Assembly: GCA_964599475.1 (NCBI GenBank)
Contig: CAZRFU010000016.1
Span: 17,619 to 81,618 of the forward strand
Reading direction: 5' to 3'
DNA: 64,000 bases
Origin: an uncultured Thermoanaerobaculia bacterium
GTDB lineage: Bacteria > Acidobacteriota > Thermoanaerobaculia > Multivoradales > CAZRFU01
The translations under genes and the position numbers were made by a program. Positions 1 to 64,000 of this stretch are shown piece by piece (the stretch's first letter is position 1; every line of letters begins with the position of its first letter). The notes beneath the pieces are model-generated. The model was given only the letters and a program-made list of their open reading frames with translations, did not search any database and was not told the DNA's origin.

Positions 1-1498
1 TGCGCGCGAGGTCCTCGAGGAGGGTGTCTCACGGATTGATCGAGCACTCGGCGATCAGCCCGCGGTGGCTGCCGACCTCTACGACGCCCTGGCCGAGATT
101 TACCAGCGCCTTGGCCTGGGAGCTCAGGGCCTCGATCTCGCCCAACGTGCCTTGGCGCTGCGCGAGCGAGAGCTCGCACCCGACCCGGCCAAGATCGGGG
201 AAACGCTGACCCGGATTGCCGCGCTCCAACTCGAGGGCCCGGAGCCGGCGCAGGCCCTTGCAGGTGCACACCGTGCGTGGTCGTTGCTGAGTCGCGAGCT
301 GGGCGAGGACAGTCTCGAGGCAGCACGCGCGGAAAGTGAGCTCGCTGCGGCCCTGATCTGGGCGGACCGCGCCGAGGAGAGCGTGGCCCATCACCAACAC
401 GCCTTCGACGTGCTCAGTGCCCTCCTGGGCCCCGACGATCCTCGCACCGCCGCACAGCTGGTGGCTTTGGCTCGTGCCCTCGAACAAGCGGGCCGGTACG
501 AGGACTCGATCGCTGCATTTCGGCAGGCCCTGCCGGCGCTCGAAGGAGCCCTCGGCGACCTCCACCCGGATGTCTCCTACGCGCGCCGGGATCTCGCCGG
601 GGTGCTCGATCGGGTCGGACGGCCCGCCGAAGCCGAGCCGCTGCTCGAGGCGGCGTTGGCGGCGCAACGCAAGGTGCTCGGGAACGACCACTGGCAAGTC
701 GGCGAAACTCTCTTCTCCTACGGCATTCTGCTCAACACCGCCGGACGTTTGCAGGAGGCGGAAGCTGCCTTCCGCGAGGCGCTGGCGATCGACGGCCCCG
801 CCACCCTCGCCGCCCACTGCCTGCGCTTCCTCGGCACCAACCTGGCCGAGCAGGGGCGCCTCGACGAGGCGGTCGAGAGTCTCGAATCGGCGATAGCCGA
901 GTACCGTCGTGTCGAGGGCCTGGACTCGACCGAGGCCTGGCGTGCGGTCGCCAGCCTCGGCCACGCCCACCTGCGCGGCGGGCGGGTCGAGCTGGCCCTC
1001 GCCACCCTGCGCGAGGCGGTGGCGCGGCTGGAGGAGCTGGCCGGGCCCGAGAGCTACCAGGTACGGATGCCGCTGCGCCAGCTCGGTGAGAGCCTGCGGT
1101 GGGCCGGCGAGCTCGAGCAGGCGGTTGCGGTGTTGCGCCGCACCCGCGCCCTCGAGGTCACCCTCTTCGGCACCGAGGACCATGGCGACATCGCCCTGAC
1201 CGATCTCCAGCTCGCGCGAACGCTGTTCGCCGTCGGGACCAAACCCGCACGCGAGGAGGCAAGCGCCCTGTTCGACGAAGCGATCGAGCTGCTGCGGCGC
1301 CACAAGACTCGCAGTGCCAGTCTCGGCGAGGCCCTGCTGGAGCGCGAGCGGCTCAGGCTCGCGCTGGGTGCCCCGGCGATCCGAGCCAACCTCGCCGAAG
1401 CCGTCGAGCGGCTGATGAGTGCCTACGACGCCGACGACCCCCGCACCCGCGAAGCTCGGGCCCTCCTTTCCGGCTCCGACCCGACCGCCAATCCCTGA
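1..1498 (+). CDS. TPR-repeat protein, 5'-partial (reading frame open to window start). Likely the C-terminal sensor domain of a third Ser/Thr-kinase paralog of the 6974 and 10109 genes
   Basis: ORF 65..1498 translation is all TPR_12-like repeats (AxxLxxLAxxyxxxGRxxEA) and resembles the tails of kinases at 6974 and 10109; frame is open back to nt 2. Confidence 0.6.
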   Translation, partial: AREVLEEGVSRIDRALGDQPAVAADLYDALAEIYQRLGLGAQGLDLAQRALALRERELAPDPAKIGETLTRIAALQLEGPEPAQALAGAHRAWSLLSRELGEDSLEAARAESELAAALIWADRAEESVAHHQHAFDVLSALLGPDDPRTAAQLVALARALEQAGRYEDSIAAFRQALPALEGALGDLHPDVSYARRDLAGVLDRVGRPAEAEPLLEAALAAQRKVLGNDHWQVGETLFSYGILLNTAGRLQEAEAAFREALAIDGPATLAAHCLRFLGTNLAEQGRLDEAVESLESAIAEYRRVEGLDSTEAWRAVASLGHAHLRGGRVELALATLREAVARLEELAGPESYQVRMPLRQLGESLRWAGELEQAVAVLRRTRALEVTLFGTEDHGDIALTDLQLARTLFAVGTKPAREEASALFDEAIELLRRHKTRSASLGEALLERERLRLALGAPAIRANLAEAVERLMSAYDADDPRTREARALLSGSDPTANP

Positions 1499-1627
1499 CC
1501 CGGGCTCTTCCTCGTTCACCAGCTCCTCCCCGGAGACCTGACTGCCTTGCCGGCGGCCGGCGCCCCACCGAACAGCGTGGCCCGCTGCCAGCGAGATTGT
1601 CGATCTGGGTTCTGAAAGGAGCTTCAG

Positions 1628-3157
1628 ATGGTCTCCGAACGAGCACCACGTCACCTCGCGCGTCACCTCGCGGGCGCATTGACGATTTTCGCCGCCGGCA
1701 GTGTCTCAGCCCAGGAGATCGGCGTCGACGACTTTCGCATCAGCGCCATGGGAGGCAGCGGAGATAGTGCCTACACGGCGATCTACTCGTCGGTTGCCCA
1801 CAACCCCCTCGCCGAGGAGTACCTGGTGGTGTGGCTCGGCGACACCAACACCGGCGACGGCGACAACCACTACCAGATCTTCGGGCAGCGTATCGACGTC
1901 GCGACCGGTGCCGAGCTCGGAACCGACGACTTCGTGATCGCAAGCCTCGGCGGCCCCTTCGGATCGGCGCCGTTCGCCTGGGTGACGGTGGCTCACGGCT
2001 CCGGCCAGAACGAGTACCTGGTCGTGTGGTCGACGATCACCGGGCTCGGCAACGGCAGCGACTACGAGATCTTCTGTCGTCGCGTCGCCGCCGACGGCAC
2101 ACCCCTCGGCGTCGCGCTCCAGATCAGCCACATGCACAACCCGACCCAGCCGCAGAACGAGAGCCAGTACACCGCCACCGAGCCCGCCGTCGCCTACAAC
2201 CCGCTCGCGGACGAGTTCCTGGTGGTGTGGGCGGGCGACCATGGTGTCGGCGGACTGGTCGACGAGGAAGTCGAGATCTTCGGGCAGCGCATCAGTGCCA
2301 CGACCGGCCTCGAGATCGGCACCGACGACGTGCGCATCAGCGACGTCGGAGGCACCGGCAGTACCTTCTCGGATGCCCGCTCGCCCGACGTCACCTACAA
2401 CTCGATCGACGACGAGTACCTGGTGGTGTGGGCCGCCGACGATCCCGATGCGGGCACGGCCGACAACGAGCTCGAGATCTACGGGCAGCGCCTGACCTCG
2501 CTCGGCGGCGAGATCGGCGTCAACGACTTCCGCGTCACCACCCATGGCCCCGCCAACGAGCCGGGCTACTCCGCGCTCGAGCCCGCGGTCGCCTTCAGCC
2601 CGGATCACTCCGAGTACCTGGTGGTGTTCAGCGCACCCGAAGCCTGGTCGCAGGCGGTCGGACCCGGCTTCGAGATCTACGCCCAGCGTCTCGACGCGAG
2701 CGCAAGCGCACTCGGCGGCGCCTTCAGGCTGAGCGATGTCGGCGGCCTGGCGGAGCTCGCTTTCGACGCCGACACCCCCGATGTCGCCTATGCCCCGGCT
2801 TCGGAGCGCTGGATCGTCGTCTTCCGAGCCGACGACAACGTCGGCGGGCAAGTCGACGGCGAGCGCGAGGTCCACCTGCAGGAGGTCGATGCGGCAACCG
2901 GCGCCGAGGTCGGCGACAACGACGCCCGCGTCAGCGACATGGGCCCCACCGGCAGCACGATCTACCAGACCTCACTGCCCACCGTCGCTTGCGCCGCTGC
3001 GACCGAGTGCCTGGTGATCTGGCGCGGCGACGACAACGTCGGCGGCCTGGTCAACGACGAATTCGAAATCTTCGGCCAACGCTGGGCAACCACACTGCCG
3101 GCCTCGATCTTCGAGGACGGGTTCGAAAGTGGCGACACCTCGGCGTGGAGCCTGTAG
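1628..3157 (+). CDS. secreted repeat protein, seven tandem ~58-aa repeats (motif YNPLxxEYLVVW.GD...EIFGQRI), signal peptide, C-terminal DGFESGDTSAWSL tag
   Basis: ATG at 1628 preceded by AAAGGAG; N-terminus MVSERAPRHLARHLAGALTIFAAGSVSAQE looks like a Sec signal; repeated E[YF]LVVW / EIFGQR motifs in the translation; ends FEDGFESGDTSAWSL*. Confidence 0.7.
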   Translation: MVSERAPRHLARHLAGALTIFAAGSVSAQEIGVDDFRISAMGGSGDSAYTAIYSSVAHNPLAEEYLVVWLGDTNTGDGDNHYQIFGQRIDVATGAELGTDDFVIASLGGPFGSAPFAWVTVAHGSGQNEYLVVWSTITGLGNGSDYEIFCRRVAADGTPLGVALQISHMHNPTQPQNESQYTATEPAVAYNPLADEFLVVWAGDHGVGGLVDEEVEIFGQRISATTGLEIGTDDVRISDVGGTGSTFSDARSPDVTYNSIDDEYLVVWAADDPDAGTADNELEIYGQRLTSLGGEIGVNDFRVTTHGPANEPGYSALEPAVAFSPDHSEYLVVFSAPEAWSQAVGPGFEIYAQRLDASASALGGAFRLSDVGGLAELAFDADTPDVAYAPASERWIVVFRADDNVGGQVDGEREVHLQEVDAATGAEVGDNDARVSDMGPTGSTIYQTSLPTVACAAATECLVIWRGDDNVGGLVNDEFEIFGQRWATTLPASIFEDGFESGDTSAWSL

Positions 3158-3254
3158 CTCGGCGACGCTGGGTTCCGCGGCGTGTTGCTCGACCCGCGTG
3201 CAGCGCCATGGTCGGCGCAATGACGCCGCGCTGGGCAACCGGCCTGCGGCCCAC

Positions 3255-4789
3255 TCACGGCACGGTGTTCGACCACGCCCAGGTGTTGCCAGTCTCGAAA
3301 CCGTCGGCAAAGAACCACGGGCAGCCGCCCGCGGTGTGCTCGACCGAGCCCATGTCGTTGGTGCCGTTGCCCTGTGGCCGCAACACGCCACGCTGATCCA
3401 TGAAGGTATTGCCGCCCGCGAGAGGGATCCCAGCGTCGATCGCCGGGCTGCTCGGGCTGAGATTGTGGCTGCGGGTGAGCTCCTCGGGGATCCCGACCGG
3501 GCAGGAAAAGCCGAGGGGCAGGATCTGGGCGTCGGTCTCGGGTTTGTTGCCGTTGGTCGCAAGCTCGCCACAGCTGATCCCAGACCACAGGCTCGCGCCG
3601 ATGTCCACTGCGGCGCCGCCTGCGATCGAGCACTGGTCGCCGCTGTCCGTTGCGCTGTTCAGAGCCCAGATCACGTTGCGGGCGTGCAACGTCGAGCCGA
3701 TCGCCCCGGTCGTGACGCCACCGCCAACGGCGGCCTGATTGTTGGCGATCGTGGTCATCCGCAAGGTCAAGGCGCCTTCGTTGTGGATACCACCACCCGA
3801 GCCGGCGCTGGTGTTGCCGGAGACCGTCGTGTTCTCGAGCTGGAGGGTCCCGAGATTGGCGACGGCGCCACCTCTCGCGGCGGGATCGCTCGCGACGTTG
3901 CCCGAGAAGGTGGACTCGCGCTGGAGCGACGATGACCCCGCTGTGATGAAGAAGCCCCCTCCCTCGGCGGCAGCATTGTCGGCGACCGTATCCCGGCTGA
4001 GTGAAACGCCGGAGGCGTTCTGCAGCAACACGGCGCCGCCCTGGCCGGCCGCCACGTTGAGCACGAACGAGCTCAGATCCAGAAAGCCCGAGGCGCTCGT
4101 GGCACGAACCGCACCGCCATCGCCACCGGCGGTGTTGTTGTCGAACGAGGATCCAAACACCGCGAGCTGGGTCGTGTTGGCGACATCGAGCGCGCCGCCA
4201 TGGCCAACTGCGGTGTTGTTGGTAAGGATGGTGCGGCTCAGGTCCACCCGCCCGCCGATGGCGGCGATGGCTCCGCCGTCGCCGTTGGCGTGGTTGCCGG
4301 CAAGAGTGCTCCACAGAGCGTGGACCACGCCACCACTCGCGAGCACGGCGCCGCCACTCCCGGTGGAGGTGTTGTTGGCCAGGATGGCTCGGTCGAGCTC
4401 GAGGTCACCACCGGGCTCCACCACCCCGCTCCACCGCCCGCTGCAACGCCGTCGACGAGGAAGATCTCTCGCATCGTGGCGACCGCCGCAGCGGCGACCA
4501 CGAAGTGCCGCGTCGTGCCGCCACCCGACAGTGTCACCTTGTTGTCCCCATCGAAAACCACGAAGGCCGTGATCGGCTTGGCGGCGGTCAGGGTGATCAC
4601 GATCGGGTCGGGGCCACAGTCGAAGGTGATCGTGCCACCGCCGGCGTGCGCCGTCGCGATCGCGGCATCAAGGTGGGACTCGGTGCATCCTCCAGGCGAG
4701 CCGTCGCCGACGACGGCGTTGGCGCCGAGGACCGGAGGGACGGCGAGCAGCAAGCAGAGGGTGAGGCAAGGGAAGTCGCGAGGTTTCAT
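3255..4789 (-). CDS. Pmp-repeat (GGA[IVL]) right-handed parallel beta-helix secreted protein with CSLREA-like N-terminal motif and C-terminal DGFETGNTWAWS tag; reading frame broken near 4420-4432 (G-run), so possibly a pseudogene or sequencing error
   Basis: ORF 4238..4789 (signal peptide MKPRDFPCLTLCLLLAVPPVLGANA, motif GCTESHLDAAIATAHAGGGTITFDCG) and ORF 3255..4424 (NNTxxGxGGA repeats, tag FADGFETGNTWAWSNTVP*) align collinearly to the paralog at 4786..6309. The two frames join if one G is added to the GGGG run. Confidence 0.6.
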
Positions 4790-6309
4790 GGCGTAGTCGA
4801 GCTCCAGGAGTTGGTGTTGCCGAGATCAAAGTCGTCGGCGAAGAGGGCGAAACAGTCGCCGGCCTGGTACTCGACCGCCCCAACGTCACAGCCAAGGCCC
4901 TGGGGCCGCGGGACGCCACGCTGGTCGACCTGCGGGGCCAGGGCACAGGAGGCCGCGTCGATCGCCGGGCTCGTTGCCTCGATCGCGTGGGTAGGGGTTC
5001 GTTCGGTTGCCAGTCCAGTGCAGGTCCTCGCCAGGGCGGCGATCCCAGGATTGGTGTTGGGTTGGTTGCCGCTGCTCGTGCCGGTACCGCAGGTCGTGTC
5101 GGACCAGATGCTGAAACTCAGCCCGAGCGGCGCGGCGCCGAAGTTGCACTGCGAGTCGACAAGGCCGTTGTTGGATCGGTTTGCAACCAAGAGGCTGTTG
5201 TGGATCTCGAGCAGGCCGGCAGGCAAGTTGTCGATCCCGGCGCCGGGGTCGCGTGTGACGTTGCCGACGATCGTGCTGTTGACCACCATGGCGGTGCCAC
5301 TGTTGCTGAGGCCACCGCCCCCCAACGCCCAGTTGCCGGAAATGGTCGCGTTCTGCAGGGCCAGCGTACCGAGATTTTCGATACCGCCGCCGATCACCGC
5401 GCTGTTGCGCGACACCGTTGTCGATATCACCACGACCTGCGATGGCGTGTTGACTCCGAGTCCACCGGCGAGACCGGCCGAGTTGTTGGCATCGAGCCAG
5501 GAGTCGGTGATCGTGACGTCGCTGCCATCCCACACGTAGAGCCCACCCGCCTCAGCCGCGTCGTTGCCCCGGATCAGCACGCGGGTGAACTGGGTGAAGA
5601 ACGCGCCGCGCAGGGCGACTCCTCCGCCGGCGCCGCCGGCCGTATTCCCCTCGATCCGGCTGTCGATCACACCGACATTCGAAAACCACGCTTCGACGGC
5701 GCCCCCATCGGTTCCGGCGCCGTTGCCGGTCATCGTGCTCGATTGCACCACGAGGCCGCCGGGATAGAGGTTGATGCCACCTCCTCCTCCGACAGCCTCG
5801 TTGTCGCGGACATGGCTGTCGACGAGGGAAACGAAGAGATGGTTGCCGGCGATCGCACCGCCCCAGGAGGCGGAGATGTTGTCCTCGAGGGTCACCCCCT
5901 CGAGATGCAGTTGCACCGCAAGGTCGAGGGACGGGGCGGGAGCCCAGATCGAACCGCCGGGTGAGGCGCTCCCGAGCGTCAGGGTGAGATTGCGCAGCGT
6001 CACCTCGCTGTCGTCGAGAAGGCGAAAGTGCCGCGTGGCAAGGCCTCCGGAAAGGGCGATCAGATTGCCACCATCGATCGTGACCTGGTCGCCGAGGACC
6101 TTTTCGCTGGTGAGCACGATGGCGTGGGGAGCCGGCCCACAGTCGAAGGTGATCAGGCCGCCTCCGGCGTTGGCGGAGGCCACCGCCGCCGTCAAGGCCG
6201 CCTCGGTACAACTTGCAGACGATCCGTCGCCCACCACGGCGTCGGCGCCGTAGGTCGGCGCGACCAAGGCCACGGCGGCGGGAAGTACGAGCTGATGAAC
6301 CAGGCGCAT
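4786..6309 (-). CDS. Pmp-repeat parallel beta-helix secreted protein (paralog of 3255..4789), CSLREA-like N-terminus, C-terminal DDFDLGNTNSWS tag
   Basis: Start taken at internal ATG 6309 (MRLVHQLVLPAAVALVAPTYGADA signal peptide, AGGAGG RBS upstream) rather than ORF start 6369; GGG[AG][IVL] repeats; stop TGA overlaps ATG of the downstream gene (ATGA at 4786-4789). Confidence 0.75.
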   Translation of the reverse strand: MRLVHQLVLPAAVALVAPTYGADAVVGDGSSASCTEAALTAAVASANAGGGLITFDCGPAPHAIVLTSEKVLGDQVTIDGGNLIALSGGLATRHFRLLDDSEVTLRNLTLTLGSASPGGSIWAPAPSLDLAVQLHLEGVTLEDNISASWGGAIAGNHLFVSLVDSHVRDNEAVGGGGGINLYPGGLVVQSSTMTGNGAGTDGGAVEAWFSNVGVIDSRIEGNTAGGAGGGVALRGAFFTQFTRVLIRGNDAAEAGGLYVWDGSDVTITDSWLDANNSAGLAGGLGVNTPSQVVVISTTVSRNSAVIGGGIENLGTLALQNATISGNWALGGGGLSNSGTAMVVNSTIVGNVTRDPGAGIDNLPAGLLEIHNSLLVANRSNNGLVDSQCNFGAAPLGLSFSIWSDTTCGTGTSSGNQPNTNPGIAALARTCTGLATERTPTHAIEATSPAIDAASCALAPQVDQRGVPRPQGLGCDVGAVEYQAGDCFALFADDFDLGNTNSWSSTTP

Positions 6310-6392
6310 TGGGTTTCCTCCTCGAGCTGCTATTGGCTCGAACGGGAAATCGAGGGAGAAAGCGGACATGGCGCCCCTGCTAACATCTCCGC

Positions 6393-6968
6393 GTGTCAGC
6401 TCCCATCCCGGCCGGCGACCTCACCGCCCTGATCGAGGCTTGGGATGGCGGCGCGGGGGTGCCGGTCGACGAGCTGTGGCAGGCTGCCTATGCCGAGCTC
6501 AAAGCGCTTGCACGCTCGCGACTGCGGCGCCAGGGACCCGTGACACTGCTCGACACCACCGCTCTGGTCAACGAGAGCTACCTGCGGCTGGTGGGCGTCG
6601 GCCGCCTCCAGGTCGAGACTCGCGGCAAGTTCTTCGCCTACGCCTCGCGCGTGATGCGGTCGGTAGTCGTCGACCTCGCGCGCGAACGACTCACGACACG
6701 GCGTGGTGGCGGTGCCGAGGCGGTCACCTTCGACACGGACGCCGTCGACCGCCTGCAGTTCCCGGCGCTGGCCGAGCCGCTCGATGTCGATGCGGTGCTC
6801 GCGGAGCTGGAGGTGGTCGACCCGCGACTCGCGAAGGTCGTCGAGATGCGCTATTTCGCGGGCTACACCGAGGTCGAGATCGCGACGATCCTCGGCCTCA
6901 CCGAACGCACGGTACGCCGCGACTGGCACAAGGCGAAGCTGCTGCTGCGCACGATGATCGTTCGCTGA
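6393..6968 (+). CDS. ECF-type RNA polymerase sigma factor, kinase-associated subgroup (TIGR02999/ECF43-like)
   Basis: GTG start; sigma-2 region LVNESYLRL and sigma-4 region YTEVEIATILGLTERTVRRDWHKAKLLL; immediately followed by a Ser/Thr kinase gene. Confidence 0.8.
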   Translation: MSAPIPAGDLTALIEAWDGGAGVPVDELWQAAYAELKALARSRLRRQGPVTLLDTTALVNESYLRLVGVGRLQVETRGKFFAYASRVMRSVVVDLARERLTTRRGGGAEAVTFDTDAVDRLQFPALAEPLDVDAVLAELEVVDPRLAKVVEMRYFAGYTEVEIATILGLTERTVRRDWHKAKLLLRTMIVR

Positions 6969-6973
6969 GGCCC

Positions 6974-9334
6974 ATGAACCGCCTACCATGCTCACCCGGC
7001 CAATGGCCCGAGCTCTCGCGGCTACTCGACGAGGCGCTCGAAAGTCATCAGCAGGATCGAGGAATATGGCTCGAGCGCGTCGGCCGAGAGCGGCCGGACC
7101 TCATCGAGGCCCTGCGAACGGTGCTCGAGGCCGAGGTAGGCGAGCAGGCCGATGCCGCCCAATTCGAGTCCCCGTCCTGGGATCTCCTCGATGACGAGGA
7201 TGCTCTTGGCCAGGGAACCGTCGTCGGGCCCTACACGCTCGAAGCCGAGTTGGGAGTGGGCGGGATGGGGACCGTCTGGAGCGCCCACCGCAGCGACGGC
7301 GCGTACCAACGCCGGGTTGCACTCAAGCTGCCCCACCTCTGCGGGCCGGGGGCGGATCTCCGGGCTCGGTTTCGGCGCGAGCGGGACATCCTCGCCCGGC
7401 TGTCGCATCCCAACATCGCGCAGTTTCTCGACGCCGGCGTTGCTGCCGACGGGCGCCCGTATCTTGCACTCGAGTTGGTCGAGGGGCGGTCGATTCTCGA
7501 GGCTGCTGGGTGCGCTCGGCTCAGCGTCGACGGGCGCTTGCGGTGGTTCCGGGCGGTGCTCGACGCCGTCGCCTACGCCCATGCCAGGCTCGTGGTCCAC
7601 CGCGACATCAAGCCCTCCAACGTCCTGGTCGGCGCCGCCGGCTCCGTCAAGCTGCTCGACTTCGGGATCGCCAAGCTGCTCGAGCCGACCGCCTCCGAGC
7701 GCGGCGGCGCCGCGCAGCTCACCCGCGCGGACGTCAGACCAGCGACTCCCGACTACGCCGCTCCCGAGCAGCTCGACGGCGGTGATGTGACCGTGGCGAC
7801 CGACGTGTGGGCGCTCGGTGCGCTGCTGTTCGAGTTGCTGACCGGTGGCCGACCTTTCTCCCGCGCCGAGCGTCTGAGTAGCCAACGCGACCGCTTCGTA
7901 CCGTTCTCCTCGCGCCGCGTCGACCCGACGCACGCTCGGGCGTGCGGCTTGTCGACGAAATCCCTCGCCAGGCGACTCGAAGGCGATCTCGACGCGATCC
8001 TCGCCAAAGCTCTCGCTTTCGAGCCGACCGATCGGTACGCCTCGGTCGAGGCATTCGCCGGCGACCTCGACCGCCACCTTGCTCTCCAGCCGATCGTCGC
8101 GCGGCGGCCGAGCGCATTGGTGCGGGCGCGCCTGTTCGCGCGCCGTCACCGAGTCGGACTGGTGTCGTTCGGCCTCCTCCTCGCGTCGGTGACCGCAGGC
8201 ATGCTCGGGGTACTGCTGCAGGCCCGGGCGACCTCGGCGGCCGCCCGGCGCGCCGAAGCGACCAAGGACTTCCTCGTCGAGGTCTTCAAAGGCAGCGACC
8301 CGCGGGTTGCGCGCACCAAGCCCCGCGGCGAGATCACCGCTCGAGAGCTGCTCGACATCGCGGCTCACGATCTCGAAGTCGGGTTCGAGGATGATCCCGA
8401 GACCCGGATCGAGCTGTTGGGGCTGACCGCCACGATCTACACCTACCTCGACGAGATCGGTGCCGCACGGAGGCTGGCCGAGATGGGACGGCTCGAGGGG
8501 CAGCGCCTGCTCGAGGCCGACGATCCTCGCCTGCTCGACCCTTGGCTTCTCGAGATCTGGCTTGCCCTCGAGGCCGGGGACCTCGAGTCCGCGCGGACAC
8601 GGCTCACCGAGGTCGACCGACACCTTACGGTCTACGGGCTCGATCACACGGTCCACCGCGCCGGTTACCACCTGGCCGCCAGCGACATCGCTGCGGCGCA
8701 GGGCGATCGAGACGGCCGGAAGCAAGAGCTCGAGCAGGCCCGGGCTCTTTATGCTGCGGTGGCTCCACGCGACTCAGGGCATGCCGCAGCGCTGTCGAAT
8801 CTCGGCCTGTTGCGTCTGGGGGGTGGTGAACCCACGGAGGCTCTGACCCTGCTCGACCGCGCCCTGACGGTGGCCCAGACTGCCACCAGCGATGTGGGTA
8901 CCGACCTCGCCCGGATTCACGCTCGTCGAGGCCGGGTGTTGCTGGAGCTCGCGCGCTTCGAGGACGCCCGGGAAGCGCTCGACACGGCTCTGGCGCTGTA
9001 CGCCGCGACGGTCGGCACAGACCATGTGACCACCTGGGCCCCGCGCGCCGCCCGTGCCCGAGCGGCAGCCTACCTCGGCCAAGCCATCGACGCCGACCGC
9101 GACCTCGGTTCTCTCGAAAGCCTCCCGGGCTGGCAGGAACCGCGTTTCTCGCGCTACCGTCAGGAGGCCAACTTGCACCGCGGCCTGGCTTTGGCCAGAC
9201 TCGGTCGGCAGCCACAGGCTGCGGCGATTCTCGCCGAGAGCGTCGCAAGCCTGGGCGACGATCCCGAGCTCGAAGCCGAGATCCGCTGGGCTCGGCTCGA
9301 GATCGCAAGCACCCGGTCCGACGCAGGTGGATGA
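6974..9334 (+). CDS. Ser/Thr protein kinase (PknB-like) with one TM helix and extracytoplasmic TPR sensor domain
   Basis: ATG 6974 is 5 nt after the sigma stop; GxGxxG (ELGVGGMGTVW), VALK, HRDIKPSNVLV, DFG, APE motifs; TM LVSFGLLLASVTAGMLGVLL; TPR repeats to the C-terminus. The supplied ORF 6368..9334 is an artefactual extension through the sigma gene. Confidence 0.85.
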   Translation: MNRLPCSPGQWPELSRLLDEALESHQQDRGIWLERVGRERPDLIEALRTVLEAEVGEQADAAQFESPSWDLLDDEDALGQGTVVGPYTLEAELGVGGMGTVWSAHRSDGAYQRRVALKLPHLCGPGADLRARFRRERDILARLSHPNIAQFLDAGVAADGRPYLALELVEGRSILEAAGCARLSVDGRLRWFRAVLDAVAYAHARLVVHRDIKPSNVLVGAAGSVKLLDFGIAKLLEPTASERGGAAQLTRADVRPATPDYAAPEQLDGGDVTVATDVWALGALLFELLTGGRPFSRAERLSSQRDRFVPFSSRRVDPTHARACGLSTKSLARRLEGDLDAILAKALAFEPTDRYASVEAFAGDLDRHLALQPIVARRPSALVRARLFARRHRVGLVSFGLLLASVTAGMLGVLLQARATSAAARRAEATKDFLVEVFKGSDPRVARTKPRGEITARELLDIAAHDLEVGFEDDPETRIELLGLTATIYTYLDEIGAARRLAEMGRLEGQRLLEADDPRLLDPWLLEIWLALEAGDLESARTRLTEVDRHLTVYGLDHTVHRAGYHLAASDIAAAQGDRDGRKQELEQARALYAAVAPRDSGHAAALSNLGLLRLGGGEPTEALTLLDRALTVAQTATSDVGTDLARIHARRGRVLLELARFEDAREALDTALALYAATVGTDHVTTWAPRAARARAAAYLGQAIDADRDLGSLESLPGWQEPRFSRYRQEANLHRGLALARLGRQPQAAAILAESVASLGDDPELEAEIRWARLEIASTRSDAGG

Positions 9335-9451
9335 CCGGAGCCGTCCCTCGACGTTCCCCGGTCCGGCGCCCCGCTGACGGCAGTCACCGAGACGCGTCTG
9401 GGAATGCCGCGCCCTGATACCGACCGCGCGGAGTCCTCTTCGAGCCGGGTG

Positions 9452-10057
9452 TCAGCCTGGGCGTGGTTCGAATCCGGTCAGCTCGAGATGCAACATCGCG
9501 CGAGCGGCCCGCCAGTCGCGCTTGACCGTCCGCAGCGAGACCGCTGTCGCATCGGCGATCTCCCCAAAGGTCAGCCCGCCGAAGAAGTGCCACTCGACCG
9601 TTTGGGCCAAGCGCGGGGCTGCGAGCTCCAGACGAGACAGGGCAGCATCCAGCGCCAAGAGATCTTCGATCGGGGCCGACGTGCCCGGCGCTGCGACGGC
9701 GATGGCGTCGAGGTCGATCTCAGGCTGACCACCACCACGTTTGCCTGCCTGGCGCCCGCGCGCGCGGTCGACCACCACGTGGCGCATCGCGCGCGAAGCC
9801 ACTGCGAACAGGTGTTGACGATCTTCGAATGGTAGCGCCCCTCGGCGCGACAGCCGCAGGAACACTTCGTGCACGAGCGAGGTGGCGGACGGCCCCGCAA
9901 CTTGGGCCCGCAGGTGGCGACCCGCCAAGGCCCGGAGGTCGGCGTAGATCAGATCGAACACCTTGCCTGCAGCATCGCGGTCGCCGCCGCGAGCGGCTGC
10001 CAGGAGCGCGGTCACGGCGCCCTGGTCGCCTTCGGGGGAATCGCCGGCCGCACCCAT
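9452..10057 (-). CDS. ECF-type sigma factor (second copy, same kinase-associated subgroup)
   Basis: C-terminal 201 aa of ORF 9452..11290(-): VHEVFLRL, LTFGEIADATAVSLRTVKRDWRAARAML; ATG at 10055-10057. The remainder of that ORF is antisense to the kinase gene. Confidence 0.75.
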   Translation of the reverse strand: MGAAGDSPEGDQGAVTALLAAARGGDRDAAGKVFDLIYADLRALAGRHLRAQVAGPSATSLVHEVFLRLSRRGALPFEDRQHLFAVASRAMRHVVVDRARGRQAGKRGGGQPEIDLDAIAVAAPGTSAPIEDLLALDAALSRLELAAPRLAQTVEWHFFGGLTFGEIADATAVSLRTVKRDWRAARAMLHLELTGFEPRPG

Positions 10058-10108
10058 TCCGAAGATTCTAGCGCCGCGTCCGACATCTCCTGTAGCGTTG
10101 CCGCACCG

Positions 10109-13072
10109 ATGGCCACCTCCCGGCAGGAAGAGCGAGCGCGCTGGTTCGTCGAGCTGTGCGACCTCGAGCTGCGGGAGCGTGACCGGGCTCTCGAGGAGAT
10201 CGCCGCGAGCGATCCCCAGCTGGCGGCCGAGGTCGAAAGGCTGCTCCGCCTCGATCGGCAATCGAACGGGCCGATCGAAGCCCTGCGCGAGGAACTTGGA
10301 CCGGCCCTGCACTCGGCGTTTTCCGAACTGGAGGTGGCAGACCTTGCGCCGCCGGAACGGCTCGGCCCGTGGCGCCTGGGCGAAAGACTCGGTGCGGGCG
10401 GCATGGGCGAGGTCTGGGCCGCCGAACGCGCCGATGCCGGCTTTGCCCAGCGCGCTGCCATCAAGCTGGTCCGCTCGAACATGGCGAGCGAGGAGGTGGT
10501 GCGCCGCTTCGCCATCGAACGCCGGGCTCTCGCACGGCTCGAACATCCCGGCATCGCCCGGCTGCTCGACGGCGGTGTCGCTCCCGATGGTCGCCCGTGG
10601 TTCGCCATGGAGCGGGTCGACGGCATCGCGATCACGACCTTCGCCGACACCAACGCACTCGACCTCGGGTCGCGATTGCGACTCTTCCTCGCCGTCATCG
10701 AGTCCGTCGCCTTTGCTCACCAGGCGCTGGTGGTCCATCGCGACCTCAAGCCCTCGAACATCCTGGTGACCGCGGCCGGCGCGCCCAAAGTCCTGGACTT
10801 CGGCCTGGCCAAGCTGCTCGACCCGGCGGAAGGCAACCAGGACCAGCCGGAGCTCACGCACACCAACCTGCTGGCGCTGACCCCGGCTTACGCCGCTCCA
10901 GAGCAATTCCTCGGCGAGCCGACCACCACCGCAACCGACGTCTACGCCCTGGGCGCGGTTCTGTTCGAGCTCCTCACCGGGCAATTGCCGCACCAGCGGC
11001 GAAGCCCTTCGCTCGCCGTGCTGCTCGAAGGGCTCGAGCGCGAGACCCTCGAGCGCCCTTCTCAGCGCCTCAGGCGTTCGGCTGCCAGCGAACGCCCGGA
11101 TCGAGCCGCCAGGCTGCTCGAGGGAGACATCGACACCATCGTGCTGCAGGCTCTCGCCCGCGAACCGGCCCGCCGCTACCCAACCGTGGCGGCGCTCGGC
11201 GCGGACATCCGCGCCCACCTCGAAGGGCGGCCGATCGCGGCACGGCCGGCCTCGGCCTTCTACCTCTTCTCCAAGTTCCTCGGGCGGCACCGAGCGGCGG
11301 CGATCGCTGCGCTGACCGTGGTGTCGGCCCTGAGCGTCAGCCTGATCGTCTCGTTGCAGCAGACTGCGGTCGCTCGCGCCGCCCTCGCCACGGCACAGAG
11401 CGAGGCCCGGCGCGCCGAGAGGGTCAAGGACTTCCTAGTGTCCGTGTTCGAACAGGCCGACCCAACCCACACCCAAGGAGCCGACGTGCCGGCGCGACAG
11501 ATCCTCGCCGAGGGCGCGGCCCAGCTGAGGACCAACCTCGCCGACGAGCCCGAGGTCCGCGCCGAGCTCTACGACACCGTCGCGCAGATCCAGACCAGCC
11601 TGGGATTGCTCGAAGAGGGGCTGGCCAACGCCGAAGCCGGCGCCGCAGAGCGCAAGCGGCAGTTCGGTGACAGCTCGCGCGAGTACGCCCGCAGCCGGGT
11701 GACGGTGGGCCGGGCCAAGCTGCAGCAGGCCCAGTTCGCTGGCGCGCTGGAGGACTTCGACCATGCCCTATCGGTGTTCGAAGCCAGGGTGGATACCCGC
11801 TCGCTCGACTTCGCGAAGGCACTCTCCGGTCGGGCCGAGGCCCGTCTGATGCTTGGCGACCCGGAGCAGGCGCGCACCGATCAGCTCGCCGCCAATGCGA
11901 TCTATGCCGCGGCCCTCGGGCCTGAGGATCGGGAAACCCTCGGCCAGCTCTCGAATCTCGCCGTGATCGAAACCCGGTCCGGAACCGTCCTCGAGGCCGC
12001 GCGGATCTTCCGCCAGGTGCTGGCCGGCCTCGAACGCGTCGAGCCCCCGGACTCGGCACGTGTGCTCGATGTCGTCCTCAATCTCGCCACCGCCCTCGAC
12101 ACCGCCGGCCAGAGCACAGAGGCCTTGGCGCTGTTCGAACGCGTCGTCGCCGGTCGCCGGAGGATCTACGGGGACCAACACCCCCTGCTTGCCGAAGCGC
12201 TGGTGATCGCCGGGCTCAGGATGTCGCGAGCCGGCCGTGGCGACGACGCACTTCGAGCGCTCGACGAGGCCCGCGCGATCTACGCACCGCTCGATCACCC
12301 GGAGCTCGGTACCGTCGACAACTTCAGCGGCCTGACCTACGCCGACCTGGGGCGGTTCGCCGAAGCCGAGGCGGCGTTCGCGGCAGCGTCGGCTCGGTTC
12401 TCACGGGACCTCGGCCCCGCGCACGTGATGACGGTTTCCGCCAACGCCAATCGGGCCAACGTGGTGAGTGAGCTCGGTCGCGAGGACGAGGCAGTCGAGC
12501 TGTTCGCCGAGGCGGTCGCCCAGCTGCGTGTGCTCCAGCAGCTCGACAACCCGAGGCTGTTGCGCATGCGACTGAACTGGGGAGCGGCGCTGCGCCGCGC
12601 CGGACGCTTTGCCGAAGCGCGGTCGGTGCTGGAAGCCGCGATGGCGGCCGCGCGCGAGCAGTTCGGAGGCGACCATCTGCGCATTGCCGAGGGCTCGGTC
12701 GAGCTCGCCCGCCTCGAGCTGGCTGCGAGAACGTCCACCGCTCCCGAGGTCGCTGCCTCACTGCTCGCCGAGGCGGAGCGGATCGCCGAGAACAACCCGC
12801 CCAACGCCGCCTTGGCCCGCAATCTGGCGGCAGCGAGGGCGGAACTGCGGGAGGCAAACGGTTCCTCGGCACCCATCACGGCCCCGACCACCCTGCCATC
12901 GACCCCGCTCGAACCCGTCCGAGAAGATCAGGCCATTGTCGAGGCTGGGGGACGGGCTCTACCATCTCCTGGCGTGCGGCGCGATCGAGGTGGAGATCAG
13001 CTCCGGCTCGGTGTCCGCGGTAGACGTCTTCGCCGACCGGCTGCGATTCGAGCTGCTGGATCTGCTGCGTGA
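10109..13072 (+). CDS. Ser/Thr protein kinase with TM helix and long extracytoplasmic TPR domain. The 3' end is uncertain: a G5 run at about 12945 separates it from a tag-encoding frame
   Basis: ATG 10109 (MATSRQEERARWFVELCDLELRER...); ELGAGGMGEVW, AIK, HRDLKPSNILV, DFG, APE; TM AAAIAALTVVSALSVSLIVSL; TPR repeats; divergent from sigma gene 9452..10057. Confidence 0.8.
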   Translation: MATSRQEERARWFVELCDLELRERDRALEEIAASDPQLAAEVERLLRLDRQSNGPIEALREELGPALHSAFSELEVADLAPPERLGPWRLGERLGAGGMGEVWAAERADAGFAQRAAIKLVRSNMASEEVVRRFAIERRALARLEHPGIARLLDGGVAPDGRPWFAMERVDGIAITTFADTNALDLGSRLRLFLAVIESVAFAHQALVVHRDLKPSNILVTAAGAPKVLDFGLAKLLDPAEGNQDQPELTHTNLLALTPAYAAPEQFLGEPTTTATDVYALGAVLFELLTGQLPHQRRSPSLAVLLEGLERETLERPSQRLRRSAASERPDRAARLLEGDIDTIVLQALAREPARRYPTVAALGADIRAHLEGRPIAARPASAFYLFSKFLGRHRAAAIAALTVVSALSVSLIVSLQQTAVARAALATAQSEARRAERVKDFLVSVFEQADPTHTQGADVPARQILAEGAAQLRTNLADEPEVRAELYDTVAQIQTSLGLLEEGLANAEAGAAERKRQFGDSSREYARSRVTVGRAKLQQAQFAGALEDFDHALSVFEARVDTRSLDFAKALSGRAEARLMLGDPEQARTDQLAANAIYAAALGPEDRETLGQLSNLAVIETRSGTVLEAARIFRQVLAGLERVEPPDSARVLDVVLNLATALDTAGQSTEALALFERVVAGRRRIYGDQHPLLAEALVIAGLRMSRAGRGDDALRALDEARAIYAPLDHPELGTVDNFSGLTYADLGRFAEAEAAFAAASARFSRDLGPAHVMTVSANANRANVVSELGREDEAVELFAEAVAQLRVLQQLDNPRLLRMRLNWGAALRRAGRFAEARSVLEAAMAAAREQFGGDHLRIAEGSVELARLELAARTSTAPEVAASLLAEAERIAENNPPNAALARNLAAARAELREANGSSAPITAPTTLPSTPLEPVREDQAIVEAGGRALPSPGVRRDRGGDQLRLGVRGRRLRRPAAIRAAGSAA

Positions 13073-13121
13073 CGGCTTCGAAAGTGGCGACACCAGCGCA
13101 TGGTCGCTCGCGGTGCCGTAG
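12930..13121 (+). other. orphan coding segment in the kinase +1 frame ending ...DVFADRLRFELLDLLRDGFESGDTSAWSLAVP* (fourth copy of the C-terminal tag)
   Basis: 18-nt identity (ttcgaaagtggcgacacc) with the tag-coding end of the 1628..3157 gene; reads cleanly only downstream of the G5 run. Confidence 0.45.
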
Positions 13122-13256
13122 CCGCGGCCATCCGGCCTGCGGGCTATCATCTGCTCGCGGTGACCGAGATGCCGAGCGCGGACTCGCCATTCGCAACGGT
13201 CGCGGCGCAGGCCGAGAGCAGAGAAGCCGACGAAGGCCCGGCGGGTTCAGCCGAGT

Positions 13257-13856
13257 TTGGGGTGCGGCTGGAGGATTCTCGTGGAAGAGTGGTGGTATTC
13301 ATGGATCGCACTGCCCGGGCTGATCTTCCTTGCCCGTACCACTGATGTCGGCCTGTCGACCCTGCGTATCCTGTTCATCGGCCAGGGCCGTCGCGGTCTG
13401 GCTGCCGCCACCGGGTTCTTCGAGGCGATCATCTGGCTGACGGTGGTGTCGCAGACCTTCAAGCACCTCGACAACCCGCTGGCGATCATCGCGTACGGCG
13501 GAGGCTTCGCCATGGGCAACGTCGTGGGGATGATGCTCGAAGGCAAGCTTCGACTGGGAGTCCAGGTCGCCCGGATCATCGGCGCCCGGGATCCGACGCT
13601 GTTGCAGGATTCGCTGAGGGCCCTCGACATCGGCTTCACCAGACTCGAGGGTCACGGCGCTCAGGGGCCCGTCTGGGTACTGTTTACGGTCGTGCGTCGG
13701 CGCGACGTGGCACGCCTGCTCGAGGCCGTCGAACGCGTCGCTCCCCAGGCCTTCGTGTCGATCGAGGACGTCCGACGGGTCGACCACGGTGTTTTCCCGC
13801 ACCCACCGATAGCGACCGAATGGCCGGGCTGGCGGCTGCTACGCAAGGCGCGCTGA
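13257..13856 (+). CDS. UPF0316/DUF2179-like small membrane protein (start uncertain)
   Basis: N-terminal TM segments followed by MLEGKLRLGVQVARIIG..FTRLEGHG, the general pattern of the YebE/DUF2179 family; recalled from memory, not searched. Confidence 0.45.
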   Translation: MGCGWRILVEEWWYSWIALPGLIFLARTTDVGLSTLRILFIGQGRRGLAAATGFFEAIIWLTVVSQTFKHLDNPLAIIAYGGGFAMGNVVGMMLEGKLRLGVQVARIIGARDPTLLQDSLRALDIGFTRLEGHGAQGPVWVLFTVVRRRDVARLLEAVERVAPQAFVSIEDVRRVDHGVFPHPPIATEWPGWRLLRKAR

Positions 13857-13901
13857 ACTTCCGTGCTATTATTTGAAGGAGTTTCTCGAAGGAGAGGTCC
13901 C

Positions 13902-14369
13902 ATGTCGAAGATGTTCAGCTGGAGTCTCCTGGTGCTGATCGCGTCCGCCGCGAGCGCCGGCACCTTCACCGTGACCCTGCACAACGGCAACAGCTTCGAG
14001 AGCCGCTACCAGCCCAAGGCTGCCAGCTGGGATGACAACGTCATCCTGGTGCTCGACGAGCTCGGCAACTGGGTTGGGCTCGAGCGCGCCGACGTCAAGT
14101 CGGTGATCTCCGACATCGAGGCTCGCGGCTACGGCATCGTCATCGACACGACGACCAAGGAGTTCGGCTTCGCCCCGAACGACGCCGCGCTCCCCGACGA
14201 AGAAGGTGGCGCACAGCCGCAGCAGGCGCCGTCGGCCCTCGACCGCATCCTCGGGCAGACCTACGACACGCCGCAGTTCGTCGAGCCCGGCTCGAGTGGT
14301 GGCGGGTTCCCGGTCTTCAGCGTCGGAACCAGCGGCAGCGCGGCCACTCAGCCGCAGGGCCCTCGCTGA
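13902..14369 (+). CDS. hypothetical secreted protein
   Basis: ATG 13902 after GAAGGAGAGG; signal peptide MSKMFSWSLLVLIASAASAGT; low-complexity C-terminus. Confidence 0.55.
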   Translation: MSKMFSWSLLVLIASAASAGTFTVTLHNGNSFESRYQPKAASWDDNVILVLDELGNWVGLERADVKSVISDIEARGYGIVIDTTTKEFGFAPNDAALPDEEGGAQPQQAPSALDRILGQTYDTPQFVEPGSSGGGFPVFSVGTSGSAATQPQGPR

Positions 14370-14378
14370 TCTCGGGCC

Positions 14379-15131
14379 GTGGCGCGGCTGATCCGTGACG
14401 GCGGCGGCTACGCCGTCCTCGAACGCGGCGCCGCGCTGCGCTTGAAGAGCAATCCCTTCGAGGTTCCGCGGCACGCCTGGGAGCTGGGCTCCCCCTGCGA
14501 GCCCGGCACGGCGCAGGTACCGGTGCACCCACGGACGGTCTTGGGCATCGGTCGCAGCTACCGCGCCCACGCCGAAGAGCTCGGCAACCAGGCTCCCGAG
14601 TCTCCGCTACTCTTCCTCAAGGCACCGAGCTCGCTGCTCGACCCCGGTGCCCCGCTTGCGATCCCCACCAGCTGCGGCCGGATCGACTTCGAGGGTGAGA
14701 TCGCGCTGGTGCTGGCATCGCGGCTGGATCGAGTACCAGCAGACGAGACCCTGTCGAAGGTGCTCGGAGTCACCGCTGCGTGCGACACCACCGCGCGCGA
14801 GATCCAGCAGGGTGACCGCACCTTCGCCCGTGGCAAGTCGCTGGTCTCGAGTTGCCCGATCGGCCCGGTGATCGATCTCGATCCCGACTGGGGAAACCTC
14901 GAGGTCGTCACGCGGATCAACGGCGTCGAGCGTCAGCGTGGACACGAGCGGATGTTGCTGTGGCCGATCGCGGAGATTCTCGCCTACGTGTCGAACTGGA
15001 TCGTGCTCGAAGCCGGGGACGTGATCCTCCTCGGCACCCCTGCAGGCGTTGCGCCCTTGAGCCCCGGCGACCGGTTGGAGGTCGAGGTCAGCGGCGTCGG
15101 GGTGTTGCACAACCCTGTCGTAGCGCGCTGA
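14379..15131 (+). CDS. fumarylacetoacetate hydrolase (FAH) family protein
   Basis: GTG start; FAH-fold motifs (LLFLKAPSSL, RIDFEGEIALVL, GDVILLGTPAGV). Confidence 0.8.
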   Translation: MARLIRDGGGYAVLERGAALRLKSNPFEVPRHAWELGSPCEPGTAQVPVHPRTVLGIGRSYRAHAEELGNQAPESPLLFLKAPSSLLDPGAPLAIPTSCGRIDFEGEIALVLASRLDRVPADETLSKVLGVTAACDTTAREIQQGDRTFARGKSLVSSCPIGPVIDLDPDWGNLEVVTRINGVERQRGHERMLLWPIAEILAYVSNWIVLEAGDVILLGTPAGVAPLSPGDRLEVEVSGVGVLHNPVVAR

Positions 15132-15592
15132 TGGGGCCTCGGCGTCTCAGGCAGGTCATCGCCCTGATCGTGGCGCTGGCTGCCGCGGTGATCGGCCTCG
15201 AGGGCCGCGGATACCCCTGGTCACTGGCCGCGATCTTGGGTGCTGCCTGCGGAGCGTTCGTCTGGGTCTTGCTCGAGCGGATCGGCGAGATCGCGGCGAT
15301 GTTCGGCGATCACCACCCGCCACGGGAAGACGAGGACCGCCGCCAACAGCGCGAGATGGATCCACCCGCCGAAGACCATTCCGGCGCCGAGGGATACCAA
15401 CCAGGTCGAGAACAAGCCGAAGGTGAGGGCCAGCCGCAAGAGCTCGGGGCGCATGATGCACAGTCTAACCCCGAGGAGCCACTTCGCCGTGCGACGCTGG
15501 ATACTGACACCCCCGAGGTGCTGTTCGACCACCCGCTGATGCGAGCCGAACGGCGTCGGCTGCCGGCACCGGACGAGGAGCAGCACCGCTGA
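15131..15592 (+). CDS. small membrane protein (2 TM) with acidic low-complexity tail
   Basis: ATG overlaps the FAH stop (TGATG) and its own stop overlaps the crcB ATG (TGATG), forming a translationally coupled chain. An alternative minus-strand ORF 15221..15586 was judged less likely. Confidence 0.45.
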   Translation: MGPRRLRQVIALIVALAAAVIGLEGRGYPWSLAAILGAACGAFVWVLLERIGEIAAMFGDHHPPREDEDRRQQREMDPPAEDHSGAEGYQPGREQAEGEGQPQELGAHDAQSNPEEPLRRATLDTDTPEVLFDHPLMRAERRRLPAPDEEQHR

Positions 15593-15987
15593 TGCTACGC
15601 CTCGCCGTCGCCGTCGCCGCCGGCGGGGCCCTCGGCGCCCTGCTGCGCTGGGGTGTCGGTCTGGCGGGCCTCGAGCTCGCGCGTCGGCTCCCGGAGCCGG
15701 CGCGCTGGTGGCCTCTCGGCACCCTGGCAGCCAACGCCCTCGGCTGTTTTGCCATCGGCCTGCTCGTCGGGATCTTCGAACACCGCTGGGCAGCCCCGAG
15801 CGGGTGGCGAGCCTTTCTGGTGGTCGGGCTCCTCGGCGGATTCACCACCTTTTCGAGCTACGCTCTCGAGGCGGTGCAGATGGTCCAAGACGGCCGGGCC
15901 CGCGAAGCCCTCGGCTACGTGCTGGTTTCAACCGTCGGCGGGGTGCTGCTGGTCGCCGCCGGCTGGACCCTCGGCCGAGCGACGTGA
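15592..15987 (+). CDS. crcB: fluoride ion channel CrcB/FluC
   Basis: 131 aa, 4 TM, motifs GTLAANALGCFAIG and GLLGGFTTFSSYALE typical of CrcB. Confidence 0.85.
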   Translation: MLRLAVAVAAGGALGALLRWGVGLAGLELARRLPEPARWWPLGTLAANALGCFAIGLLVGIFEHRWAAPSGWRAFLVVGLLGGFTTFSSYALEAVQMVQDGRAREALGYVLVSTVGGVLLVAAGWTLGRAT

Positions 15988-16005
15988 GCAGTTGCCTACG
16001 CACCC

Positions 16006-16068
16006 TGCACCCCGGCCGTGCACCCCGGCCGATGAAAATCCGGTCTTCAGTACCCGGTACCTGGTACC
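16006..16068. repeat. partial MITE-family copy (reverse orientation): tandem 13-bp direct repeat TGCACCCCGGCCG x2 + GATGAAAATCCGGTCTTCAGTACCCGGTACCTGGTACCC
   Basis: Reverse complement matches the left arm and adjacent core of element B. Confidence 0.45.
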
Positions 16069-16105
16069 CTCGTGGGCGCCTGCCAACCGTGTAAGCTCAC
16101 TCGCG

Positions 16106-16582
16106 ATGCGACTCGCCAAGTACTCGATACTCGCCGCCGCCGGCATGCTCCTGACCTGGGGCTGTGGCCCAGGCGAAAGCACGGGCGAACCGGCCGCAGC
16201 CCCCAACGAGCTGGTGACCGAAGAGGTCGCTGCACCGGTTGACGCGGCAGTCGATGTCGACGCCGACCCCAAAGCAATCGCCCGCAGTCACGAGAGCGTC
16301 GGCGGCGTGTTGCCCTCGGACTTTCCCGCAAGCTTCACTCTGCCGCGACCCGCGAGCATCATCGATCTGAGCTCGACCGACGACGGTTGGAGCACCGTAG
16401 TGCTTCGTACGCCCTCGTCACCCGGCCAGGTCGCAGGATTCTTCGCCCGCGAGCTGCCCCGGGGTGGCTGGACTGAATACGGTGGGCTGTGGATGCGCGA
16501 CCGCACCCAGGTCCGGGTGACGGTGAAGGTGCTCCCCGACGGCGCCCGGGTCCAGCTGGACTACCGCACCTCCGCCAGCTAG
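16106..16582 (+). CDS. hypothetical lipoprotein/secreted protein
   Basis: MRLAKYSILAAAGMLLTWGC lipobox-like N-terminus; start inside supplied ORF 15653..16582. Confidence 0.5.
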   Translation: MRLAKYSILAAAGMLLTWGCGPGESTGEPAAAPNELVTEEVAAPVDAAVDVDADPKAIARSHESVGGVLPSDFPASFTLPRPASIIDLSSTDDGWSTVVLRTPSSPGQVAGFFARELPRGGWTEYGGLWMRDRTQVRVTVKVLPDGARVQLDYRTSAS

Positions 16583-16642
16583 GAGGACTCGGCGGGGCGG
16601 CCCGGTCGGACGTGAATGGCGCCGTCCGAGCCCGAGGACCAA

Positions 16643-16770
16643 GGTACCGGGTACCAGGTACTCGTCGGAGCGCGAAAGCCACCCTCGGACGAAGCGCGCG
16701 AACGCCCGTCCATGTCGACCCGACGGGACGCCCGCCCTCCGGCTGGTCCCGGGTACCGGGTCCCGGGTCC
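16643..16770. repeat. intergenic heptamer-repeat pair (GGTACCGGGTACCAGGTAC ... GGTCCCGGGTACCGGGTCCCGGGTCCC) between convergent genes
   Basis: Read directly; related to the MITE arms but with a different internal sequence. Confidence 0.35.
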
Positions 16771-16776
16771 CTATCT

Positions 16777-17199
16777 CTACCGCCCAGCCGCCACCAGCCG
16801 TGCCCGGCACAACTCGATGGTGCGCATCGAGTCGCGGTAGCTCTCGTCCTGCGCTGCCACCACGAGCTTCTCCGCTGCAGCCATCGCCGCCTTGGTCGCG
16901 TCGACATCGATCTGCTCGGGGCCCTCGGCCTGATCGGCCAGCACCGTGACGACGTTGGCGCGCACCTCGCAGAAACCGCCGGACAGCGCAAAGACCCGAG
17001 TCTTCGCGCCGTCTTTGACCCGCATCACGCCGATGTCGAGCGTCGCCACCAAAGCGGCGTGGCCGGGGAGCACCCCGAACTCGCCCTTGCTGCCGGGCAG
17101 GATGACCTCGTCGCATGCGCCCGACAGAACCTCGCGATCGAGGGTGACGAGATCGAGGTGCAGGCGACCGGACGGCCCTGAGGTCGGTGCGTTTGCCAT
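16777..17199 (-). CDS. atpC: F1 ATP synthase epsilon subunit
   Basis: 140 aa MANAPTSG...LHLDLVTLDREV...; lies 4 nt downstream of atpD. Confidence 0.85.
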   Translation of the reverse strand: MANAPTSGPSGRLHLDLVTLDREVLSGACDEVILPGSKGEFGVLPGHAALVATLDIGVMRVKDGAKTRVFALSGGFCEVRANVVTVLADQAEGPEQIDVDATKAAMAAAEKLVVAAQDESYRDSMRTIELCRARLVAAGR

Positions 17200-17203
17200 G
17201 ACC

Positions 17204-19608
<2,405 letters not shown>

Positions 19609-19609
19609 C

Positions 19610-21142
19610 TCAGCCCACCTTGGCCTTCGGATTCTCGACCAGGAAGCGGTCGCGGATCTCGCCGAGGGCCGCGATGATCTTCTCGTCGAGCTCCTTGTCG
19701 ATCGCCTTCTTCTCGCGTAGGGCCGCGAGCAGGTCGGCCTTCTCCTCGCGGAAGAAGCGGTGCATCGCCGCCTCGAAGGCGAGCACGGACTTCACCTCGA
19801 TGGTGTCGAGGAAGCCCTTGGTGCCGGCGAGGATCGAGAGCACCTGGAGCTCGACCGCGAGTGGCGCATACTGGCCCTGCTTCAGGATTTCGACCAGCCG
19901 TTGACCACGAGCGAGCTGGGCCTGCGTCGCCTTGTCGAGGTCCGAGCCGAACTGCGCGAAAGCCTGCAGCTCACGGAACTGGGCGAGCTCGAGACGCAGC
20001 GTGCCGGCGATCTTGCGCATCGCGGTGATCTGGGCGTTGCCGCCGACGCGCGAGACCGAGATGCCGACGTTCAGCGCCGGACGCACACCCGAGAAGAACA
20101 GGTCGCTCTCGAGGTAAATCTGACCATCGGTGATCGAGATCACGTTGGTCGGGATGTAGGCCGAGACGTCGCCCGCCTGGGTTTCGATGATCGGCAGCGC
20201 GGTCAGCGACCCGCCGCCGTTCTTGGTCGAAAGCTTGGCGGCGCGCTCGAGCAGGCGAGAATGCAGGTAGAAGACGTCGCCCGGATACGCCTCACGGCCG
20301 GGCGGACGGCGCAGCAGCAGCGACAACTCACGATAGGCGACGGCCTGCTTGGACAAGTCGTCGTAGATCACCAGGGCGTGGCGGCCCGAATCCATGAAGT
20401 ACTCGCCGATGGCGCACCCGCCGTAGGGAGCGAGGTACTGCAGCGGCGCGGGCTCTGAAGCCGAGGCTGCGACCACGATGGTGTGGCCCATCGCGCCGTA
20501 CTCTTCGAGGGTCTTGACCACCTGGGCGATGGTCGATCGCTTCTGGCCGATGGCGACGTAGATGCAGATGACGCCGCTGTCCTTCTGGTTGATGATGGTG
20601 TCGACGGCGACCGCGGTCTTGCCGGTCTGGCGGTCGCCGATGATCAGCTCACGCTGGCCGCGTCCGACCGGGATCATGGCGTCGATGGCCTTGATGCCGG
20701 TCTGCAGCGGCTCTTTGACCGGCTGACGATCGATGACGCCGGGCGCGATGCGCTCGAGTGGGTACCGCTTGGTGGTTTCGATCGGGCCCTTGTCGTCGAT
20801 CGGCCGACCGAGCGGATCGACCACCCGTCCGATCATCGCGTCGCCCACCGGCAGCTCCATGATGCGGCCGGTGCGGCGCACCTGATCGCCTTCCTTGACC
20901 AACCGCGAGCTGCCGATCAGCACGGCGCCGATCTGGTCTTCTTCGAGGTTGAGGGCGATGCCGAACACTCCGTTGGGAAACTCGAGCATTTCGCCCGACA
21001 TCGCCTTCTCGAGGCCATAGACGCGGGCAATACCGTCGCCGACGTTGAGAACGGTACCGACTTCGGCGAGGTCGATGTCCGCCTCGTAGCCCGCCAGCTC
21101 CTTTTCCAGGATCGCGGTGATCTCATCAGCCTTGATATGCAT
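19610..21142 (-). CDS. atpA: F1 ATP synthase alpha subunit
   Basis: 510 aa; GDRQTGKT P-loop. Confidence 0.95.
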
Positions 21143-21175
21143 ACAGGTGCTCTCCGTAGAAAAAGGGGCTGGCGC

Positions 21176-21715
21176 TCAGGCCTGCGCGAGGCGCGCCGAA
21201 AGGCGCTGCAGCCGGCGCCTGAGGCTCGCATCGAAGACTTTGCTGCCGACCGTCGCCACGAAGCCGGCCATCAGGCTCGGATCGGTCGAGGTCTCGATAT
21301 CGACGGGGCTGCCGACCGCCTTAGCCAGACCGCTGCGCAGCGAAGCCAGTTGCTCGGCAGTGAGTGGCGTGGCGCTTCTGACCTCGGCCTTGACCGTGCC
21401 GAGCGCCCGCCGCAGGAGAATCTCGAGGCCGTCGGCGATTTCCGCCAGCCGCCCTAGCCGGTAGTTGCGTGTCAGCGTGGCAGCCAGGCGCCGGGTGATC
21501 GGACCGCTTCCCAGCTTGGCGACGACCTGGTCGATCACCGCCAGCTTGGTCTCGAGCGGCACGCCGGGGTTCGCAGCGGCCCGCGGCAGGGCCGGATTCT
21601 CGGCGAAGACTGCTGCCAGGGCTCGCAGCTCGGCCAGCACCTGCTGGGCGGCCGTGGTGCTGCCGGCTACTTGAAAGACCGCCTTGGCGTACGGACGAGC
21701 TACCCGGCCGATCAT
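21176..21715 (-). CDS. atpH: ATP synthase delta subunit (OSCP)
   Basis: 179 aa, position between atpF and atpA, delta-like sequence. Confidence 0.8.
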   Translation of the reverse strand: MIGRVARPYAKAVFQVAGSTTAAQQVLAELRALAAVFAENPALPRAAANPGVPLETKLAVIDQVVAKLGSGPITRRLAATLTRNYRLGRLAEIADGLEILLRRALGTVKAEVRSATPLTAEQLASLRSGLAKAVGSPVDIETSTDPSLMAGFVATVGSKVFDASLRRRLQRLSARLAQA

Positions 21716-22281
21716 GCGCTTTTCCTCTCGAGGCCGGCGACGCCGTCGTCGAAGAGCCGACGCCGGGTCGCATCGTCGAGCTCGCCCGCGAGCCTGGCAG
21801 CGGCAAGCTCAGCGGCGAGCGCTGCGGCGTGACGAGTGAGCTCTGCCCGAGCCTGCTCGATACGGTGGTCCATCTCGGCATTGGCCTGGTCCACGACCCG
21901 CTGGCGCTCGACCTCGGCGGATGCCAGGATTTCCTCCCGCTCGCGCCGGGCATCCGCGTCACCCTTGGCGGTCAGCTCGGCGATCTCGCGCTCGAGCTCG
22001 GCAATCGCGCCGCTGAGCCGTTCCTCGAGACCGGCCACCTGACTCTCCTGCCGACGCGCGAGCTCGAGGCTCTCGCGGATCGCCACGCTGCGCGCGTCGA
22101 GGAAGGCGAGGATCTTGGGAACCGCAAACTTGAAGATCGCACCGAGGAAAATGGCCAAGTTGATCGACAGGAAGATCCAGACCGGCAGGCCGAGCCAGGT
22201 CCCGCCACCTCCGGCCGCCAGGGCCGAGGGGGCAACGCCCAGCACCACTGCGGCAAACGCGAAGCGCCGGGCCGACATCAC
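21712..22281 (-). CDS. atpF: Fo ATP synthase subunit b
   Basis: N-terminal TM then long charged coiled-coil; ATGA overlap with atpH. Confidence 0.75.
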   Translation of the reverse strand: MMSARRFAFAAVVLGVAPSALAAGGGGTWLGLPVWIFLSINLAIFLGAIFKFAVPKILAFLDARSVAIRESLELARRQESQVAGLEERLSGAIAELEREIAELTAKGDADARREREEILASAEVERQRVVDQANAEMDHRIEQARAELTRHAAALAAELAAARLAGELDDATRRRLFDDGVAGLERKSA

Positions 22282-22700
22282 GCCACCCTCCCGAGGAGGC
22301 GCCGCACCATGTCGTCGGCGATGCGTTCGGCGCGCGCCGCGAGCACCCCGCGCTCGGCAGCGACATCCGCCTCGAGCCGGTCGCGCACCTCGTCGAGCTT
22401 GGCACGGGCGGCCTTCCGCGCCTGGTCGACCAGGGCGGCCTTTTCGGCTTCGGCTTCGCGCCGGGTCGCCTCACGCCGGCGAGCGATCTCACGCCGGGCC
22501 TCGGCCAAACGCTCGCGCTGGGCGGCAAGGCCGGTTTCGAGTTTCGACGAAGCGGCTTCGAAGCGCGTGTGCGCAGCGGCGATCGTCGTTTCCCGCTCGT
22601 CGAGCAAGCGAGTGATCGGTCCAAAGAAGGACCATCTCAGGATCGCATAGACGACCCAGAAGATCGCCATGACGACCAGCAAGCTGGCATCGAATTCCAC
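22278..22700 (-). CDS. Fo ATP synthase subunit b' (second b-type subunit); start inferred at GTG 22700 after GGAG
   Basis: TM (LLVVMAIFWVVYAILRW) plus coiled coil; ATGA overlap with atpF. The supplied ORF extends to 22829 with an implausible N-terminus. Confidence 0.6.
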   Translation of the reverse strand: MEFDASLLVVMAIFWVVYAILRWSFFGPITRLLDERETTIAAAHTRFEAASSKLETGLAAQRERLAEARREIARRREATRREAEAEKAALVDQARKAARAKLDEVRDRLEADVAAERGVLAARAERIADDMVRRLLGRVA

Positions 22701-22871
22701 GGACGGACTCCGCTCGGGTTGTTGACCGAAAAAAGGCTGAGAATGCTCGGCGTCGAGTCTCGACCGGAGAAGTCGAGAGCGGCACGACGCGCAGCCGGCC
22801 GCAGCCTGAGAGCTGCCGAAACTTAGCATCGGCCGCCGCGCTGGTCAACTCCGGCGCCCTGCGGCGCCGGC

Positions 22872-23417
22872 TCAGTCGGCCAGGATCAGCCGTGAGCGGC
22901 TCAGGCGGTCGGCCAGGGATCGCCGACCGATCAGGGCCACCAGCGCCAGCAGCCCGAGGCTCGCGACGGTGAAGACCGCCACGATCCATCGCACCGCGCA
23001 GCGTCGAAAGGTCGGCAGGCCACCGTCGTCGGCGACCAGCCGTACACCTGCCCAGGCCATTCCCGGCGTTCGGCCCCAGAATGCCAGGGGCAAGAGCATG
23101 TACAGGAACGAGAAGTCGAGCACGAACACCAGCACCCCGGCCAGGGCCCGGGAGGTCAGAGCCGTCCCGCCGAGGCTGACGCCCACCGCCACCACCGCCC
23201 CAATCAAGACGATGAATGCGAGATCAGCCAGCCCCCCCTGGAGACGCAGACCAAAATCGGCGTCGACGAGGTCGGCCGGCGGCTCGGGCTCGGGCGTCGC
23301 CCCAGGCACGTCGGCAGCCACCGGCCCGGCGCGTTCGTCCTGCTCCTCCTCGCGCTGCGGGTCGAGCGGAAGGTCGAAGAGGGTGGGGCCGCTGGGAGTC
23401 CGACGCCGAGAGCTCAC
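22872..23417 (-). CDS. RDD-family membrane protein
   Basis: Acidic N-terminus then three TM segments, RDD-like topology. Confidence 0.55.
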   Translation of the reverse strand: MSSRRRTPSGPTLFDLPLDPQREEEQDERAGPVAADVPGATPEPEPPADLVDADFGLRLQGGLADLAFIVLIGAVVAVGVSLGGTALTSRALAGVLVFVLDFSFLYMLLPLAFWGRTPGMAWAGVRLVADDGGLPTFRRCAVRWIVAVFTVASLGLLALVALIGRRSLADRLSRSRLILAD

Positions 23418-25492
23418 GGCACTCGCGAGCTCGCGTACTTCGTGTAGATCCGCGCCAGCAAGTCCTCACTGCGATCCTTGTAGGTGCGGGCGAATGCCAA
23501 CAAGCGGCTGACGCCTTCGTCCTCGGGAGCGAGCTTTTCCGCCTCCTGCAGGGATTCGATGGCCTTGGCGAAGAGGCCGCGCTGAACATCCCGAAGTGCC
23601 AGGTTGTAATAGCCCGTCACCAAGAGGTCGCGCAGGTCGCGATCGGCGTTGTCCTCCTCGTAGAGACGCCAGATCTCGGGCATGGCCTGCTCGTATTCCG
23701 CGTCCGCGAGCCAACGACGGACCTGGGCCAGGGCCTCGCGCTGTGTCTTGGCCTGCTTGTGCCGTTCGGCATCCTCGGGCTCGAGGGTGATGGTCTCGGC
23801 CAGCTGATCGTAGAGCGTGGCGGCAAGCAGCAGTCGCCGCTCGGCAAACGCCGCTCGCGCATCGTTCTGCAGCTTCTCCAGCCGAGCGATCTCGGCCGGG
23901 TCGATCTCCGGCTCGAGGCCAACCGGCTCAGCCGGCTTCTCCCACTCGCCCAGCAGCTGCTGAGCCTCCTGGAAGTGGGCGTCGCCCTCGGGAACTCGTT
24001 TGAGGAGGGCGATCGCGTTGGCCGGCTTGCCGCTATCGAAGAGAGCGCGCGCCCGATCGATCGGCGAAAGGTCGTCGGCGACGGGCTCGACGGTGTTGGG
24101 GAACACTTGGTCGCCCCGGGTCATCAACCACCAGCCGGTACCCCCGGCCAGCACCAACACCAGCAGACCCGCGCCGATGAGCATCGGCAACTTGCGCCCG
24201 GACTTGGCCTTGGGCTTGGGCAGACTGGGAGCCGAGGGCCGCTGGCGCGGAGCGGCTCCGGGCTCCGGCGGCACCAGGATCTCTTCGGTCAGAACGGCCT
24301 CCGCCACCGAGGCCTTGCGGGCAGCGGGGGAAGCGGGCGACGCCGTAGCCGGTTCCTGCTCGGCATTCTCCAACCGCTCGAGCAGCTCGCGGGCGGCGTA
24401 GTACCCAGGTTGCTGGTCGAGGATCCCCTGCAGCATGGCGCGCGCCCCAGCAACGTCACCCTGATCCACCAGAGACTCTGCGTCATGCAGCCTCGACTCG
24501 AGCACCCGCTCACCCTCGGCGCGACGCTTGCGTGCCTCCTCGATCCGCCGATTGGCCTCCTGGTGGTCGATGTCGATCAAGAAGATGCGCGACCAGGCAT
24601 CGATGGCCGCCTGGAACTCGCCCTTCTCGAAGGCTCGTTGGCCTTCGTCGAGGAGCTCTCGAATGCGTGGGTCTTTCTCGGCGCTGCTGCTCGAGAGACC
24701 CAGATCGAAGGCCGGGGGGGCAGCCCCGAGGGCGGGTGCTGCCGACTCCAGATCCAATCCCGGCTCCGCGTCGAGCCCAAAGGCGGGAGCGTCGAGAACA
24801 CCGTCGAGCAGCGATGCACCCGCCCCTGTGTCCGCGGGATCGCTCAGCTCCGCGCCGAAGCCCGGCAGCGCTTCGTCGTCCAAGTCGAGATCGTCCGAGC
24901 CGAGCCGGCCCTCGAGAGACAACACCCGAGGATGGTCGGCATCGAGGGCTCGGGCCTGTTCGAGTTGGCGTCGCGCCTCGTCGGTGTCGCCGGCGTCGAA
25001 GGCGCGTTCAGCGGCGTCGACCATGCCCAATACCAGCGGTTCGGCCTCGAGCCGCTCGGACGCCTGCATGGCCATCCTCCGCAGGTCGGGATCGGCCACC
25101 ACGTCAGCCTGATGTGCCCCTGCCAGCGCGAGCACTCCGCGCAGGTCGCGTTGCGCCAGGAGAGCCTGCAGCTGACCTCGAAGGGTATCGGCGCCCGGAG
25201 CCGGCAGCGGCTCGAGATCAGGCAGATCGCCGAGCTCCCCAAACTCGGGCGGCGCCTCGGCAAACGCCCCAGGCCGCAGATCGTCCACCGTGATCGCCCC
25301 AGTCGCGTCGGCGAGGCGCGTCTGCAGCTTGGTCGCCGGGGCGAACATCGGATCCAGCCGCAGCACGAAGTCGCAACCGAGGCGCGCTTCCTGGAGCTTG
25401 CCGGCAGCCGCGAGGTCGAGGCTCTGGTCGTAGGTCTGCAGGATCCGCGCTTGGACGTCGGGCGGCAACGCGGGATTACCAGGGTAGCTCAT
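23414..25492 (-). CDS. TPR-repeat membrane protein (one TM, KLPMLIGAGLLVLVLAGGTGWWLM)
   Basis: Start at ATG 25492 (MSYPGNPALPP); the upstream part of supplied ORF 23414..26167 is antisense to the next gene; TPR-like repeats in the C-terminal half. Confidence 0.6.
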   Translation of the reverse strand: MSYPGNPALPPDVQARILQTYDQSLDLAAAGKLQEARLGCDFVLRLDPMFAPATKLQTRLADATGAITVDDLRPGAFAEAPPEFGELGDLPDLEPLPAPGADTLRGQLQALLAQRDLRGVLALAGAHQADVVADPDLRRMAMQASERLEAEPLVLGMVDAAERAFDAGDTDEARRQLEQARALDADHPRVLSLEGRLGSDDLDLDDEALPGFGAELSDPADTGAGASLLDGVLDAPAFGLDAEPGLDLESAAPALGAAPPAFDLGLSSSSAEKDPRIRELLDEGQRAFEKGEFQAAIDAWSRIFLIDIDHQEANRRIEEARKRRAEGERVLESRLHDAESLVDQGDVAGARAMLQGILDQQPGYYAARELLERLENAEQEPATASPASPAARKASVAEAVLTEEILVPPEPGAAPRQRPSAPSLPKPKAKSGRKLPMLIGAGLLVLVLAGGTGWWLMTRGDQVFPNTVEPVADDLSPIDRARALFDSGKPANAIALLKRVPEGDAHFQEAQQLLGEWEKPAEPVGLEPEIDPAEIARLEKLQNDARAAFAERRLLLAATLYDQLAETITLEPEDAERHKQAKTQREALAQVRRWLADAEYEQAMPEIWRLYEEDNADRDLRDLLVTGYYNLALRDVQRGLFAKAIESLQEAEKLAPEDEGVSRLLAFARTYKDRSEDLLARIYTKYASSRVP

Positions 25493-25612
25493 CGGCGTGG
25501 CCCTCGATTCGAGTTCATTGCCCAGATGATACCAGGGCGGGGAGGCCTCATCGGCCGGGATCATCGGTCGGCCTCTGGTCCGAGCCCCTTCGAAGCCTGC
25601 TACGCTCCCTGC

Positions 25613-26461
25613 ATGTTTGTGACCGACAGTGACGTCGGCGCCATCGTCGACCCGAGCGACGCGGTCCGCGAGCTTCTCGTCCGCGCCTTCGAGCGCGCCG
25701 GCCTGGCCGCCGAGGGTCACGAGCACATCGCCTCTCTCTGGCACCGACTGCGGGAGCCAGCGCCACCCCAGTTGCTCATGGTGCGATTCGGGCCGGAACA
25801 CTCCGAGGGAACCTGGAAGCAGCTGCGGACGACCGTGCCGGTGCACATCATCGCCCTCGCCGAACGCTCGATGTTCCCGATCGTGATCCGCGCCCTGGAA
25901 GCAGGCTGGGTCGACGACGTGCTCGAGACCCCCATCGACCTCGACCGCGCCCTGCACCGCATCCTCGTCGGTCGCACCAGCCTCGCACTGCGCCGCCGGC
26001 TCGAGAGCCGCGAGGTTCCCGCACCACCACCGACCCGTGATCCGGTGACCGGCTTGTGGAATCGCAGCTCGGCCGTCGATCTGCTGCGACGGGAGCTGGC
26101 TGGGGCACGTCGCACCGGAGCCCACGTCGGCCTGGTCCGACTGCGGGTGATCGGGCTCGAACAGCACGTTTCACCCTCGGCCGCCGATCTGGCCTTTCGC
26201 CTCGTCGCCGATGCCCTCCGGGTTTCGGTTCGGGTCAGCGACTGGGTGGCGCGACTGGGGCCGCTGAGCTTCGCGGTCGTCCTGCCGGGTTGTGCCGAAC
26301 CCCGAACCATCGCGATCGGCGAACGGATCTTCCGGCTGGCGACGGAACGGCTCGAGAGCAGCGGGGTGTTCGCCTCTCTGCGAGTCGAGGCCGAAGCGTC
26401 TTCCATCGCTCCCGATCACCCCGACAGCGAGCAGATCATCGCCGGCCTCGAGCAGGAGTGA
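25613..26461 (+). CDS. response-regulator receiver + degenerate GGDEF domain protein (GG[DE]EF replaced by GPLSF)
   Basis: MFVTDSD... receiver-like N-terminus; GGDEF-fold landmarks (RxGxxEF context LGPLSFAVVLPG) with the signature degenerated. Confidence 0.65.
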   Translation: MFVTDSDVGAIVDPSDAVRELLVRAFERAGLAAEGHEHIASLWHRLREPAPPQLLMVRFGPEHSEGTWKQLRTTVPVHIIALAERSMFPIVIRALEAGWVDDVLETPIDLDRALHRILVGRTSLALRRRLESREVPAPPPTRDPVTGLWNRSSAVDLLRRELAGARRTGAHVGLVRLRVIGLEQHVSPSAADLAFRLVADALRVSVRVSDWVARLGPLSFAVVLPGCAEPRTIAIGERIFRLATERLESSGVFASLRVEAEASSIAPDHPDSEQIIAGLEQE

Positions 26462-26549
26462 GAGGCCCATCGCTCGAGCTGCAGCGACGCCCGGTGGCCG
26501 AACCGGCGAGCTCGGATACACTGTCCCGCACTCTCCCAAGGAGGTCCGC

Positions 26550-27782
26550 GTGACGCGACACGTTGCCTTCGTCGGCCCCGACGTTTTCGACATCTACCCG
26601 GAGTTCGTTCGCGGCCTCAAGGAAGTCGGAGCCCGCGTCAGCGGCCTCGGCCACACGCCCAACGAGCGATTGGCGCCGACGCTCAAGCGGCTGCTCGACG
26701 ACTACGAACGGGTCGGCAACCTGCTCGATCCCGAAGCGCTCAGCGCCGGCGCGCGCGCGCTCGCCCGACGCCATCCGGTCGACCTGATCGAAACCGCGGA
26801 CGAGTCCTTGGTGTTGGCAACCGCCCATGCACGGGAAGCACTGGCGGTACCGGGACTGTCCGTGCACGGAGCCACGCTGTGCCGCGACAAGCCGCTGATG
26901 AAGGAGACCTTGCGTCGCGCCGGCGTGCCCTGTGCGGCGTCCGACGCAGTCGATTCGCTGCAGGCCCTCGCCGACTTCGTCGAGCGCGAGGGCTATCCCG
27001 TCATCCTCAAGCCTCGCTCCGCACTCGGTGGGCTCGGCACACACCGCGCCGACGACGCCAGGGAGCTCGAGGCAGCGGCCAAGAAGCTCGGCATCGACCG
27101 CGGTGAATCCGCCGCCGTCGAGGAGTTCATCGAGGGCCACGAGGGGTTCTACGACACCATTTCGATCGACGGCGAGCCGGTCCACGAGATGGTCTCGCAC
27201 TACTACCCCAACGTGCTCGAGGCGCTGTCCTCGCGTCACATCGCTCCTCAGATCGCAGCCACCAACCGCGTCGACATGGCGTCCTACGACGGCCTCCGCG
27301 AGATGGGGCGCACGGTCATCAAGGCGCTCGGCATCGGCACCTCGGCCACCCACATGGAGTGGTTCTACGGACCCAAAGGGCTCAAATTCAGCGAGATCGG
27401 GGCGCGCCCTCCGGGCGAGAAGTTGTGGAACCTCTACTGCGTCGGCAACGACATCGACCTCTATCGCGAGTGGGCGATGGTCATCGTCCACCAACGGCGC
27501 GGGGCCCACCTGAGCCGACGTGCCGCAACCGGATCGATCCAGGTACGGCCCGTGGTCGACGGCGTGGTGACGCGGGTCGTCGGACTCTCCGAGCTGCTGC
27601 CCCGACTCAAACCCCACATCTGGGCCTGGCAGGTCCCGAAGCCGGGCACACCCACCGATCCGATCTACAAGGGCTACCTCAACAACCTGTGGATCCGTCT
27701 GCAACACCCGGACTACGACCAGCTGCGCGCCATGATGGACCTGATCGGCGAACGCGTTCGCGTCGAGGCGCGGCCGGCGTGA
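26550..27782 (+). CDS. ATP-grasp domain protein (carboxylate-amine ligase-like)
   Basis: GTG 26550 preceded by AAGGAGG; ATP-grasp landmarks (VILKPRSALGGLG, EEFIEGHE). Confidence 0.7.
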   Translation: MTRHVAFVGPDVFDIYPEFVRGLKEVGARVSGLGHTPNERLAPTLKRLLDDYERVGNLLDPEALSAGARALARRHPVDLIETADESLVLATAHAREALAVPGLSVHGATLCRDKPLMKETLRRAGVPCAASDAVDSLQALADFVEREGYPVILKPRSALGGLGTHRADDARELEAAAKKLGIDRGESAAVEEFIEGHEGFYDTISIDGEPVHEMVSHYYPNVLEALSSRHIAPQIAATNRVDMASYDGLREMGRTVIKALGIGTSATHMEWFYGPKGLKFSEIGARPPGEKLWNLYCVGNDIDLYREWAMVIVHQRRGAHLSRRAATGSIQVRPVVDGVVTRVVGLSELLPRLKPHIWAWQVPKPGTPTDPIYKGYLNNLWIRLQHPDYDQLRAMMDLIGERVRVEARPA

Positions 27783-28315
27783 GCGCCCGCGTCCTGGCCA
27801 AACAGCAGATCCACCCCGGGCGGGTGGTCGACCTCTGGATCGAGGAGGTCGAGCTGCCCAATGGACGAGTGGCGGACCTCGAGGTGGTACGCCATCCCGG
27901 CGCGGCCGCGATCGTGCCCATCACAGGCGCCGGCGACGTGATCCTGGTGCGGCAGTATCGCCACGCTCTCGGTCGTTACTTGCTCGAGATCCCGGCCGGC
28001 AAGCTCTCACCCGGCGAGGACCCGGCCGCTTGCGCCGCCCGTGAGCTCGAAGAAGAAGTCGGCCAACGAGCGGCTCGGCTCGAGCCACTCGGCGCTCTGG
28101 TGCCGGCACCGGGATTTGCCGACGAGGTCATCCACTTGTTCCTCGCCCGTGATCTCGAGGCAACGAGCCAGAACCTCGACGACGACGAGGTGCTGTCGAT
28201 CGAGCTCCTGCACCTCGACCGTGCGGTCGACATGGCTCTGGGCGGTGACATCGACGACTCGAAGTCGGCAGTGGCGATCCTGCGAGCCGCAGCGAAGCTG
28301 GGCAACTTCGGCTGA
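27779..28315 (+). CDS. NUDIX hydrolase (ADP-ribose pyrophosphatase-like)
   Basis: GTGA overlap with upstream gene; Nudix box GKLSPGEDPAACAARELEEEVG. Confidence 0.75.
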   Translation: MSARVLAKQQIHPGRVVDLWIEEVELPNGRVADLEVVRHPGAAAIVPITGAGDVILVRQYRHALGRYLLEIPAGKLSPGEDPAACAARELEEEVGQRAARLEPLGALVPAPGFADEVIHLFLARDLEATSQNLDDDEVLSIELLHLDRAVDMALGGDIDDSKSAVAILRAAAKLGNFG

Positions 28316-28379
28316 CAGCGCACCGGCCGGCCGCGACGCGCGCGGTGTAGCATGAACGGCGTTGCATGAGCACCGCCGC

Positions 28380-29213
28380 ATGAGCACCGAAATCGTTGCC
28401 ATCGTCAGTCGCAAGGGCGGGGTCGGCAAGACCACCTCGGCCGTCGGGCTGGCGGCCGCGCTCGTGGAACAGGGCCGGCAGGTGCTCCTGATGGACCTCG
28501 ACCCTCAGGCCAGCGCGAGCGTTTCGCTCGGGGTCGACAAGCGGCAACTGTCGCCCTCGGCCGCCGACATGTTGCTGCGCGACACCGCCGCAGGTGAGGT
28601 CATCAGGGCTTCCGGCACACCGGGACTCGACTTGATTACGTCGTCGATCGACCTGCAGGCCTACGAAGCCGAAACCCGCTACGTGAGCGACCAGGAGACC
28701 GTACTGCGCGCCAAGCTCGCGGCGATCGAAGGGCGCTACGACTTCGTCGTGATCGACTGTCCTCCGGCGCTCAACCTGCTCTCCCGCAATGCCCTGGCAG
28801 CCTGCACCAGCTTCATCGTCCCGGTCGTTCCCCACTTCCTCGTGGTCGAAGGTGTACAAACCACCATCGGTGCCGCGGAGCGCCTGCGACAGCGCTGCGC
28901 CGGGCGTGGACGGCTGCTGGGAATCCTGCCGACGATGGTCGACTACCGCACCAAGCTCACTCGGGCCAGCCTCGCAGAGATCCGCTCGACCTTCGGCAGC
29001 GATGTCTTCGCAGTGGAGATCCGCACCAACGTGCGCCTTGCCGAAGCACCTGCGGCCGGGCAGACCATTCTCGAGTACGACGGCAACTCGTCGGGCGCCG
29101 GCTCCTATCGGCTGGCCGCCGAGGAGCTCCTCTTGCGGCTCGAGAGCTTGCGGCGACGTTTTCCGCTCGAGGAAACCCACACGATCGGATCCGGCGAAGG
29201 AGGCTCACGATGA
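28380..29213 (+). CDS. ParA/MinD-family P-loop ATPase
   Basis: Deviant Walker A SRKGGVGKTT; DLDPQ; VIDCPPAL. Confidence 0.8.
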   Translation: MSTEIVAIVSRKGGVGKTTSAVGLAAALVEQGRQVLLMDLDPQASASVSLGVDKRQLSPSAADMLLRDTAAGEVIRASGTPGLDLITSSIDLQAYEAETRYVSDQETVLRAKLAAIEGRYDFVVIDCPPALNLLSRNALAACTSFIVPVVPHFLVVEGVQTTIGAAERLRQRCAGRGRLLGILPTMVDYRTKLTRASLAEIRSTFGSDVFAVEIRTNVRLAEAPAAGQTILEYDGNSSGAGSYRLAAEELLLRLESLRRRFPLEETHTIGSGEGGSR

Positions 29214-29674
29214 AAGAGATGCTCGGCGGTTGCGGTGGAGGACGGTTCGTCGGCACCAACCTGCTGTGGCTCGAAGGCGCGTCGGCGCCGGCCCTCGAGT
29301 CCCCCGCTCACGCCGAGCTCGAGGTGCTCGCCAGCGGCAAGCTCATCCGCTGCTCCTACACCTGGGTCTTCGAGGGCCAAACCCAACACGGTTCGATGGT
29401 GGTCGCTTGGAACGGTCGAGCCGAGCGCGCGAGCGCCGGGTGGATCGACTCGTTTCACCAGAGCAGCCACGTGATGCAGCTCGAGGGCGCGCTCGAGGAC
29501 GGCGGCGCGGTCGCGGTCTCCGGCACCTACCCCGCGCCGAGCGGGCCCGATTGGGGGTGGCGGATCCGGCTCGAATCCCCCACTGCCGACGAGCTCCTGG
29601 TGCTGATGGACAACGTCAGCCCTGACGGCCTTGCCGAGCCCGCCGTCCGCATCGACCTACGACGTCAAACCTGA
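29210..29674 (+). CDS. hypothetical protein (DUF1579-like, Trp-rich lipocalin-like)
   Basis: ATGA overlap with parA-like gene; 154 aa. Confidence 0.45.
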   Translation: MKEMLGGCGGGRFVGTNLLWLEGASAPALESPAHAELEVLASGKLIRCSYTWVFEGQTQHGSMVVAWNGRAERASAGWIDSFHQSSHVMQLEGALEDGGAVAVSGTYPAPSGPDWGWRIRLESPTADELLVLMDNVSPDGLAEPAVRIDLRRQT

Positions 29675-30573
29675 TGCGGGTCCTTCGCACCCCCGCCGAA
29701 CGTTTCGTCGGCCTCCCGGACTTTCCCTGGGTGCCGCGCGAGACCGAGGTCTCCGGGCTGCGCATGTGCCACGTCGATGCCGGCGAGGGTCGGCCGATCC
29801 TGCTGCTCCACGGTGAGCCGACCTGGTCGTTCCTCTACCGCACCATGATCCCGGTGCTGGTCGAGGCGGGATTTCGGTGCCTGGCACCGGACCTGATCGG
29901 CTTTGGCCGCTCCGGCAAACCGGCCGACATCGGTGCGTACTCCTACGCCCAACACGTCGCCTGGCTCGCTGAGTGGATCGAAGCCAACGATCTTTCGGAC
30001 CTGGTCTTGGTCGCCCAGGACTGGGGCTCTTTGCTGGGACTCAGGTTGGTGGCGGAACACCCAGGGCGTTTTGCCGCCGTGGTGATCGCCAACGGCTTCC
30101 TGCCCACCGGCGACCAGCGGGTGCCGGCGGTGTTTCGGCTGTGGCAGAACTTCGCGCGGTGGTCACCCTGGTTCCCAGTCGGGCGCATCGTGCAGTGGGG
30201 ATCAGCCACCACCCTGCCGCCCGAGGTCGTCGCCGCGTACGACGCACCGTTCCCGACCTCGGCCCACAAAGTCGCCGCCCGGGCCTTCCCGCGCCTGGTG
30301 CCCACCACCCCCGACAATCCCGCCAGCAGCGCCAACCGCGCCGCGTGGAAGGTCCTCGAAGGGTGGCACAAGCCCTTTCTGACCGCCTTCGGCAGCCGCG
30401 ATGCGATCTTTCGCGGCGCCGATCGGGTGCTCCAACAGCGGATCCCCGGCGCCAAGGGCCAGCCCCACACGATCATCCGCGGCGCCGGCCACTTCATCCA
30501 GGAAGACCGCGGGCCGGAGCTGGCGCGAGTGATTGCGGAGTTTGTGCGCGGGCTGGAAGGGGTTGGGGGTTAG
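29674..30573 (+). CDS. alpha/beta hydrolase, haloalkane dehalogenase-like
   Basis: HGEPTWSFLYR, nucleophile elbow AQDWGS, C-terminal GAGHFIQED; TGATG overlap with the upstream gene. Confidence 0.8.
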   Translation: MRVLRTPAERFVGLPDFPWVPRETEVSGLRMCHVDAGEGRPILLLHGEPTWSFLYRTMIPVLVEAGFRCLAPDLIGFGRSGKPADIGAYSYAQHVAWLAEWIEANDLSDLVLVAQDWGSLLGLRLVAEHPGRFAAVVIANGFLPTGDQRVPAVFRLWQNFARWSPWFPVGRIVQWGSATTLPPEVVAAYDAPFPTSAHKVAARAFPRLVPTTPDNPASSANRAAWKVLEGWHKPFLTAFGSRDAIFRGADRVLQQRIPGAKGQPHTIIRGAGHFIQEDRGPELARVIAEFVRGLEGVGG

Positions 30574-30588
30574 GGGTTAGGGGTTAGG
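30565..30588. repeat. (GGGGTTA)x3 heptamer microsatellite spanning the dehalogenase stop codon; G-quadruplex-capable
   Basis: gggggttaggggttaggggttagg read directly. Confidence 0.8.
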
Positions 30589-30599
30589 CTCCGTGCAGA

Positions 30600-30800
30600 G
30601 GCTGTCGGCGGGTTGCTACGAGCACCATCGGTCCGTGGTCGCCACTCGAGGGTGATCGCGTGCCGGCCGGCAGGAGCGCGCAGGGCGAGGAAGGCGTGGT
30701 CGGCGATCGCCACCTCGAGCGGCCCACCCCCTACGGTCGAAGCCCGCCAACCCGGCCACGCCGGTTCGGTCACCACCACCCATCCGTCACTCTGCATCGA
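30600..30800 (-). pseudogene. possible 3' gene remnant (C-terminal fragment ...GWVVVTEPAWPGWRASTVGGGPLEVAIADHAFLALRAPAGRHAITLEWRP*)
   Basis: Protein-like translation with no plausible N-terminus, abutting the MITE-like element. Confidence 0.25.
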
Positions 30801-30885
30801 CACTTCGAGAGCCAAGCGGTTCGGCGCCTGCCGACGGGCGACGACTTGCCCGCTGGGATTGCCAACCTCGGCCGGCGGCGCGCCG

Positions 30886-31059
30886 GGTGCACCACGGAGA
30901 CATGGGGAACTGCTCAGAAAATGGGTACCGGGTACCAGGTACCGGGTACTGAAGGCCGGATTTTCATCCGCTGGGGTGCACCACGGAGGCATGGGGAACT
31001 GCTCACAGATTGCCCCGAACGCCACTCCGACAAGTACCCGATACCCGGTACCCGGTACC
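30886..31059. mobile_element. MITE-like element B: heptamer-repeat inverted termini (GGGTACC GGGTACC AGGTACC GGGTAC ... GTACCCG ATACCCG GTACCCG GTACC), conserved core GGGGTGCACCACGGAGGCATGGGGAACTGCTCA, plus an upstream partial core copy
   Basis: Read directly; left arm 30923-30949, right arm 31034-31059; homologous to 35606..35756 and, in opposite orientation, to 16006..16068. Confidence 0.55.
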
Positions 31060-31131
31060 TTGCAAGCAGTGCGCGGACGGCTCGATCGTTCCTCCAGCCG
31101 GGGCGCACCACCGAGGGATCCACGGCAACGA

Positions 31132-32775
31132 CTAATCGTTCTGCATCAGGCCGCGGATCCGCCCACCGGGCTCGATGCGGACACGCCGCGCCGCGGGATC
31201 CTTGGGGAGTCCCGGCATGGTCATGATGTCGCCCGCAAGCGCCACGTAGAACCCGGCGCCGGCGGACAGCCGCACCTCGCGGATGGTGGCGATATCGCCA
31301 GGCGCCGGCCGCCCGCGTTTGGCCGGATCGTCGCCGAGGGCCAGGTGCGTCTTGGCGACACACACCGGCAGGTCCGGCCCCTCGATCGCGATCGCGTTGG
31401 CGAGGTCCTTCTTGGCCTTGGGGGTCAGCACCACGTCACTGACACCCCACGCGGTACGACCGATCAGCTTGAGCTTCTCCTCGGGGTGGACATCGAGCGG
31501 GTAGAGATGCCGGACATCCACCGGGTGAGGCTGCGCGGCCAGGACTTCGGCGACGGCGTCGGCGAGCTCGAGGGAACCATCACCTCCCTGGGCGAAGCCG
31601 TCACACGCCGCCACCGGCGTACCGCGGTCACGACCATGGGCGCGCACGATGTCGAGCTCCGCATCCGAATCGGTGGCGAAGCGGTTGAGGGCGACCACCG
31701 CCGGCACGCCGAACACCGCCAACGTCTCGAGGTGTTTGTCGAGCACGTCGAGGCCCTTGCGCAGCGCCGCTTCGTTGGGATCCCCAAGGGTTCCCGCGGC
31801 CGCGCCACCGTGGTGTTTGAGGGCCCGCAGGGTCGCGACGATCACCGCCGCGTTGGGGGCGAGGTCCTTGCGCCTTGCGACGATGTCGAGGTACTTTTCG
31901 CCACCGAGGTCGCAGCCGAAGCCACCTTCGGTGACCACGACATCGGCGTGGGCGAGTGCAATCCGGCTCGCGACCACACTCGAGCAGCCGTGGGCGATGT
32001 TGGCGAACGGCCCGCCGTGCACGAACGCCGGCCCTCCTTCGCGGGTCTGCACCAGGTTCGGCATGTGGGCGTCGCGCAGCAGGGCGGTCATCGCCGCAGC
32101 CGCCTGGATGTCGCTCGCGCGGACCGCCGAGCCGTCCGGGCGCCGACCGATGACGATCTTGCCGAGCCGGCGCTCGAGGTCGGCGAGGTCGTCGGCGAGG
32201 CAGAAGATCGCCATCACTTCGCTCGCGGCGGTGATGTCGAAGCGGGTCTCGCGCGGCACGCCGTGCACCGGGCCGCCGAGGCCGATGATCGCGTGCCGCA
32301 ACGCCCGGTCGTTCATGTCGAGCACGCGCGGCCAGGTCACGGTGCGCGCATCGATCGGCTCGCCGAAGTGCAACGCGGCGTCGAGCAGCGCCGCCAGCAG
32401 ATTGTGGGCCGCCGAGATCGCGTGGAGATCACCGGTGAAGTGCAGGTTGATCGCGTCGGCCGGCTCGATCGTCGCGAGCCCGCCGCCGGTGCCACCACCC
32501 TTGACCCCGAACACTGGGCCGAGCGAGGGTTCACGCAGGGACGGCACCGCGAGCTTGCCGCGTTTGCGCAAACCCATGGCGAGCGCAATCGACATCGAGG
32601 TCTTGCCTTCGCCCGCGGGCGTCGGGTTGATCGCAGTGACGAGGACCAGTTGGCCTCGACGGGCATCGGCTCGGGGTGCAGCCGCGATCTTGGCGCGGTG
32701 GGGACCCCACGGGAGGACGACGTCACGGGCGAGACCGAGCTCGTCCGCAACCGCTTCGATTGGACGCAGTGTCAT
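31132..32775 (-). CDS. fhs: formate--tetrahydrofolate ligase
   Basis: 547 aa; PTPAGEGKTT...GGGLATIEPADAINLHFTGD. Confidence 0.95.
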   Translation of the reverse strand: MTLRPIEAVADELGLARDVVLPWGPHRAKIAAAPRADARRGQLVLVTAINPTPAGEGKTSMSIALAMGLRKRGKLAVPSLREPSLGPVFGVKGGGTGGGLATIEPADAINLHFTGDLHAISAAHNLLAALLDAALHFGEPIDARTVTWPRVLDMNDRALRHAIIGLGGPVHGVPRETRFDITAASEVMAIFCLADDLADLERRLGKIVIGRRPDGSAVRASDIQAAAAMTALLRDAHMPNLVQTREGGPAFVHGGPFANIAHGCSSVVASRIALAHADVVVTEGGFGCDLGGEKYLDIVARRKDLAPNAAVIVATLRALKHHGGAAAGTLGDPNEAALRKGLDVLDKHLETLAVFGVPAVVALNRFATDSDAELDIVRAHGRDRGTPVAACDGFAQGGDGSLELADAVAEVLAAQPHPVDVRHLYPLDVHPEEKLKLIGRTAWGVSDVVLTPKAKKDLANAIAIEGPDLPVCVAKTHLALGDDPAKRGRPAPGDIATIREVRLSAGAGFYVALAGDIMTMPGLPKDPAARRVRIEPGGRIRGLMQND

Positions 32776-33074
32776 GGACGCAACGATATCCCGCCGGCCT
32801 CGAACTGCGCATCACCCGAAGGTGTGGGCTTGGTCCAGCCCGCGGGAGACTCAGCCGCGTTCGCGCGCTTGCGACATTTCTCGAGGGTACCGTCAGTGGC
32901 TCGCCTCCGCTTGGTCGTGAGGTCGTGCGCTCCGCTCGACGACCGCTGCGGACCTCGGCACCACCGGATCCCAGATCTCGGCTCCCGGCCTTGGTCCCCC
33001 TATCGTCGACCGACTGCTGGTCAGCGAGCAGGGCGGGCGGTGGTGTGGAGGGCTCGCGGGTTGCGGCCTCCGCG

Positions 33075-34673
33075 TTAGCGCCGCAGCTGTCGTGCCCGCG
33101 CGGCCATCGCCACGACCAAGAACGCCACCGCGGCGGCCCCGACGACACTCGCGCCCGCCGTACCGCCGATCCAGTCCAGGCTCGGCGTTTGGTTGGCCGG
33201 GCCGACGTACCACAAGGCGACGTAGAGGCCTTCGAACAGGCGGCTGGTGCCGCTTGCCACACCGCAGGCGAGGGCGAGCGCCGGCACCATGGCGAGTCCG
33301 GCAGCGGCCACCGCCGCTCGAGCCCACGCGCCCTCGAGCAGCAGGCGGACGATCCAGGGTGCGAGCACCAGACCCGCGATCACCACTCCCGCGATCCAGG
33401 CCGCGATCACCTGCCGGCCGACCGGGCGCGGCGCCGCGAAGAGGATCTGATCGGTGCCGTGAGTGTGCTCGCGCGTGCCGAGCTTCGACCAGATCAGGAT
33501 CGGCATCAGCGCCGCCGCCACCGCGAAACCCTGCGCCGCGTCGCGACTCGAAAAGCACAGGATCGCGGTGGGGATCAGCAGCATCACTCGCAACGGCCAG
33601 GAGAGAGTCCCGAAAGCCAGGGCAAGCTCGGCGCGGACCAATCCCGCGAGCCGCCCACTGATCTCGAACGCCGGCAGCCGGGGCACTGCGCCCGCCGACC
33701 GCCAGCTGTCGGCTACCGTGGGCGCGGCCTGGCGGGCACGGCGCCGACCGCCGCTTCGAAGACTCGAAAAGCGGTCGAACCACGCGGCGGCGAACACCAC
33801 CACGGCAAACGACGCCAACACCACCAGCAGCCGCGGCCCAACCGTCGAGAGGCCCATATCGAGCCCGTTCCACTCGAACGCGGCGGCTCCGGTCGACAAT
33901 GACCCGCCGCCGATGTTGAAGGTGAACTGCCCCGGCTCGGCCCCGGTCGCGGCGACGTAGTCGGCGATCAGGTCACGCCGCACGATGCCCATGCCGAGCC
34001 AATCCCACACCCCGCCCCCTGTCAGCACCACCGCCGCGCCGAGCGACCAGAAGAAGAACCACACCACGTTGCCGACACCACCGCGCAGGCCCGGAATGGT
34101 CTCGAACAGCACCGCACCCGCTGCCACCGCCATCGCCGCCGGGAGGGCCACCACCAGGCTCGGCCACAACAGCGGCCACAGCTCCATCGCCGCCTCACCC
34201 CGTTGCCACTGCAGCAGCGCAGTGGCCGCCCCGAGGATCACGATACTCGTCGCAAACAGCACCACGTTGGCGAGCCACTTGGACGTGAGATAGGCCCACG
34301 ACGGCAGCGGTGTGGTCGCGAGCAGCTCGCCGACCCGTGAGCTGCGGTCGAAGGCGACGGTGCCCTTGACGAAGTAGAAACCGACCATGGTGACGAAGAA
34401 GCTCGTGGCCAGTGCCATCATGGTTCCAAGCCAGGCCGAATCGAGGGTGCCGCGCACCGCGCCCAGCCCCATTTCGACGTGGCCGGCAAAGCCCAACCAG
34501 CCGAAGCCGAGGGTGGCCACCACCATCGCCAGGAAGCTCCCGCGCCGCAGGCGCTCTTTCAGATCACCGACCGCCACGGCCGCGATCTGCACCACCGTCG
34601 GCCGACGCGGCCCGGCGAGGGCACCCGCCGCCAGAGAAAACCCCGCGACCAGCGGATGGTCGCCGGCGATCAC
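33075..34673 (-). CDS. ABC-2-type transporter permease (start inferred at GTG 34673, GTGA overlap with the ATPase stop)
   Basis: Multiple TM segments through the supplied ORF 33075..34871, whose N-terminus is an antisense artefact. Confidence 0.55.
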   Translation of the reverse strand: MIAGDHPLVAGFSLAAGALAGPRRPTVVQIAAVAVGDLKERLRRGSFLAMVVATLGFGWLGFAGHVEMGLGAVRGTLDSAWLGTMMALATSFFVTMVGFYFVKGTVAFDRSSRVGELLATTPLPSWAYLTSKWLANVVLFATSIVILGAATALLQWQRGEAAMELWPLLWPSLVVALPAAMAVAAGAVLFETIPGLRGGVGNVVWFFFWSLGAAVVLTGGGVWDWLGMGIVRRDLIADYVAATGAEPGQFTFNIGGGSLSTGAAAFEWNGLDMGLSTVGPRLLVVLASFAVVVFAAAWFDRFSSLRSGGRRRARQAAPTVADSWRSAGAVPRLPAFEISGRLAGLVRAELALAFGTLSWPLRVMLLIPTAILCFSSRDAAQGFAVAAALMPILIWSKLGTREHTHGTDQILFAAPRPVGRQVIAAWIAGVVIAGLVLAPWIVRLLLEGAWARAAVAAAGLAMVPALALACGVASGTSRLFEGLYVALWYVGPANQTPSLDWIGGTAGASVVGAAAVAFLVVAMAARARQLRR

Positions 34674-35548
34674 GCCGCCACCTCGAGCTGGTCCTGGCCC
34701 AGGTTGACCAGATAGGCATCCTCGAGCGTCGGCGCCACGCCGATCGCCTCGGCCGCCGGCCGCGAACCAACGACGCGCAGCTGGACCCCGTCGCTGCGGC
34801 GGATGGTCCCGGAAACCAGGTGGCGACCCCGCAGCTCGGCGACTGCCGTGCTCGGTACCGTCCACTGCCACACCCGGCCGTCGAGCTCCGCCAACAGCTC
34901 CTCGGGGGTGGCGCGGCGGACCAACCGCCCCCCGGCGATCAACACCAAGTCGGTGGCGATCGCCTCGACGTCGGAGACCACGTGGGTCGAGAGCACCACG
35001 ATCCGCTCCCCGGCGAGATCCGCCAGCAGGTTGCGCAGTCGGACACGCTCTTCGGGATCGAGTCCCGCCGTCGGCTCGTCGACGATCAGGAGCTTGGGGT
35101 CATTGAGCAGTGCCTGAGCGATACCCACCCGCTGGCGCATCCCGCCGGAGTACCCACCCAGGGGACGGTGGCGCGCGTCCCCAAGATTGACCAGGTCGAG
35201 CAGCTGATCGATTCGCTGGGTCGCGAGGCGCGCAGGGATGCCCTTGGCCGCAGCGATGTAGGCGAGAAACTCGACCGCGCTCAGCTGCGGATAGACCCCG
35301 AAGTCCTGCGGCAGGTAGCCGAGCTCGACGCGCAGGCGGTTGGGCTCGGCCAGCACGTCGACGCCGTTCCACGAGATCGCCCCCGCGGTCGGCCGATTGA
35401 CCGTCGCCAGGATCCGCATCAGGGTCGACTTGCCGGCGCCATTCGGCCCCAGCAGTCCCACCACCCCCGGCCGCAACACCGCCGAAAAGCCCTGCAAGCC
35501 CCACTCGTTGCCGTAGCGCTTCCCGACCCCGTCGATCACCAAGCTCAT
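34670..35548 (-). CDS. ABC transporter ATP-binding protein
   Basis: ATG 35548 after GAGGGAG; Walker A GPNGAGKST, signature YSGGMRQR, Walker B LLIVDEPTAGLD. Confidence 0.85.
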   Translation of the reverse strand: MSLVIDGVGKRYGNEWGLQGFSAVLRPGVVGLLGPNGAGKSTLMRILATVNRPTAGAISWNGVDVLAEPNRLRVELGYLPQDFGVYPQLSAVEFLAYIAAAKGIPARLATQRIDQLLDLVNLGDARHRPLGGYSGGMRQRVGIAQALLNDPKLLIVDEPTAGLDPEERVRLRNLLADLAGERIVVLSTHVVSDVEAIATDLVLIAGGRLVRRATPEELLAELDGRVWQWTVPSTAVAELRGRHLVSGTIRRSDGVQLRVVGSRPAAEAIGVAPTLEDAYLVNLGQDQLEVAA

Positions 35549-35605
35549 CGCGTGCTCCCTCGTCGTCTGGAGAGACAACGCCCGGAACGCAGAGGTGTTA
35601 CGTGA

Positions 35606-35756
35606 GGGACCGGGGACCAGGGACCCGGGACCCGGGATACCAGAGACGGGCACTTGATTTCATCCCCCGGGGTGCAGCACCCAGGGGTGCATGGGAACTG
35701 CTCAGAAGGATGCCCTCACCGCTCCGGCGAGTACCCGATACCCGGCACCCGGTGCC
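35606..35756. mobile_element. MITE-like element C (same family as 30886..31059): GGGACC-type heptamer arms flanking the same core; partial core copy follows at about 35775-35815
   Basis: Direct alignment to element B over about 140 bp. Confidence 0.55.
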
Positions 35757-35823
35757 ACGCCGGTGGCGCACAGACGGTCCGATTTCATTCAACCTGGGCG
35801 TACCACCGAAGGCCCATGGGCAA

Positions 35824-37503
35824 CTACACAAAGAGGCGCGGCGGGGCCTTGGCCTGGTAGTCACCGTCGCGCAGCTCCTCGCCGTCAGGGGTGCCGAAGC
35901 GGCCGGGCGCGAGGAAGGCGAGGATGCGATTGCGGCCGTTGCCCTTGGCGGCGTAGAGCGCCTGGTCGGAAAGCTCGAGCAGCTCCTTGCCGGACTCGAC
36001 GAACAGGCCCGGGAAGGTCGCCACGCCTCCCGACATGGTGACCGGCAGCCGTTCGCCCTCGAACCAGATCGGCAGCGCTTCGACCTCGGCGCGCAGACGT
36101 TCGACCACCGCGATCGCCTCCTCGGCCCCGAGTCCTTCGAGCAACAACGCAAACTCCTCGCCGCCCCACCTGGCGCACAGGTCGTCGTCGCGCAGCCGAC
36201 TGCGCAGCACCGCAGCAGCGTGGATCAGCGCCTGATCACCTGCCGCGTGGCCGTAGACGTCGTTGATGCGCTTGAAGAAATCGAGGTCGACCAGCGCCAC
36301 CGACACACTCTCGCCGCGCTCGGCGGCGCGCTCGAACGACTCCACCAGCCGCCGTTCGAACACCCGCCGCAGCGCCGCGCCCGTCAACGGATCCTCCCGC
36401 GCCTCGCGTCCCAGCACTCCGCGGTGGAGCCGCGCTCCGAGCTGCGGCAGCAGCCGTTCGATCAGCTCGGTCGACTGGCGGCCGAGGCGCCGCGGATCAC
36501 ACCACAACCGCACCACGGCAAGGGGTCGTCCCTCTGCCTCGAGCTCGTGCTCGAGCAGTTTCCAGCCCGAACGCCGGTGGATCCCCGGCAACATCGGCGG
36601 CGCCGTCGGCGGTTGGGGTCGGCCGACCACCAGGGAACCATCCGGGTCGCCCGCCCACTCCTGGCCCTCGCGACCATGCGCGACCACCTCGAGATGGAAC
36701 CACTCGATCGGCACAGCGTGGCGCAGCTCGCGCCAGATGCTCGCCACCGCCTCCTCCAGATCCGAGGCGCCGCGGCTGAGCCGTTCGCCGGCGCGGCTGA
36801 GGCGTTCGAGCTCGCGGCCGCGCTGGCGCTCCCGCGTCGCCCGACGCCGCGACTCGAGCAGCTCGAGAGCTGCGGCTGCGGCCACCACGGCGACCGCATA
36901 CCTCCCCAGCGGCGGGCTCGCGGCAGCGGCCCAGATGATGATGTCGGCCACCGTCCGCACGGCGGCCCTGGGCCCGGGATCGAGCCGATTCGTCGCGGCG
37001 AGCCCCGCGGTTCCCGCAAGGCCGGCGGTGATCGCAACGATCAGCAGCTGCGCCGGCTCGGAGGCCCCCACCGCGGTCGCGGCCCGAGACGCCATCGACG
37101 CTGCAGCCACCGACGCGATCACCACGGCAAGCGCGACTCCGGCGCAGCGCAATCGCTCGCGGCGTCGGTCGACACCATCGACCCACCACGCGACGATGGC
37201 CCCGCCGAGGCTCCCAACTGCGGCGAGCAGCAACGCGGTGCGCACCAGCCCGTCGGCGACGAGGGGGGCAATCACCAGCGCACCCCAGCCGAGGCCCGGT
37301 GTGGTCGCACCCCGCGCAGCCACGGCGGTGATCACCACCCCTGAGGTCACCAGGATCCAAGCCCAGTCGATCCGAGACCGGTCGAGCATCCACAACGACA
37401 CGACCGCAATGGTCACGAGGGCGACGAGGACCAGCCGCCGACGATCGGCACGGCTGCCTGGCGAAAGTCCGGCGAGTGCCCGGGGCCGCACCACCTCACT
37501 CAT
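35824..37503 (-). CDS. membrane-anchored diguanylate cyclase (GGDEF)
   Basis: N-terminal multi-TM region; C-terminal RWGGEEFALLL with RxxD I-site-like motif. Confidence 0.8.
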   Translation of the reverse strand: MSEVVRPRALAGLSPGSRADRRRLVLVALVTIAVVSLWMLDRSRIDWAWILVTSGVVITAVAARGATTPGLGWGALVIAPLVADGLVRTALLLAAVGSLGGAIVAWWVDGVDRRRERLRCAGVALAVVIASVAAASMASRAATAVGASEPAQLLIVAITAGLAGTAGLAATNRLDPGPRAAVRTVADIIIWAAAASPPLGRYAVAVVAAAAALELLESRRRATRERQRGRELERLSRAGERLSRGASDLEEAVASIWRELRHAVPIEWFHLEVVAHGREGQEWAGDPDGSLVVGRPQPPTAPPMLPGIHRRSGWKLLEHELEAEGRPLAVVRLWCDPRRLGRQSTELIERLLPQLGARLHRGVLGREAREDPLTGAALRRVFERRLVESFERAAERGESVSVALVDLDFFKRINDVYGHAAGDQALIHAAAVLRSRLRDDDLCARWGGEEFALLLEGLGAEEAIAVVERLRAEVEALPIWFEGERLPVTMSGGVATFPGLFVESGKELLELSDQALYAAKGNGRNRILAFLAPGRFGTPDGEELRDGDYQAKAPPRLFV

Positions 37504-38492
37504 CGACCAGCGTCTCTCGCTGTCGGCAGCAGATCAAAACCGTTGGCTGCCCGCACCCCCCGCAAAACGGCCTGCTCGACCACCAGCTGGGCGAGAACAC
37601 CGAGTTGGTGCGGGTGCGACGGAACACCCCCGGTTGCCAGAATTGCGAGTAAATCGCCGTCGTAGAGCGACAGCGCCGGCGCGAGCACTCGATGAAACGC
37701 GCCGAAGGCGATTCTGGCCGCCTGGCCGAGCGCCAGACGAGGCAACGCGGCGTTGGTCATGATCACGGCGAGCGTCGTGTTGCCGGCCGCCTCCCACGGA
37801 TGACCCTGCCCCGCCGGCTGGACCAACACCGTGCGAGCATCGATCATCTCGAGGGAGTCGGCGGCACGACGACACCCGGCCACGATGGTTCCCGATTGTG
37901 GGTCGATCACGTCACCGAAGGCGTTGACCGCAACGACCGCCGCGACCTCGAGCTCACCGACGCGAATCCGCGCGAACCCGATCCCTCCCTTCATGCCGCA
38001 CTGCCGCCCGTTGGCTTTGCCGACGGTCGCGCCGGTGCCGGCGCCGACACTGCCGATCTCCACGGCGCCGGCCGAGGAGCTCTGGAGGGCTGCTCGCACC
38101 AAATCGGCAGTCGGCCGTGCTCCCGGGTCGCCGAAACCCAGGTCGAAGAGGATCGCCGTCGGCACCAAGGGTACCTTCCCGACCCCGGTATCGAACCCCA
38201 CGCCCGCCCTCTCGAGGTACTTCACCACCTCGTCTGCCGCGCTCAACCCGAAGGCACTGCCTCCCGCCAACACGAACGCGTGAACCGGGGGGCCGAGGTG
38301 CCAGGGGTTGACCAGGGCATCGAGCTGTCGCGTCCCGCTCGCGCTGCCCCGGACTTCGGCCACTGCGCTGGCGCCTGCGGGGCACAAGATCACGGTGACT
38401 CCGGTTCCACCGGCCGCATCGGTGCCGTGTCCGAGCGTGAAACCCGGCACCGCCAGCTCGAGAGACGCCTCGACGTGCACTCCGTCCACCAC
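37500..38492 (-). CDS. peptidase family S58 (DmpA/L-aminopeptidase D-Ala-esterase-like)
   Basis: 330 aa, Gly-rich DmpA-like profile; ATGA overlap with the DGC start. Confidence 0.65.
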   Translation of the reverse strand: MVDGVHVEASLELAVPGFTLGHGTDAAGGTGVTVILCPAGASAVAEVRGSASGTRQLDALVNPWHLGPPVHAFVLAGGSAFGLSAADEVVKYLERAGVGFDTGVGKVPLVPTAILFDLGFGDPGARPTADLVRAALQSSSAGAVEIGSVGAGTGATVGKANGRQCGMKGGIGFARIRVGELEVAAVVAVNAFGDVIDPQSGTIVAGCRRAADSLEMIDARTVLVQPAGQGHPWEAAGNTTLAVIMTNAALPRLALGQAARIAFGAFHRVLAPALSLYDGDLLAILATGGVPSHPHQLGVLAQLVVEQAVLRGVRAANGFDLLPTARDAGR

Positions 38493-38616
38493 GCGGAGAT
38501 CCTACGCGCGACCGGTCGAGTGCGGGCGCGAGGTTTCCTCGACGGTCGCGCTTGACGTAGAATCTGGGAACTCGGGTTTCCTCCCGATTCCCTTGCATGC
38601 GACCTCCCCCGGGGAA

Positions 38617-39117
38617 GGACGGCTGATGCGCTCCGAAAGCTTGGTCATTTTCGACGAAGAGTACCACCACCTCGAAGAGGCTCTAAGCCGACTTCGCGCC
38701 GACGCCAACGCCAAGGCGGTGTTCCTGATCGACAAGAACGGTCAGGAGATCGCCTCGGCCGGCGAAACCGAGAAGTTCGACTCGACCTCCTTGGCATCGT
38801 TGACCGCCGGCAACGTCGCTGCGACCGACGGTCTTGCCAAGGTCATCGGCGAACGCGAGTTTTCGGTGCTGTTCCACGAGGGTCAACAAGACCACATTCA
38901 CATCTCGATCGTGGCCCGACGCGCGATCCTGCTGGTCATCTTCGACGAGCGCAGCTCCCTCGGGCTGGTGCGCCTCAGGGTCAAGCGGGCGAGCTCGGAG
39001 ATGGAACAGATCTTCGAGGACATGGTCAAGAAGAGCCAGCAGAGCTCGGCAGGCGACGCTGCGACGCCCTTCTCCGAGATCACCGACGACGACATCGACG
39101 CTCTGTTCGGCGAATGA
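38617..39117 (+). CDS. mglB: Roadblock/LC7-domain protein MglB (GAP of MglA)
   Basis: 166 aa, Roadblock-like, immediately upstream of mglA. Confidence 0.75.
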
Positions 39118-39142
39118 TCGCGGGTGGCAGCGAGAGCCTTCG

Positions 39143-39727
39143 ATGACCTACATCAACTACGCCAGCAAAGAAATCAACTGCAAGATCGTCTACTACGGCC
39201 CCGGGCTGGGTGGCAAGACCACCAATCTGCAGTACATCTACGGCAAGACCGCGCCTGATGCCAAGGGCAAGATGATCTCGCTTGCGACCGAAGCCGATCG
39301 CACGCTCTTCTTCGACTTCTTGCCCCTCGACCTCGGGTCGATTCGCGGCTTCAAGACCCGTTTTCATCTCTACACCGTCCCCGGCCAGGTGTTCTACGAC
39401 GCGAGCCGCAAGCTCATCCTCAAGGGCGCCGACGGCGTGGTGTTCGTCGCGGACAGCCAGGAAGAGCGGATGGATGCGAACATCGACTCGATCCGCAACC
39501 TCGAAGAGAACCTCACCGAGCATGGGCTCGACCTGACCACCATCCCCTACGCCCTGCAATTCAACAAGCGCGACCTGCCGACCGCCATGCCGGTCGACCA
39601 GATGTACCGCATGCTCAACTACAAGCGCGAACCGACCTTCGAGGCCGTCGCCTCGGACGGCATGGGGGTGTTCGACACCCTGAAGTCGGTGGCCAAGCAG
39701 ATCCTCGTCGAGCTGCGCAAACGCTGA
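39143..39727 (+). CDS. mglA: Ras-like small GTPase MglA
   Basis: [23 protein letters not shown], near identical to the Myxococcus MglA N-terminus. Confidence 0.9.
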
Positions 39728-39865
39728 GCTCGGGAGCCATCGCTCCCCATGATCGACGTCTACGACCCTCTGCGCCGCGAGCTGCTCGATCTCCCCCTCG
39801 AGCACCGCGGATCTTCATTTCTCCCCGAGGCCTGAGCGCCCTTCCGCCCCCAAAGGAGCCCTGCG

Positions 39866-40483
39866 ATGAGCAAGCGCTGGCAAAAAGTCGAAGTCCAATA
39901 CCTGACCAAACACGCCACCTCCAAGACCGTCGACGAGTTGGCTGAGCGATTCCACACCGACGCCGCCGAGGTGACGGCCAAACTCATCGAGCTTGGGCTG
40001 ATCGCCGACCCGAACGGCGGCAACGGCGACCAGGAGGCGGCCGCACTGGCTGCTTTCGAAAGTGGCCTCGAAGCCTTGTTCGCCCAACGACACGCGGCCG
40101 CGCTCGAGAGTTTCCGCACCGCGGCGGCGATCGGCGACGAGTACCCCGACCTCGCAGCGCGCAGTCGGCAGTACCTCGACATCGCCGCTCGCAAGCTCGC
40201 CGAGGCGCCCGAGCCCGACCCGTTTGCGGTTGCAGTGTGGTCCAAGAACGTCGGTGACCTGCAGGGCGCTTTGGCGCACGCCACCCCACTCGCCGGCAAG
40301 GACGAGCGGTTCACCTACCTGGCGGCAGCGACGTCGAGCCTGGCCGGCGACACCGCACGCGCCCTCGACTATCTCGCCAAGGCGATCGAAATGATGCCGC
40401 GGAATCGACGCTTTGCGGCCAACGATCCCGACTTCGAGGCACTGCGTGGCGACGCCTCCTTCGCCGCGCTGGTCCGCGGCTGA
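39866..40483 (+). CDS. hypothetical protein (helical)
   Basis: 205-aa ORF downstream of mglBA with no recognisable motif. Confidence 0.45.
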   Translation: MSKRWQKVEVQYLTKHATSKTVDELAERFHTDAAEVTAKLIELGLIADPNGGNGDQEAAALAAFESGLEALFAQRHAAALESFRTAAAIGDEYPDLAARSRQYLDIAARKLAEAPEPDPFAVAVWSKNVGDLQGALAHATPLAGKDERFTYLAAATSSLAGDTARALDYLAKAIEMMPRNRRFAANDPDFEALRGDASFAALVRG

Positions 40484-41465
40484 GGCGACGACGGAGGTCC
40501 CCGGCGACCTCCGTGTCGTCACGGTCGGGGGAGGGTCCGGCCTCTCGGTCGCGCTTTCGGGCCTCAAGCGCCATGTCGGCCGCGAGATCGCCGATCTCGC
40601 GGCGGTGGTGACCGTGGCCGACGACGGCGGCTCGTCCGGGCGCCTGCGGCGCGACTTCGGCGTGCCCGCGCCGGGTGATATCCGCAGCTGCCTGGTGGCC
40701 CTGGCCGACGACGAGGACCTGCTGGCACGGCTCTTCCAGTACCGCTTCCAGCTCGGCGAGGGACTCTCCGGCCACTCCTTCGGCAACCTCTTCCTGACCG
40801 CCGTCGCAGGGGTAACCGGGGACTTCTACCAGGCGGTCGAAACCGCAGAGAAGGTCCTCTCGGTTCGCGGCAGAATCCTGCCGGCAAGCCTCGGCGGCGA
40901 CCTTCAGCTGCGCGGGCGTGGAGTTTCGGGCAAACAGTACCAGGGCGAGTCGGCGGTCGGCCTTTCCGGCGAGCGACTGACCGAGCTCGTCCTCGACCCT
41001 CCCCACGCCCACGCCTTCCCCCCCGCGGTCGAAGCGCTCGAGCACGCCGACCTGATCGTGCTCGGGCCCGGCTCGCTGCACACCTCGATCATCCCCAATC
41101 TCCTGATCCCCGGCATTCGTGCAGCCATTCGGCGCTGCCCGGCGCCCACGGTGTTGGTCGCGAATCTGATGACCCAGCCGGGGGAAACCGACGACCTGAG
41201 CCTGCTGGATCACCTCCAGGCGATCTGGCAACACGCCGGCGAGGGGCTCGTCGACGTCGTGTTGATCAACCGCTCCCCGCTCGACCCCGCGGCCGTGGCA
41301 CACTACCGCGAAGCCGGTGCCGCACCGGTCGCGATCGACGTCGCGGCCATCGAGGCCCACGGCGTCCGGGTGGTGGCGGCGGACCTCGTTGCGCCCGGCG
41401 CCCTGGTTCGGCACGACCCCAATCATCTGGCCGAGGCCCTGCTGGGGCTGGCCGTGGAGCCTTGA
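40446..41465 (+). CDS. YvcK/CofD-family gluconeogenesis factor (UPF0052); start uncertain (GTG 40446 or TTG 40413)
   Basis: VVTVGGGSGLS... and LIVLGPGSLHTSIIPNLL motifs. Confidence 0.7.
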   Translation: MATPPSPRWSAAEATTEVPGDLRVVTVGGGSGLSVALSGLKRHVGREIADLAAVVTVADDGGSSGRLRRDFGVPAPGDIRSCLVALADDEDLLARLFQYRFQLGEGLSGHSFGNLFLTAVAGVTGDFYQAVETAEKVLSVRGRILPASLGGDLQLRGRGVSGKQYQGESAVGLSGERLTELVLDPPHAHAFPPAVEALEHADLIVLGPGSLHTSIIPNLLIPGIRAAIRRCPAPTVLVANLMTQPGETDDLSLLDHLQAIWQHAGEGLVDVVLINRSPLDPAAVAHYREAGAAPVAIDVAAIEAHGVRVVAADLVAPGALVRHDPNHLAEALLGLAVEP

Positions 41466-41469
41466 CCCC

Positions 41470-42846
41470 ATGTCCGCACCTCGCATCGCCGTGATCCTCG
41501 CCGCCGGCCGCGGCACCCGTCTGCGCTCGCGCCTGCCCAAGGTCCTCCACGAGGTGGGCGGCAAACCGCTGCTCGCGTGGCCCCTCGATCTGGCGGCAGA
41601 AGTCGGCTGCGAGCGACGGATCGTGGTGGCGAATCCCGAGTCGCTCCCGGCTCTCCGGAAGGCCTTTCCGGATCCCACGATCGAGTGGCGTATCCAGGAT
41701 CCCCCGCGCGGCACAGGTGATGCACTGGCCTGCGGCCTGGAGGCGGTTTCCGGGGACGCGGCGGTGTTGGTGCTGTCGGGGGATGCACCCTTGCTGAGGG
41801 TCGAAACCGCCGAACGCCTCCTGGCACATGCCGACTCCGGAGCCGGCGCGATGGCGGTAGCGTGGGTCGAACGCCCAGGTTCGCTCGGCCGGGTCTTCGC
41901 CAATGCTCACGGCGCGCTCGAACGCATCGTCGAAGTCGCCGACGCTCGCCCCGAGGAGCTCGAACATGGTCTGGTCAACGCCGGCTTCTACGCCTTCTCG
42001 GCTCGTGCTCTGGCTCCTCAGCTGACCGCCCTCGAGCCCCACAACGCCCAAGGCGAGCTCTACCTGACGGACGCCGTCGTGGCGGCCGCCGCAACGACAT
42101 CCGTGGCGCTGGTCGAGCTCGAGGCCGGCGAGGCCTTGGGGGTCAACTCGCGCGCCGACCTCGCCCGGGTCCAATCTGCCCTGGCCGAGCGCGTTGCAGC
42201 GCGGCTGATGGACGCGGGCGTAACCATCCTCGATCCCAAGAGCACCGTGATCGATGCTGAGGTCACCATCAGCGCCGACACGATCGTCCACGCCGGGGTG
42301 CACCTGCTCGGCCGTTGCCGGATCGGCAGCGGCTGTGTTCTGCACGCCGGCGCGTGGATCCGCTCCAGCATGATCGGCGACGAGGTCGAAGTGTTGCCGT
42401 ATTCGGTCGTCGACCAGGCCCGCGTCGGGTCGGGCTCGAAGGTGGGACCGTTCGCGCGGCTGCGCCCCGGAACCGAGCTCGAAAGTGACGTGCGCGTCGG
42501 CAACTTCGTCGAGGTCAAGAACGCGCGGCTCGCAGCCGGCGTCCGTGCTGGGCATCTGGCCTACCTCGGCGACGCCACCGTCGGGGCCGGAACCAACATC
42601 GGCGCCGGAGTGGTCACCTGCAACTACGACGGCGCCCGCAAGCATCACACGACCATCGGGCGCGACGCCTTCGTCGGCAGCGATACGATGCTGGTGGCGC
42701 CGGTGACGGTGGGCGACCGCAGCACCACCGCCGCCGGATCGGTGATCACTCACGACGTTCCCGACGACGCCTTGGCCGTCGCTCGCGCGCGTCAGCGGGT
42801 GATCGCCGACTGGTCGAGCCGCCGCCCCCGGCGCGAGGAGCACTGA
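41470..42846 (+). CDS. glmU: bifunctional UDP-GlcNAc pyrophosphorylase / GlcN-1-P acetyltransferase
   Basis: AVILAAGRGTRL; C-terminal hexapeptide left-handed beta-helix repeats. Confidence 0.9.
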   Translation: MSAPRIAVILAAGRGTRLRSRLPKVLHEVGGKPLLAWPLDLAAEVGCERRIVVANPESLPALRKAFPDPTIEWRIQDPPRGTGDALACGLEAVSGDAAVLVLSGDAPLLRVETAERLLAHADSGAGAMAVAWVERPGSLGRVFANAHGALERIVEVADARPEELEHGLVNAGFYAFSARALAPQLTALEPHNAQGELYLTDAVVAAAATTSVALVELEAGEALGVNSRADLARVQSALAERVAARLMDAGVTILDPKSTVIDAEVTISADTIVHAGVHLLGRCRIGSGCVLHAGAWIRSSMIGDEVEVLPYSVVDQARVGSGSKVGPFARLRPGTELESDVRVGNFVEVKNARLAAGVRAGHLAYLGDATVGAGTNIGAGVVTCNYDGARKHHTTIGRDAFVGSDTMLVAPVTVGDRSTTAAGSVITHDVPDDALAVARARQRVIADWSSRRPRREEH

Positions 42847-42849
42847 GTC

Positions 42850-44676
42850 ATGTGTGGAATCGTCGGCTATGTCGGCACCAAACAGGCAGCCCCGCTGCTG
42901 CTCGATGGCCTCCGGAGGCTCGAGTATCGCGGCTACGACTCCGCCGGGCTCGCCATTCTCGACGGCCCCGAGCTGTCGGTGCGGCGCGCCGAGGGCAAGC
43001 TGCAGGAGCTCGTCGACCGCGTCGCACACGACCCCGTGACGGGAAGCTGTGGGCTCGGGCACACCCGGTGGGCCACCCACGGGCGACCGTCGGAACGCAA
43101 TGCTCACCCGATTCGCGACGCCTCCGGTCGGGTGGTGGTCATCCACAACGGCATCATCGAGAACTTCCTGCCGCTCAAGCATCGACTCCAGGCCGAGGGC
43201 GTCTCCTTCGTGACGGACACCGACACCGAGGTGATCGCCAACCTGGTCGCCAGCTTCCTCGACCAAACCGGCGGAGATCTGGCCCAGGCCGTGCGCCGCG
43301 CGCGGCGCGAGCTCGAGGGGCACTACGCGTTCGCAGCCCTGGCGCGTGACGGCAGGGTGCTGGTGGCGGCCCGCAGCGGCCCACCCCTGGTCCTCGGCGT
43401 GGGCGAGGGCGAGCTCTTCCTCGCTTCGGATCCCATCGCCCTGCTCGCGTCGACGCGCGACATCATTTTCCTCGAAAACGGCGACCTCGCCCGCCTCGAC
43501 GACACCTCCCTGCGCGTGCTCGACCAGCACGACCGACCAATCGAACGGCCCCTGCAGCGCCTCACCTGGGATCCCATCCAGGCCGAAAAGGGCGGCTACA
43601 AGCACTTCATGCTCAAGGAGATCCACGAGCAGCCGCGAGCCGTCCAGGACACCTTCGGCGGCCGCCTGGACTTCTCCCGCCGTGAGGTCACCCTCGATGG
43701 CTTCGAAGCCGTGGCGTCGCAATTGCGCGATGCCCAGCGGCTGGTACTGTTGGCCTGCGGCACCTCGTGGCACGCCGCGCTGGTCGGCAAGTTCATGATC
43801 GAGAGCCTTGCCGGGCTGCCGGTCGAGGTCGACTACGGCTCGGAATACCGCTACCGCAACCCCATCGTGCGCCCCAATACCGTCGCGGTCGGCATCACCC
43901 AGAGCGGCGAAACCGCCGACACCCTCTCGGCGATGGAGGCCGCCAAGGAGCGCGGCGCCACCCTGCTGACCATCTGCAACGTGCCCGGCAGTCAGGCCAC
44001 CCGCATCACCGATGGCGCCCTGCTGACCCATGCCGGCCCCGAAATCGGCGTCGCCTCGACCAAGGCCTTCACCACTCAGCTGGTCGCGCTCTACCTGCTG
44101 GCCCTCGAGCTTCGCAGCCGTCAGGGCCTGGCCTTGGCCGAAGAGCACCTCGGCGCTTTGGCGCACCTGCCCAGCGCCCTCGAGGAGGTCCTCGGGCTCG
44201 AGGCCCAGATCGACGAGGTCGCACGCCAGTTCCACCGCGCCGAGGACTTCCTCTACCTCGGCCGCGGCGCCAACTACCCGATCGCTCTCGAGGGTGCGCT
44301 CAAGCTCAAGGAAATCAGCTACATCCACGCCGAGGGTTATCCCGCCGGCGAGATGAAACACGGACCCATCGCCCTGATCGACGAGGACCTGCCGGTCGTG
44401 GCGATCGCCACCGACGACATGGTCTTCGACAAGGTCCGCAGCAACCTCCAGGAGGTCCGTGCTCGCGACGGTCGCGTCCTGGTCGTGACCGATCGGCCGC
44501 CGAGCGAATTCGCCGACCTCGCCGAGGTGGTGTTCCCGGTGCCGCGCCTGTCTCGCCACCTCCAGCCGATCGTCAACGTCGTGCCGCTCCAGCTGTTGGC
44601 ATACTCGATCGGAGTCAAGCGCGGCTGCGACGTCGACCAACCGCGCAACCTGGCCAAGAGTGTGACCGTCGAGTGA
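42850..44676 (+). CDS. glmS: glutamine--fructose-6-phosphate aminotransferase
   Basis: MCGIVGYVG...; 608 aa; ends KSVTVE. Confidence 0.95.
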
Positions 44677-46889
44677 AGGCGACGGGCGATCTGCTCGCCG
44701 CTCTCGATCCGGATCAGCGCGCCGCCGTCACGCACGGGGAGGGTCCCCAACTGGTGCTCGCCGGCGCCGGGTCCGGCAAGACCCGCGTGATCACGTACCG
44801 CATCGCCTTCCTGGTGCGCGAATGTGGGGTCGTCCCCGAGGCGATCAGCGCGATGACTTTCACCAACAAGGCCGCGGCCGAAATGCGCGAGCGGGTCCAA
44901 GGGCTGCTCGGCTGGGAGAGCCTGCCGACCTTCGTCGGGACCTTCCACCGCTTCGCCCTGCGCGGTTTGCGGCGCTTTGGCCGCCGCGTCGGGCTGGCAC
45001 CCGACTTCGCGATCTTCGACACCAAGGATCAGCTCGAGCTGGTCAAACGTGCCCTCGAGCTCGAGGGGCTGGCCGAGACGAGCTTCCCGCCGCGCACGGT
45101 GCTCTCGCGCATCAGCGCATGTAAGAACCGCCTGCAGGATCCCGAACACTTCGCGCGCGAGGCCGTGGGCTTTTTCGAGGAGCGGCTCGCGCCGGTGTAT
45201 CGGCGCTACCAAGGCCTGTTGCACAAGGCCTCCGCGGTCGACTTCGACGACATGTTGTTCCTGGCGGTGCGGCTGCTGCGCGAAGCGCCCGAGGTGCGCG
45301 AGTGGGGCTGGGGCGGTCCAGAGTATTTGCTCGTCGACGAGTTCCAGGACACCAATACCGCCCAGCTCGAGCTGGTGCGCCTGCTGATCGGCGAGAGCGG
45401 CAACCTCACGGCGGTGGGCGACGAGGATCAGGGAATCTACCGGTGGCGGGGTGCCGAGCTCCAGAACATCCTCGAGTTCGAAAAGAGTTTCCCTGGGGCC
45501 ACGGTGCGTAAGCTCGAACGCAACTACCGCTCGACCAAGACCATCGTCGACGCGGCCAGCGCCGTGGTTGCCAACAATCGCCTGCGACGAGGCAAGACCC
45601 TGTGGACGGACCGTGAAGCCGGGGCCACGATTTCGGTCTTCCACGCCGCCGACGAGGGTGAAGAGGCCACCTGGATCGGCGCCGGCATCAGCCGTCTGCT
45701 GCGTGAGTACCGCGCCGACCAGATCGCCGTGCTCGTCCGTACCCACGCCCAGACGCGTGTTCTCGAGGAGGACCTGCTGCGCCGGGGCATCCCTTACCAG
45801 CTGCTGGCAGGCGTTCGCTTCTACGACCGCGCGGAGATCAAGGACATCCTCGCCTGGTTGCGAGTGCTGCGCAACCCTCGCGACGATTGGTCCCTTTCAC
45901 GGGTGATCAACGTGCCTCCGCGCGGGATCGGCGCGGGCACGGTCGAGTCGCTCACTCAACGCGCGAACGAGCTCGGTGGGGTGCGCCTGTGGGACGTCCT
46001 CGCCCAGCGCGCCCTGCACGACCTCCCCTCACGGGGCCGCCGCGCCCTCGAGGCTTTCGCCGAGTTGGTCGAGTCGCTTCAGCGCAGTATCGACCAGCAC
46101 GACCTTCCCAGCCTCCTACTCGATCTGCTGCAGCGCACCCGCTACCGCGAGCTCTACGCCTCCGAAACCGAAGAGGACGACGCGCGCCTGGCCAACATCG
46201 ACGAACTGGTCTCGGCGGCCGGAGAGCTCCAGGAATCCGACCCGAACCTACGCGGAGCCGAAGCCCTGACCGCGTTCCTCGACCACGTGTCGCTGGTCGC
46301 CGATGTCGATGGGGCGGGTGCCAGCGGGGTCTTGCTCATGACCTTCCACACCGCCAAGGGCCTCGAGTTCCCGGCGGTGTTCCTCGCGGGCCTCGAGGAC
46401 GGGCTGATGCCGCATTTCAACTCCAAGGACAACCTTGCCGATCTCGAGGAGGAACGCCGCCTGCTGTACGTCGGAATGACCCGAGCCCAGGAGCGGCTGC
46501 TGCTGTCGACCTGCCGACGACGACGGGTTTCGGGCACCTGGATGGATCGCGAGCCCTCGGCGTTCCTCACCGAGGTCCCGGGCTCGCTGGTGGACGAGGA
46601 ACGCTCCTCGGCGCTGTGGCGTCCCACCCGCGAACAGTCCGTCTACAGCTTCTTCCAGGGCGGCTCGCGGCCCAGCCCTCCCGCCTCGGCCCCGCGCCGT
46701 CCGGCTCCAACGGCAGGCCCCGCCGGCGGCTCCGGGTTCCGGCCGGGTACTCGGGTCGTGCACCCGACGCTCGGGCCGGGCGTGATCCTCGAGGTCGACA
46801 CCGCCGGTGAGGAGAGACTCACGGTTTTCTTCGAGCGAGCCGGAAAGAGGCGCTTGGTCGCCAAGTACGCCAACCTCACTCGGGCGTAG
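44673..46889 (+). CDS. uvrD: ATP-dependent DNA helicase UvrD/PcrA/Rep family
   Basis: GTG start overlapping the glmS stop (GTGA); GAGSGKT, DEFQDTN, helicase motifs. Confidence 0.85.
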   Translation: MKATGDLLAALDPDQRAAVTHGEGPQLVLAGAGSGKTRVITYRIAFLVRECGVVPEAISAMTFTNKAAAEMRERVQGLLGWESLPTFVGTFHRFALRGLRRFGRRVGLAPDFAIFDTKDQLELVKRALELEGLAETSFPPRTVLSRISACKNRLQDPEHFAREAVGFFEERLAPVYRRYQGLLHKASAVDFDDMLFLAVRLLREAPEVREWGWGGPEYLLVDEFQDTNTAQLELVRLLIGESGNLTAVGDEDQGIYRWRGAELQNILEFEKSFPGATVRKLERNYRSTKTIVDAASAVVANNRLRRGKTLWTDREAGATISVFHAADEGEEATWIGAGISRLLREYRADQIAVLVRTHAQTRVLEEDLLRRGIPYQLLAGVRFYDRAEIKDILAWLRVLRNPRDDWSLSRVINVPPRGIGAGTVESLTQRANELGGVRLWDVLAQRALHDLPSRGRRALEAFAELVESLQRSIDQHDLPSLLLDLLQRTRYRELYASETEEDDARLANIDELVSAAGELQESDPNLRGAEALTAFLDHVSLVADVDGAGASGVLLMTFHTAKGLEFPAVFLAGLEDGLMPHFNSKDNLADLEEERRLLYVGMTRAQERLLLSTCRRRRVSGTWMDREPSAFLTEVPGSLVDEERSSALWRPTREQSVYSFFQGGSRPSPPASAPRRPAPTAGPAGGSGFRPGTRVVHPTLGPGVILEVDTAGEERLTVFFERAGKRRLVAKYANLTRA

Positions 46890-46950
46890 GCTGGCATACG
46901 GGATCGGGTATCGGGGCCAAGACACCGGAGGCCCGTCGCGAAGGCCTCGC

Positions 46951-47910
46951 TCAGCCCCAGCCGGCGGCCAGCTCGCAGCTCATCACCACCGACTGCCGCG
47001 CATACCCAGGGTGCCTCACCGGAGGCGCCGGCACCGGTGAGAAGCCCAGGCTGCGGAAGAACGCCATCGCAACCGGCAGCTGGGGGCTGGTGAAGAGAAA
47101 GAGGCGATCGATGCCGCGTCGCGCGCACAAACCGATGGCGGCACGAGCGAGACCTCGCCCGATCCCGCGACGACGATAAGCCGGCCGCACCGCCATCTTG
47201 GTGAGCTCGGCTACGGCGGCATCGTCGAGGTCATGGAACATCAAGGCGCAGGTGCCCACGACCTCTCCCTTCGCCAAGGCAAAGAGGATCTCGCCGCCGG
47301 CCGCGATCACCACCTCGGCAGGGCGCTCCAGCACCTCGCGATCGAGTGGCTCGACCTCGAACGTCTCTTCCAGCCACTCGAGGTTCAGCGCTCGAAAGGC
47401 CGGCGCCAACTCCGGACGGAACTCGACGATCTCGAAGTCGCGGCTGGGCTCGAGACGCTCGCGTAGCGGCCGCTCACCGAGCTTCATCTCGAGGCGTTCG
47501 AGCTGGGCGAGCAGCCCGGCTGCCTGGCTTTCCTCGACCAGCTCGAACGTCGCCCGCTCGACCGATCGCCACAGCGGCTGCAGCCGCTGCAGCACCTCGG
47601 CGCCGCGTGGCGTGATCGTCACCAGCCGTGGACCTCGGCCCGAGGCGCCACCGCCACAGACCGCAAAGCCGCGCTGCTCGAGCGCTCGCACCGCTTGGTT
47701 GAGCTGGGAGTATTCGAGCCCCAGCTGTGCCGCCAGATCGACCATCGCCACCGGCTCCGCACCGAGCGCCCGCAGCACCAGGAACCAGCGTGCACGCAGG
47801 TCGACACCGTGTTGAGTGTAGATCGTCGAGACCTCCTCCTGGAGCTGCTCACCGAGGCGCCGCAACCGACTCGCCAAACCTAGGCAACCAAGTTCCCTCA
47901 ACAGGTCCAC
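46951..47910 (-). CDS. MarR-type HTH fused to GNAT N-acetyltransferase
   Basis: GTG 47910; MarR wHTH (VAMVDLAAQLGLEYSQLNQAVRALEQRGF) then GNAT motifs (RRRGIGRGL). Confidence 0.65.
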   Translation of the reverse strand: MDLLRELGCLGLASRLRRLGEQLQEEVSTIYTQHGVDLRARWFLVLRALGAEPVAMVDLAAQLGLEYSQLNQAVRALEQRGFAVCGGGASGRGPRLVTITPRGAEVLQRLQPLWRSVERATFELVEESQAAGLLAQLERLEMKLGERPLRERLEPSRDFEIVEFRPELAPAFRALNLEWLEETFEVEPLDREVLERPAEVVIAAGGEILFALAKGEVVGTCALMFHDLDDAAVAELTKMAVRPAYRRRGIGRGLARAAIGLCARRGIDRLFLFTSPQLPVAMAFFRSLGFSPVPAPPVRHPGYARQSVVMSCELAAGWG

Positions 47911-47971
47911 ATGGGCACTACGGACCGGCACGCCCACGGTTGCACCATCGGCCTGGTATCCTCGCGCCTCG

Positions 47972-49138
47972 ATGCGGATCCTGCACACCGCCGATTGGCA
48001 CCTCGGTCGGCGCCTCGGCCGTTTCGACCGCGACGACGATTTTCGCGCGGCGCTCGACCAGGTGGTCGAGCACGCCGACAACACCCGCGCCGATGTCGTC
48101 CTGGTTGCCGGCGATCTGCTCGAGAGCGCACGCCCCACGGTCGAAGCGCTCCGTCTAATGCTCGAGACCCTCGAGCGCCTCGCAGCGGACGGCAGACAGG
48201 TCGTCGCCATCGCGGGGAACCACGATCCCCCGGCGATGTTCGAGTTGCTCGCTCCGCTGCTGCCCTCGCGTCGCATCCACCTGGTGGGCGAGGTCAAGCG
48301 CCCCGACGACGGCGGCATCGTCGACCTCGTGGTCGGCGAGGAACGTCTCGCCGTCGGCTGTCTGCCGTTCTTGCGCGAGGGACGGGTCGTCGACTTCACC
48401 AGCGCCAGCGGCCGCTGGCACGGCGCCTACGCCGACCGCCTGCGCCGGGTCGCGGAGGCCTACTCGAAGGCCCTCGTCGACCGCGGCCCCGACGTCGTCA
48501 AGGTGCTGATGGCGCACTTCCTGATCGACGGCGTGTTGCTCGGCCGCGGCGACGCCGCCGGACAACCGCGAGGCGAGCGGCCGCTGCACCTCGGACAGGC
48601 CTGGGCAGCCACCCACCAGGCGATCCCAACCGGCCCCCACTACGTTGCCCTGGGACACATCCACGCACCTCAAAGTGCTCCCAATTCGCCGATTCCGGCC
48701 GAGTACGCCGGCTCCCTGCTCGAGCTCGACTTCGGCGAAGCAGGTGAAGCCAAGCGTGTGGTCCTGGTCGACGCCGCCCCCGGCAAACCGGTGCACCTCG
48801 AAACGCTGCCGGTTTGCGCCGGCAAGCCACTGCGGCGCGTGATCGGCAGCTGGGCCGCGATCGAGGCGCAACGCGAAGCCCTCGCCGATGTCTGGCTCGA
48901 TCTGGTGGTCAAGACCAACGGCCCGGAGCCCGGCCTGGCAGACCGAGCTCGCGAGCTCTTCCCCTTCCTGGTCAAGGTCCGAGCCGACTACGGCCGAACG
49001 CTGCCGCAGACCACGCCCCAAGCTGGGCGGAGCTGGGACGAGTTGTGGTCGGAGTGGCGCCTCGGCGAAGGTCGACCACGACCGAGCCCGGCCGAGCTCG
49101 CGGCCTTCCGCGAGTTGCTCGAGGAGGTCCGGGAGTGA
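47972..49138 (+). CDS. sbcD: DNA double-strand-break exonuclease SbcD (Mre11-like)
   Basis: MRILHTADWHLG, GNHD, GHIH phosphoesterase motifs. Confidence 0.85.
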   Translation: MRILHTADWHLGRRLGRFDRDDDFRAALDQVVEHADNTRADVVLVAGDLLESARPTVEALRLMLETLERLAADGRQVVAIAGNHDPPAMFELLAPLLPSRRIHLVGEVKRPDDGGIVDLVVGEERLAVGCLPFLREGRVVDFTSASGRWHGAYADRLRRVAEAYSKALVDRGPDVVKVLMAHFLIDGVLLGRGDAAGQPRGERPLHLGQAWAATHQAIPTGPHYVALGHIHAPQSAPNSPIPAEYAGSLLELDFGEAGEAKRVVLVDAAPGKPVHLETLPVCAGKPLRRVIGSWAAIEAQREALADVWLDLVVKTNGPEPGLADRARELFPFLVKVRADYGRTLPQTTPQAGRSWDELWSEWRLGEGRPRPSPAELAAFRELLEEVRE

Positions 49139-51501
49139 GGCCCCTCGAGCTGGTCTTGGAAGGCTTTCGATCCTGGGGAGATCGGGCGACGTTCGATTTC
49201 CGCAATCGTCACCTGGTCGCAATCGTCGGGCCGATCGGCAGCGGCAAGAGCTCCTTGCTCGACGCCATCGCCTTCGCCCTGTACGCGCGCACGCCCCGAA
49301 TCGAGAAGGAAGTGGCCGCGCTGATCCGCCACGGCTGCGACGAGGCACGGGTCGAGCTGCTGTTTGAAGCCGGTGGCTCAGCCTACCGCGCCATTCGCGT
49401 GATCAAGCGCAAGGGCGCCAATCAACATGCGCTGTGGCGTTACGCCGACGACGCCGGAGCCGGTGAGCCGATCGAGCGGCTCGATCGTGCGCGGGAAATC
49501 GACGAGCGGCTTCACCAGGTGGTGGGGCTCGACTTCACCGCCTTCTGCCGCTCGGTACTGCTCGCCCAGAACCAGTTTGCACGGTTCCTCGAGGCGCCGC
49601 CGGCCGAACGCGACGCCGTGCTCAAGGGCCTTTTCGGCTTCGAGCGACTGGACGCGATGCGCGAGCTCGCTCGGCAACGGGAAGAACGCTGCAAGGCCGA
49701 GCTCGGCGGGCTCGAGCGCCGCCTGTCCGAGCTGAGCCAGCTGGAGCAGCAGCTTCCCGGTCTCGAAGCCCGCACCGCAGCGGCGGCAGCTCGTGTCGCC
49801 CAGTTGCGCCAGGCAGCGCCCGACTTCGAGCGGATCCAAGCCGCCCGCCAGGAAGCAAACGAGCTCGAACAGCAGACCCGCAAGGCGCGGCAGGGTCTCG
49901 CCGCGATCGAACGCGATCTCCCACCGCCGCAACAGGTCACCGACCTCGCCTCGGGCGCCGCACGGCGCCAAGCAACCCTCGACCAGACCAACCGAGCGCT
50001 GGCGCAGATCGAGGCGGCTCTGCTGCGCTGCGAAGAAGCCGAAGCGACGACCCTCACCGCCATCGCGGCCCAGACCTCGGCCCTGCACCACCTCGGCCTC
50101 GAACGCGCCGAAGACTCGCTGCGCGCTGCCATCGCCGCCGACCACGACTGCCGCGCCGCACTCACCGCGGCCGAGGAGAAGCTCGAGCGCGCGAGAGAGA
50201 CACTGCGCCGCACCGAGCACGGGCAGTACGCCGCCCTGCTGCGAGAAGACCTCGAGCACGGCCAGCCGTGCCCGGTCTGCGACCAGCCGGTGCCGGTGGT
50301 CCCGCAGGCGCGCCCGGTCCCCGAGCTGGACCATGCCCGCACCCAGAGGACGCTGGCCGAGAACGAGCGGGCCCTCCGGGCCCAGGCCCTGGAGCGCGCT
50401 CACCGCGAGGCCGCCGCCGCCGAGGCCAAACGCAACGCAGCACAGTCCGCGCTCGAGGCGTGGCAGGCCTCGAACCCCGACGTGGTAGCGAGCGCTGATC
50501 CCGATCCGCAGGCCGCCCGTGCCGCCGCTACTGCCGACCTCGAGCAGATCCGCCGCGAGCGCGCCGCTCTGCGCCTCGATCGAGACCGAGCCCGGACGCG
50601 CCTCGCCGAAGCCCAGGCTGCGGTGGCCGGCATCGAAGCCGAGGTGTCCGAGCTCGTACGGCGCCTCGAACGGCTCGCCGGCAGACTCGACCTGGACCAG
50701 CTTCCGGAAGGCCTAGTAGCAGCTCGGACGCAGCTCCACGACGAGCTCGAGCGGCGCATCGCCGGAGCCGAGGCCACCATCGCGGAAACGAGGGCGGCCA
50801 CGGCCGCCCTGGACAGCCGGATCCTGGCGTTGTGCACCGCCGTGGGTCTCGAACCGACAACCTCCTTCGACGGGGCCCTGGCCGAGGCCGAGCGCTCCCT
50901 CACCCGCCACGAGACGGAGCTCGCAGCCCTGCGAGACCGACTCCGCGAAGCCGAGCTACGGCGCGGCGAGCTGGACCACTGGCGCGAACAGTTGTCGATC
51001 TGGAGTGGCCTGGCCGAGGACCTGCGCCCTTCGCGCCTGCTTCGTCACCTGCTCGACGAAGAGCGCCGGCGTTTGGCGGCAATCGCTGCAGAGCGCTTCG
51101 AAAACCTCTCAGGGGGCCGCTACCGGTTCAGCCCGGATGGCAGCTTCGCCGTCGTCGATCTCGCCAACGCCGAGGAGCTGCGCCGCCTCGACACCCTCTC
51201 CGGTGGCGAGACCTTCCTCGCCGCGCTGGCTCTCGCCCTGGCCCTTGCCGAGATCGTCGCCGGTGGTGGCGGACGCCTCGACGCGTTTTTCCTCGACGAG
51301 GGCTTCGGCAGCCTCGACCAGGAGCACCTGCGACTGGCCCTCGACGGCATCGAGCACCTCGTCGTCGATGCCCCTGGGCGTCTGGTGCTCCTGGTCAGCC
51401 ACGTGCCCGAGGTCCAGGAGCGCTTCGACGACGTCATCTCACTCGACCGCGAACCGCTCCAGGGCGCGTCGATCATCCGCTCCGGGGCGACGCCACCGTA
51501 G
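49135..51501 (+). CDS. sbcC: SbcC/Rad50-like ATPase (short, 789 aa)
   Basis: GTGA overlap with sbcD; Walker A GPIGSGKSS; zinc hook CPVCDQP; C-terminal LSGGETFLAALALAL...DEGFGSLD. Confidence 0.8.
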   Translation: MRPLELVLEGFRSWGDRATFDFRNRHLVAIVGPIGSGKSSLLDAIAFALYARTPRIEKEVAALIRHGCDEARVELLFEAGGSAYRAIRVIKRKGANQHALWRYADDAGAGEPIERLDRAREIDERLHQVVGLDFTAFCRSVLLAQNQFARFLEAPPAERDAVLKGLFGFERLDAMRELARQREERCKAELGGLERRLSELSQLEQQLPGLEARTAAAAARVAQLRQAAPDFERIQAARQEANELEQQTRKARQGLAAIERDLPPPQQVTDLASGAARRQATLDQTNRALAQIEAALLRCEEAEATTLTAIAAQTSALHHLGLERAEDSLRAAIAADHDCRAALTAAEEKLERARETLRRTEHGQYAALLREDLEHGQPCPVCDQPVPVVPQARPVPELDHARTQRTLAENERALRAQALERAHREAAAAEAKRNAAQSALEAWQASNPDVVASADPDPQAARAAATADLEQIRRERAALRLDRDRARTRLAEAQAAVAGIEAEVSELVRRLERLAGRLDLDQLPEGLVAARTQLHDELERRIAGAEATIAETRAATAALDSRILALCTAVGLEPTTSFDGALAEAERSLTRHETELAALRDRLREAELRRGELDHWREQLSIWSGLAEDLRPSRLLRHLLDEERRRLAAIAAERFENLSGGRYRFSPDGSFAVVDLANAEELRRLDTLSGGETFLAALALALALAEIVAGGGGRLDAFFLDEGFGSLDQEHLRLALDGIEHLVVDAPGRLVLLVSHVPEVQERFDDVISLDREPLQGASIIRSGATPP

Positions 51502-51537
51502 CAGCCCGTGGTGCGCCCCGGGTCCCGGGTCCCTGAG

Positions 51538-51948
51538 CTAGCCTTCCGGCTTCGGGTCGCCGCCGGCCTCGGAATCGCTCTCGGTGCCGTCCGCTTCGTC
51601 GACGATCTTGGGAGCGGCTCGGAAGACCGGAGTGAAACGCTCGCGGATGCCGTCGAGGGAGATGCTCTCGACGTAGTACCAATAGGCGCGGCGCGGATCG
51701 ATGGTGCGATCGACGAAGACGTAGGCCTGTGGTTCGTCGACGGTTCCGGCGCCGGGAATCGGCGTTTCGGTGAGGCGCTCGAACGGGCCTTCTTCGGCGT
51801 CGCCGCGGTAGACGTCGAAGCCGAAGTTCTCGACCTCACTCGCGGTCTTCCACTTGAGCGTGTTGGTGTACTCGGTCACCTCGTCTGCGACCGCCGAGGC
51901 GGCGCTCAGCAGCCCGAGCGCGAGCAGGGCCAGGAACTTGTTGCGCAT
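51538..51948 (-). CDS. small secreted protein (fibronectin-III-like)
   Basis: Signal peptide MRNKFLALLALGLLSAASAVA; ATGA-coupled to the upstream peptidase gene. Confidence 0.5.
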   Translation of the reverse strand: MRNKFLALLALGLLSAASAVADEVTEYTNTLKWKTASEVENFGFDVYRGDAEEGPFERLTETPIPGAGTVDEPQAYVFVDRTIDPRRAYWYYVESISLDGIRERFTPVFRAAPKIVDEADGTESDSEAGGDPKPEG

Positions 51949-54491
51949 CAGTTGCTCTCCTTGGGTGCCAGCTCGGCCACGGCCTCGGCTGGTGTTTCTC
52001 GAAGATCGAGCGCTCCGGCCGCGTCGCGCCTCGCCGCTTCGTTCCAGGCGTAGACCCCGACCCGCTCCGCCGAGATTGCCTGAGGCAGGCGCCATACGAC
52101 CGGGCTCGGATCCTGCAATTCCTCGCGCGCCAGCACATTCCCGCTCGCGTCGAAGGCTTCGAACAACACCCGCGTCCCGGGCTCTTGCCAGGGCACATCG
52201 ACGCGGATGTCGTCGGCGACGAGGGCCGGGTGCAGAGTGTCGGCCGGTCTCGCCAGCGGCAACGCGGGATCCCCGATCAGGTTGAACATCATCACGAAGG
52301 CCTTGTTGCGCGAGAACTCAGCCTTGGTCACCCGCAGGGCTTCGCCCAACGAGTCTTCCTCGAGCAGGCCATTCATCAGTCTCTCGCTGACCCGTTGCGA
52401 CGGCGAGTAGCGCCAGGAGGCCCCGAAGACTGCAATCGCGCCTCGATCCGGAAGTCGCAGGAAGCGCTCCCCGATCGAATCCGCGGTCGGGTGGTCAAAC
52501 GGCGCGGAGTAGCACGTCATGCTCAGGATCACGGGCAGCTTGTCGTTGGGCGCGAGCGCATCGAGGTCGTCGAGGGTGAAGAGATCGTGGTTCTTGCGCG
52601 GGTCGGGCGGCCCCGTGCGCCAGATGAAACGCCCGCCGTGGCCGACGAAGTGCACCATCAGCTGCCCCTCGTCGATCGCCTGGCGAATTGCGCCCTGGTG
52701 CAACTCGTTGGAGGCTTCCTCGGGCTTGGGGTAGATCTTCGACCCGCCGAGGCCGCGCTCGGCCATCGCGCCGGCAAGGTTGTCGGTCTGCCGCTGGAAC
52801 CCAGCCTCCTCGTTGACCAGCCACAAGACATGGCGGCGCCACGGCCCGACCGGCGGCCCGGCGAGATAACCACGGATCTTCGAGACGATCCCCCGCACCT
52901 CGTCCGGCTCGCTCACCGGCAGGCGACCGATCGCCATCTCCGGACTGCCGTCCTCGTCGAAGTCGACGAAGTAGTGGTCGGATGCGGCGTGGCCGTCGGA
53001 ACTTGCCCAGCGGTAGGTCGGGATCAGATTGCGATGGCCTAGGGTTGGTCGCCGCGGGTGTGGGGTCGCGGGAATCTTGTTGAAGCCCTCGCGCTCGAAT
53101 GTGGCCCAGGTCATGTCGGCGTAGCGCTGGTCGTCGAGCTCCTCGTTGCGAGCGTCCCAGCTCGCATCACCCACCAGCAGCACGAAGCGTGGCACGGGCG
53201 CAACCCAGGATGTCGCGGTGTGGTGCAGGAACGACCGAATCGCTTTGGGATCGACGACGCCGAAGGAGAACTCATCGAAGATCTCCTCGACATCGACGAC
53301 CTCGACACTCAGCCCGCGACGCCGATGGACATCGGCGAGGTGTTCGGTCTCGAGCCGCAGGCTCGGATGGGTGATCATCAGGTAGTCGGCCTGACGCGAA
53401 CGGCTGCGCAGATCCGAAGGCTGATCGAGCTCGACCACCGCGGGGCGGTGGAAGGCCCCGTCACGAACCACCCAGACCGAGGCTTCCGGGGTGCGAAACG
53501 TCACACCGAACTGCTCGCGACGCGGCACGCCCGCGGCACGCTGCGTGGCCCCGAAGACGGCGATCCGCTCCGCCTCCCGCACCATGAAGTCGAGCGATCG
53601 GCAGCTCTCGTCCGCGCGAGCAAAAAGCTCGCGCTGGGCGTATCGCACCGAGCGATCGTGCGGGTAGCTCAGCTCGATCCAGTTCAGCAGCGAGACGTCG
53701 ACGATCGGGTTGTCCTTCTCGTCCATGCGGCGGGGCGAGGTCACGCTGAGCTTCACCTGCTCCGGCAGCTCGGCCGCCGGGCGGCGCAGCACGAACTCGG
53801 CCAGCTCCTGACCCTCGAACTCGACTCGGGCCTGCTCGGCACCGTCGAGGGCAGCCGTGACGATGTGAGTCGGTTCCCCCTCCGCCAACCGCGGAGTCGA
53901 CCAGCCCCGCAGCTGACCGGTGATCGTCAGGGGCTGAGCAGACGAGCGATCGAGATCTGCCAGCTCGAGCGGGAGCTCGAACTGATCCTGGGGGAAAAAC
54001 GACACCCGCGACCACATCCACGGCTCGATGTCGCCGAGGCGCGGAGCAAACCGCAGGAGCAACCGGTCCTCCTCGAGATGCTGACGCACCTCGAGCGCAC
54101 AGGACTTGCCCGATGCTTTGGCGGGTACGTCGACGTAGCGCAACCCGCCACCACCGAGCCGGACCCAATAGACCGCCCACGCAGTCTCCTCGGCAAACCA
54201 GCTGCGCTCACCCGGCAGGTGCCGACCGACCAGCTCGATCGCATCACCCGGGCCAAAGAACCCGTCCTCGCCGCCGCGAACGTGGATCGGCACCGGCTCG
54301 CCCAGACTGTCGACGCCGAGCTCGTCGGTGGGGATCGGTTGGCCTTGCCACCCCGCCGCGGTCAGATCCTCGAAGCTCACGGCGTACACCCCGGACTCGC
54401 GCAGCAGCACCTTGAACGAGGGTGTCGCGGCGATGGCGACAGCGGCACTGACCCACGAGGTGACGGCGAAAGCGGCGACGGCGAGACGCAT
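51948..54491 (-). CDS. secreted peptidase C25 (gingipain)-like protein
   Basis: Signal peptide; HFVGHGG and SMTCYS resemble the C25 His/Cys catalytic motifs. Confidence 0.6.
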   Translation of the reverse strand: MRLAVAAFAVTSWVSAAVAIAATPSFKVLLRESGVYAVSFEDLTAAGWQGQPIPTDELGVDSLGEPVPIHVRGGEDGFFGPGDAIELVGRHLPGERSWFAEETAWAVYWVRLGGGGLRYVDVPAKASGKSCALEVRQHLEEDRLLLRFAPRLGDIEPWMWSRVSFFPQDQFELPLELADLDRSSAQPLTITGQLRGWSTPRLAEGEPTHIVTAALDGAEQARVEFEGQELAEFVLRRPAAELPEQVKLSVTSPRRMDEKDNPIVDVSLLNWIELSYPHDRSVRYAQRELFARADESCRSLDFMVREAERIAVFGATQRAAGVPRREQFGVTFRTPEASVWVVRDGAFHRPAVVELDQPSDLRSRSRQADYLMITHPSLRLETEHLADVHRRRGLSVEVVDVEEIFDEFSFGVVDPKAIRSFLHHTATSWVAPVPRFVLLVGDASWDARNEELDDQRYADMTWATFEREGFNKIPATPHPRRPTLGHRNLIPTYRWASSDGHAASDHYFVDFDEDGSPEMAIGRLPVSEPDEVRGIVSKIRGYLAGPPVGPWRRHVLWLVNEEAGFQRQTDNLAGAMAERGLGGSKIYPKPEEASNELHQGAIRQAIDEGQLMVHFVGHGGRFIWRTGPPDPRKNHDLFTLDDLDALAPNDKLPVILSMTCYSAPFDHPTADSIGERFLRLPDRGAIAVFGASWRYSPSQRVSERLMNGLLEEDSLGEALRVTKAEFSRNKAFVMMFNLIGDPALPLARPADTLHPALVADDIRVDVPWQEPGTRVLFEAFDASGNVLAREELQDPSPVVWRLPQAISAERVGVYAWNEAARRDAAGALDLRETPAEAVAELAPKESN

Positions 54492-54574
54492 CCGGCGACT
54501 TTAGCAGGTGCCCTGTATTGCTCCGCCTGGCCCCACCAACCGCCGCCACACCAGGCGTCCGACGAAGGAGCGGA

Positions 54575-57500
54575 TCACACCCACTCGGCGCACAGCAGTT
54601 CCGCCTGGGCCAGCACCGTCTTGACCGCTTGGTCCTGGAGATCCGGCGGGTAGCCCCAACGATTGAGGATGCGTTTGACCATCACCCGCATGCGTGCGCG
54701 GGCGCTTTCGCGGACGGTCCAGTCGATGGTGGCGCTCTTCCTCACCTGGGTGATCAGCTCGGCGGCGATCGCGCGCAACTTCTCGTCACCCATCGCCTGC
54801 ACCGCGCTGTCGTTGGTGGCGAGCGCGTCGTAGAAGGCGATCTCGTCGTCGCTGAGACCGAGCGCTTCGCCGCGTTTCCCGGCGGCTTCGAGGTCCTTGG
54901 CGAGCTTGATCAGCTCTTCGATGACTTCCATCGTCGAGATCGCGCGGTTGTGGTACTTGTTCAGCGTTTCCTTGAGCTTTTCGCTGAAGACCTGGCTCTC
55001 GACCAAGTTGCGCTTGCCGCGCACCTTGAGCTCGTCTTCGAGCAGCTTGCGCAGGAGCTCGGCGGCGACGTTCTTGTGCTGCAGGCCGCGGACCTCGGCG
55101 AGGAACTGGTCGCTCAAGATCGAGATGTCGGGTTTCTGCAGACCGGCGGCGGTGAACACGTCGATCACTTGGCCGTCGGTGGTGATCGCCTTGCTCACCA
55201 ACTGGCGGATCGCCGCGTCGATCTGTTCGGGGGTCTTGCCGCTCCCTGAGCCACCCTTGGCGAAGGCCGCTTGCAGCGCCTGGAAGAACGACACGTCGTC
55301 GCGGATCGTCGTCGCCTCGTCGGTTGCCGCCGCGAGCGCGAAGGCACGCGAGAGCTCCATCACCACCCTGGCCCACCGTTGTTGACCGTCCGGCTGCGCC
55401 AGGATGTGCTCGCGGCCGGCGGGAATCAACGCGAGGCGTTCGCTCGGCGAGCCGCTGATCCAGCGGCTCCAATCGAAGCCGTTCAGCATCGAGCAGGCGA
55501 CCTCGTGCTTCTCGAGCATCACCGCAATCGCGGCAGCCGTGTCGAAGGTCGGATCACCCTTGCCGCCGCTTTCGGTGTAGGTCGCCAGTGCCCGTTTGAG
55601 CTGATCCGCGAGCCCGAGGTAGTCGACCACCAGGCCGCCGGGCTTGTCGCGAAACACCCGATTCACTCGTGCGATCGCCTGCATCAGGCCGTGGCCGTGC
55701 ATCGGCTTGTCGACGTACATGGTGTGCAGACACGGCGCATCGAAGCCGGTCAGCCACATGTCGCGCACGATCACGATGCGGAAGGGATCTTTGGCGTCTT
55801 TGAAGCGCGTCGCCATCCGCCGCCGACGGTCTTTGCTGCGGATGTGCGGTTGCCACGCAGGGCCGTCGTCGGCGCTGCCGGTCATCACCACCTTGACCAC
55901 ACAGCTGCGGTCCTTTTCGGCCTCGGCATCGTCGCCGACACTCGCCCATTCGGGGCGAAGCGCGATCAGCGCGTCGTAGAGGTCGACGCAGATGCGCCGG
56001 CTCATGCACACCACCATCGCCTTGCCGTCCATCGCCTCGAGGCGCTTCTCGAAGTGCGCCACCAAGTCCGCCGCGATCAACGCGATGCGTTTCGGGTCGC
56101 CGACCAAGGCTTCGAGCGCCGCCCACTTGCTCTTGAGCTTCTCGCGGTGGGTCGGCTCTTCGCCCTCGGTGATCTCGTCAAACTCGTCGTCGAGCTTGGG
56201 GACCTCGGCGGCGTTGAGGCTGAGCTTCGAGATCCGGCTTTCGTAGTAGATCGGCACCGTCGCCTGATCCGCCACCGCTCGCTGGATGTCGTAGATCGAG
56301 ATGTAGTCGCCGAACACCACCCGCGTGTTGGCGTCGGCGAGCTCGATCGGGGTGCCGGTGAAGCCGATGTAGCAGGCGTTCGGCAGCGCGTCGCGCAGGT
56401 TGCTCGCAAAGCCGTACGACAACGCGCCGGTCTTGGGGTTGACCTTGGCGCCGAAGCCGTATTGGCTGCGGTGTGCTTCATCGGCGATCACCACGATGTT
56501 CTGCCGCGCACTCAGCACCGGCATGGCTTCGCCCTGCTCCGGCAGGAACTTGTGAATGGTGGTGAAGACCACGCCGCCGCTCGCGACCGTCAGGAGCTCG
56601 CGCAGCTGCTCACGGCTGCCGGCCTGCACCGGCGTCTGCCCGAGCACGTCGGCGCAGCGCTGGAACTGGCCGAAGAGCTGGTCGTCGAGGTCGTTGCGGT
56701 CGGTCAACACCACCAGCGTCGGGTTCTGCATCACCGGGTGGCGTACCACTCGTGCGGCGAAGAAGAGCATCGAAAAGCTCTTGCCGCTGCCCTGGGTGTG
56801 CCACACCACCCCGGCGCGGCGGTCGCCCGGCTGGCCGCCGCGCATCCGCCCGGCCCAATAGGTGCCCGGCGTTTCCTTCGCCTCGTCGGCTCGCGCCAAC
56901 CCACTCGCCCGCACCGTCTCCTCGACCGCGGCGTTGACCGCGTGGAACTGGTGGTAGCCGGCGATGATCTTGTGCAGCGCCCCCGAGTCCGGATCCTCCT
57001 CGAACACGATGAAGTGCTGCAGCAGCTCGAGGAAACGCCGCTGGTCGAACACTCCGCGGATCAACACCTCGAGCTCGAGCGCATTCGCCGGCGCGTCGCC
57101 CTCGCCGTCGACCGTGCGCCAGACCTTGAACCACTCCTGGTTCGCCGTGAGCGACCCCATCCGCGCCTGCAGTCCGTCACTCACCACCAACACCGCGTTG
57201 TACTGCAACAGCGACGGAATTTCGGCCTTGTAGGTCTGCACCTGCGCGTAGGCGCTCCAGATCGTCGCGTTTTCATCCGCCGCGTTCTTGAGCTCGATCA
57301 CGCCGAGCGGCAGCCCGTTGACGAACACCACCAGATCCGGCCGGCGGCTGTGCTGGCCCTCGATCACCGTGAACTGGTTCACCACCAGCCAGTCGTTGGC
57401 GGCGGAATCGGTGAAGTCGACCAGCCGCACGTGGTCGCCGGCGATCGACCCGTCCAGGCGGCGGTATTCCACCTGCACCCCGTTGCGCAGCAGCTTGTGG

Positions 57501-57763
57501 AAGGCACGGTTGGTCTGGATCAGCGACGGCGTGGCGATCCGCACCACCCGGCGCAGGGCATCCTCGCGAGCGTCCGCAGGGATCGTTGGGTTGAGCCGCG
57601 CAATAGCGTCCCGCAGCCGGCCGGCGAGCAAGACGTCGCCAAACGAATCCCTCTCCGCCGCCGGTTCGCCCGGCGCCAGGTGTGGCCCGTGGCCGACGGC
57701 GTAGCCGAGACCAGCAAACCAGTCGAGGGCGGCGGATTCGACGATGGATTCGTCGAGACTCAT
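54575..57763 (-). CDS. hsdR: Type I restriction enzyme R subunit (intact)
   Basis: 1062 aa; N-terminus [21 protein letters not shown]; SF2 helicase motifs (GSGKS, DEAH). Confidence 0.9.
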
Positions 57764-57766
57764 CGG

Positions 57767-58219
57767 CTAGTCCCACACATACCGCTCGTCGAACTCGATG
57801 CCATACTTCTTCAGGAGGCGGCGGTACTCCTCTTGGAACGAGATCTTGCGATGATGCTGCGCCTGGCCGGCGAGGTATTTCTCGAGAGCAGCGCGATGGG
57901 AAGGACTGAGCGAAAACGCTCCGTAGCCGCTCTGCCAGTGAAAGTCCTGCGAGCCTGGGGCCTTGGATTTGAGCCACTTCGTCGATCCGGTCTTGATGAC
58001 CTGCACCAGGTCGGCCAGCGCCACCGTTCTCGGGTGCGCGACGAGGAGGTGGATGTGGTCCGCCACCGATCCCGCCGCCAGCAGCGTGCCCTGGTGGTTC
58101 AGGATGATGCCGCCGATGTAAGCGTGGAGCTCGTCGCGGATGTCGTCAGCCAGGCGCGGTTCGCGGTTCTTGGTCGAAAAGACCAAATGGACGAGGATCT
58201 GCGCGAGGGACTGTGGCAT
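57767..58219 (-). CDS. IS200/IS605-family Y1 (HUH) transposase, REP-associated (RAYT-like)
   Basis: MPQSLAQILVHLVFSTKNREP...HIHLLV...SGYGAFS (HuH and Tyr motifs); flanked by REP palindromes; stop lies 3 nt from the hsdR start. Confidence 0.75.
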   Translation of the reverse strand: MPQSLAQILVHLVFSTKNREPRLADDIRDELHAYIGGIILNHQGTLLAAGSVADHIHLLVAHPRTVALADLVQVIKTGSTKWLKSKAPGSQDFHWQSGYGAFSLSPSHRAALEKYLAGQAQHHRKISFQEEYRRLLKKYGIEFDERYVWD

Positions 58220-58289
58220 GGCAAGCAAGCGCTCCGGCGTTTTCGGCCGAGTCTATCCGTCCCGACGGGCGCGGGTCCGCAAGTTGGCG

Positions 58290-58800
58290 ATGGTCGCGCT
58301 CCGGGGCCCCAACGGGGCCCAATGAGATAGCCCAGGGCAACGCCCTGGGTAGGCAAGCCCCCGTCCCTTCCCAAGCCCTGAAAGGGCGAAACATCCCTCC
58401 GCGACGATCCTGCGCCGCAACCGCCCCGGAGTTCCGCCCTTTCAGGGCTCGGAACCAATGGGGGGTGCCGCGGTACCCAGGGTGTCGCTTCGCTCTACCC
58501 TGGGCTATCTCATCTCGCCCCTTTGGGGCTTCGGATCGGCAGCCCGGCACCGGCGGGGCACCAGTGGATCGCCCCAACGACCGGCCCGCGATGCAGCACC
58601 CCGCCGTCGGGTCCCCGTGGCCCCAACCGGCACAGGTGGATCGCCCCAACGCCCGCCAGTGGCACGGCACCGCACGGATGCTCGGCTCCGGGGCCCCAAC
58701 GGGGCCCAATGAGATAGCCCAGGGCAACGCCCTGGGTTGGGCAAGCCGGTCCCATTCCCGAGCCCTGAAAGGGCGAAACATCCCAGGCCGACCCGGGTCC
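58290..58800. repeat. REP/BIME-like palindromic repeat cluster (about 4 units in both orientations, core CCCAGGG-loop-CCCTGGG hairpin within ...aatgagatagcccagggcaacgccctgggt...gccctgaaagggcgaaacatccc)
   Basis: Near-identical copies at 58296, 58683 and 60285; inverted copies at 58425 and 60420. Confidence 0.75.
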
Positions 58801-58832
58801 ACCGTCCGCGCGCGATCCACCGGCCCCACGGC

Positions 58833-60125
58833 CTACCCCGGATACGCCGTGGCCAACGCCCGCAAACCCAAAAAGCACACGCCGACGCCACCAACCGCCG
58901 CCACGCCGATCGCCGCCCTTGCATGGCGCCGCAACAAGCCCCATCGGCTCGCCCCGCCAACCGCCAAGGCACACGCCGGGCCGATGGCGGGTAAGACCAG
59001 CCGCCCCTGGGGCTGCCAATCCGAGCTGACCATGTACACCGCCAGCAGCACCAGCGCCGCCCCGATCCCGGACACCGCGGCGATCGCGACCACACCACGC
59101 TCCCGCCACGTGGCCCACACCCCGCCGACGATCGCCGCAGTCGGCAGCAGGAACCATGCGTAGGCGGCCACCGGCAAGTGAACGTTGAACCACCCGAGCT
59201 TGGCCCAGGTGCCGAGCCACAGGGTGACCATCCACCCCGGCTCGGTGATCAACGCGACCGCGGGCCCACCGTGCAACTTCCAGCTCGGCGGGACCGCATG
59301 CCCGAATGGGATGCCACGTGTCGCCTGAAACGCCAGAAGCCCCGCCAGCAGCGAGCTCCACAGTCCAACTCCCGCAGCGGCGACGCTGCGGCGCATCCGG
59401 GCGACACCGATCACCACCAGCGGCGCGAACAAGAAGGCCGCGGTCAATTTGGCCCACAGCGCCACTCCCGCGACGACGGCGGCAAGCAAGTACAGGCGAG
59501 TCGACCGGGTTTCCCCCGCACGCAAGAGCAGGGCAAAGCACACGGTCGAGAGGGCGATGGTGGCGGCGTCGTTGCTGAAGGTAGCGAACGAAAACACCAA
59601 CTGGGGCACCAGCAGGAACACCAGGAACACCGGCACCACCTCGACCGGCCTCCGGCCGGCCTGCCTCGACACCACTGCACACCCCCACAGCGCCGGCACG
59701 AACACCACCGCCCAGGCGACGTTCACCAACCGGGGCGCCCACCACCCCCGCCGGGGTTCCCCGTCGACATAGGGTTTGGGTGGCTGACTGAAATCGAAAT
59801 CCGCCGATCGGCGCAATGCCGGCAGCTCCGAATCCCCTCCCGCCACGCGGAGCGCCGCCGCCGCAGCGAGATAGGCAAGCGGCGGTTGGTGCAGCTCGTA
59901 GCTCACCTCGCCGGGTAGGGCAGGGACAACCGGCCCGCTCCCGGCGCGCGCCACCTCGCGCACGTATTCGAGATGCGCCGCCTCGTCCGGAGCTTCGCCG
60001 AGCGGCGTGACCCATGAATACGCCAGCGCCAGCACGACGAACGCAACACCGCCGAACGTTGCGAGCACTCGGAGTGGGCGCTCCGAGCTGGTGGTGGGTC
60101 TGGCGTCCGCTTGGTTCGGGGCCAT
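58833..60125 (-). CDS. polytopic membrane protein, GT-C-fold glycosyltransferase-like (ArnT/PMT/DUF2142-like, first-loop PDEAAH motif)
   Basis: 430 aa, about 10 TM, acidic motif after TM1; sits between the two REP clusters. Confidence 0.5.
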   Translation of the reverse strand: MAPNQADARPTTSSERPLRVLATFGGVAFVVLALAYSWVTPLGEAPDEAAHLEYVREVARAGSGPVVPALPGEVSYELHQPPLAYLAAAAALRVAGGDSELPALRRSADFDFSQPPKPYVDGEPRRGWWAPRLVNVAWAVVFVPALWGCAVVSRQAGRRPVEVVPVFLVFLLVPQLVFSFATFSNDAATIALSTVCFALLLRAGETRSTRLYLLAAVVAGVALWAKLTAAFLFAPLVVIGVARMRRSVAAAGVGLWSSLLAGLLAFQATRGIPFGHAVPPSWKLHGGPAVALITEPGWMVTLWLGTWAKLGWFNVHLPVAAYAWFLLPTAAIVGGVWATWRERGVVAIAAVSGIGAALVLLAVYMVSSDWQPQGRLVLPAIGPACALAVGGASRWGLLRRHARAAIGVAAVGGVGVCFLGLRALATAYPG

Positions 60126-60269
60126 GGTCGCGGGTTGCCTTTATGCAGCCAAGTGGTTTGTCGCCAGAAACATACATTGGCCTCCGGGTGGCAGGCTGCG
60201 CTACCGCCTAAACAAGCTCACTCAGGCCTTGCGTCGCTCGTGCAGGTCTTTGACGCCTTGTTGGAGGGC

Positions 60270-60512
60270 AGGCTCGGCACCGCACGGATGCTCGGCTCCG
60301 TGGCCCCAACGGGGCCCAATGAGATAGCCCAGGGCAACGCCCTGGGTGTCGGGCAAGCCCACCGACTCCCCGAGCCCTGAAAGGGCGAAACCTCCCGCGA
60401 CGGTTCGCCCCGCCCCCTCGGAATTCCGCCCGTTCAGGGCTCCGGACCTCCAGGGGTGCCGCTGTACCCAGGGTGTCGCTTCGCTCTACCCTGGGCTGTC
60501 TCATCTCGTGAG
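60270..60512. repeat. REP/BIME-like repeat cluster (one forward and one inverted unit) abutting the hsdR duplication junction at 60512/60513
   Basis: Same units as 58290..58800. Confidence 0.75.
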
Positions 60513-60514
60513 CT

Positions 60515-60903
60515 GGGTTCACCACCAACCAGTCGTTGGCGGCGGGATTGGTGAAGTCGACCAGCCGCACGTGGTCGCCGGCGATCGACCCGTCCGGCCG
60601 GCGGTATTCCACCTCCACGCCGTTGCGCAGCAGCTTGTGGAAGGCACGGTTGGTCTGGATCAGCGACGGCGTACCGATCCGCACCACTCGGCGCAGGGCA
60701 TCCTCGCGAGCGTCCGCAGGGATCGTTGGGTTGAGCCGCGCAATAGCGTCCCGCAGCCGGCCGACGAGCAACACCTCGCTGAACGAATCGCGCTCCGCCT
60801 CCGGTTCGCCGGGGGCGAGGTGAGGCCCGTGGGCGACGGCGTAGCCGAGACCGGCAAACCAGTCGAGGGCGGCGGATTCGACGATGGATTCGTTCAAGCT
60901 CAT
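60515..60903 (-). pseudogene. hsdR 5' fragment (first ~130 codons), a direct duplicate of 57374..57763; reads through into REP sequence
   Basis: Translation [26 protein letters not shown]...DWLVVN then diverges; nucleotide-level near identity with the intact hsdR 5' end. Confidence 0.8.
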
Positions 60904-62786
60904 TCGGCGGTTGACGTCTGGATGGGGCCGATCATCGTGGCTACCTGACCAACACCCTCGTCCGCCACGGCAGGAACGGCTGCTGGTGGCTCCGCGGCAA
61001 AGAACTTCTCCACCTCCTTGACTAGAGGTGCAAACCCGACAAAGGCATCATTCAGCGCCTGGCCGGAGAGCCCGCACACGTACCTTGCTAGCTTCCCTTT
61101 CGCGAAGGGCTTGAGTTGTCTAGTCAACAGCAAGAGTTCGTCCTTGCTAGCGTTCTTCGACCGACAGTAGTTCTCGAACGTGTCATCAAGTGCGGTGAAC
61201 TTGTTCAAGGCAACGGCTTCGGATCGCTCGATGAGCCACCCTTTCTGCTCGGCGTACCTCCAGACCTCGATGGGGAAGAGTTCTTCCAACGCTATCGGCA
61301 GCAGGAGGCCTTTTCTTGCTATTGCCACCAGAGCATGGGGCTTGTACGCCCCGAGGAGCAAGGCCTTGATTCTATGCCTTCCATTTTCGCGGAGGAACGC
61401 TTGATTCGAACTCTTGACACGGTCGTTGTTCACCACCGCGCTTTTTGCCTCGCGGCCCGCATCATCGTCGTCGAATAAGCCTAGTGCAAGATGCGAAGTT
61501 CGGCTGTGTGCCCAAGAAATGAGCATGTCCTTAACCCAGGGGGCTCCGGCCTGGTCTTCGCTTCGTACAGTCGCCCGTTCCAGGACAGTGGGGGCCAACA
61601 GCTCCAGGGCCCTCGTGAAGACCCGAGCATCGGATGTACCTTCGACGAAGAGAGCAGGGCTAGCGATGTGGTTGGTCCTTTGAAGGATCGCGAGCGCTCG
61701 CTCCCGACTCTCGACGGCCTCGGCAATCATCGGGGCAACGACCGGCATGAGGCCGACGTGTTCGTCAAGTTCATGCATCTCGTTTGAGGCCAGCGTTTTG
61801 ACCTGAGTGGCACCGTCCTCGCCACTGCCAGAGACGAGGAAGGGAGTCACTGTAGGTGAGGATCTGGCCAGCGAATAGAAAGCTGGCGAGTGCGTGGTAG
61901 CGAAAATCTGGATCTCCTTGCTGTAGGCGACGCACTCGCTCGCAAGTTCGGCCGCCTTGAGCATTTCAAGATTGTTCTCAGGCTCCTCGAAGCCCCAAAT
62001 CGTCTGGACCTGCGGACTACCCTTGACTCGCCGTGTTCGCGACTGCTGGGCTAGGTAGTGCAGGAGGATCGGAATGTGGCGCGCCTTGACTCCGTCGCCC
62101 CGGAGGCCCAGCGGCACTCCGAGCGGGCCGTCCGATTGGAACTCAAGCCGCGAGAACAGCTCGCGAAGGTCGGCGGGTAGCTGGATCGTGCTCTTGATGC
62201 CAAGCTTGGCTTCGATCTCAGCAAGGGCGGCCTGCGTCTTCTCGTTGATGGTGGAGGTGAAGCCGCCAGAAGCCGCGCGAATGTCCGCGGCGACCGTGCC
62301 GACGAGGACATCGTGAAGGCCCCGAAGTAGTGTCTGGAAGTAGTCGCTGCCTTTCACGGCAGGTACGTACTCGAACCGCACGGAGTTGAGGAATGCCGGA
62401 ACCTTTGATCGCGGCTTGAGTTGGCTCCCGTCGAGGTGTCGAAGCTCGTTTCCAGGCTCATGGTGCCCGCCAGAACGCCACACCTTTCGCCAGAGGATCT
62501 CGGACGCGTCGTAGGAGGGGGGGAGCCTCATAGTTAGAGTTACACGAACCTCTTTGGCCTTGTTCGACGGGGTCCTCGCGTGTTTGCTGAAGTCGCGGTC
62601 AAACACGAAGGGGCTCGCGGCGGCAGTGCCGTTGAAGAACAAGTCGAGGGCACGAAGGATGTTCGATTTGCCGACATCGTTCAGGCCTACGAATAGATTG
62701 AGCCGGTTGGTCCGGAAGTCCTCGTTGAGGATGGAGCGGTAGTTCTGAATCCGGACAGACGTGATCTGCATTCCGTCGACCGCCAT
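60900..62786 (-). CDS. OLD-family ABC-ATPase + TOPRIM nuclease (OLD/PARIS-like), about 628 aa
   Basis: Start ATG 62786 after GAGGAG; N-terminus QITSVRIQNYRSI...VGLNDVGKSNILRALDLFF (AAA_15/OLD Walker A); ATTHSP; TOPRIM-like VEGTSDARVF and FDDDDAG; ATGA overlap with the hsdR fragment. Confidence 0.75.
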   Translation of the reverse strand: MAVDGMQITSVRIQNYRSILNEDFRTNRLNLFVGLNDVGKSNILRALDLFFNGTAAASPFVFDRDFSKHARTPSNKAKEVRVTLTMRLPPSYDASEILWRKVWRSGGHHEPGNELRHLDGSQLKPRSKVPAFLNSVRFEYVPAVKGSDYFQTLLRGLHDVLVGTVAADIRAASGGFTSTINEKTQAALAEIEAKLGIKSTIQLPADLRELFSRLEFQSDGPLGVPLGLRGDGVKARHIPILLHYLAQQSRTRRVKGSPQVQTIWGFEEPENNLEMLKAAELASECVAYSKEIQIFATTHSPAFYSLARSSPTVTPFLVSGSGEDGATQVKTLASNEMHELDEHVGLMPVVAPMIAEAVESRERALAILQRTNHIASPALFVEGTSDARVFTRALELLAPTVLERATVRSEDQAGAPWVKDMLISWAHSRTSHLALGLFDDDDAGREAKSAVVNNDRVKSSNQAFLRENGRHRIKALLLGAYKPHALVAIARKGLLLPIALEELFPIEVWRYAEQKGWLIERSEAVALNKFTALDDTFENYCRSKNASKDELLLLTRQLKPFAKGKLARYVCGLSGQALNDAFVGFAPLVKEVEKFFAAEPPAAVPAVADEGVGQVATMIGPIQTSTAE

Positions 62787-62791
62787 TCTGG

Positions 62792-64000
62792 TTACTCCTC
62801 GAAGAAGGCTCTTCCACCAAGTAGTTCTGGCAACAAGGCTTCGCGCTGTCCGGCGAGAAGGTGACCTTCGGCCGCACGGCTCTCTGCCATGGCCAACAGG
62901 GGGCTTACCCTGTCGGTGAATGCGTGGGCCAAAGCGGTCGGTGGAATCAGGCACGGCAGGGCGAAGGCATCTTCGGGCCTAACGCGCTGATGGCTCCCCG
63001 TCGTGCCAGTCACGAGTGAGGCATAGGCGGTTGAGAACGGTTGGCTTGTGAAGAGCGAATAGAGAAACTCACTCGAAGCGCTAGTGGCTGGCTCGACCAC
63101 GATGAATTCGGTCGAGCAGACGGACGGGCGAGAACCGTGGAGCTTGGCAGGGAACCACACGCGAGGGATGTGAGGGTTGAGCTTGGACAACAGCACGGCG
63201 CCTTGGGGAACCGCGAACTTGTTGCTTCGGATGGCTGCCCCAAGCTCTACCTTCGGTTTCCGGCCATCGTCGAAGGCAGGGAGGCTGTAGTGGTCGAACT
63301 GCTCGCCCGGGCACAGGCCTGGGTTCAACGAGGCCTTTCCAACGGTCGCCAACTCGGAAAGGGGGCCGGTTCTCCACCCGCGTGGAATCCGCCCGAGGTC
63401 GGAGTCTTGGAAGGAGTCGGGGAAGAGGGCGGCGGTTTCGGGGTCGAGGCCGGGGGGGTGGCGGCCGTCGAGTTTGGCGCGGACGGGGTCGAAGTCGACG
63501 AACCAGCTCTGGAAGAGCGCCCGCGCCATGGCCTCGAGGGTGGCGTTCATGCGGCGGTTGAGCTCGATCTTGTCGTCGAGGGCGCCGAGGGTCTCCGCGA
63601 TCAGCCTCTGATGACCGATGGGCGGCACAGTGATCTTTAGTCGGCGTTGGTCGGTAAGGCTCAGGTAGGGGGCCATGTCCGTTGAGGCCTTCATCCCGGA
63701 GAGCTGCTCGCTGAACTCGCGCCCGCAGGCCCAGTAGCGCAGGAACCCGCTGTCCAGACGATCAAGGTCGCGACTTCGCCAGTAGCTCAGGTGGGGCGAA
63801 TAGACGAAGGGAGGCATTCGTGGAGTAACGAACGAGGTTCGACCAGTGCTGTTGCCTTTCGTCGTGATGATCGTGTCGCCGACGCGGGACATCTTCGGTC
63901 GCACCTTTTCGAAGAGGTGCTCGTGGAAATGCTCAACCCCAGAGAAGTCGATGTGGCTGTCAGTGACGTGGCCGGCACGAAGGAAGATTGGACCGTTGCC
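62792..64000 (-). CDS. hsdS: Type I R-M specificity subunit HsdS, 5'-partial (continues beyond window end)
   Basis: Central conserved region LTDQRRLKITVPPIGHQRLIAETLGALDDKIELNRRMNATLEAMARALFQSWFVDFDPV; frame stays open upstream of 63904 to position 64000. Confidence 0.8.
   Translation of the reverse strand, partial: GNGPIFLRAGHVTDSHIDFSGVEHFHEHLFEKVRPKMSRVGDTIITTKGNSTGRTSFVTPRMPPFVYSPHLSYWRSRDLDRLDSGFLRYWACGREFSEQLSGMKASTDMAPYLSLTDQRRLKITVPPIGHQRLIAETLGALDDKIELNRRMNATLEAMARALFQSWFVDFDPVRAKLDGRHPPGLDPETAALFPDSFQDSDLGRIPRGWRTGPLSELATVGKASLNPGLCPGEQFDHYSLPAFDDGRKPKVELGAAIRSNKFAVPQGAVLLSKLNPHIPRVWFPAKLHGSRPSVCSTEFIVVEPATSASSEFLYSLFTSQPFSTAYASLVTGTTGSHQRVRPEDAFALPCLIPPTALAHAFTDRVSPLLAMAESRAAEGHLLAGQREALLPELLGGRAFFEE

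Follow-up and report, generated by a model that had tools for sequence, protein, structure and literature searches.

Type I restriction-modification (R-M) operons can carry embedded genes, of which the PrrC/Rlo genes are known examples. Transposases of the IS200/IS605 type excise and insert without target duplication, and REPs are known join-points of duplications. Shyamala et al. in 1990 and de Vries & Wackernagel in 2002 are said to have described REP join-points in rearrangements and homology-facilitated illegitimate recombination. The closest described systems are the RAYT/REPINs (Nunvar 2010, PMC2817692; Bertels & Rainey 2011, PMC3116915; Bertels 2017, PMC5581495), which the locus analyzed here resembles in its ~150-aa Y1/HUH transposase and in its hairpin repeats, found as singlets, as inverted doublets and, in some genomes, scattered over many loci; the transposase gene of homologues from other phyla is likewise bracketed by inverted units. 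The locus also resembles type I R-M operons with embedded genes, such as TgvAB of Vibrio cholerae VPI-2 (PMC11411939) and the PADLOC 'HEC' candidates, because an ATPase gene of the OLD/AriA class is embedded between hsdS and hsdR. The Rfam motif Acido-Lenti-1 (RF01687) has been described as probably a small RNA, with no known function (Weinberg 2010, PMC2864571). In the window analyzed here, a 64-kb stretch of DNA, the first 390 nt of hsdR occur twice, and the repeat looks like a leftover hsdR start after two operon versions were spliced at a hairpin-repeat array.

Organization of the type I R-M locus

All genes of the locus lie on the minus strand (Table 1). The type I R-M assignment followed from hsdR, which matched TIGR00348 and five Pfam domains in total, and from hsdS, which matched Methylase_S; hsdM lies beyond the window end and is present in a related locus, L001, with the layout hsdM, hsdS, seven REP doublets, transposase gene, hsdR. 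As the first-pass annotation had described, ~3.14 kb containing REPs, a membrane-protein gene, a transposase gene and a second hsdR start parts an hsdR 5' fragment from the complete hsdR. The two couplings that it had reported were also found: the OLD-like stop and the start of the truncated hsdR (60903) overlap as ATGA, and the stop of the transposase gene lies 3 nt before the ATG of the intact hsdR. The claim that hsdR had been split by a cassette was not borne out, since a full 1062-aa gene, with 97% amino acid identity to P0001/L001, is present.

The central conserved region of hsdS (63374-63601) was 94% identical to L001 6422-6649 by BLAST, and the target-recognition domains differed. The GC content was 60-67% for hsdS and 55-62% for the OLD-like gene; taken together, the two genes were placed at 55-62%, compared with 65-72% in the surroundings. 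The true start of the OLD-like gene is probably ~55-60 codons inside the listed ORF. Its Pfam matches were limited to residues 62-145, and the protein matched the PADLOC models AriA, HEC-01A, Old and GajA; the C-terminal 335 aa gave no Toprim or other Pfam match at E<=1. Support for the earlier label "OLD-like" thus comes from the N-terminal ABC-type ATPase region; in the C-terminal half, no domain was detected.

Table 1. Features of the R-M locus, in window coordinates
Feature	Position	Strand	Support
hsdR(A), complete, 1062 aa	54575..57763	-	TIGR00348 570 bits; HSDR_N, SWI2_SNF2, T1R_D3-like, T1RH-like_C domains
Y1 (HUH) transposase gene, 150 aa	57767..58219	-	Pfam Y1_Tnp 76 bits
REP doublet A	58297..58538	.	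two inverted units, REPIN-like; sub-threshold Rfam RF01687 core matches
REP singlet	58685..58784	.	repeat reaches left to 58667
430-aa polytopic membrane protein gene	58833..60125	-	Pfam DUF2142 42.5 bits, cut-off 30.1
REP doublet B	60295..60508	.	unit beside scar lacks hairpin 1, internally truncated; 2-nt (CG) microhomology at join
hsdR 5' scar (allele B)	60507..60903	-	codons 1-130 plus 6 nt past a 1-nt insertion; BLAST end 60507
OLD-like ATPase gene (OLD/AriA/GajA class), embedded in R-M operon	60900..62954	-	AAA_15, AAA_21, AAA_23
hsdS (specificity subunit)	62792..63904	-	Pfam Methylase_S

Sequence divergence of the two hsdR 5' copies

The direct repeat comprises copy A (57374-57763), which is the first 390 nt of the complete hsdR, and copy B (60514-60903), within the scar. 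The copies align without gaps over 390 nt, and their homology runs on for 6 nt, to 60507, if one 1-nt insertion is allowed. The scar stops short of the PD...ELK nuclease motif and covers HSDR_N profile positions 2-116 of 198. The repeat had been annotated as a near-identical duplication; the repeat itself was confirmed, but its identity was only 92.3% (30 substitutions), with 15 synonymous and 13 non-synonymous differences. The dN/dS between A and B was 0.29, compared with 0.17-0.26 when full-length alleles were paired across this 390-nt segment, and the scar carried 5 private substitutions, compared with 10, 9 and 20 in the full-length alleles. Copy B was nearest to the allele of another related locus, L205 (26 differences, compared with 30 to copy A). 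All six AL|BG informative sites fell within nt 81-132, indicating that the alleles are mosaic and that B is not a decayed copy of A. No divergence step marking a crossover at nt 390 was found in hsdR against L001 and L205, and the first 200 nt were the more divergent stretch in every pair. Judged by these substitution patterns, copies A and B are diverged alleles of hsdR, with differences like those between functional alleles, not decay products.

These data bear on the alternative that the hsdR 5' end was duplicated in place, by unequal exchange or replication slippage at the REPs, and then diverged for a long time. Such an origin would fit the role of REPs as duplication join-points, and when L001 was the only other allele compared, A and B were mutually nearest (26 L001-private sites compared with 15 and 11). 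However, when the fourth allele, L205, was included, it proved a nearer relative of B than A is. Relaxed constraint and many private changes would be expected of a dead copy, whereas B has the fewest, and dN/dS is 0.29; the start of the duplicate would also have had to coincide precisely with the ATG and fall in the ATGA overlap with the OLD-like stop. We give this alternative a slight chance.

REP units and the join at the scar

Five REP units of ~100 nt, with three hairpins apiece, were found, all of them confined to the R-M locus and none elsewhere in the 64-kb window; in some other genomes the cognate motif occurs at many loci. Across 207 REP units from many genomes, hairpin 1 formed the conserved outer end. 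Because hairpin 1 is missing from the unit beside the scar, this unit is cut ~13-15 nt inside, and the join is not exactly at a REP edge, as had been annotated. No conserved insertion target was found outside hairpin 1 across the 207 units. The join of allele B to a REP was seen only in this window; hsdR 5' sequences next to REPs occur in several genomes (the window, L193, L096 and L145).

By sequence match, the REP core (hairpins 1 and 2) is the Rfam Acido-Lenti-1 motif. The window copies scored 24.7-27 bits, below the gathering threshold of 37 bits, which homologous units passed in L157 (62.7), L146 (53.1), L156 (38-41.7) and L001 (38.9). A promoter and terminator scan of 57300-61000, uninformative on the whole, gave no sigma-70-like promoter and terminator-like sites at chance level. 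Two ORF calls are an annotation point in themselves: the 231-aa ORF at 60208-60903 is a pseudogene reading through a REP, and in L001 a called ORF of 314 aa is contained wholly in a REP array.

The Y1 transposase gene and its junction with hsdR

The HUH (HIH) and Y..Q..HH motifs of the Y1/HUH domain that marks RAYTs are intact in the translated transposase. The protein scored 57.1 bits against the IS200 model NF033573, marginally above its cut-off of 55, and 20.4 bits against the RAYT model NCBIfam NF047646, below its cut-off of 80. The JGI label "RayT" on its homologues is a COG-level name. Amino acid identity was 95% to L001 and 93% to L205. In both of these loci, REP, transposase gene, 3 nt and hsdR ATG are contiguous, with 93-94% nucleotide identity to the window, and both are without the duplication, the OLD-like gene and the hsdR fragment. 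The linkage of transposase and hsdR thus predates the duplication or is independent of it. hsdR may plausibly be expressed together with the transposase gene; the 3-nt spacing is kept in three loci.

The transposase gene has no REP between its stop and hsdR, within the 3-nt gap, and is therefore not flanked on both sides like a RAYT gene; on its other side, the nearest REP is 78 nt off and in the wrong orientation, with hairpin 1 proximal. In homologous loci of other phyla (L209, L117, L156 and L219), the gene is bracketed by inverted REPs within 7-10 nt. A complete IS200/IS605 element would have left and right hairpin ends and several near-identical copies, whereas the window, L001 and L205 all lack the right end and the 64 kb contain only one copy. 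From its flanks, the transposase gene as it stands is judged not to be a bounded element. One Pirellula MAG contained at least two copies of the gene (L145, L148), and a plasmid collection gave only one distant, unannotated match (44% identity).

In at least three phyla, members of this transposase family lie within type I R-M operons (4/4 blind look-ups), and the link between this specific Y1 transposase/REP family and type I R-M is strong in Acidobacteriota, Verrucomicrobiota and Planctomycetota. No published account of such a link was found in the literature on RAYTs and restriction-modification, embedded genes and Acido-Lenti-1. The whole R-M operon as a REP-bounded transposon was considered and rejected: L001 does carry REPs outside hsdM and hsdR, but L209/L219 have them only around the transposase gene.

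hsdR scars beside embedded genes in other loci

Scars starting exactly at the hsdR ATG, beside embedded genes, were also found in unrelated loci. L003, the locus of the closest OLD-like homologue, has the order hsdS, OLD-like, scar, SLFN/AlbA_2 gene, scar, hsdR, with no REP at either scar, and L193 has the order scar, REP, RhuM-like gene, ATGA, hsdR. The break positions in hsdR differ among the cases (codons ~132, ~80, ~84 and ~20), and the embedded positions of related loci are taken up by RhuM, SLFN/AlbA_2, TIR and toxin-antitoxin genes. A limited literature search turned up no account of hsdR 5' scars left next to embedded genes, nor of a Y1 transposase that recurs as an embedded gene.

A transposase-mediated origin, close to the idea of the first-pass annotation, would have the Y1 enzyme cut a REP and a surrogate end in hsdR and move REP...Tnp-hsdR(1-396) as single-stranded DNA into the equivalent site of another hsdR; the REP-unit position concerned, if the enzyme cut and joined at the junction, is AGATGAGA. 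The segment contains an intact Y1 transposase gene, REPs adjoin hsdR 5' sequences in the four loci named above, and insertion without target duplication is what IS200/IS605-type enzymes do. However, the REP at the join has lost the conserved outer hairpin and hence offers no natural end, the hsdR breakpoints vary, the 207 units show no conserved target motif outside hairpin 1, the transposase gene has lost its flanking units, and the L003 scars are without any REP. We consider this origin highly improbable, with barely a slight chance.

The membrane-protein gene and support for the assembly

The membrane protein matched DUF2142 above the cut-off, whereas its PMT_2 match (21 bits) was below the cut-off of 26.1; of the earlier description as a GT-C-like membrane protein, the membrane-protein part is thus supported by a profile, and the GT-C likeness is weak. 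In an independent contig, L083, the gene and both flanking REPs are conserved with 93.7% identity (homologue, 91% amino acid identity), and its 58%-identical relatives are ordinary chromosomal genes in housekeeping contexts. For these reasons, the membrane gene is not evidently cargo. The proposal of a cargo-carrying RAYT/REP insertion is disfavored by this conservation elsewhere, together with the older shared junction, the missing element ends, the internally cut REP and the allelic nature of the copies.

L001 covers 58737-54577 of the window and L083 covers 60352-58685. These supporting contigs overlap by 53 nt, all of it inside a REP, and the assembly may therefore have taken a wrong path through the REPs. 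The contig appears to be metagenome-derived, and assembly through the REPs could have linked a disrupted locus (hsdS, OLD-like, hsdR'-REP) with a distinct REP-Tnp-hsdR locus, either from the same strain or from one that co-occurs with it. The REP units share runs of ~50 nt, related contigs (L083, L205-L208) end at these REPs, and related strains co-occur in public samples. On the other hand, the 7.7% difference between the copies argues against a repeat that was collapsed or duplicated in assembly; no k-mer is shared at the B-REP join, which must therefore exist in reads; nearly all other joins are backed independently by L001 and L083; and analogous scars occur in independent assemblies. A chimera is considered very unlikely.

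A putative recombinant of two R-M variants

We favor, at about even confidence, the reading that the locus arose by recombination between two variants of a single, horizontally exchanged type I R-M family. One variant would have carried a REP array, (the membrane gene), a REP, the Y1 transposase gene and hsdR(A), a block also present in L001 and L205; the other would have carried hsdS, the embedded OLD-like gene and hsdR(B), with the OLD-like stop overlapping the hsdR start. Part of one variant would have been replaced by DNA of the other through one homologous exchange, within conserved hsd sequence, and one illegitimate exchange, a 2-nt microhomology join of hsdR(B) nt ~396 to the interior of a REP unit. 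Such an event would be a case of homology-facilitated illegitimate recombination in which the hairpin-rich REP array served as the join-point. It may have left a new hsdS and OLD-like module upstream, a dead hsdR(B) 5' scar still translationally coupled to the OLD-like gene, and a resident intact hsdR(A) probably co-transcribed with the transposase gene. The anatomy, the sharing of the junction, the truncated REP, the allele relations and the recurrence of scars are observed; mechanism and direction are inferred, with hsdS, OLD-like and hsdR(B)' as the favored incoming DNA and the REP/transposase/hsdR(A) block as resident. The lower GC content of hsdS and the OLD-like gene, and the lack of any OLD-like homologue above 61% identity, also speak for this reading.

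No relative with contiguous hsdS, OLD-like and hsdR(B) was found, so that no parent of the left half was observed, and the empty site that the first-pass annotation proposed to look for did not appear; the closest OLD-like homologues in the metagenome search were only 58-61% identical. The Y1 transposase may conceivably have had a part in making the join. A tblastx comparison of the L001 and L205 flanks with the window gave only noise.

A Campbell-type integration was also weighed, in which a 3.14-kb circle (REP', membrane gene, REPs, transposase gene, hsdR nt 1-396) that had left an L205-like or L001-like locus through an illegitimate REP/hsdR join integrated by a single homologous crossover into a resident OLD-hsdR locus, at its 5' end; recombination between the repeats would then be able to undo the structure. 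A single crossover yields just such a topology, in which the shared segment is directly repeated on either side of the insert. The insert starts at a broken REP, and its other end reads Tnp, 3 nt, hsdR ATG, like L001 and L205; copies A and B are identical over stretches of 75, 53 and 46 nt, which would allow RecA pairing. However, reciprocal chimeras with a switch point would be expected, whereas private and shared sites are interleaved with no clear switch; neither circle nor empty site was observed, and an extra, earlier excision is required. We regard this integration as distinctly unlikely. For the window itself, recombination between R-M variants, an ordinary process with the scar still fresh, is the most likely account.

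Comparison with known systems

The locus departs from RAYT/REPIN systems in several respects. Its units are ~100 nt long with three hairpins, compared with 20-40 nt; its protein fails the NCBI RAYT model and barely passes the IS200 model; its repeats are confined to the R-M locus; and its transposase gene has lost the flanking units. RAYT groups 2 and 3 typically descend vertically, whereas the 72-82% identity of the present transposase family across phyla suggests horizontal spread. With IS200/IS605 elements, the locus shares a single Y1 transposase gene, subterminal hairpins and the lack of inverted terminal repeats and target duplications, and its doublets resemble transposase-less, MITE-like derivatives; unlike these elements, it shows no evident multiple identical copies and no right end, and only 3 nt part it from the host-type gene to which it is fused. 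The single homologous anchor and the single microhomology join, placed in a hairpin repeat, are like REP rearrangement and homology-facilitated illegitimate recombination, although here the event is read from anatomy only, with the parent molecules not observed.

A broader view, which we consider unlikely, is that the Y1 transposase and Acido-Lenti-1-type repeats, rather than inserting casually, are a co-transferred part of a cross-phylum type I R-M family, in which hairpin arrays, and possibly the enzyme, serve as swap sites for hsdS and embedded-defence modules. If so, the hsdR 5' scars would be a record of successive acquisitions, and an R-M-associated, partly domesticated RAYT would act as a device for module exchange or expression control.

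hsdR 5' scars next to embedded genes would in any case allow the ordering of defence-gene additions to type I R-M operons. Unlike the small RNA that has been described, Acido-Lenti-1 behaves here as a DNA repeat flanking transposase genes, and it appears to be the terminal hairpin module of a Y1 transposase/REP element.

Comparison of the Two hsdR Copies

The 390-nt direct repeat (57374-57763 and 60514-60903) reported by the first-pass annotation is real, but its copies, described there as near identical, differ by 30 substitutions without gaps (92.3% identity). When one inserted base is allowed, the homology runs 6 nt further, to 60507. Every gene of the region lies on the minus strand, and the copies are the 5' end of the complete hsdR (A) and an hsdR 5' fragment beside an OLD-like gene (B). 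Integration of a 3.14-kb circle by a single crossover would leave such a repeat, although we consider it unlikely.

The first 390 nt of hsdR were compared in A, B, and two related loci, the JGI contig L001 and the Logan contig L205. Differences were fewest between B and L205 (26), followed by A and B (30), A and L205 (36), B and L001 (41), and A and L001 (45). Private changes numbered 5 in B, 10 in A, 9 in L205, and 20 in L001, and the six sites uniting B with L205 all fell in nt 81-132. The dN/dS was 0.29 for A versus B and 0.17-0.26 for full-length allele pairs over the same stretch. Duplication in place followed by divergence would also give two copies; however, B shows the opposite of the relaxed constraint and excess private changes of a long-dead local duplicate, and we regard this origin as very improbable. 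B most plausibly represents the start left when a second, formerly functional allele of this gene family was truncated not long ago.

The first ~200 nt of hsdR were ~15% divergent in every pair, compared with ~5% in the remaining gene (window 57374-57763, L001, and L205), with dN of 0.05-0.07 versus 0.012. This divergent 5' end could stem from relaxed constraint or from foreign 5' ends having been imported more than once.

Features of the window and of related loci
Locus	Feature	Position	Strand	Remark
Window	hsdS	63904-62792	minus	
Window	ATPase gene, OLD/AriA/GajA class (OLD-like)	62954-60900	minus	
Window	hsdR 5' fragment (B)	60903-60507	minus	ATG overlaps OLD-like stop (ATGA)
Window	231-aa ORF	60208-60903		130 HsdR codons, then REP doublet read through
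Window	REP doublet	60508-60295		
Window	DUF2142 membrane-protein gene	60125-58833	minus	430 aa
Window	REP singlet	58784-58685		
Window	27-nt direct repeat	58557-58583, 58629-58655		89% identical, 72 nt apart
Window	REP doublet	58538-58297		
Window	Y1 transposase gene	58219-57767	minus	150 aa
Window	complete hsdR	57763-54575	minus	1062 aa; begins 3 nt past transposase stop
Window	RF01687-like REP cores	58297-58350, 58498-58538, 58685-58737, 60295-60347		
Window	end of hsdR homology	54492-54577		
L001	end of hsdR homology	13187-13263		
L205	end of hsdR homology	1304-1400		
L001	seven tandem REP doublets	7244-9466		period ~320 nt
L001	314-aa gene call	8005-8949		wholly inside REP array
L205	reduced hsdR	589-1307		nt 1-629 plus last 88 nt
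L001	RF01687 REP core	7244-7298		
L146	RF01687 REP core	7888-7934		
L156	RF01687 REP core	3829-4926		
L157	RF01687 REP core	216-261		
L003	extra hsdR 5' fragments	2603-2830, 4337-4500		from ATG
L096	extra hsdR 5' fragment	2192-2428		from ATG; in-frame stop
L145	extra hsdR 5' fragment	5826-5940		from ATG; REP unit meets hsdR at ~codon 20
L193	extra hsdR 5' fragment	~146-590	reverse	from ATG
L117	transposase in R-M locus			
L145	transposase in R-M locus	4544-6650		
L156	transposase in R-M locus	1808-7857		
L209	transposase in R-M locus	2326-12453		
L219	transposase in R-M locus	6110-15337		
L220	transposase in R-M locus	3881-13056		
L223	transposase in R-M locus	621-7656		

The REP Units and the Join

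Each REP unit comprises ~100 nt with three short G+C-rich hairpins, and a doublet consists of two inverted units with hairpin 1 on the outer side. In an alignment of 207 units from many genomes, conservation began at hairpin 1, which covaries (GCCCC/GGGGC with GCCGC/GCGGC), and no conserved sequence was found outside it. The unit abutting the hsdR fragment lacks hairpin 1. The join therefore lies ~13-15 nt within the unit and not, as first proposed, exactly at its edge, and the partners share only CG there. All five REP units of the 64-kb window fall within this locus. That these repeats led the assembly along a wrong path is quite improbable.

The 231-aa ORF formed across the join, which stops short of the PD...ELK nuclease motif, is to be regarded as a pseudogene. 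The 27-nt repeat lies in the stretch that separates the REP singlet from the neighboring doublet. For the OLD-like protein, a Pfam search with its C-terminal 335 residues matched no family.

Related Loci and Origin of the Arrangement

L001, whose hsdR protein is 97% identical to that of the window, has the order hsdM, hsdS, seven tandem REP doublets (together 2.2 kb, occupying the hsdS-transposase gap), transposase gene, and hsdR. The 3-nt spacing is as in the window, and the OLD-like gene, hsdR fragment, and membrane gene are absent. The gene call inside its REP array is probably spurious, and a REP remnant lies 12 nt beyond its hsdR stop. L205 has the order REP, transposase gene, 3 nt, reduced hsdR (internal deletion of ~2.5 kb), and LeuS-like gene. 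The transposase-hsdR junction is thus common to loci free of the duplication. L083, from the same study as L205, carries the membrane gene flanked by REPs on both sides (93.7% identity), and this segment, too, predates the window. Relatives of the membrane gene at 58% identity are ordinary chromosomal genes beside dapF, hslUV, and xerC. The window, L001, and L205 are homologous exactly up to the hsdR stop codon and no further, and the downstream genes all differ (C25/PorU-like peptidase, GyrB-like, and LeuS-like, respectively), indicating that the restriction-modification (R-M) block occupies different contexts or genomes.

A cargo-carrying transposon that split hsdR, as originally interpreted, is not supported, because the transposase-hsdR junction exists in duplication-free loci and the join lies inside a REP unit; the earlier observation is nevertheless borne out in part, since the direct repeat stands, and its interpretation likewise has partial support. 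A one-ended move catalyzed by the transposase is the least probable of the alternatives, although cleavage by the enzyme next to AGATGAGA would restore support to a transposase-mediated model. The mechanism and direction that we infer, with about an even chance of being correct, are that homologous exchange at one side spliced together two variants of a single type I R-M family. At the other side, a microhomology join would have linked nt ~396 of hsdR(B) with a point inside a REP unit. The favored incoming piece is hsdS, the OLD-like gene, and the hsdR(B) fragment, because the REP/transposase/hsdR block occurs in three loci and the OLD-like gene in only one of these, the window, because GC content over 60800-63200, which takes in the OLD-like gene and some of hsdS, is 55-62% versus 65-72% in neighboring genes, and because L003, where the closest homologue of the OLD-like gene lies, has the same layout.

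hsdR Fragments in Other Loci

L003 has the order hsdS, OLD-like gene, hsdR scar from the ATG, SLFN/AlbA_2 gene, second scar, and hsdR. L193, whose hsdR belongs to another family, has the order scar, REP, RhuM-like gene, ATGA, and hsdR. In unrelated loci, such extra 5' fragments adjoin embedded genes (OLD-like, SLFN/AlbA_2, or RhuM-like) or REPs.

The Transposase and Its Association with Type I R-M

The transposase has a Y1_Tnp domain with intact motifs; it narrowly passes the NCBI IS200 model and fails the NCBI RAYT model. There are ~4,500 close homologues, 72-82% identical across phyla. In a scan of species-representative genomes, the REP core matched at least 117 loci, and the matches listed included Planctomycetota, Verrucomicrobiota, Acidobacteriota, Polyangiaceae, Xanthomonadales-type Gammaproteobacteria, and Chloroflexota. 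In these genomes, two inverted units bracket the transposase gene, 7-10 nt from its start and stop, so that the doublets resemble derivatives without a transposase, comparable to those of REPIN/RAYT or IS/MITE pairs. The transposase gene of the window lineage has lost both ends of its own.

The REP core (hairpins 1 and 2) scored above the gathering threshold of Rfam RF01687 (Acido-Lenti-1) in L157, L146, L156, and L001 and below it in the window. In the published description (PMC2864571), Acido-Lenti-1 is a probable small RNA with no known function. Since the motif flanks Y1 transposase genes, the RNA candidate probably represents the terminal hairpin module of a mobile element.

Four transposase homologues, picked only by size or number of contig, were looked up blind, and all four turned out to be within type I R-M operons and to share the strand of the hsd genes (hsdM, ..., Tnp, hsdS, TIR, DUF3800, RhuM, hsdR; hsdM, Tnp, hsdS, SLFN, hsdR in Haloferula; hsdM, two toxin-antitoxin pairs, Tnp, hsdS, RhuM, hsdR; and Tnp, hsdS, SLFN, hsdR). 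By a rough estimate, not a computed one, the chance of a random gene lying inside such an operon is well under 1%. Among the REP-scan matches listed, 11 loci had the transposase gene: three more were in type I R-M loci (L117, L145, and L156), one was beside an Eco57I-type methylase gene, and the others were elsewhere. Homologues 66-82% identical occur in type I R-M operons of several phyla, in the orientation of the hsd genes. Possible reasons for the link are joint transfer with the R-M family, operon targeting, or a functional role.

Taken alone, the window most likely holds a rather ordinary scar of recombination. The recurrent hsdR scars, the Y1 transposase family linked to type I R-M in several phyla, and Acido-Lenti-1 acting as a REP point beyond it. 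The repeat/transposase pair resembles RAYT/REPIN systems, but two membership tests were negative in the window. In gene content, the window is similar to known R-M operons with embedded defense genes, and the event has parallels in REP-associated rearrangement and homology-facilitated illegitimate recombination.

Follow-up and report, generated by a model that had tools for sequence, protein, structure and literature searches.

Class 1 OLD genes have been described as isolated and away from other defence genes, and reviews name as an unresolved matter whether single-gene OLD proteins confer broad phage defence (PMC10568477). In the family member BpOLD, the metal-binding and catalytic residues are E400, E404, D455, D457, E508 and K562 (PMC6755086). 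The ABC ATPase-TOPRIM fusion HEC-04, which lies within the R-M-like Hma system, has been validated, its defence requires both the Walker A and the TOPRIM metal sites, and gene embedding in Type I R-M is widespread (bioRxiv 10.1101/2024.01.29.577857); IbfA has been reported as a homologue of HEC-04. PrrC, which responds to Stp, represents the concept of an R-M guardian, while PARIS follows an anti-anti-restriction logic with Ocr as its trigger and has also been reported with a merged ariAB gene (PMC10802454). The TOPRIM domain of retron Eco2 cuts tRNA. The original prediction for the gene analysed here, gene X, held that a single-polypeptide version of such an ATPase-nuclease in this slot had, as far as could be told, not been described, a claim that is overstated in view of the published merged ariAB (PMC10802454) and HEC-04 in Hma (bioRxiv 10.1101/2024.01.29.577857). 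The overall design, a fused ATPase-TOPRIM protein and defence genes inside Type I operons, is already published; our literature search found no paper on the gene X family in the hsdS-hsdR slot.

Position of gene X in a Type I operon

Gene X lies in a 64,000-nucleotide stretch of DNA from an uncultured Thermoanaerobaculia bacterium, the whole of which is referred to below as the window. The relevant features are the following.

62792..64000, minus strand: hsdS, Type I specificity subunit (Pfam Methylase_S; PADLOC Specificity_I, 1.4e-67)
60900..62786 including the stop codon, minus strand: gene X, encoding an OLD-family nuclease of 628 aa with ABC ATPase and TOPRIM domains, as assigned from the ORF and its translation, the homologues and the full-length model
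60508..60903, minus strand: hsdR', a truncated hsdR of which about 132 codons (396 nt) remain from the 5' end (Pfam HSDR_N at residues 3-129 only)
57764..60507, no strand assigned: insertion separating hsdR' from the intact hsdR, with REP-like repeats, a DUF2142/PMT_2 gene and a RAYT gene
58833..60125, minus strand: DUF2142/PMT_2 membrane-protein gene (Pfam)
57767..58228, minus strand: RAYT / IS200-like Y1 transposase gene (Pfam)
54575..57763, minus strand: intact hsdR, HindI-like, 1062 aa (full-length Pfam HSDR_N, SWI2_SNF2, T1R_D3-like and T1RH-like_C)

The stop codon of hsdS (TAA, 62792-62794) is followed by five nucleotides (CCAGA) and then by the gene X start codon (ATG at 62786), exactly the 5-nt gap that had been predicted. 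At its other end, the TGA of gene X shares nucleotides with the ATG that opens the next ORF (ATGA, 60900-60903). The overlap that had been read as translational coupling to the start of hsdR is thus present, but its partner is the truncated hsdR' of about 132 codons and not the intact gene. This fragment shares 93-94% nucleotide identity with the start of the intact hsdR, which is located 3.1 kb downstream and matched the PADLOC REase_I model with 1132 bits, and a REP-like repeat marks its end at approximately 60508. The repeats of the inserted segment comprise families D1, D3 and D5 together with inverted pairs, and a 29-nt repeat core occurred three times as compared with an expectation of 0. 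On the other side, the 5' end of hsdS lies beyond the window edge, the frame remaining open to the end of the window, and hsdM is outside it. Since the operon is broken downstream of gene X, the expression of the gene and the selection acting on it in this genome are uncertain.

The homologue search recovered 353 full-length homologues of the protein, with identities down to approximately 30%, indicating that gene X is a real gene. Its GC content (approximately 0.58-0.62) is lower than that of the flanks (0.66-0.70). The promoter scan returned no promoter-like sites, and the terminator scan gave fewer terminator-like sites than the shuffled expectation. The closest relative was found in a Planctomyces MAG, and a related contig carries PSCyt2/PSD1 genes.

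Domains and conserved residues

The domains and motifs of the protein correspond to the following coordinates, residue conservation having been read from an alignment of 31 homologues.

61782..62786, minus strand: N-terminal ABC ATPase domain, residues 1-335 approximately (Pfam AAA_15, 1.5e-19; AAA_21, 2.9e-10)
62664..62687, minus strand: Walker A / P-loop codons G34 to S41 (K40 at 62667-62669), invariant in the 31 aligned homologues
60987..61670, minus strand: C-terminal TOPRIM and helical nuclease region, residues 373-600 approximately
61629..61643, minus strand: TOPRIM glutamate motif codons E382-G383-T-S-D386 (VEGTSD); E382, G383 and D386 invariant
61464..61472, minus strand: TOPRIM DxD codons D439-D440-D441; D439 and D441 retained by at least 90% of the sequences
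61284..61286, minus strand: E501 codon (EELFP motif), invariant; candidate metal-B ligand, with spacing like that of BpOLD E508
61098..61100, minus strand: K563 codon, invariant; candidate catalytic lysine of the helical subdomain, with spacing like that of BpOLD K562

All motifs quoted in the original prediction were found in the protein (IQNYRSI, GLNDVGKSNIL, TTHSP, VEGTSD and FDDDDAG). In the ATPase, all ABC motifs (Walker A, signature-like, Walker B and H-loop) are invariant, the residues being G34-N36-D37-G39-K40-S41 of Walker A, R229-G230-D231-G232, the Walker B-type pair E267-E268 and H299 within TTHSP. Secondary structure places a helical insert at residues 147-251 approximately, which probably forms a dimerisation surface. 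In the C-terminal region, E382 and D386 would correspond by position to E400 and E404 of BpOLD (PMC6755086), as judged from spacing, and D439 and D441 to the DxD residues D455 and D457; these catalytic-residue equivalences are drawn from spacing and conservation and not from a residue-level superposition.

The best matches of the full-length model in the fold search were GajA, the Thermus scotoductus OLD protein (TsOLD) and the retron Eco8 OLD nuclease, and they covered both domains. When the sequence profile was compared with the PDB, OLD-family chains came first (GajA, 9e-11; TsOLD, 1e-9). The C-terminal 303 aa gave no Pfam or PADLOC match at E<=10, and the profile of this region found nothing significant in the PDB, with motif-level resemblances only to the TOPRIM protein 1t6t (E 0.15) and retron Ec67 (E 0.21), to whose 'EDLFP' the EELFP motif aligns weakly. 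NCBIfam yielded only sub-threshold N-terminal matches (retron Eco8 effector, MADS3 and RecF). The predicted TOPRIM-like C terminus is therefore backed by structure prediction and fold search, while the Pfam and PADLOC sequence HMMs do not recover it; likewise, of the domain models named in the original prediction, AAA_15 was found at 1.5e-19, and neither PF20469 nor DUF4435 matched the C terminus at E<=10. Elsewhere, the same type of C-terminal domain has different ABC ATPases, STAND NTPases or REC-like domains as fusion partners, and this TOPRIM type is present in 749 clusters at 50% identity. Taken together, these data support the assignment of the protein as an OLD-type ABC ATPase joined to a TOPRIM-type nuclease domain.

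The PADLOC 2.0 (2.0.0) defence HMMs cover the protein only at generic ATPase motifs: beyond the P-loop, matches were restricted to the Walker B region of the HEC-01A/B, AriA, GajA and ATPase-Toprim_I-B models. No HEC-04 model was among the PADLOC matches listed, even after removal of the P-loop, suggesting that the protein does not belong to the HEC-04 sequence family; the PrrC model was also absent among the matches listed. The top PADLOC match was the AriA model (3.4e-20), which, together with the existence of merged ariAB genes (PMC10802454) and the resemblance of the VEGxxD and DxD motifs to a TOPRIM as in AriB, could indicate a merged PARIS, in which AriA and AriB are fused, Ocr is sensed directly and tRNA-Lys is cleaved. 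However, the AriA match is limited to the P-loop and Walker B regions, and the AriA model has a length of 373 positions as against 374 for Pfam AAA_15. The C-terminal domain matched neither DUF4435 nor AriB in Pfam or PADLOC at E<=10, and the profile that found GajA, TsOLD and the Eco8 OLD nuclease in the PDB found no AriA at E<=0.01. PARIS membership was rejected on the basis of the generic, AAA_15-type nature of the AriA match, the absence of DUF4435 and the weaker fold match to AriB, and we consider a merged PARIS highly improbable. From the 'OLD/PARIS-like' description, the OLD-like part is upheld by the fold and profile matches, and the protein is not specifically PARIS-like.

Genomic neighbourhoods of homologues

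All five close orthologues with a readable context (L001, L002, L081, L082 and L086; 54-64% identity) carry the gene in the hsdS-hsdR slot; at a further locus, P0004, the flanks were ambiguous. The same insert at the same position in orthologous Type I loci is what the original prediction called for, and the slot is, as it proposed, the one held by PrrC in the prr locus; the hsdR that follows the gene is a fragment in the window, and L081 and L082 have an intact hsdR. Three of the five also show hsdR 5' scars downstream, together with other cassettes, and in orthologous loci the slot also holds unrelated TIR, deaminase/HATPase_c_4, SLFN_AlbA_2 and RhuM cassettes. The truncated 5' copies may be scars left where recombination at the 5' end of hsdR has replaced one cassette by another, for instance through a single-crossover (Campbell-type) integration. 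That members of the close subclade consistently follow hsdS could be a sign of functional coupling rather than mere co-residence.

A wider survey covered 80 more distant GTDB loci of homologues. Approximately 20% of them (about 15-18) adjoin Type I genes, representing at least three HsdR families, and in 9 of 72 loci the gene directly upstream was hsdS. Other neighbours included Type III res, BrxL, AlwI, EcoRII and SIR2 genes. Neighbour clustering found no partner gene conserved across the 80 loci, Type I R-M genes being the only recurrent neighbours, and the order relative to hsdM, hsdS and hsdR differs by clade (S-X-R, S-X-M and R-X). Four homologues with 43-45% identity (L003 and L083-L085) have no R-M genes nearby, suggesting that the protein can work without HsdMSR.

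These neighbourhoods bear on whether the protein is a PrrC-like guardian, bound and silenced by the Type I HsdM2S(R2) complex until an Ocr-, ArdA- or Stp-like anti-restriction protein disables the enzyme, upon which the released protein would cut tRNA or DNA through its TOPRIM domain and cause abortive infection. Such a role is consistent with the tight coupling of gene X in the prrC slot (5 nt from hsdS and the ATGA overlap downstream), with the retention of the slot throughout the 54-64% identity subclade and with the entry of the family into Type I operons of differing HsdR families more than once, mostly directly after hsdS. Relatives also sense anti-defence (PARIS responds to Ocr, PrrC to Stp and P2 Old to RecBCD inhibition), and the structurally similar TOPRIM domains of Eco2 and AriB cut tRNA. 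On the other hand, approximately 80% of the 80 homologue loci are not adjacent to Type I genes, and no R-M genes surround the relatives with 43-45% identity; both observations weaken the proposal of a protein 'physically wired to' the Type I enzyme. Furthermore, the placement among hsdM, hsdS and hsdR shifts between clades, the hsdR fragment to which gene X is coupled in the window is dead, and unrelated cassettes share the slot, so that co-residence is no proof of interaction. We regard the guardian role as a whole as unlikely. The same low probability applies to its combined form, in which the 54-64% subclade would be specialised in guarding HindI-like Type I systems, as an OLD counterpart of PrrC bound to or regulated by HsdMS(R) and firing upon anti-restriction, with cassette exchange through hsdR scars; if this were true, the subclade would constitute a fifth, R-M-embedded class of OLD nucleases.

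Several family members are found among housekeeping genes, some of them adjoining ligA, dnaA or metK, which leaves room for a non-defence role. The protein would then be a RecF/SbcC/YbjD-like repair or recombination ATPase-nuclease and a passenger in the R-M locus, and weak matches to RecF, Rad50, SMC_N and DUF2813 (YbjD) point in this direction. Against it, the distribution is patchy and resembles that left by horizontal transfer, the GC content is below that of the flanks, R-M and defence genes are strongly enriched around homologues, the C-terminal domain also occurs in STAND-NTPase fusions of a kind typically seen in immune proteins, and all structural neighbours are defence nucleases. We consider a housekeeping function very improbable.

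Proposed role of gene X

The explanation that we find probable is that gene X encodes an OLD-family defence nuclease that works autonomously and is expressed together with the Type I R-M operon. It would be a self-contained phage-defence cassette inserted between hsdS and hsdR of a HindI-like Type I operon, at a hot spot where defence cassettes can replace one another. Gene X may be co-transcribed with hsdM and hsdS, and it would thus be expressed beside the R-M enzyme as a second defence layer. The N-terminal ABC ATPase is the putative sensor or gate and the C-terminal TOPRIM nuclease, with a predicted two-metal site, the putative effector. Upon an infection cue, which in characterised relatives is a phage protein or a lost host function, the ATPase would license the TOPRIM site to cut nucleic acid, and phage replication would be blocked or the infection aborted. 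DNA is slightly more likely as the substrate since the nearest folds are the DNA-cutting OLD and GajA proteins, while tRNA is a real alternative, given that the TOPRIM domains of Eco2 and AriB cut tRNA.

Gene X is a solid candidate defence gene, although it introduces no new principle. It represents an uncharacterised and fairly large branch of OLD proteins whose nuclease domain is missed by Pfam and PADLOC 2.0.0. Its subclade in the PrrC slot offers a test case for an OLD-type R-M guardian versus a passenger of a cassette hot spot, and the recurrent hsdR 5' scars hint at a route by which embedded defence cassettes are swapped.

Comparison with known systems

Class 1 OLD proteins (P2 Old; TsOLD, PDB 6P74) resemble the gene X protein in having a single polypeptide with an insert-bearing ABC ATPase and a C-terminal TOPRIM, and no partner gene. 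The full-length match to TsOLD reached 8.9e-16 with Foldseek and 1e-9 by profile, and the E / DxD / E / K pattern, putatively catalytic in gene X, is conserved. In contrast to Class 1, the C terminus is not seen by the Pfam OLD-like TOPRIM model, and sequence similarity is confined to approximately 80 N-terminal residues. Unlike the isolated Class 1 genes, gene X and the other members of its close subclade lie within Type I operons, while the 43-45% identity homologues do fit Class 1 isolation. The two-metal site predicted for the protein would be the one of Class 2 OLD and Gabija GajA (BpOLD C-terminal region, PDB 6NK8; GajA, PDB 8U7I). Gabija was rejected as an assignment because a UvrD/PcrA/Rep-like GajB helicase is absent beside gene X and helicases do not recur among the neighbours at the 80 homologue loci. 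Retron-associated OLD (Class 3) did not apply either, as the flanking genes are hsdS and hsdR' and no reverse transcriptase was among the most frequent neighbour families listed.

HEC-04 and IbfA are, like gene X, one-gene ATPase-TOPRIM fusions nested in a restriction-type operon, but the host system here is Type I R-M and not Hma. PrrC of the EcoprrI Type IC locus shares the hsdS-hsdR slot and the combination of an N-terminal ABC-type NTPase with a C-terminal nuclease; the effector of gene X has a TOPRIM fold instead of an anticodon-nuclease domain, and PrrC genes occur almost only inside Type I R-M systems, whereas the gene X family does so in approximately 20% of surveyed loci. PARIS (AriA and AriB, including merged AriAB) likewise combines an AAA_15/21-type ABC ATPase with a TOPRIM effector, although it usually resides in P4 or prophage hot spots and gene X lacks the DUF4435 signature. 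Finally, retron Eco2 (Ec67) and gene X have the PTIxxEGKTD and E(E/D)LFP motifs in common, at a level of sequence similarity that is not significant (E approximately 0.2). In Eco2, the TOPRIM is joined to a reverse transcriptase and kept caged by msDNA, whereas that of gene X is fused to an ABC ATPase.

Gene X and its junctions in the window

The OLD-type gene in question (X) follows hsdS, which is cut by the window edge, with hsdM lying outside. The position of the ORF, its 5-nt spacing from hsdS and the ATGA overlap were all borne out on the sequence, and every motif quoted in the original prediction was found in the translation. The region is arranged as follows.

62792-62794, minus strand: hsdS stop codon (TAA), 5 nt before the X ATG
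60900..62786, minus strand: X, ORF of 628 codons
60508-60903, minus strand: hsdR', a partial copy of the start of hsdR, matching 57368-57763 in the intact gene
58421-58517, 60413-60508: copies of the D3/D5 repeat families
58298-58397, 58685-58784, 60295-60394: REP-like palindromic repeat copies
58833-60125, minus strand: DUF2142/PMT_2-like membrane protein gene (glycosyltransferase-like), bracketed by REP-like repeats
57767..58228: RAYT-type Y1 transposase gene, stop codon 4 nt upstream of the ATG of intact hsdR
54575..57763: intact hsdR, complete gene, 1062 aa

The X ATG lies at 62786 after the spacer MAVDGMQITSVRIQNYRSI, and at 60900-60903 its TGA stop shares nucleotides with the ATG of the next ORF. 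X is clearly a genuine gene, since a search over 5.8 billion proteins found 353 homologues, mostly of ~590 aa and with >90% of the query aligned. GC content falls to ~0.58-0.62 over X and over hsdS in its 3' half (window 60800-63400), compared with 0.66-0.72 in the DNA around this stretch and 0.66-0.70 in the flanks of X taken alone; such a drop would agree with the S-X cassette having been acquired horizontally.

X is predicted to be an OLD-family nuclease with a divergent TOPRIM domain

The N-terminal part of X matched the ABC ATPase models AAA_15 (1.5e-19) and AAA_21 (2.9e-10) of Pfam. An alignment of 31 homologues (33-63% identity) showed invariant Walker A residues (G34, N36-D37, G39-K40-S41), RGDG, Walker B-type E267/E268 and the H-loop TTHSP. 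The ATPase half of the proposed architecture was thus recovered by Pfam, while the TOPRIM half was supported by predicted structure and not by HMM searches, as the C-terminal 303 aa gave no Pfam or PADLOC match even at E<=10. With an AlphaFold2 model of whole X (pLDDT 83), Foldseek against the PDB returned GajA (1.7e-16), Thermus scotoductus OLD (TsOLD, 8.9e-16) and the retron Eco8 OLD nuclease, with both domains spanned, and a separate model of residues 366-602 was very confident (pLDDT 95.6, pTM 0.90). Residues E382, D386, D439, D441, E501 and K563 are invariant or nearly so across the family; judging from spacing, we infer that they correspond in order to the BpOLD site, in which E400/D455/D457 are metal-A ligands, E404/E508 metal-B residues and K562 is catalytic (PMC6755086). 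Because of the fold matches, these residues and the lack of an HMM match, X is, on the modelled structure, an OLD-family ATPase-TOPRIM nuclease whose divergent TOPRIM is missed by current HMM libraries.

A specifically PARIS-like identity, also proposed for X, was not sustained. The PADLOC 'AriA' match was limited to the P-loop and Walker B regions, and this model (373 positions) is nearly equal in length to AAA_15 (374), pointing to a generic match. No DUF4435 signal was detected in the C-terminal part with Pfam or PADLOC (E<=10), and a full-length sequence profile of X against the PDB found GajA, TsOLD and Eco8 OLD but not AriA at E<=0.01.

Run against 1.84 billion representatives, the C-terminal domain profile of X matched 749 clusters at 50% identity. 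Ten differently sized matches scanned against Pfam included the ~590-aa X type and fusions to a REC-like receiver domain (in proteins of ~365 aa), an NB-ARC/NACHT-like STAND NTPase and longer ABC ATPases, the fusion proteins being P0160 and P0166 (~365 aa), P0177 (1250 aa) and P0185, P0192 and P0221 (830-930 aa), with one weak DUF3226 and one weak Toprim_2 match. This pattern is as would be expected for a modular immune effector nuclease, and suggests that these modular effector-nuclease domains form a family not recognised before.

The hsdS-hsdR interval carries several candidate cassettes

The coupling of X to the start of hsdR holds for the ATGA overlap, but the partner ORF is a fragment and not intact hsdR: its similarity to HsdR is confined to the first ~132 codons (Pfam HSDR_N, residues 3-129), a stretch of 396 nt that shares 93-94% identity with the beginning of the complete gene. 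The fragment ends exactly at a REP-like repeat (60453-60508). REP-like repeats, whose 29-nt core occurs three times in the window against zero expected, lie on both sides of the DUF2142 gene and adjoin the RAYT (IS200-like) gene, one copy forming the hsdR' breakpoint. The DUF2142/PMT_2-like gene is non-defence cargo, unusual for this slot. Directly downstream of intact hsdR lies a large Peptidase_C25 (gingipain-like) family gene (51948-54491, minus strand), unrelated to X.

The original prediction had proposed checking whether the insert recurs in orthologous Type I loci, and it does: close orthologues (54-64% identity) occupied this slot in 5/5 loci with readable flanks.

L081: hsdS-X-intact hsdR
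L082: hsdM-hsdS-X-hsdR
L002: hsdM-hsdS-X-hsdR' (44 codons)-TIR protein-RhuM-like fragment-deaminase/HATPase_c_4-intact hsdR
L001: X-hsdR' (at least 61 codons)-deaminase/HATPase_c_4-contig end
L086: hsdS-X-hsdR' (13 codons)-SLFN_AlbA_2/HATPase_c_4-second hsdR' piece-intact hsdR

Cargo in related intervals (L002:4927-7885; L086:2842-4251; L045:12077-13093) encodes TIR-domain, cytidine-deaminase/HATPase_c_4, SLFN_AlbA_2/HATPase_c_4 and RhuM-family proteins. Since several unrelated cassettes share the same interval of related loci, the slot, judged by gene content, stacks several candidate defence cassettes.

Four independent loci have a truncated hsdR 5' copy behind X: the window (132 codons), L001 (1824-2006), L002 (4457-4588) and L086 (2603-2641, with 4337-4477). 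Cargo genes and then intact hsdR come next (the L001 contig ends before it). In loci with an intact hsdR, that resident gene is the closest match to the copy, with 94% identity for the window, 88% for L002 and, for the second piece of L086, 95%. The order X-hsdR'(1..n)-cargo-hsdR would fit single-crossover (Campbell-type) integration of circular DNA bearing an hsdR 5' segment, suggesting a possible route of cassette build-up at the hsdR start.

X as a probable defence cassette, and the wider family

Among 80 species-representative loci (30-63% identity to X), Type I genes adjoined the homologue in roughly 15-18, and in 9 of 72 the gene directly upstream was hsdS. These arrangements varied (M-S-X-R, R-..-S-X-M, M-S-..-R-X) and involved at least three HsdR families (T1RH-like_C, EcoEI_R_C, EcoR124_C). 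Further neighbours included Type III res, BrxL, AlwI, EcoRII and SIR2 genes; the remaining loci had no recurrent neighbour, and no conserved partner gene emerged from the 80. Homologues at 43-45% identity stand alone beside, for example, ligA, dnaA and metK, and L003 has no R-M genes nearby. In the wider family the R-M link is thus not obligatory.

X is most likely, and with good probability, a self-contained OLD-type defence cassette. Its ATPase would act as sensor or gate and its two-metal TOPRIM nuclease as effector. The gene is lodged in the hsdS-hsdR interval, which in these loci acts as a hot spot of exchangeable defence cassettes, and is probably transcribed together with hsdMS. Either DNA or tRNA may be its substrate: DNA is cut by the nearest folds (BpOLD, TsOLD, GajA), tRNA by the Eco2 and AriB TOPRIM domains. 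The slot itself, the tight coupling to neighbours and a repeated position right behind hsdS would also suit a guard of the PrrC type, bound to the R-M enzyme and set off by anti-restriction proteins; we consider this unlikely, given the relatives without nearby R-M genes, the gene order differing between clades and the use of the slot by unrelated cassettes.

Comparison with known systems

OLD classes are set by context (isolated gene, helicase, retron, PARIS), and Class 1 genes reportedly lie away from defence genes (PMC10568477); the Type I-embedded X subclade fits none of the four. PADLOC 2.0 and the Pfam TOPRIM models do not capture this OLD branch, and the branch, with its consistent Type I-embedded subclade, seems to be undescribed in the literature. 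Every element of the X-in-Type-I idea is already in print. Embedded genes are frequent in BREX, DISARM and Type I R-M (bioRxiv 10.1101/2024.01.29.577857), and TgvAB is an experimentally characterised system inside a Type I operon (PMC11411939). The supposition that a single-polypeptide version in this slot was undescribed is too broad, as merged ariAB genes exist (PMC10802454) and HEC-04, which joins an ABC ATPase to a TOPRIM domain, is embedded in the R-M-like Hma system, where defence needs both active sites (bioRxiv 10.1101/2024.01.29.577857). X is likewise an embedded ATPase-TOPRIM fusion, and differs from HEC-04 in its host system, Type I R-M instead of Hma.
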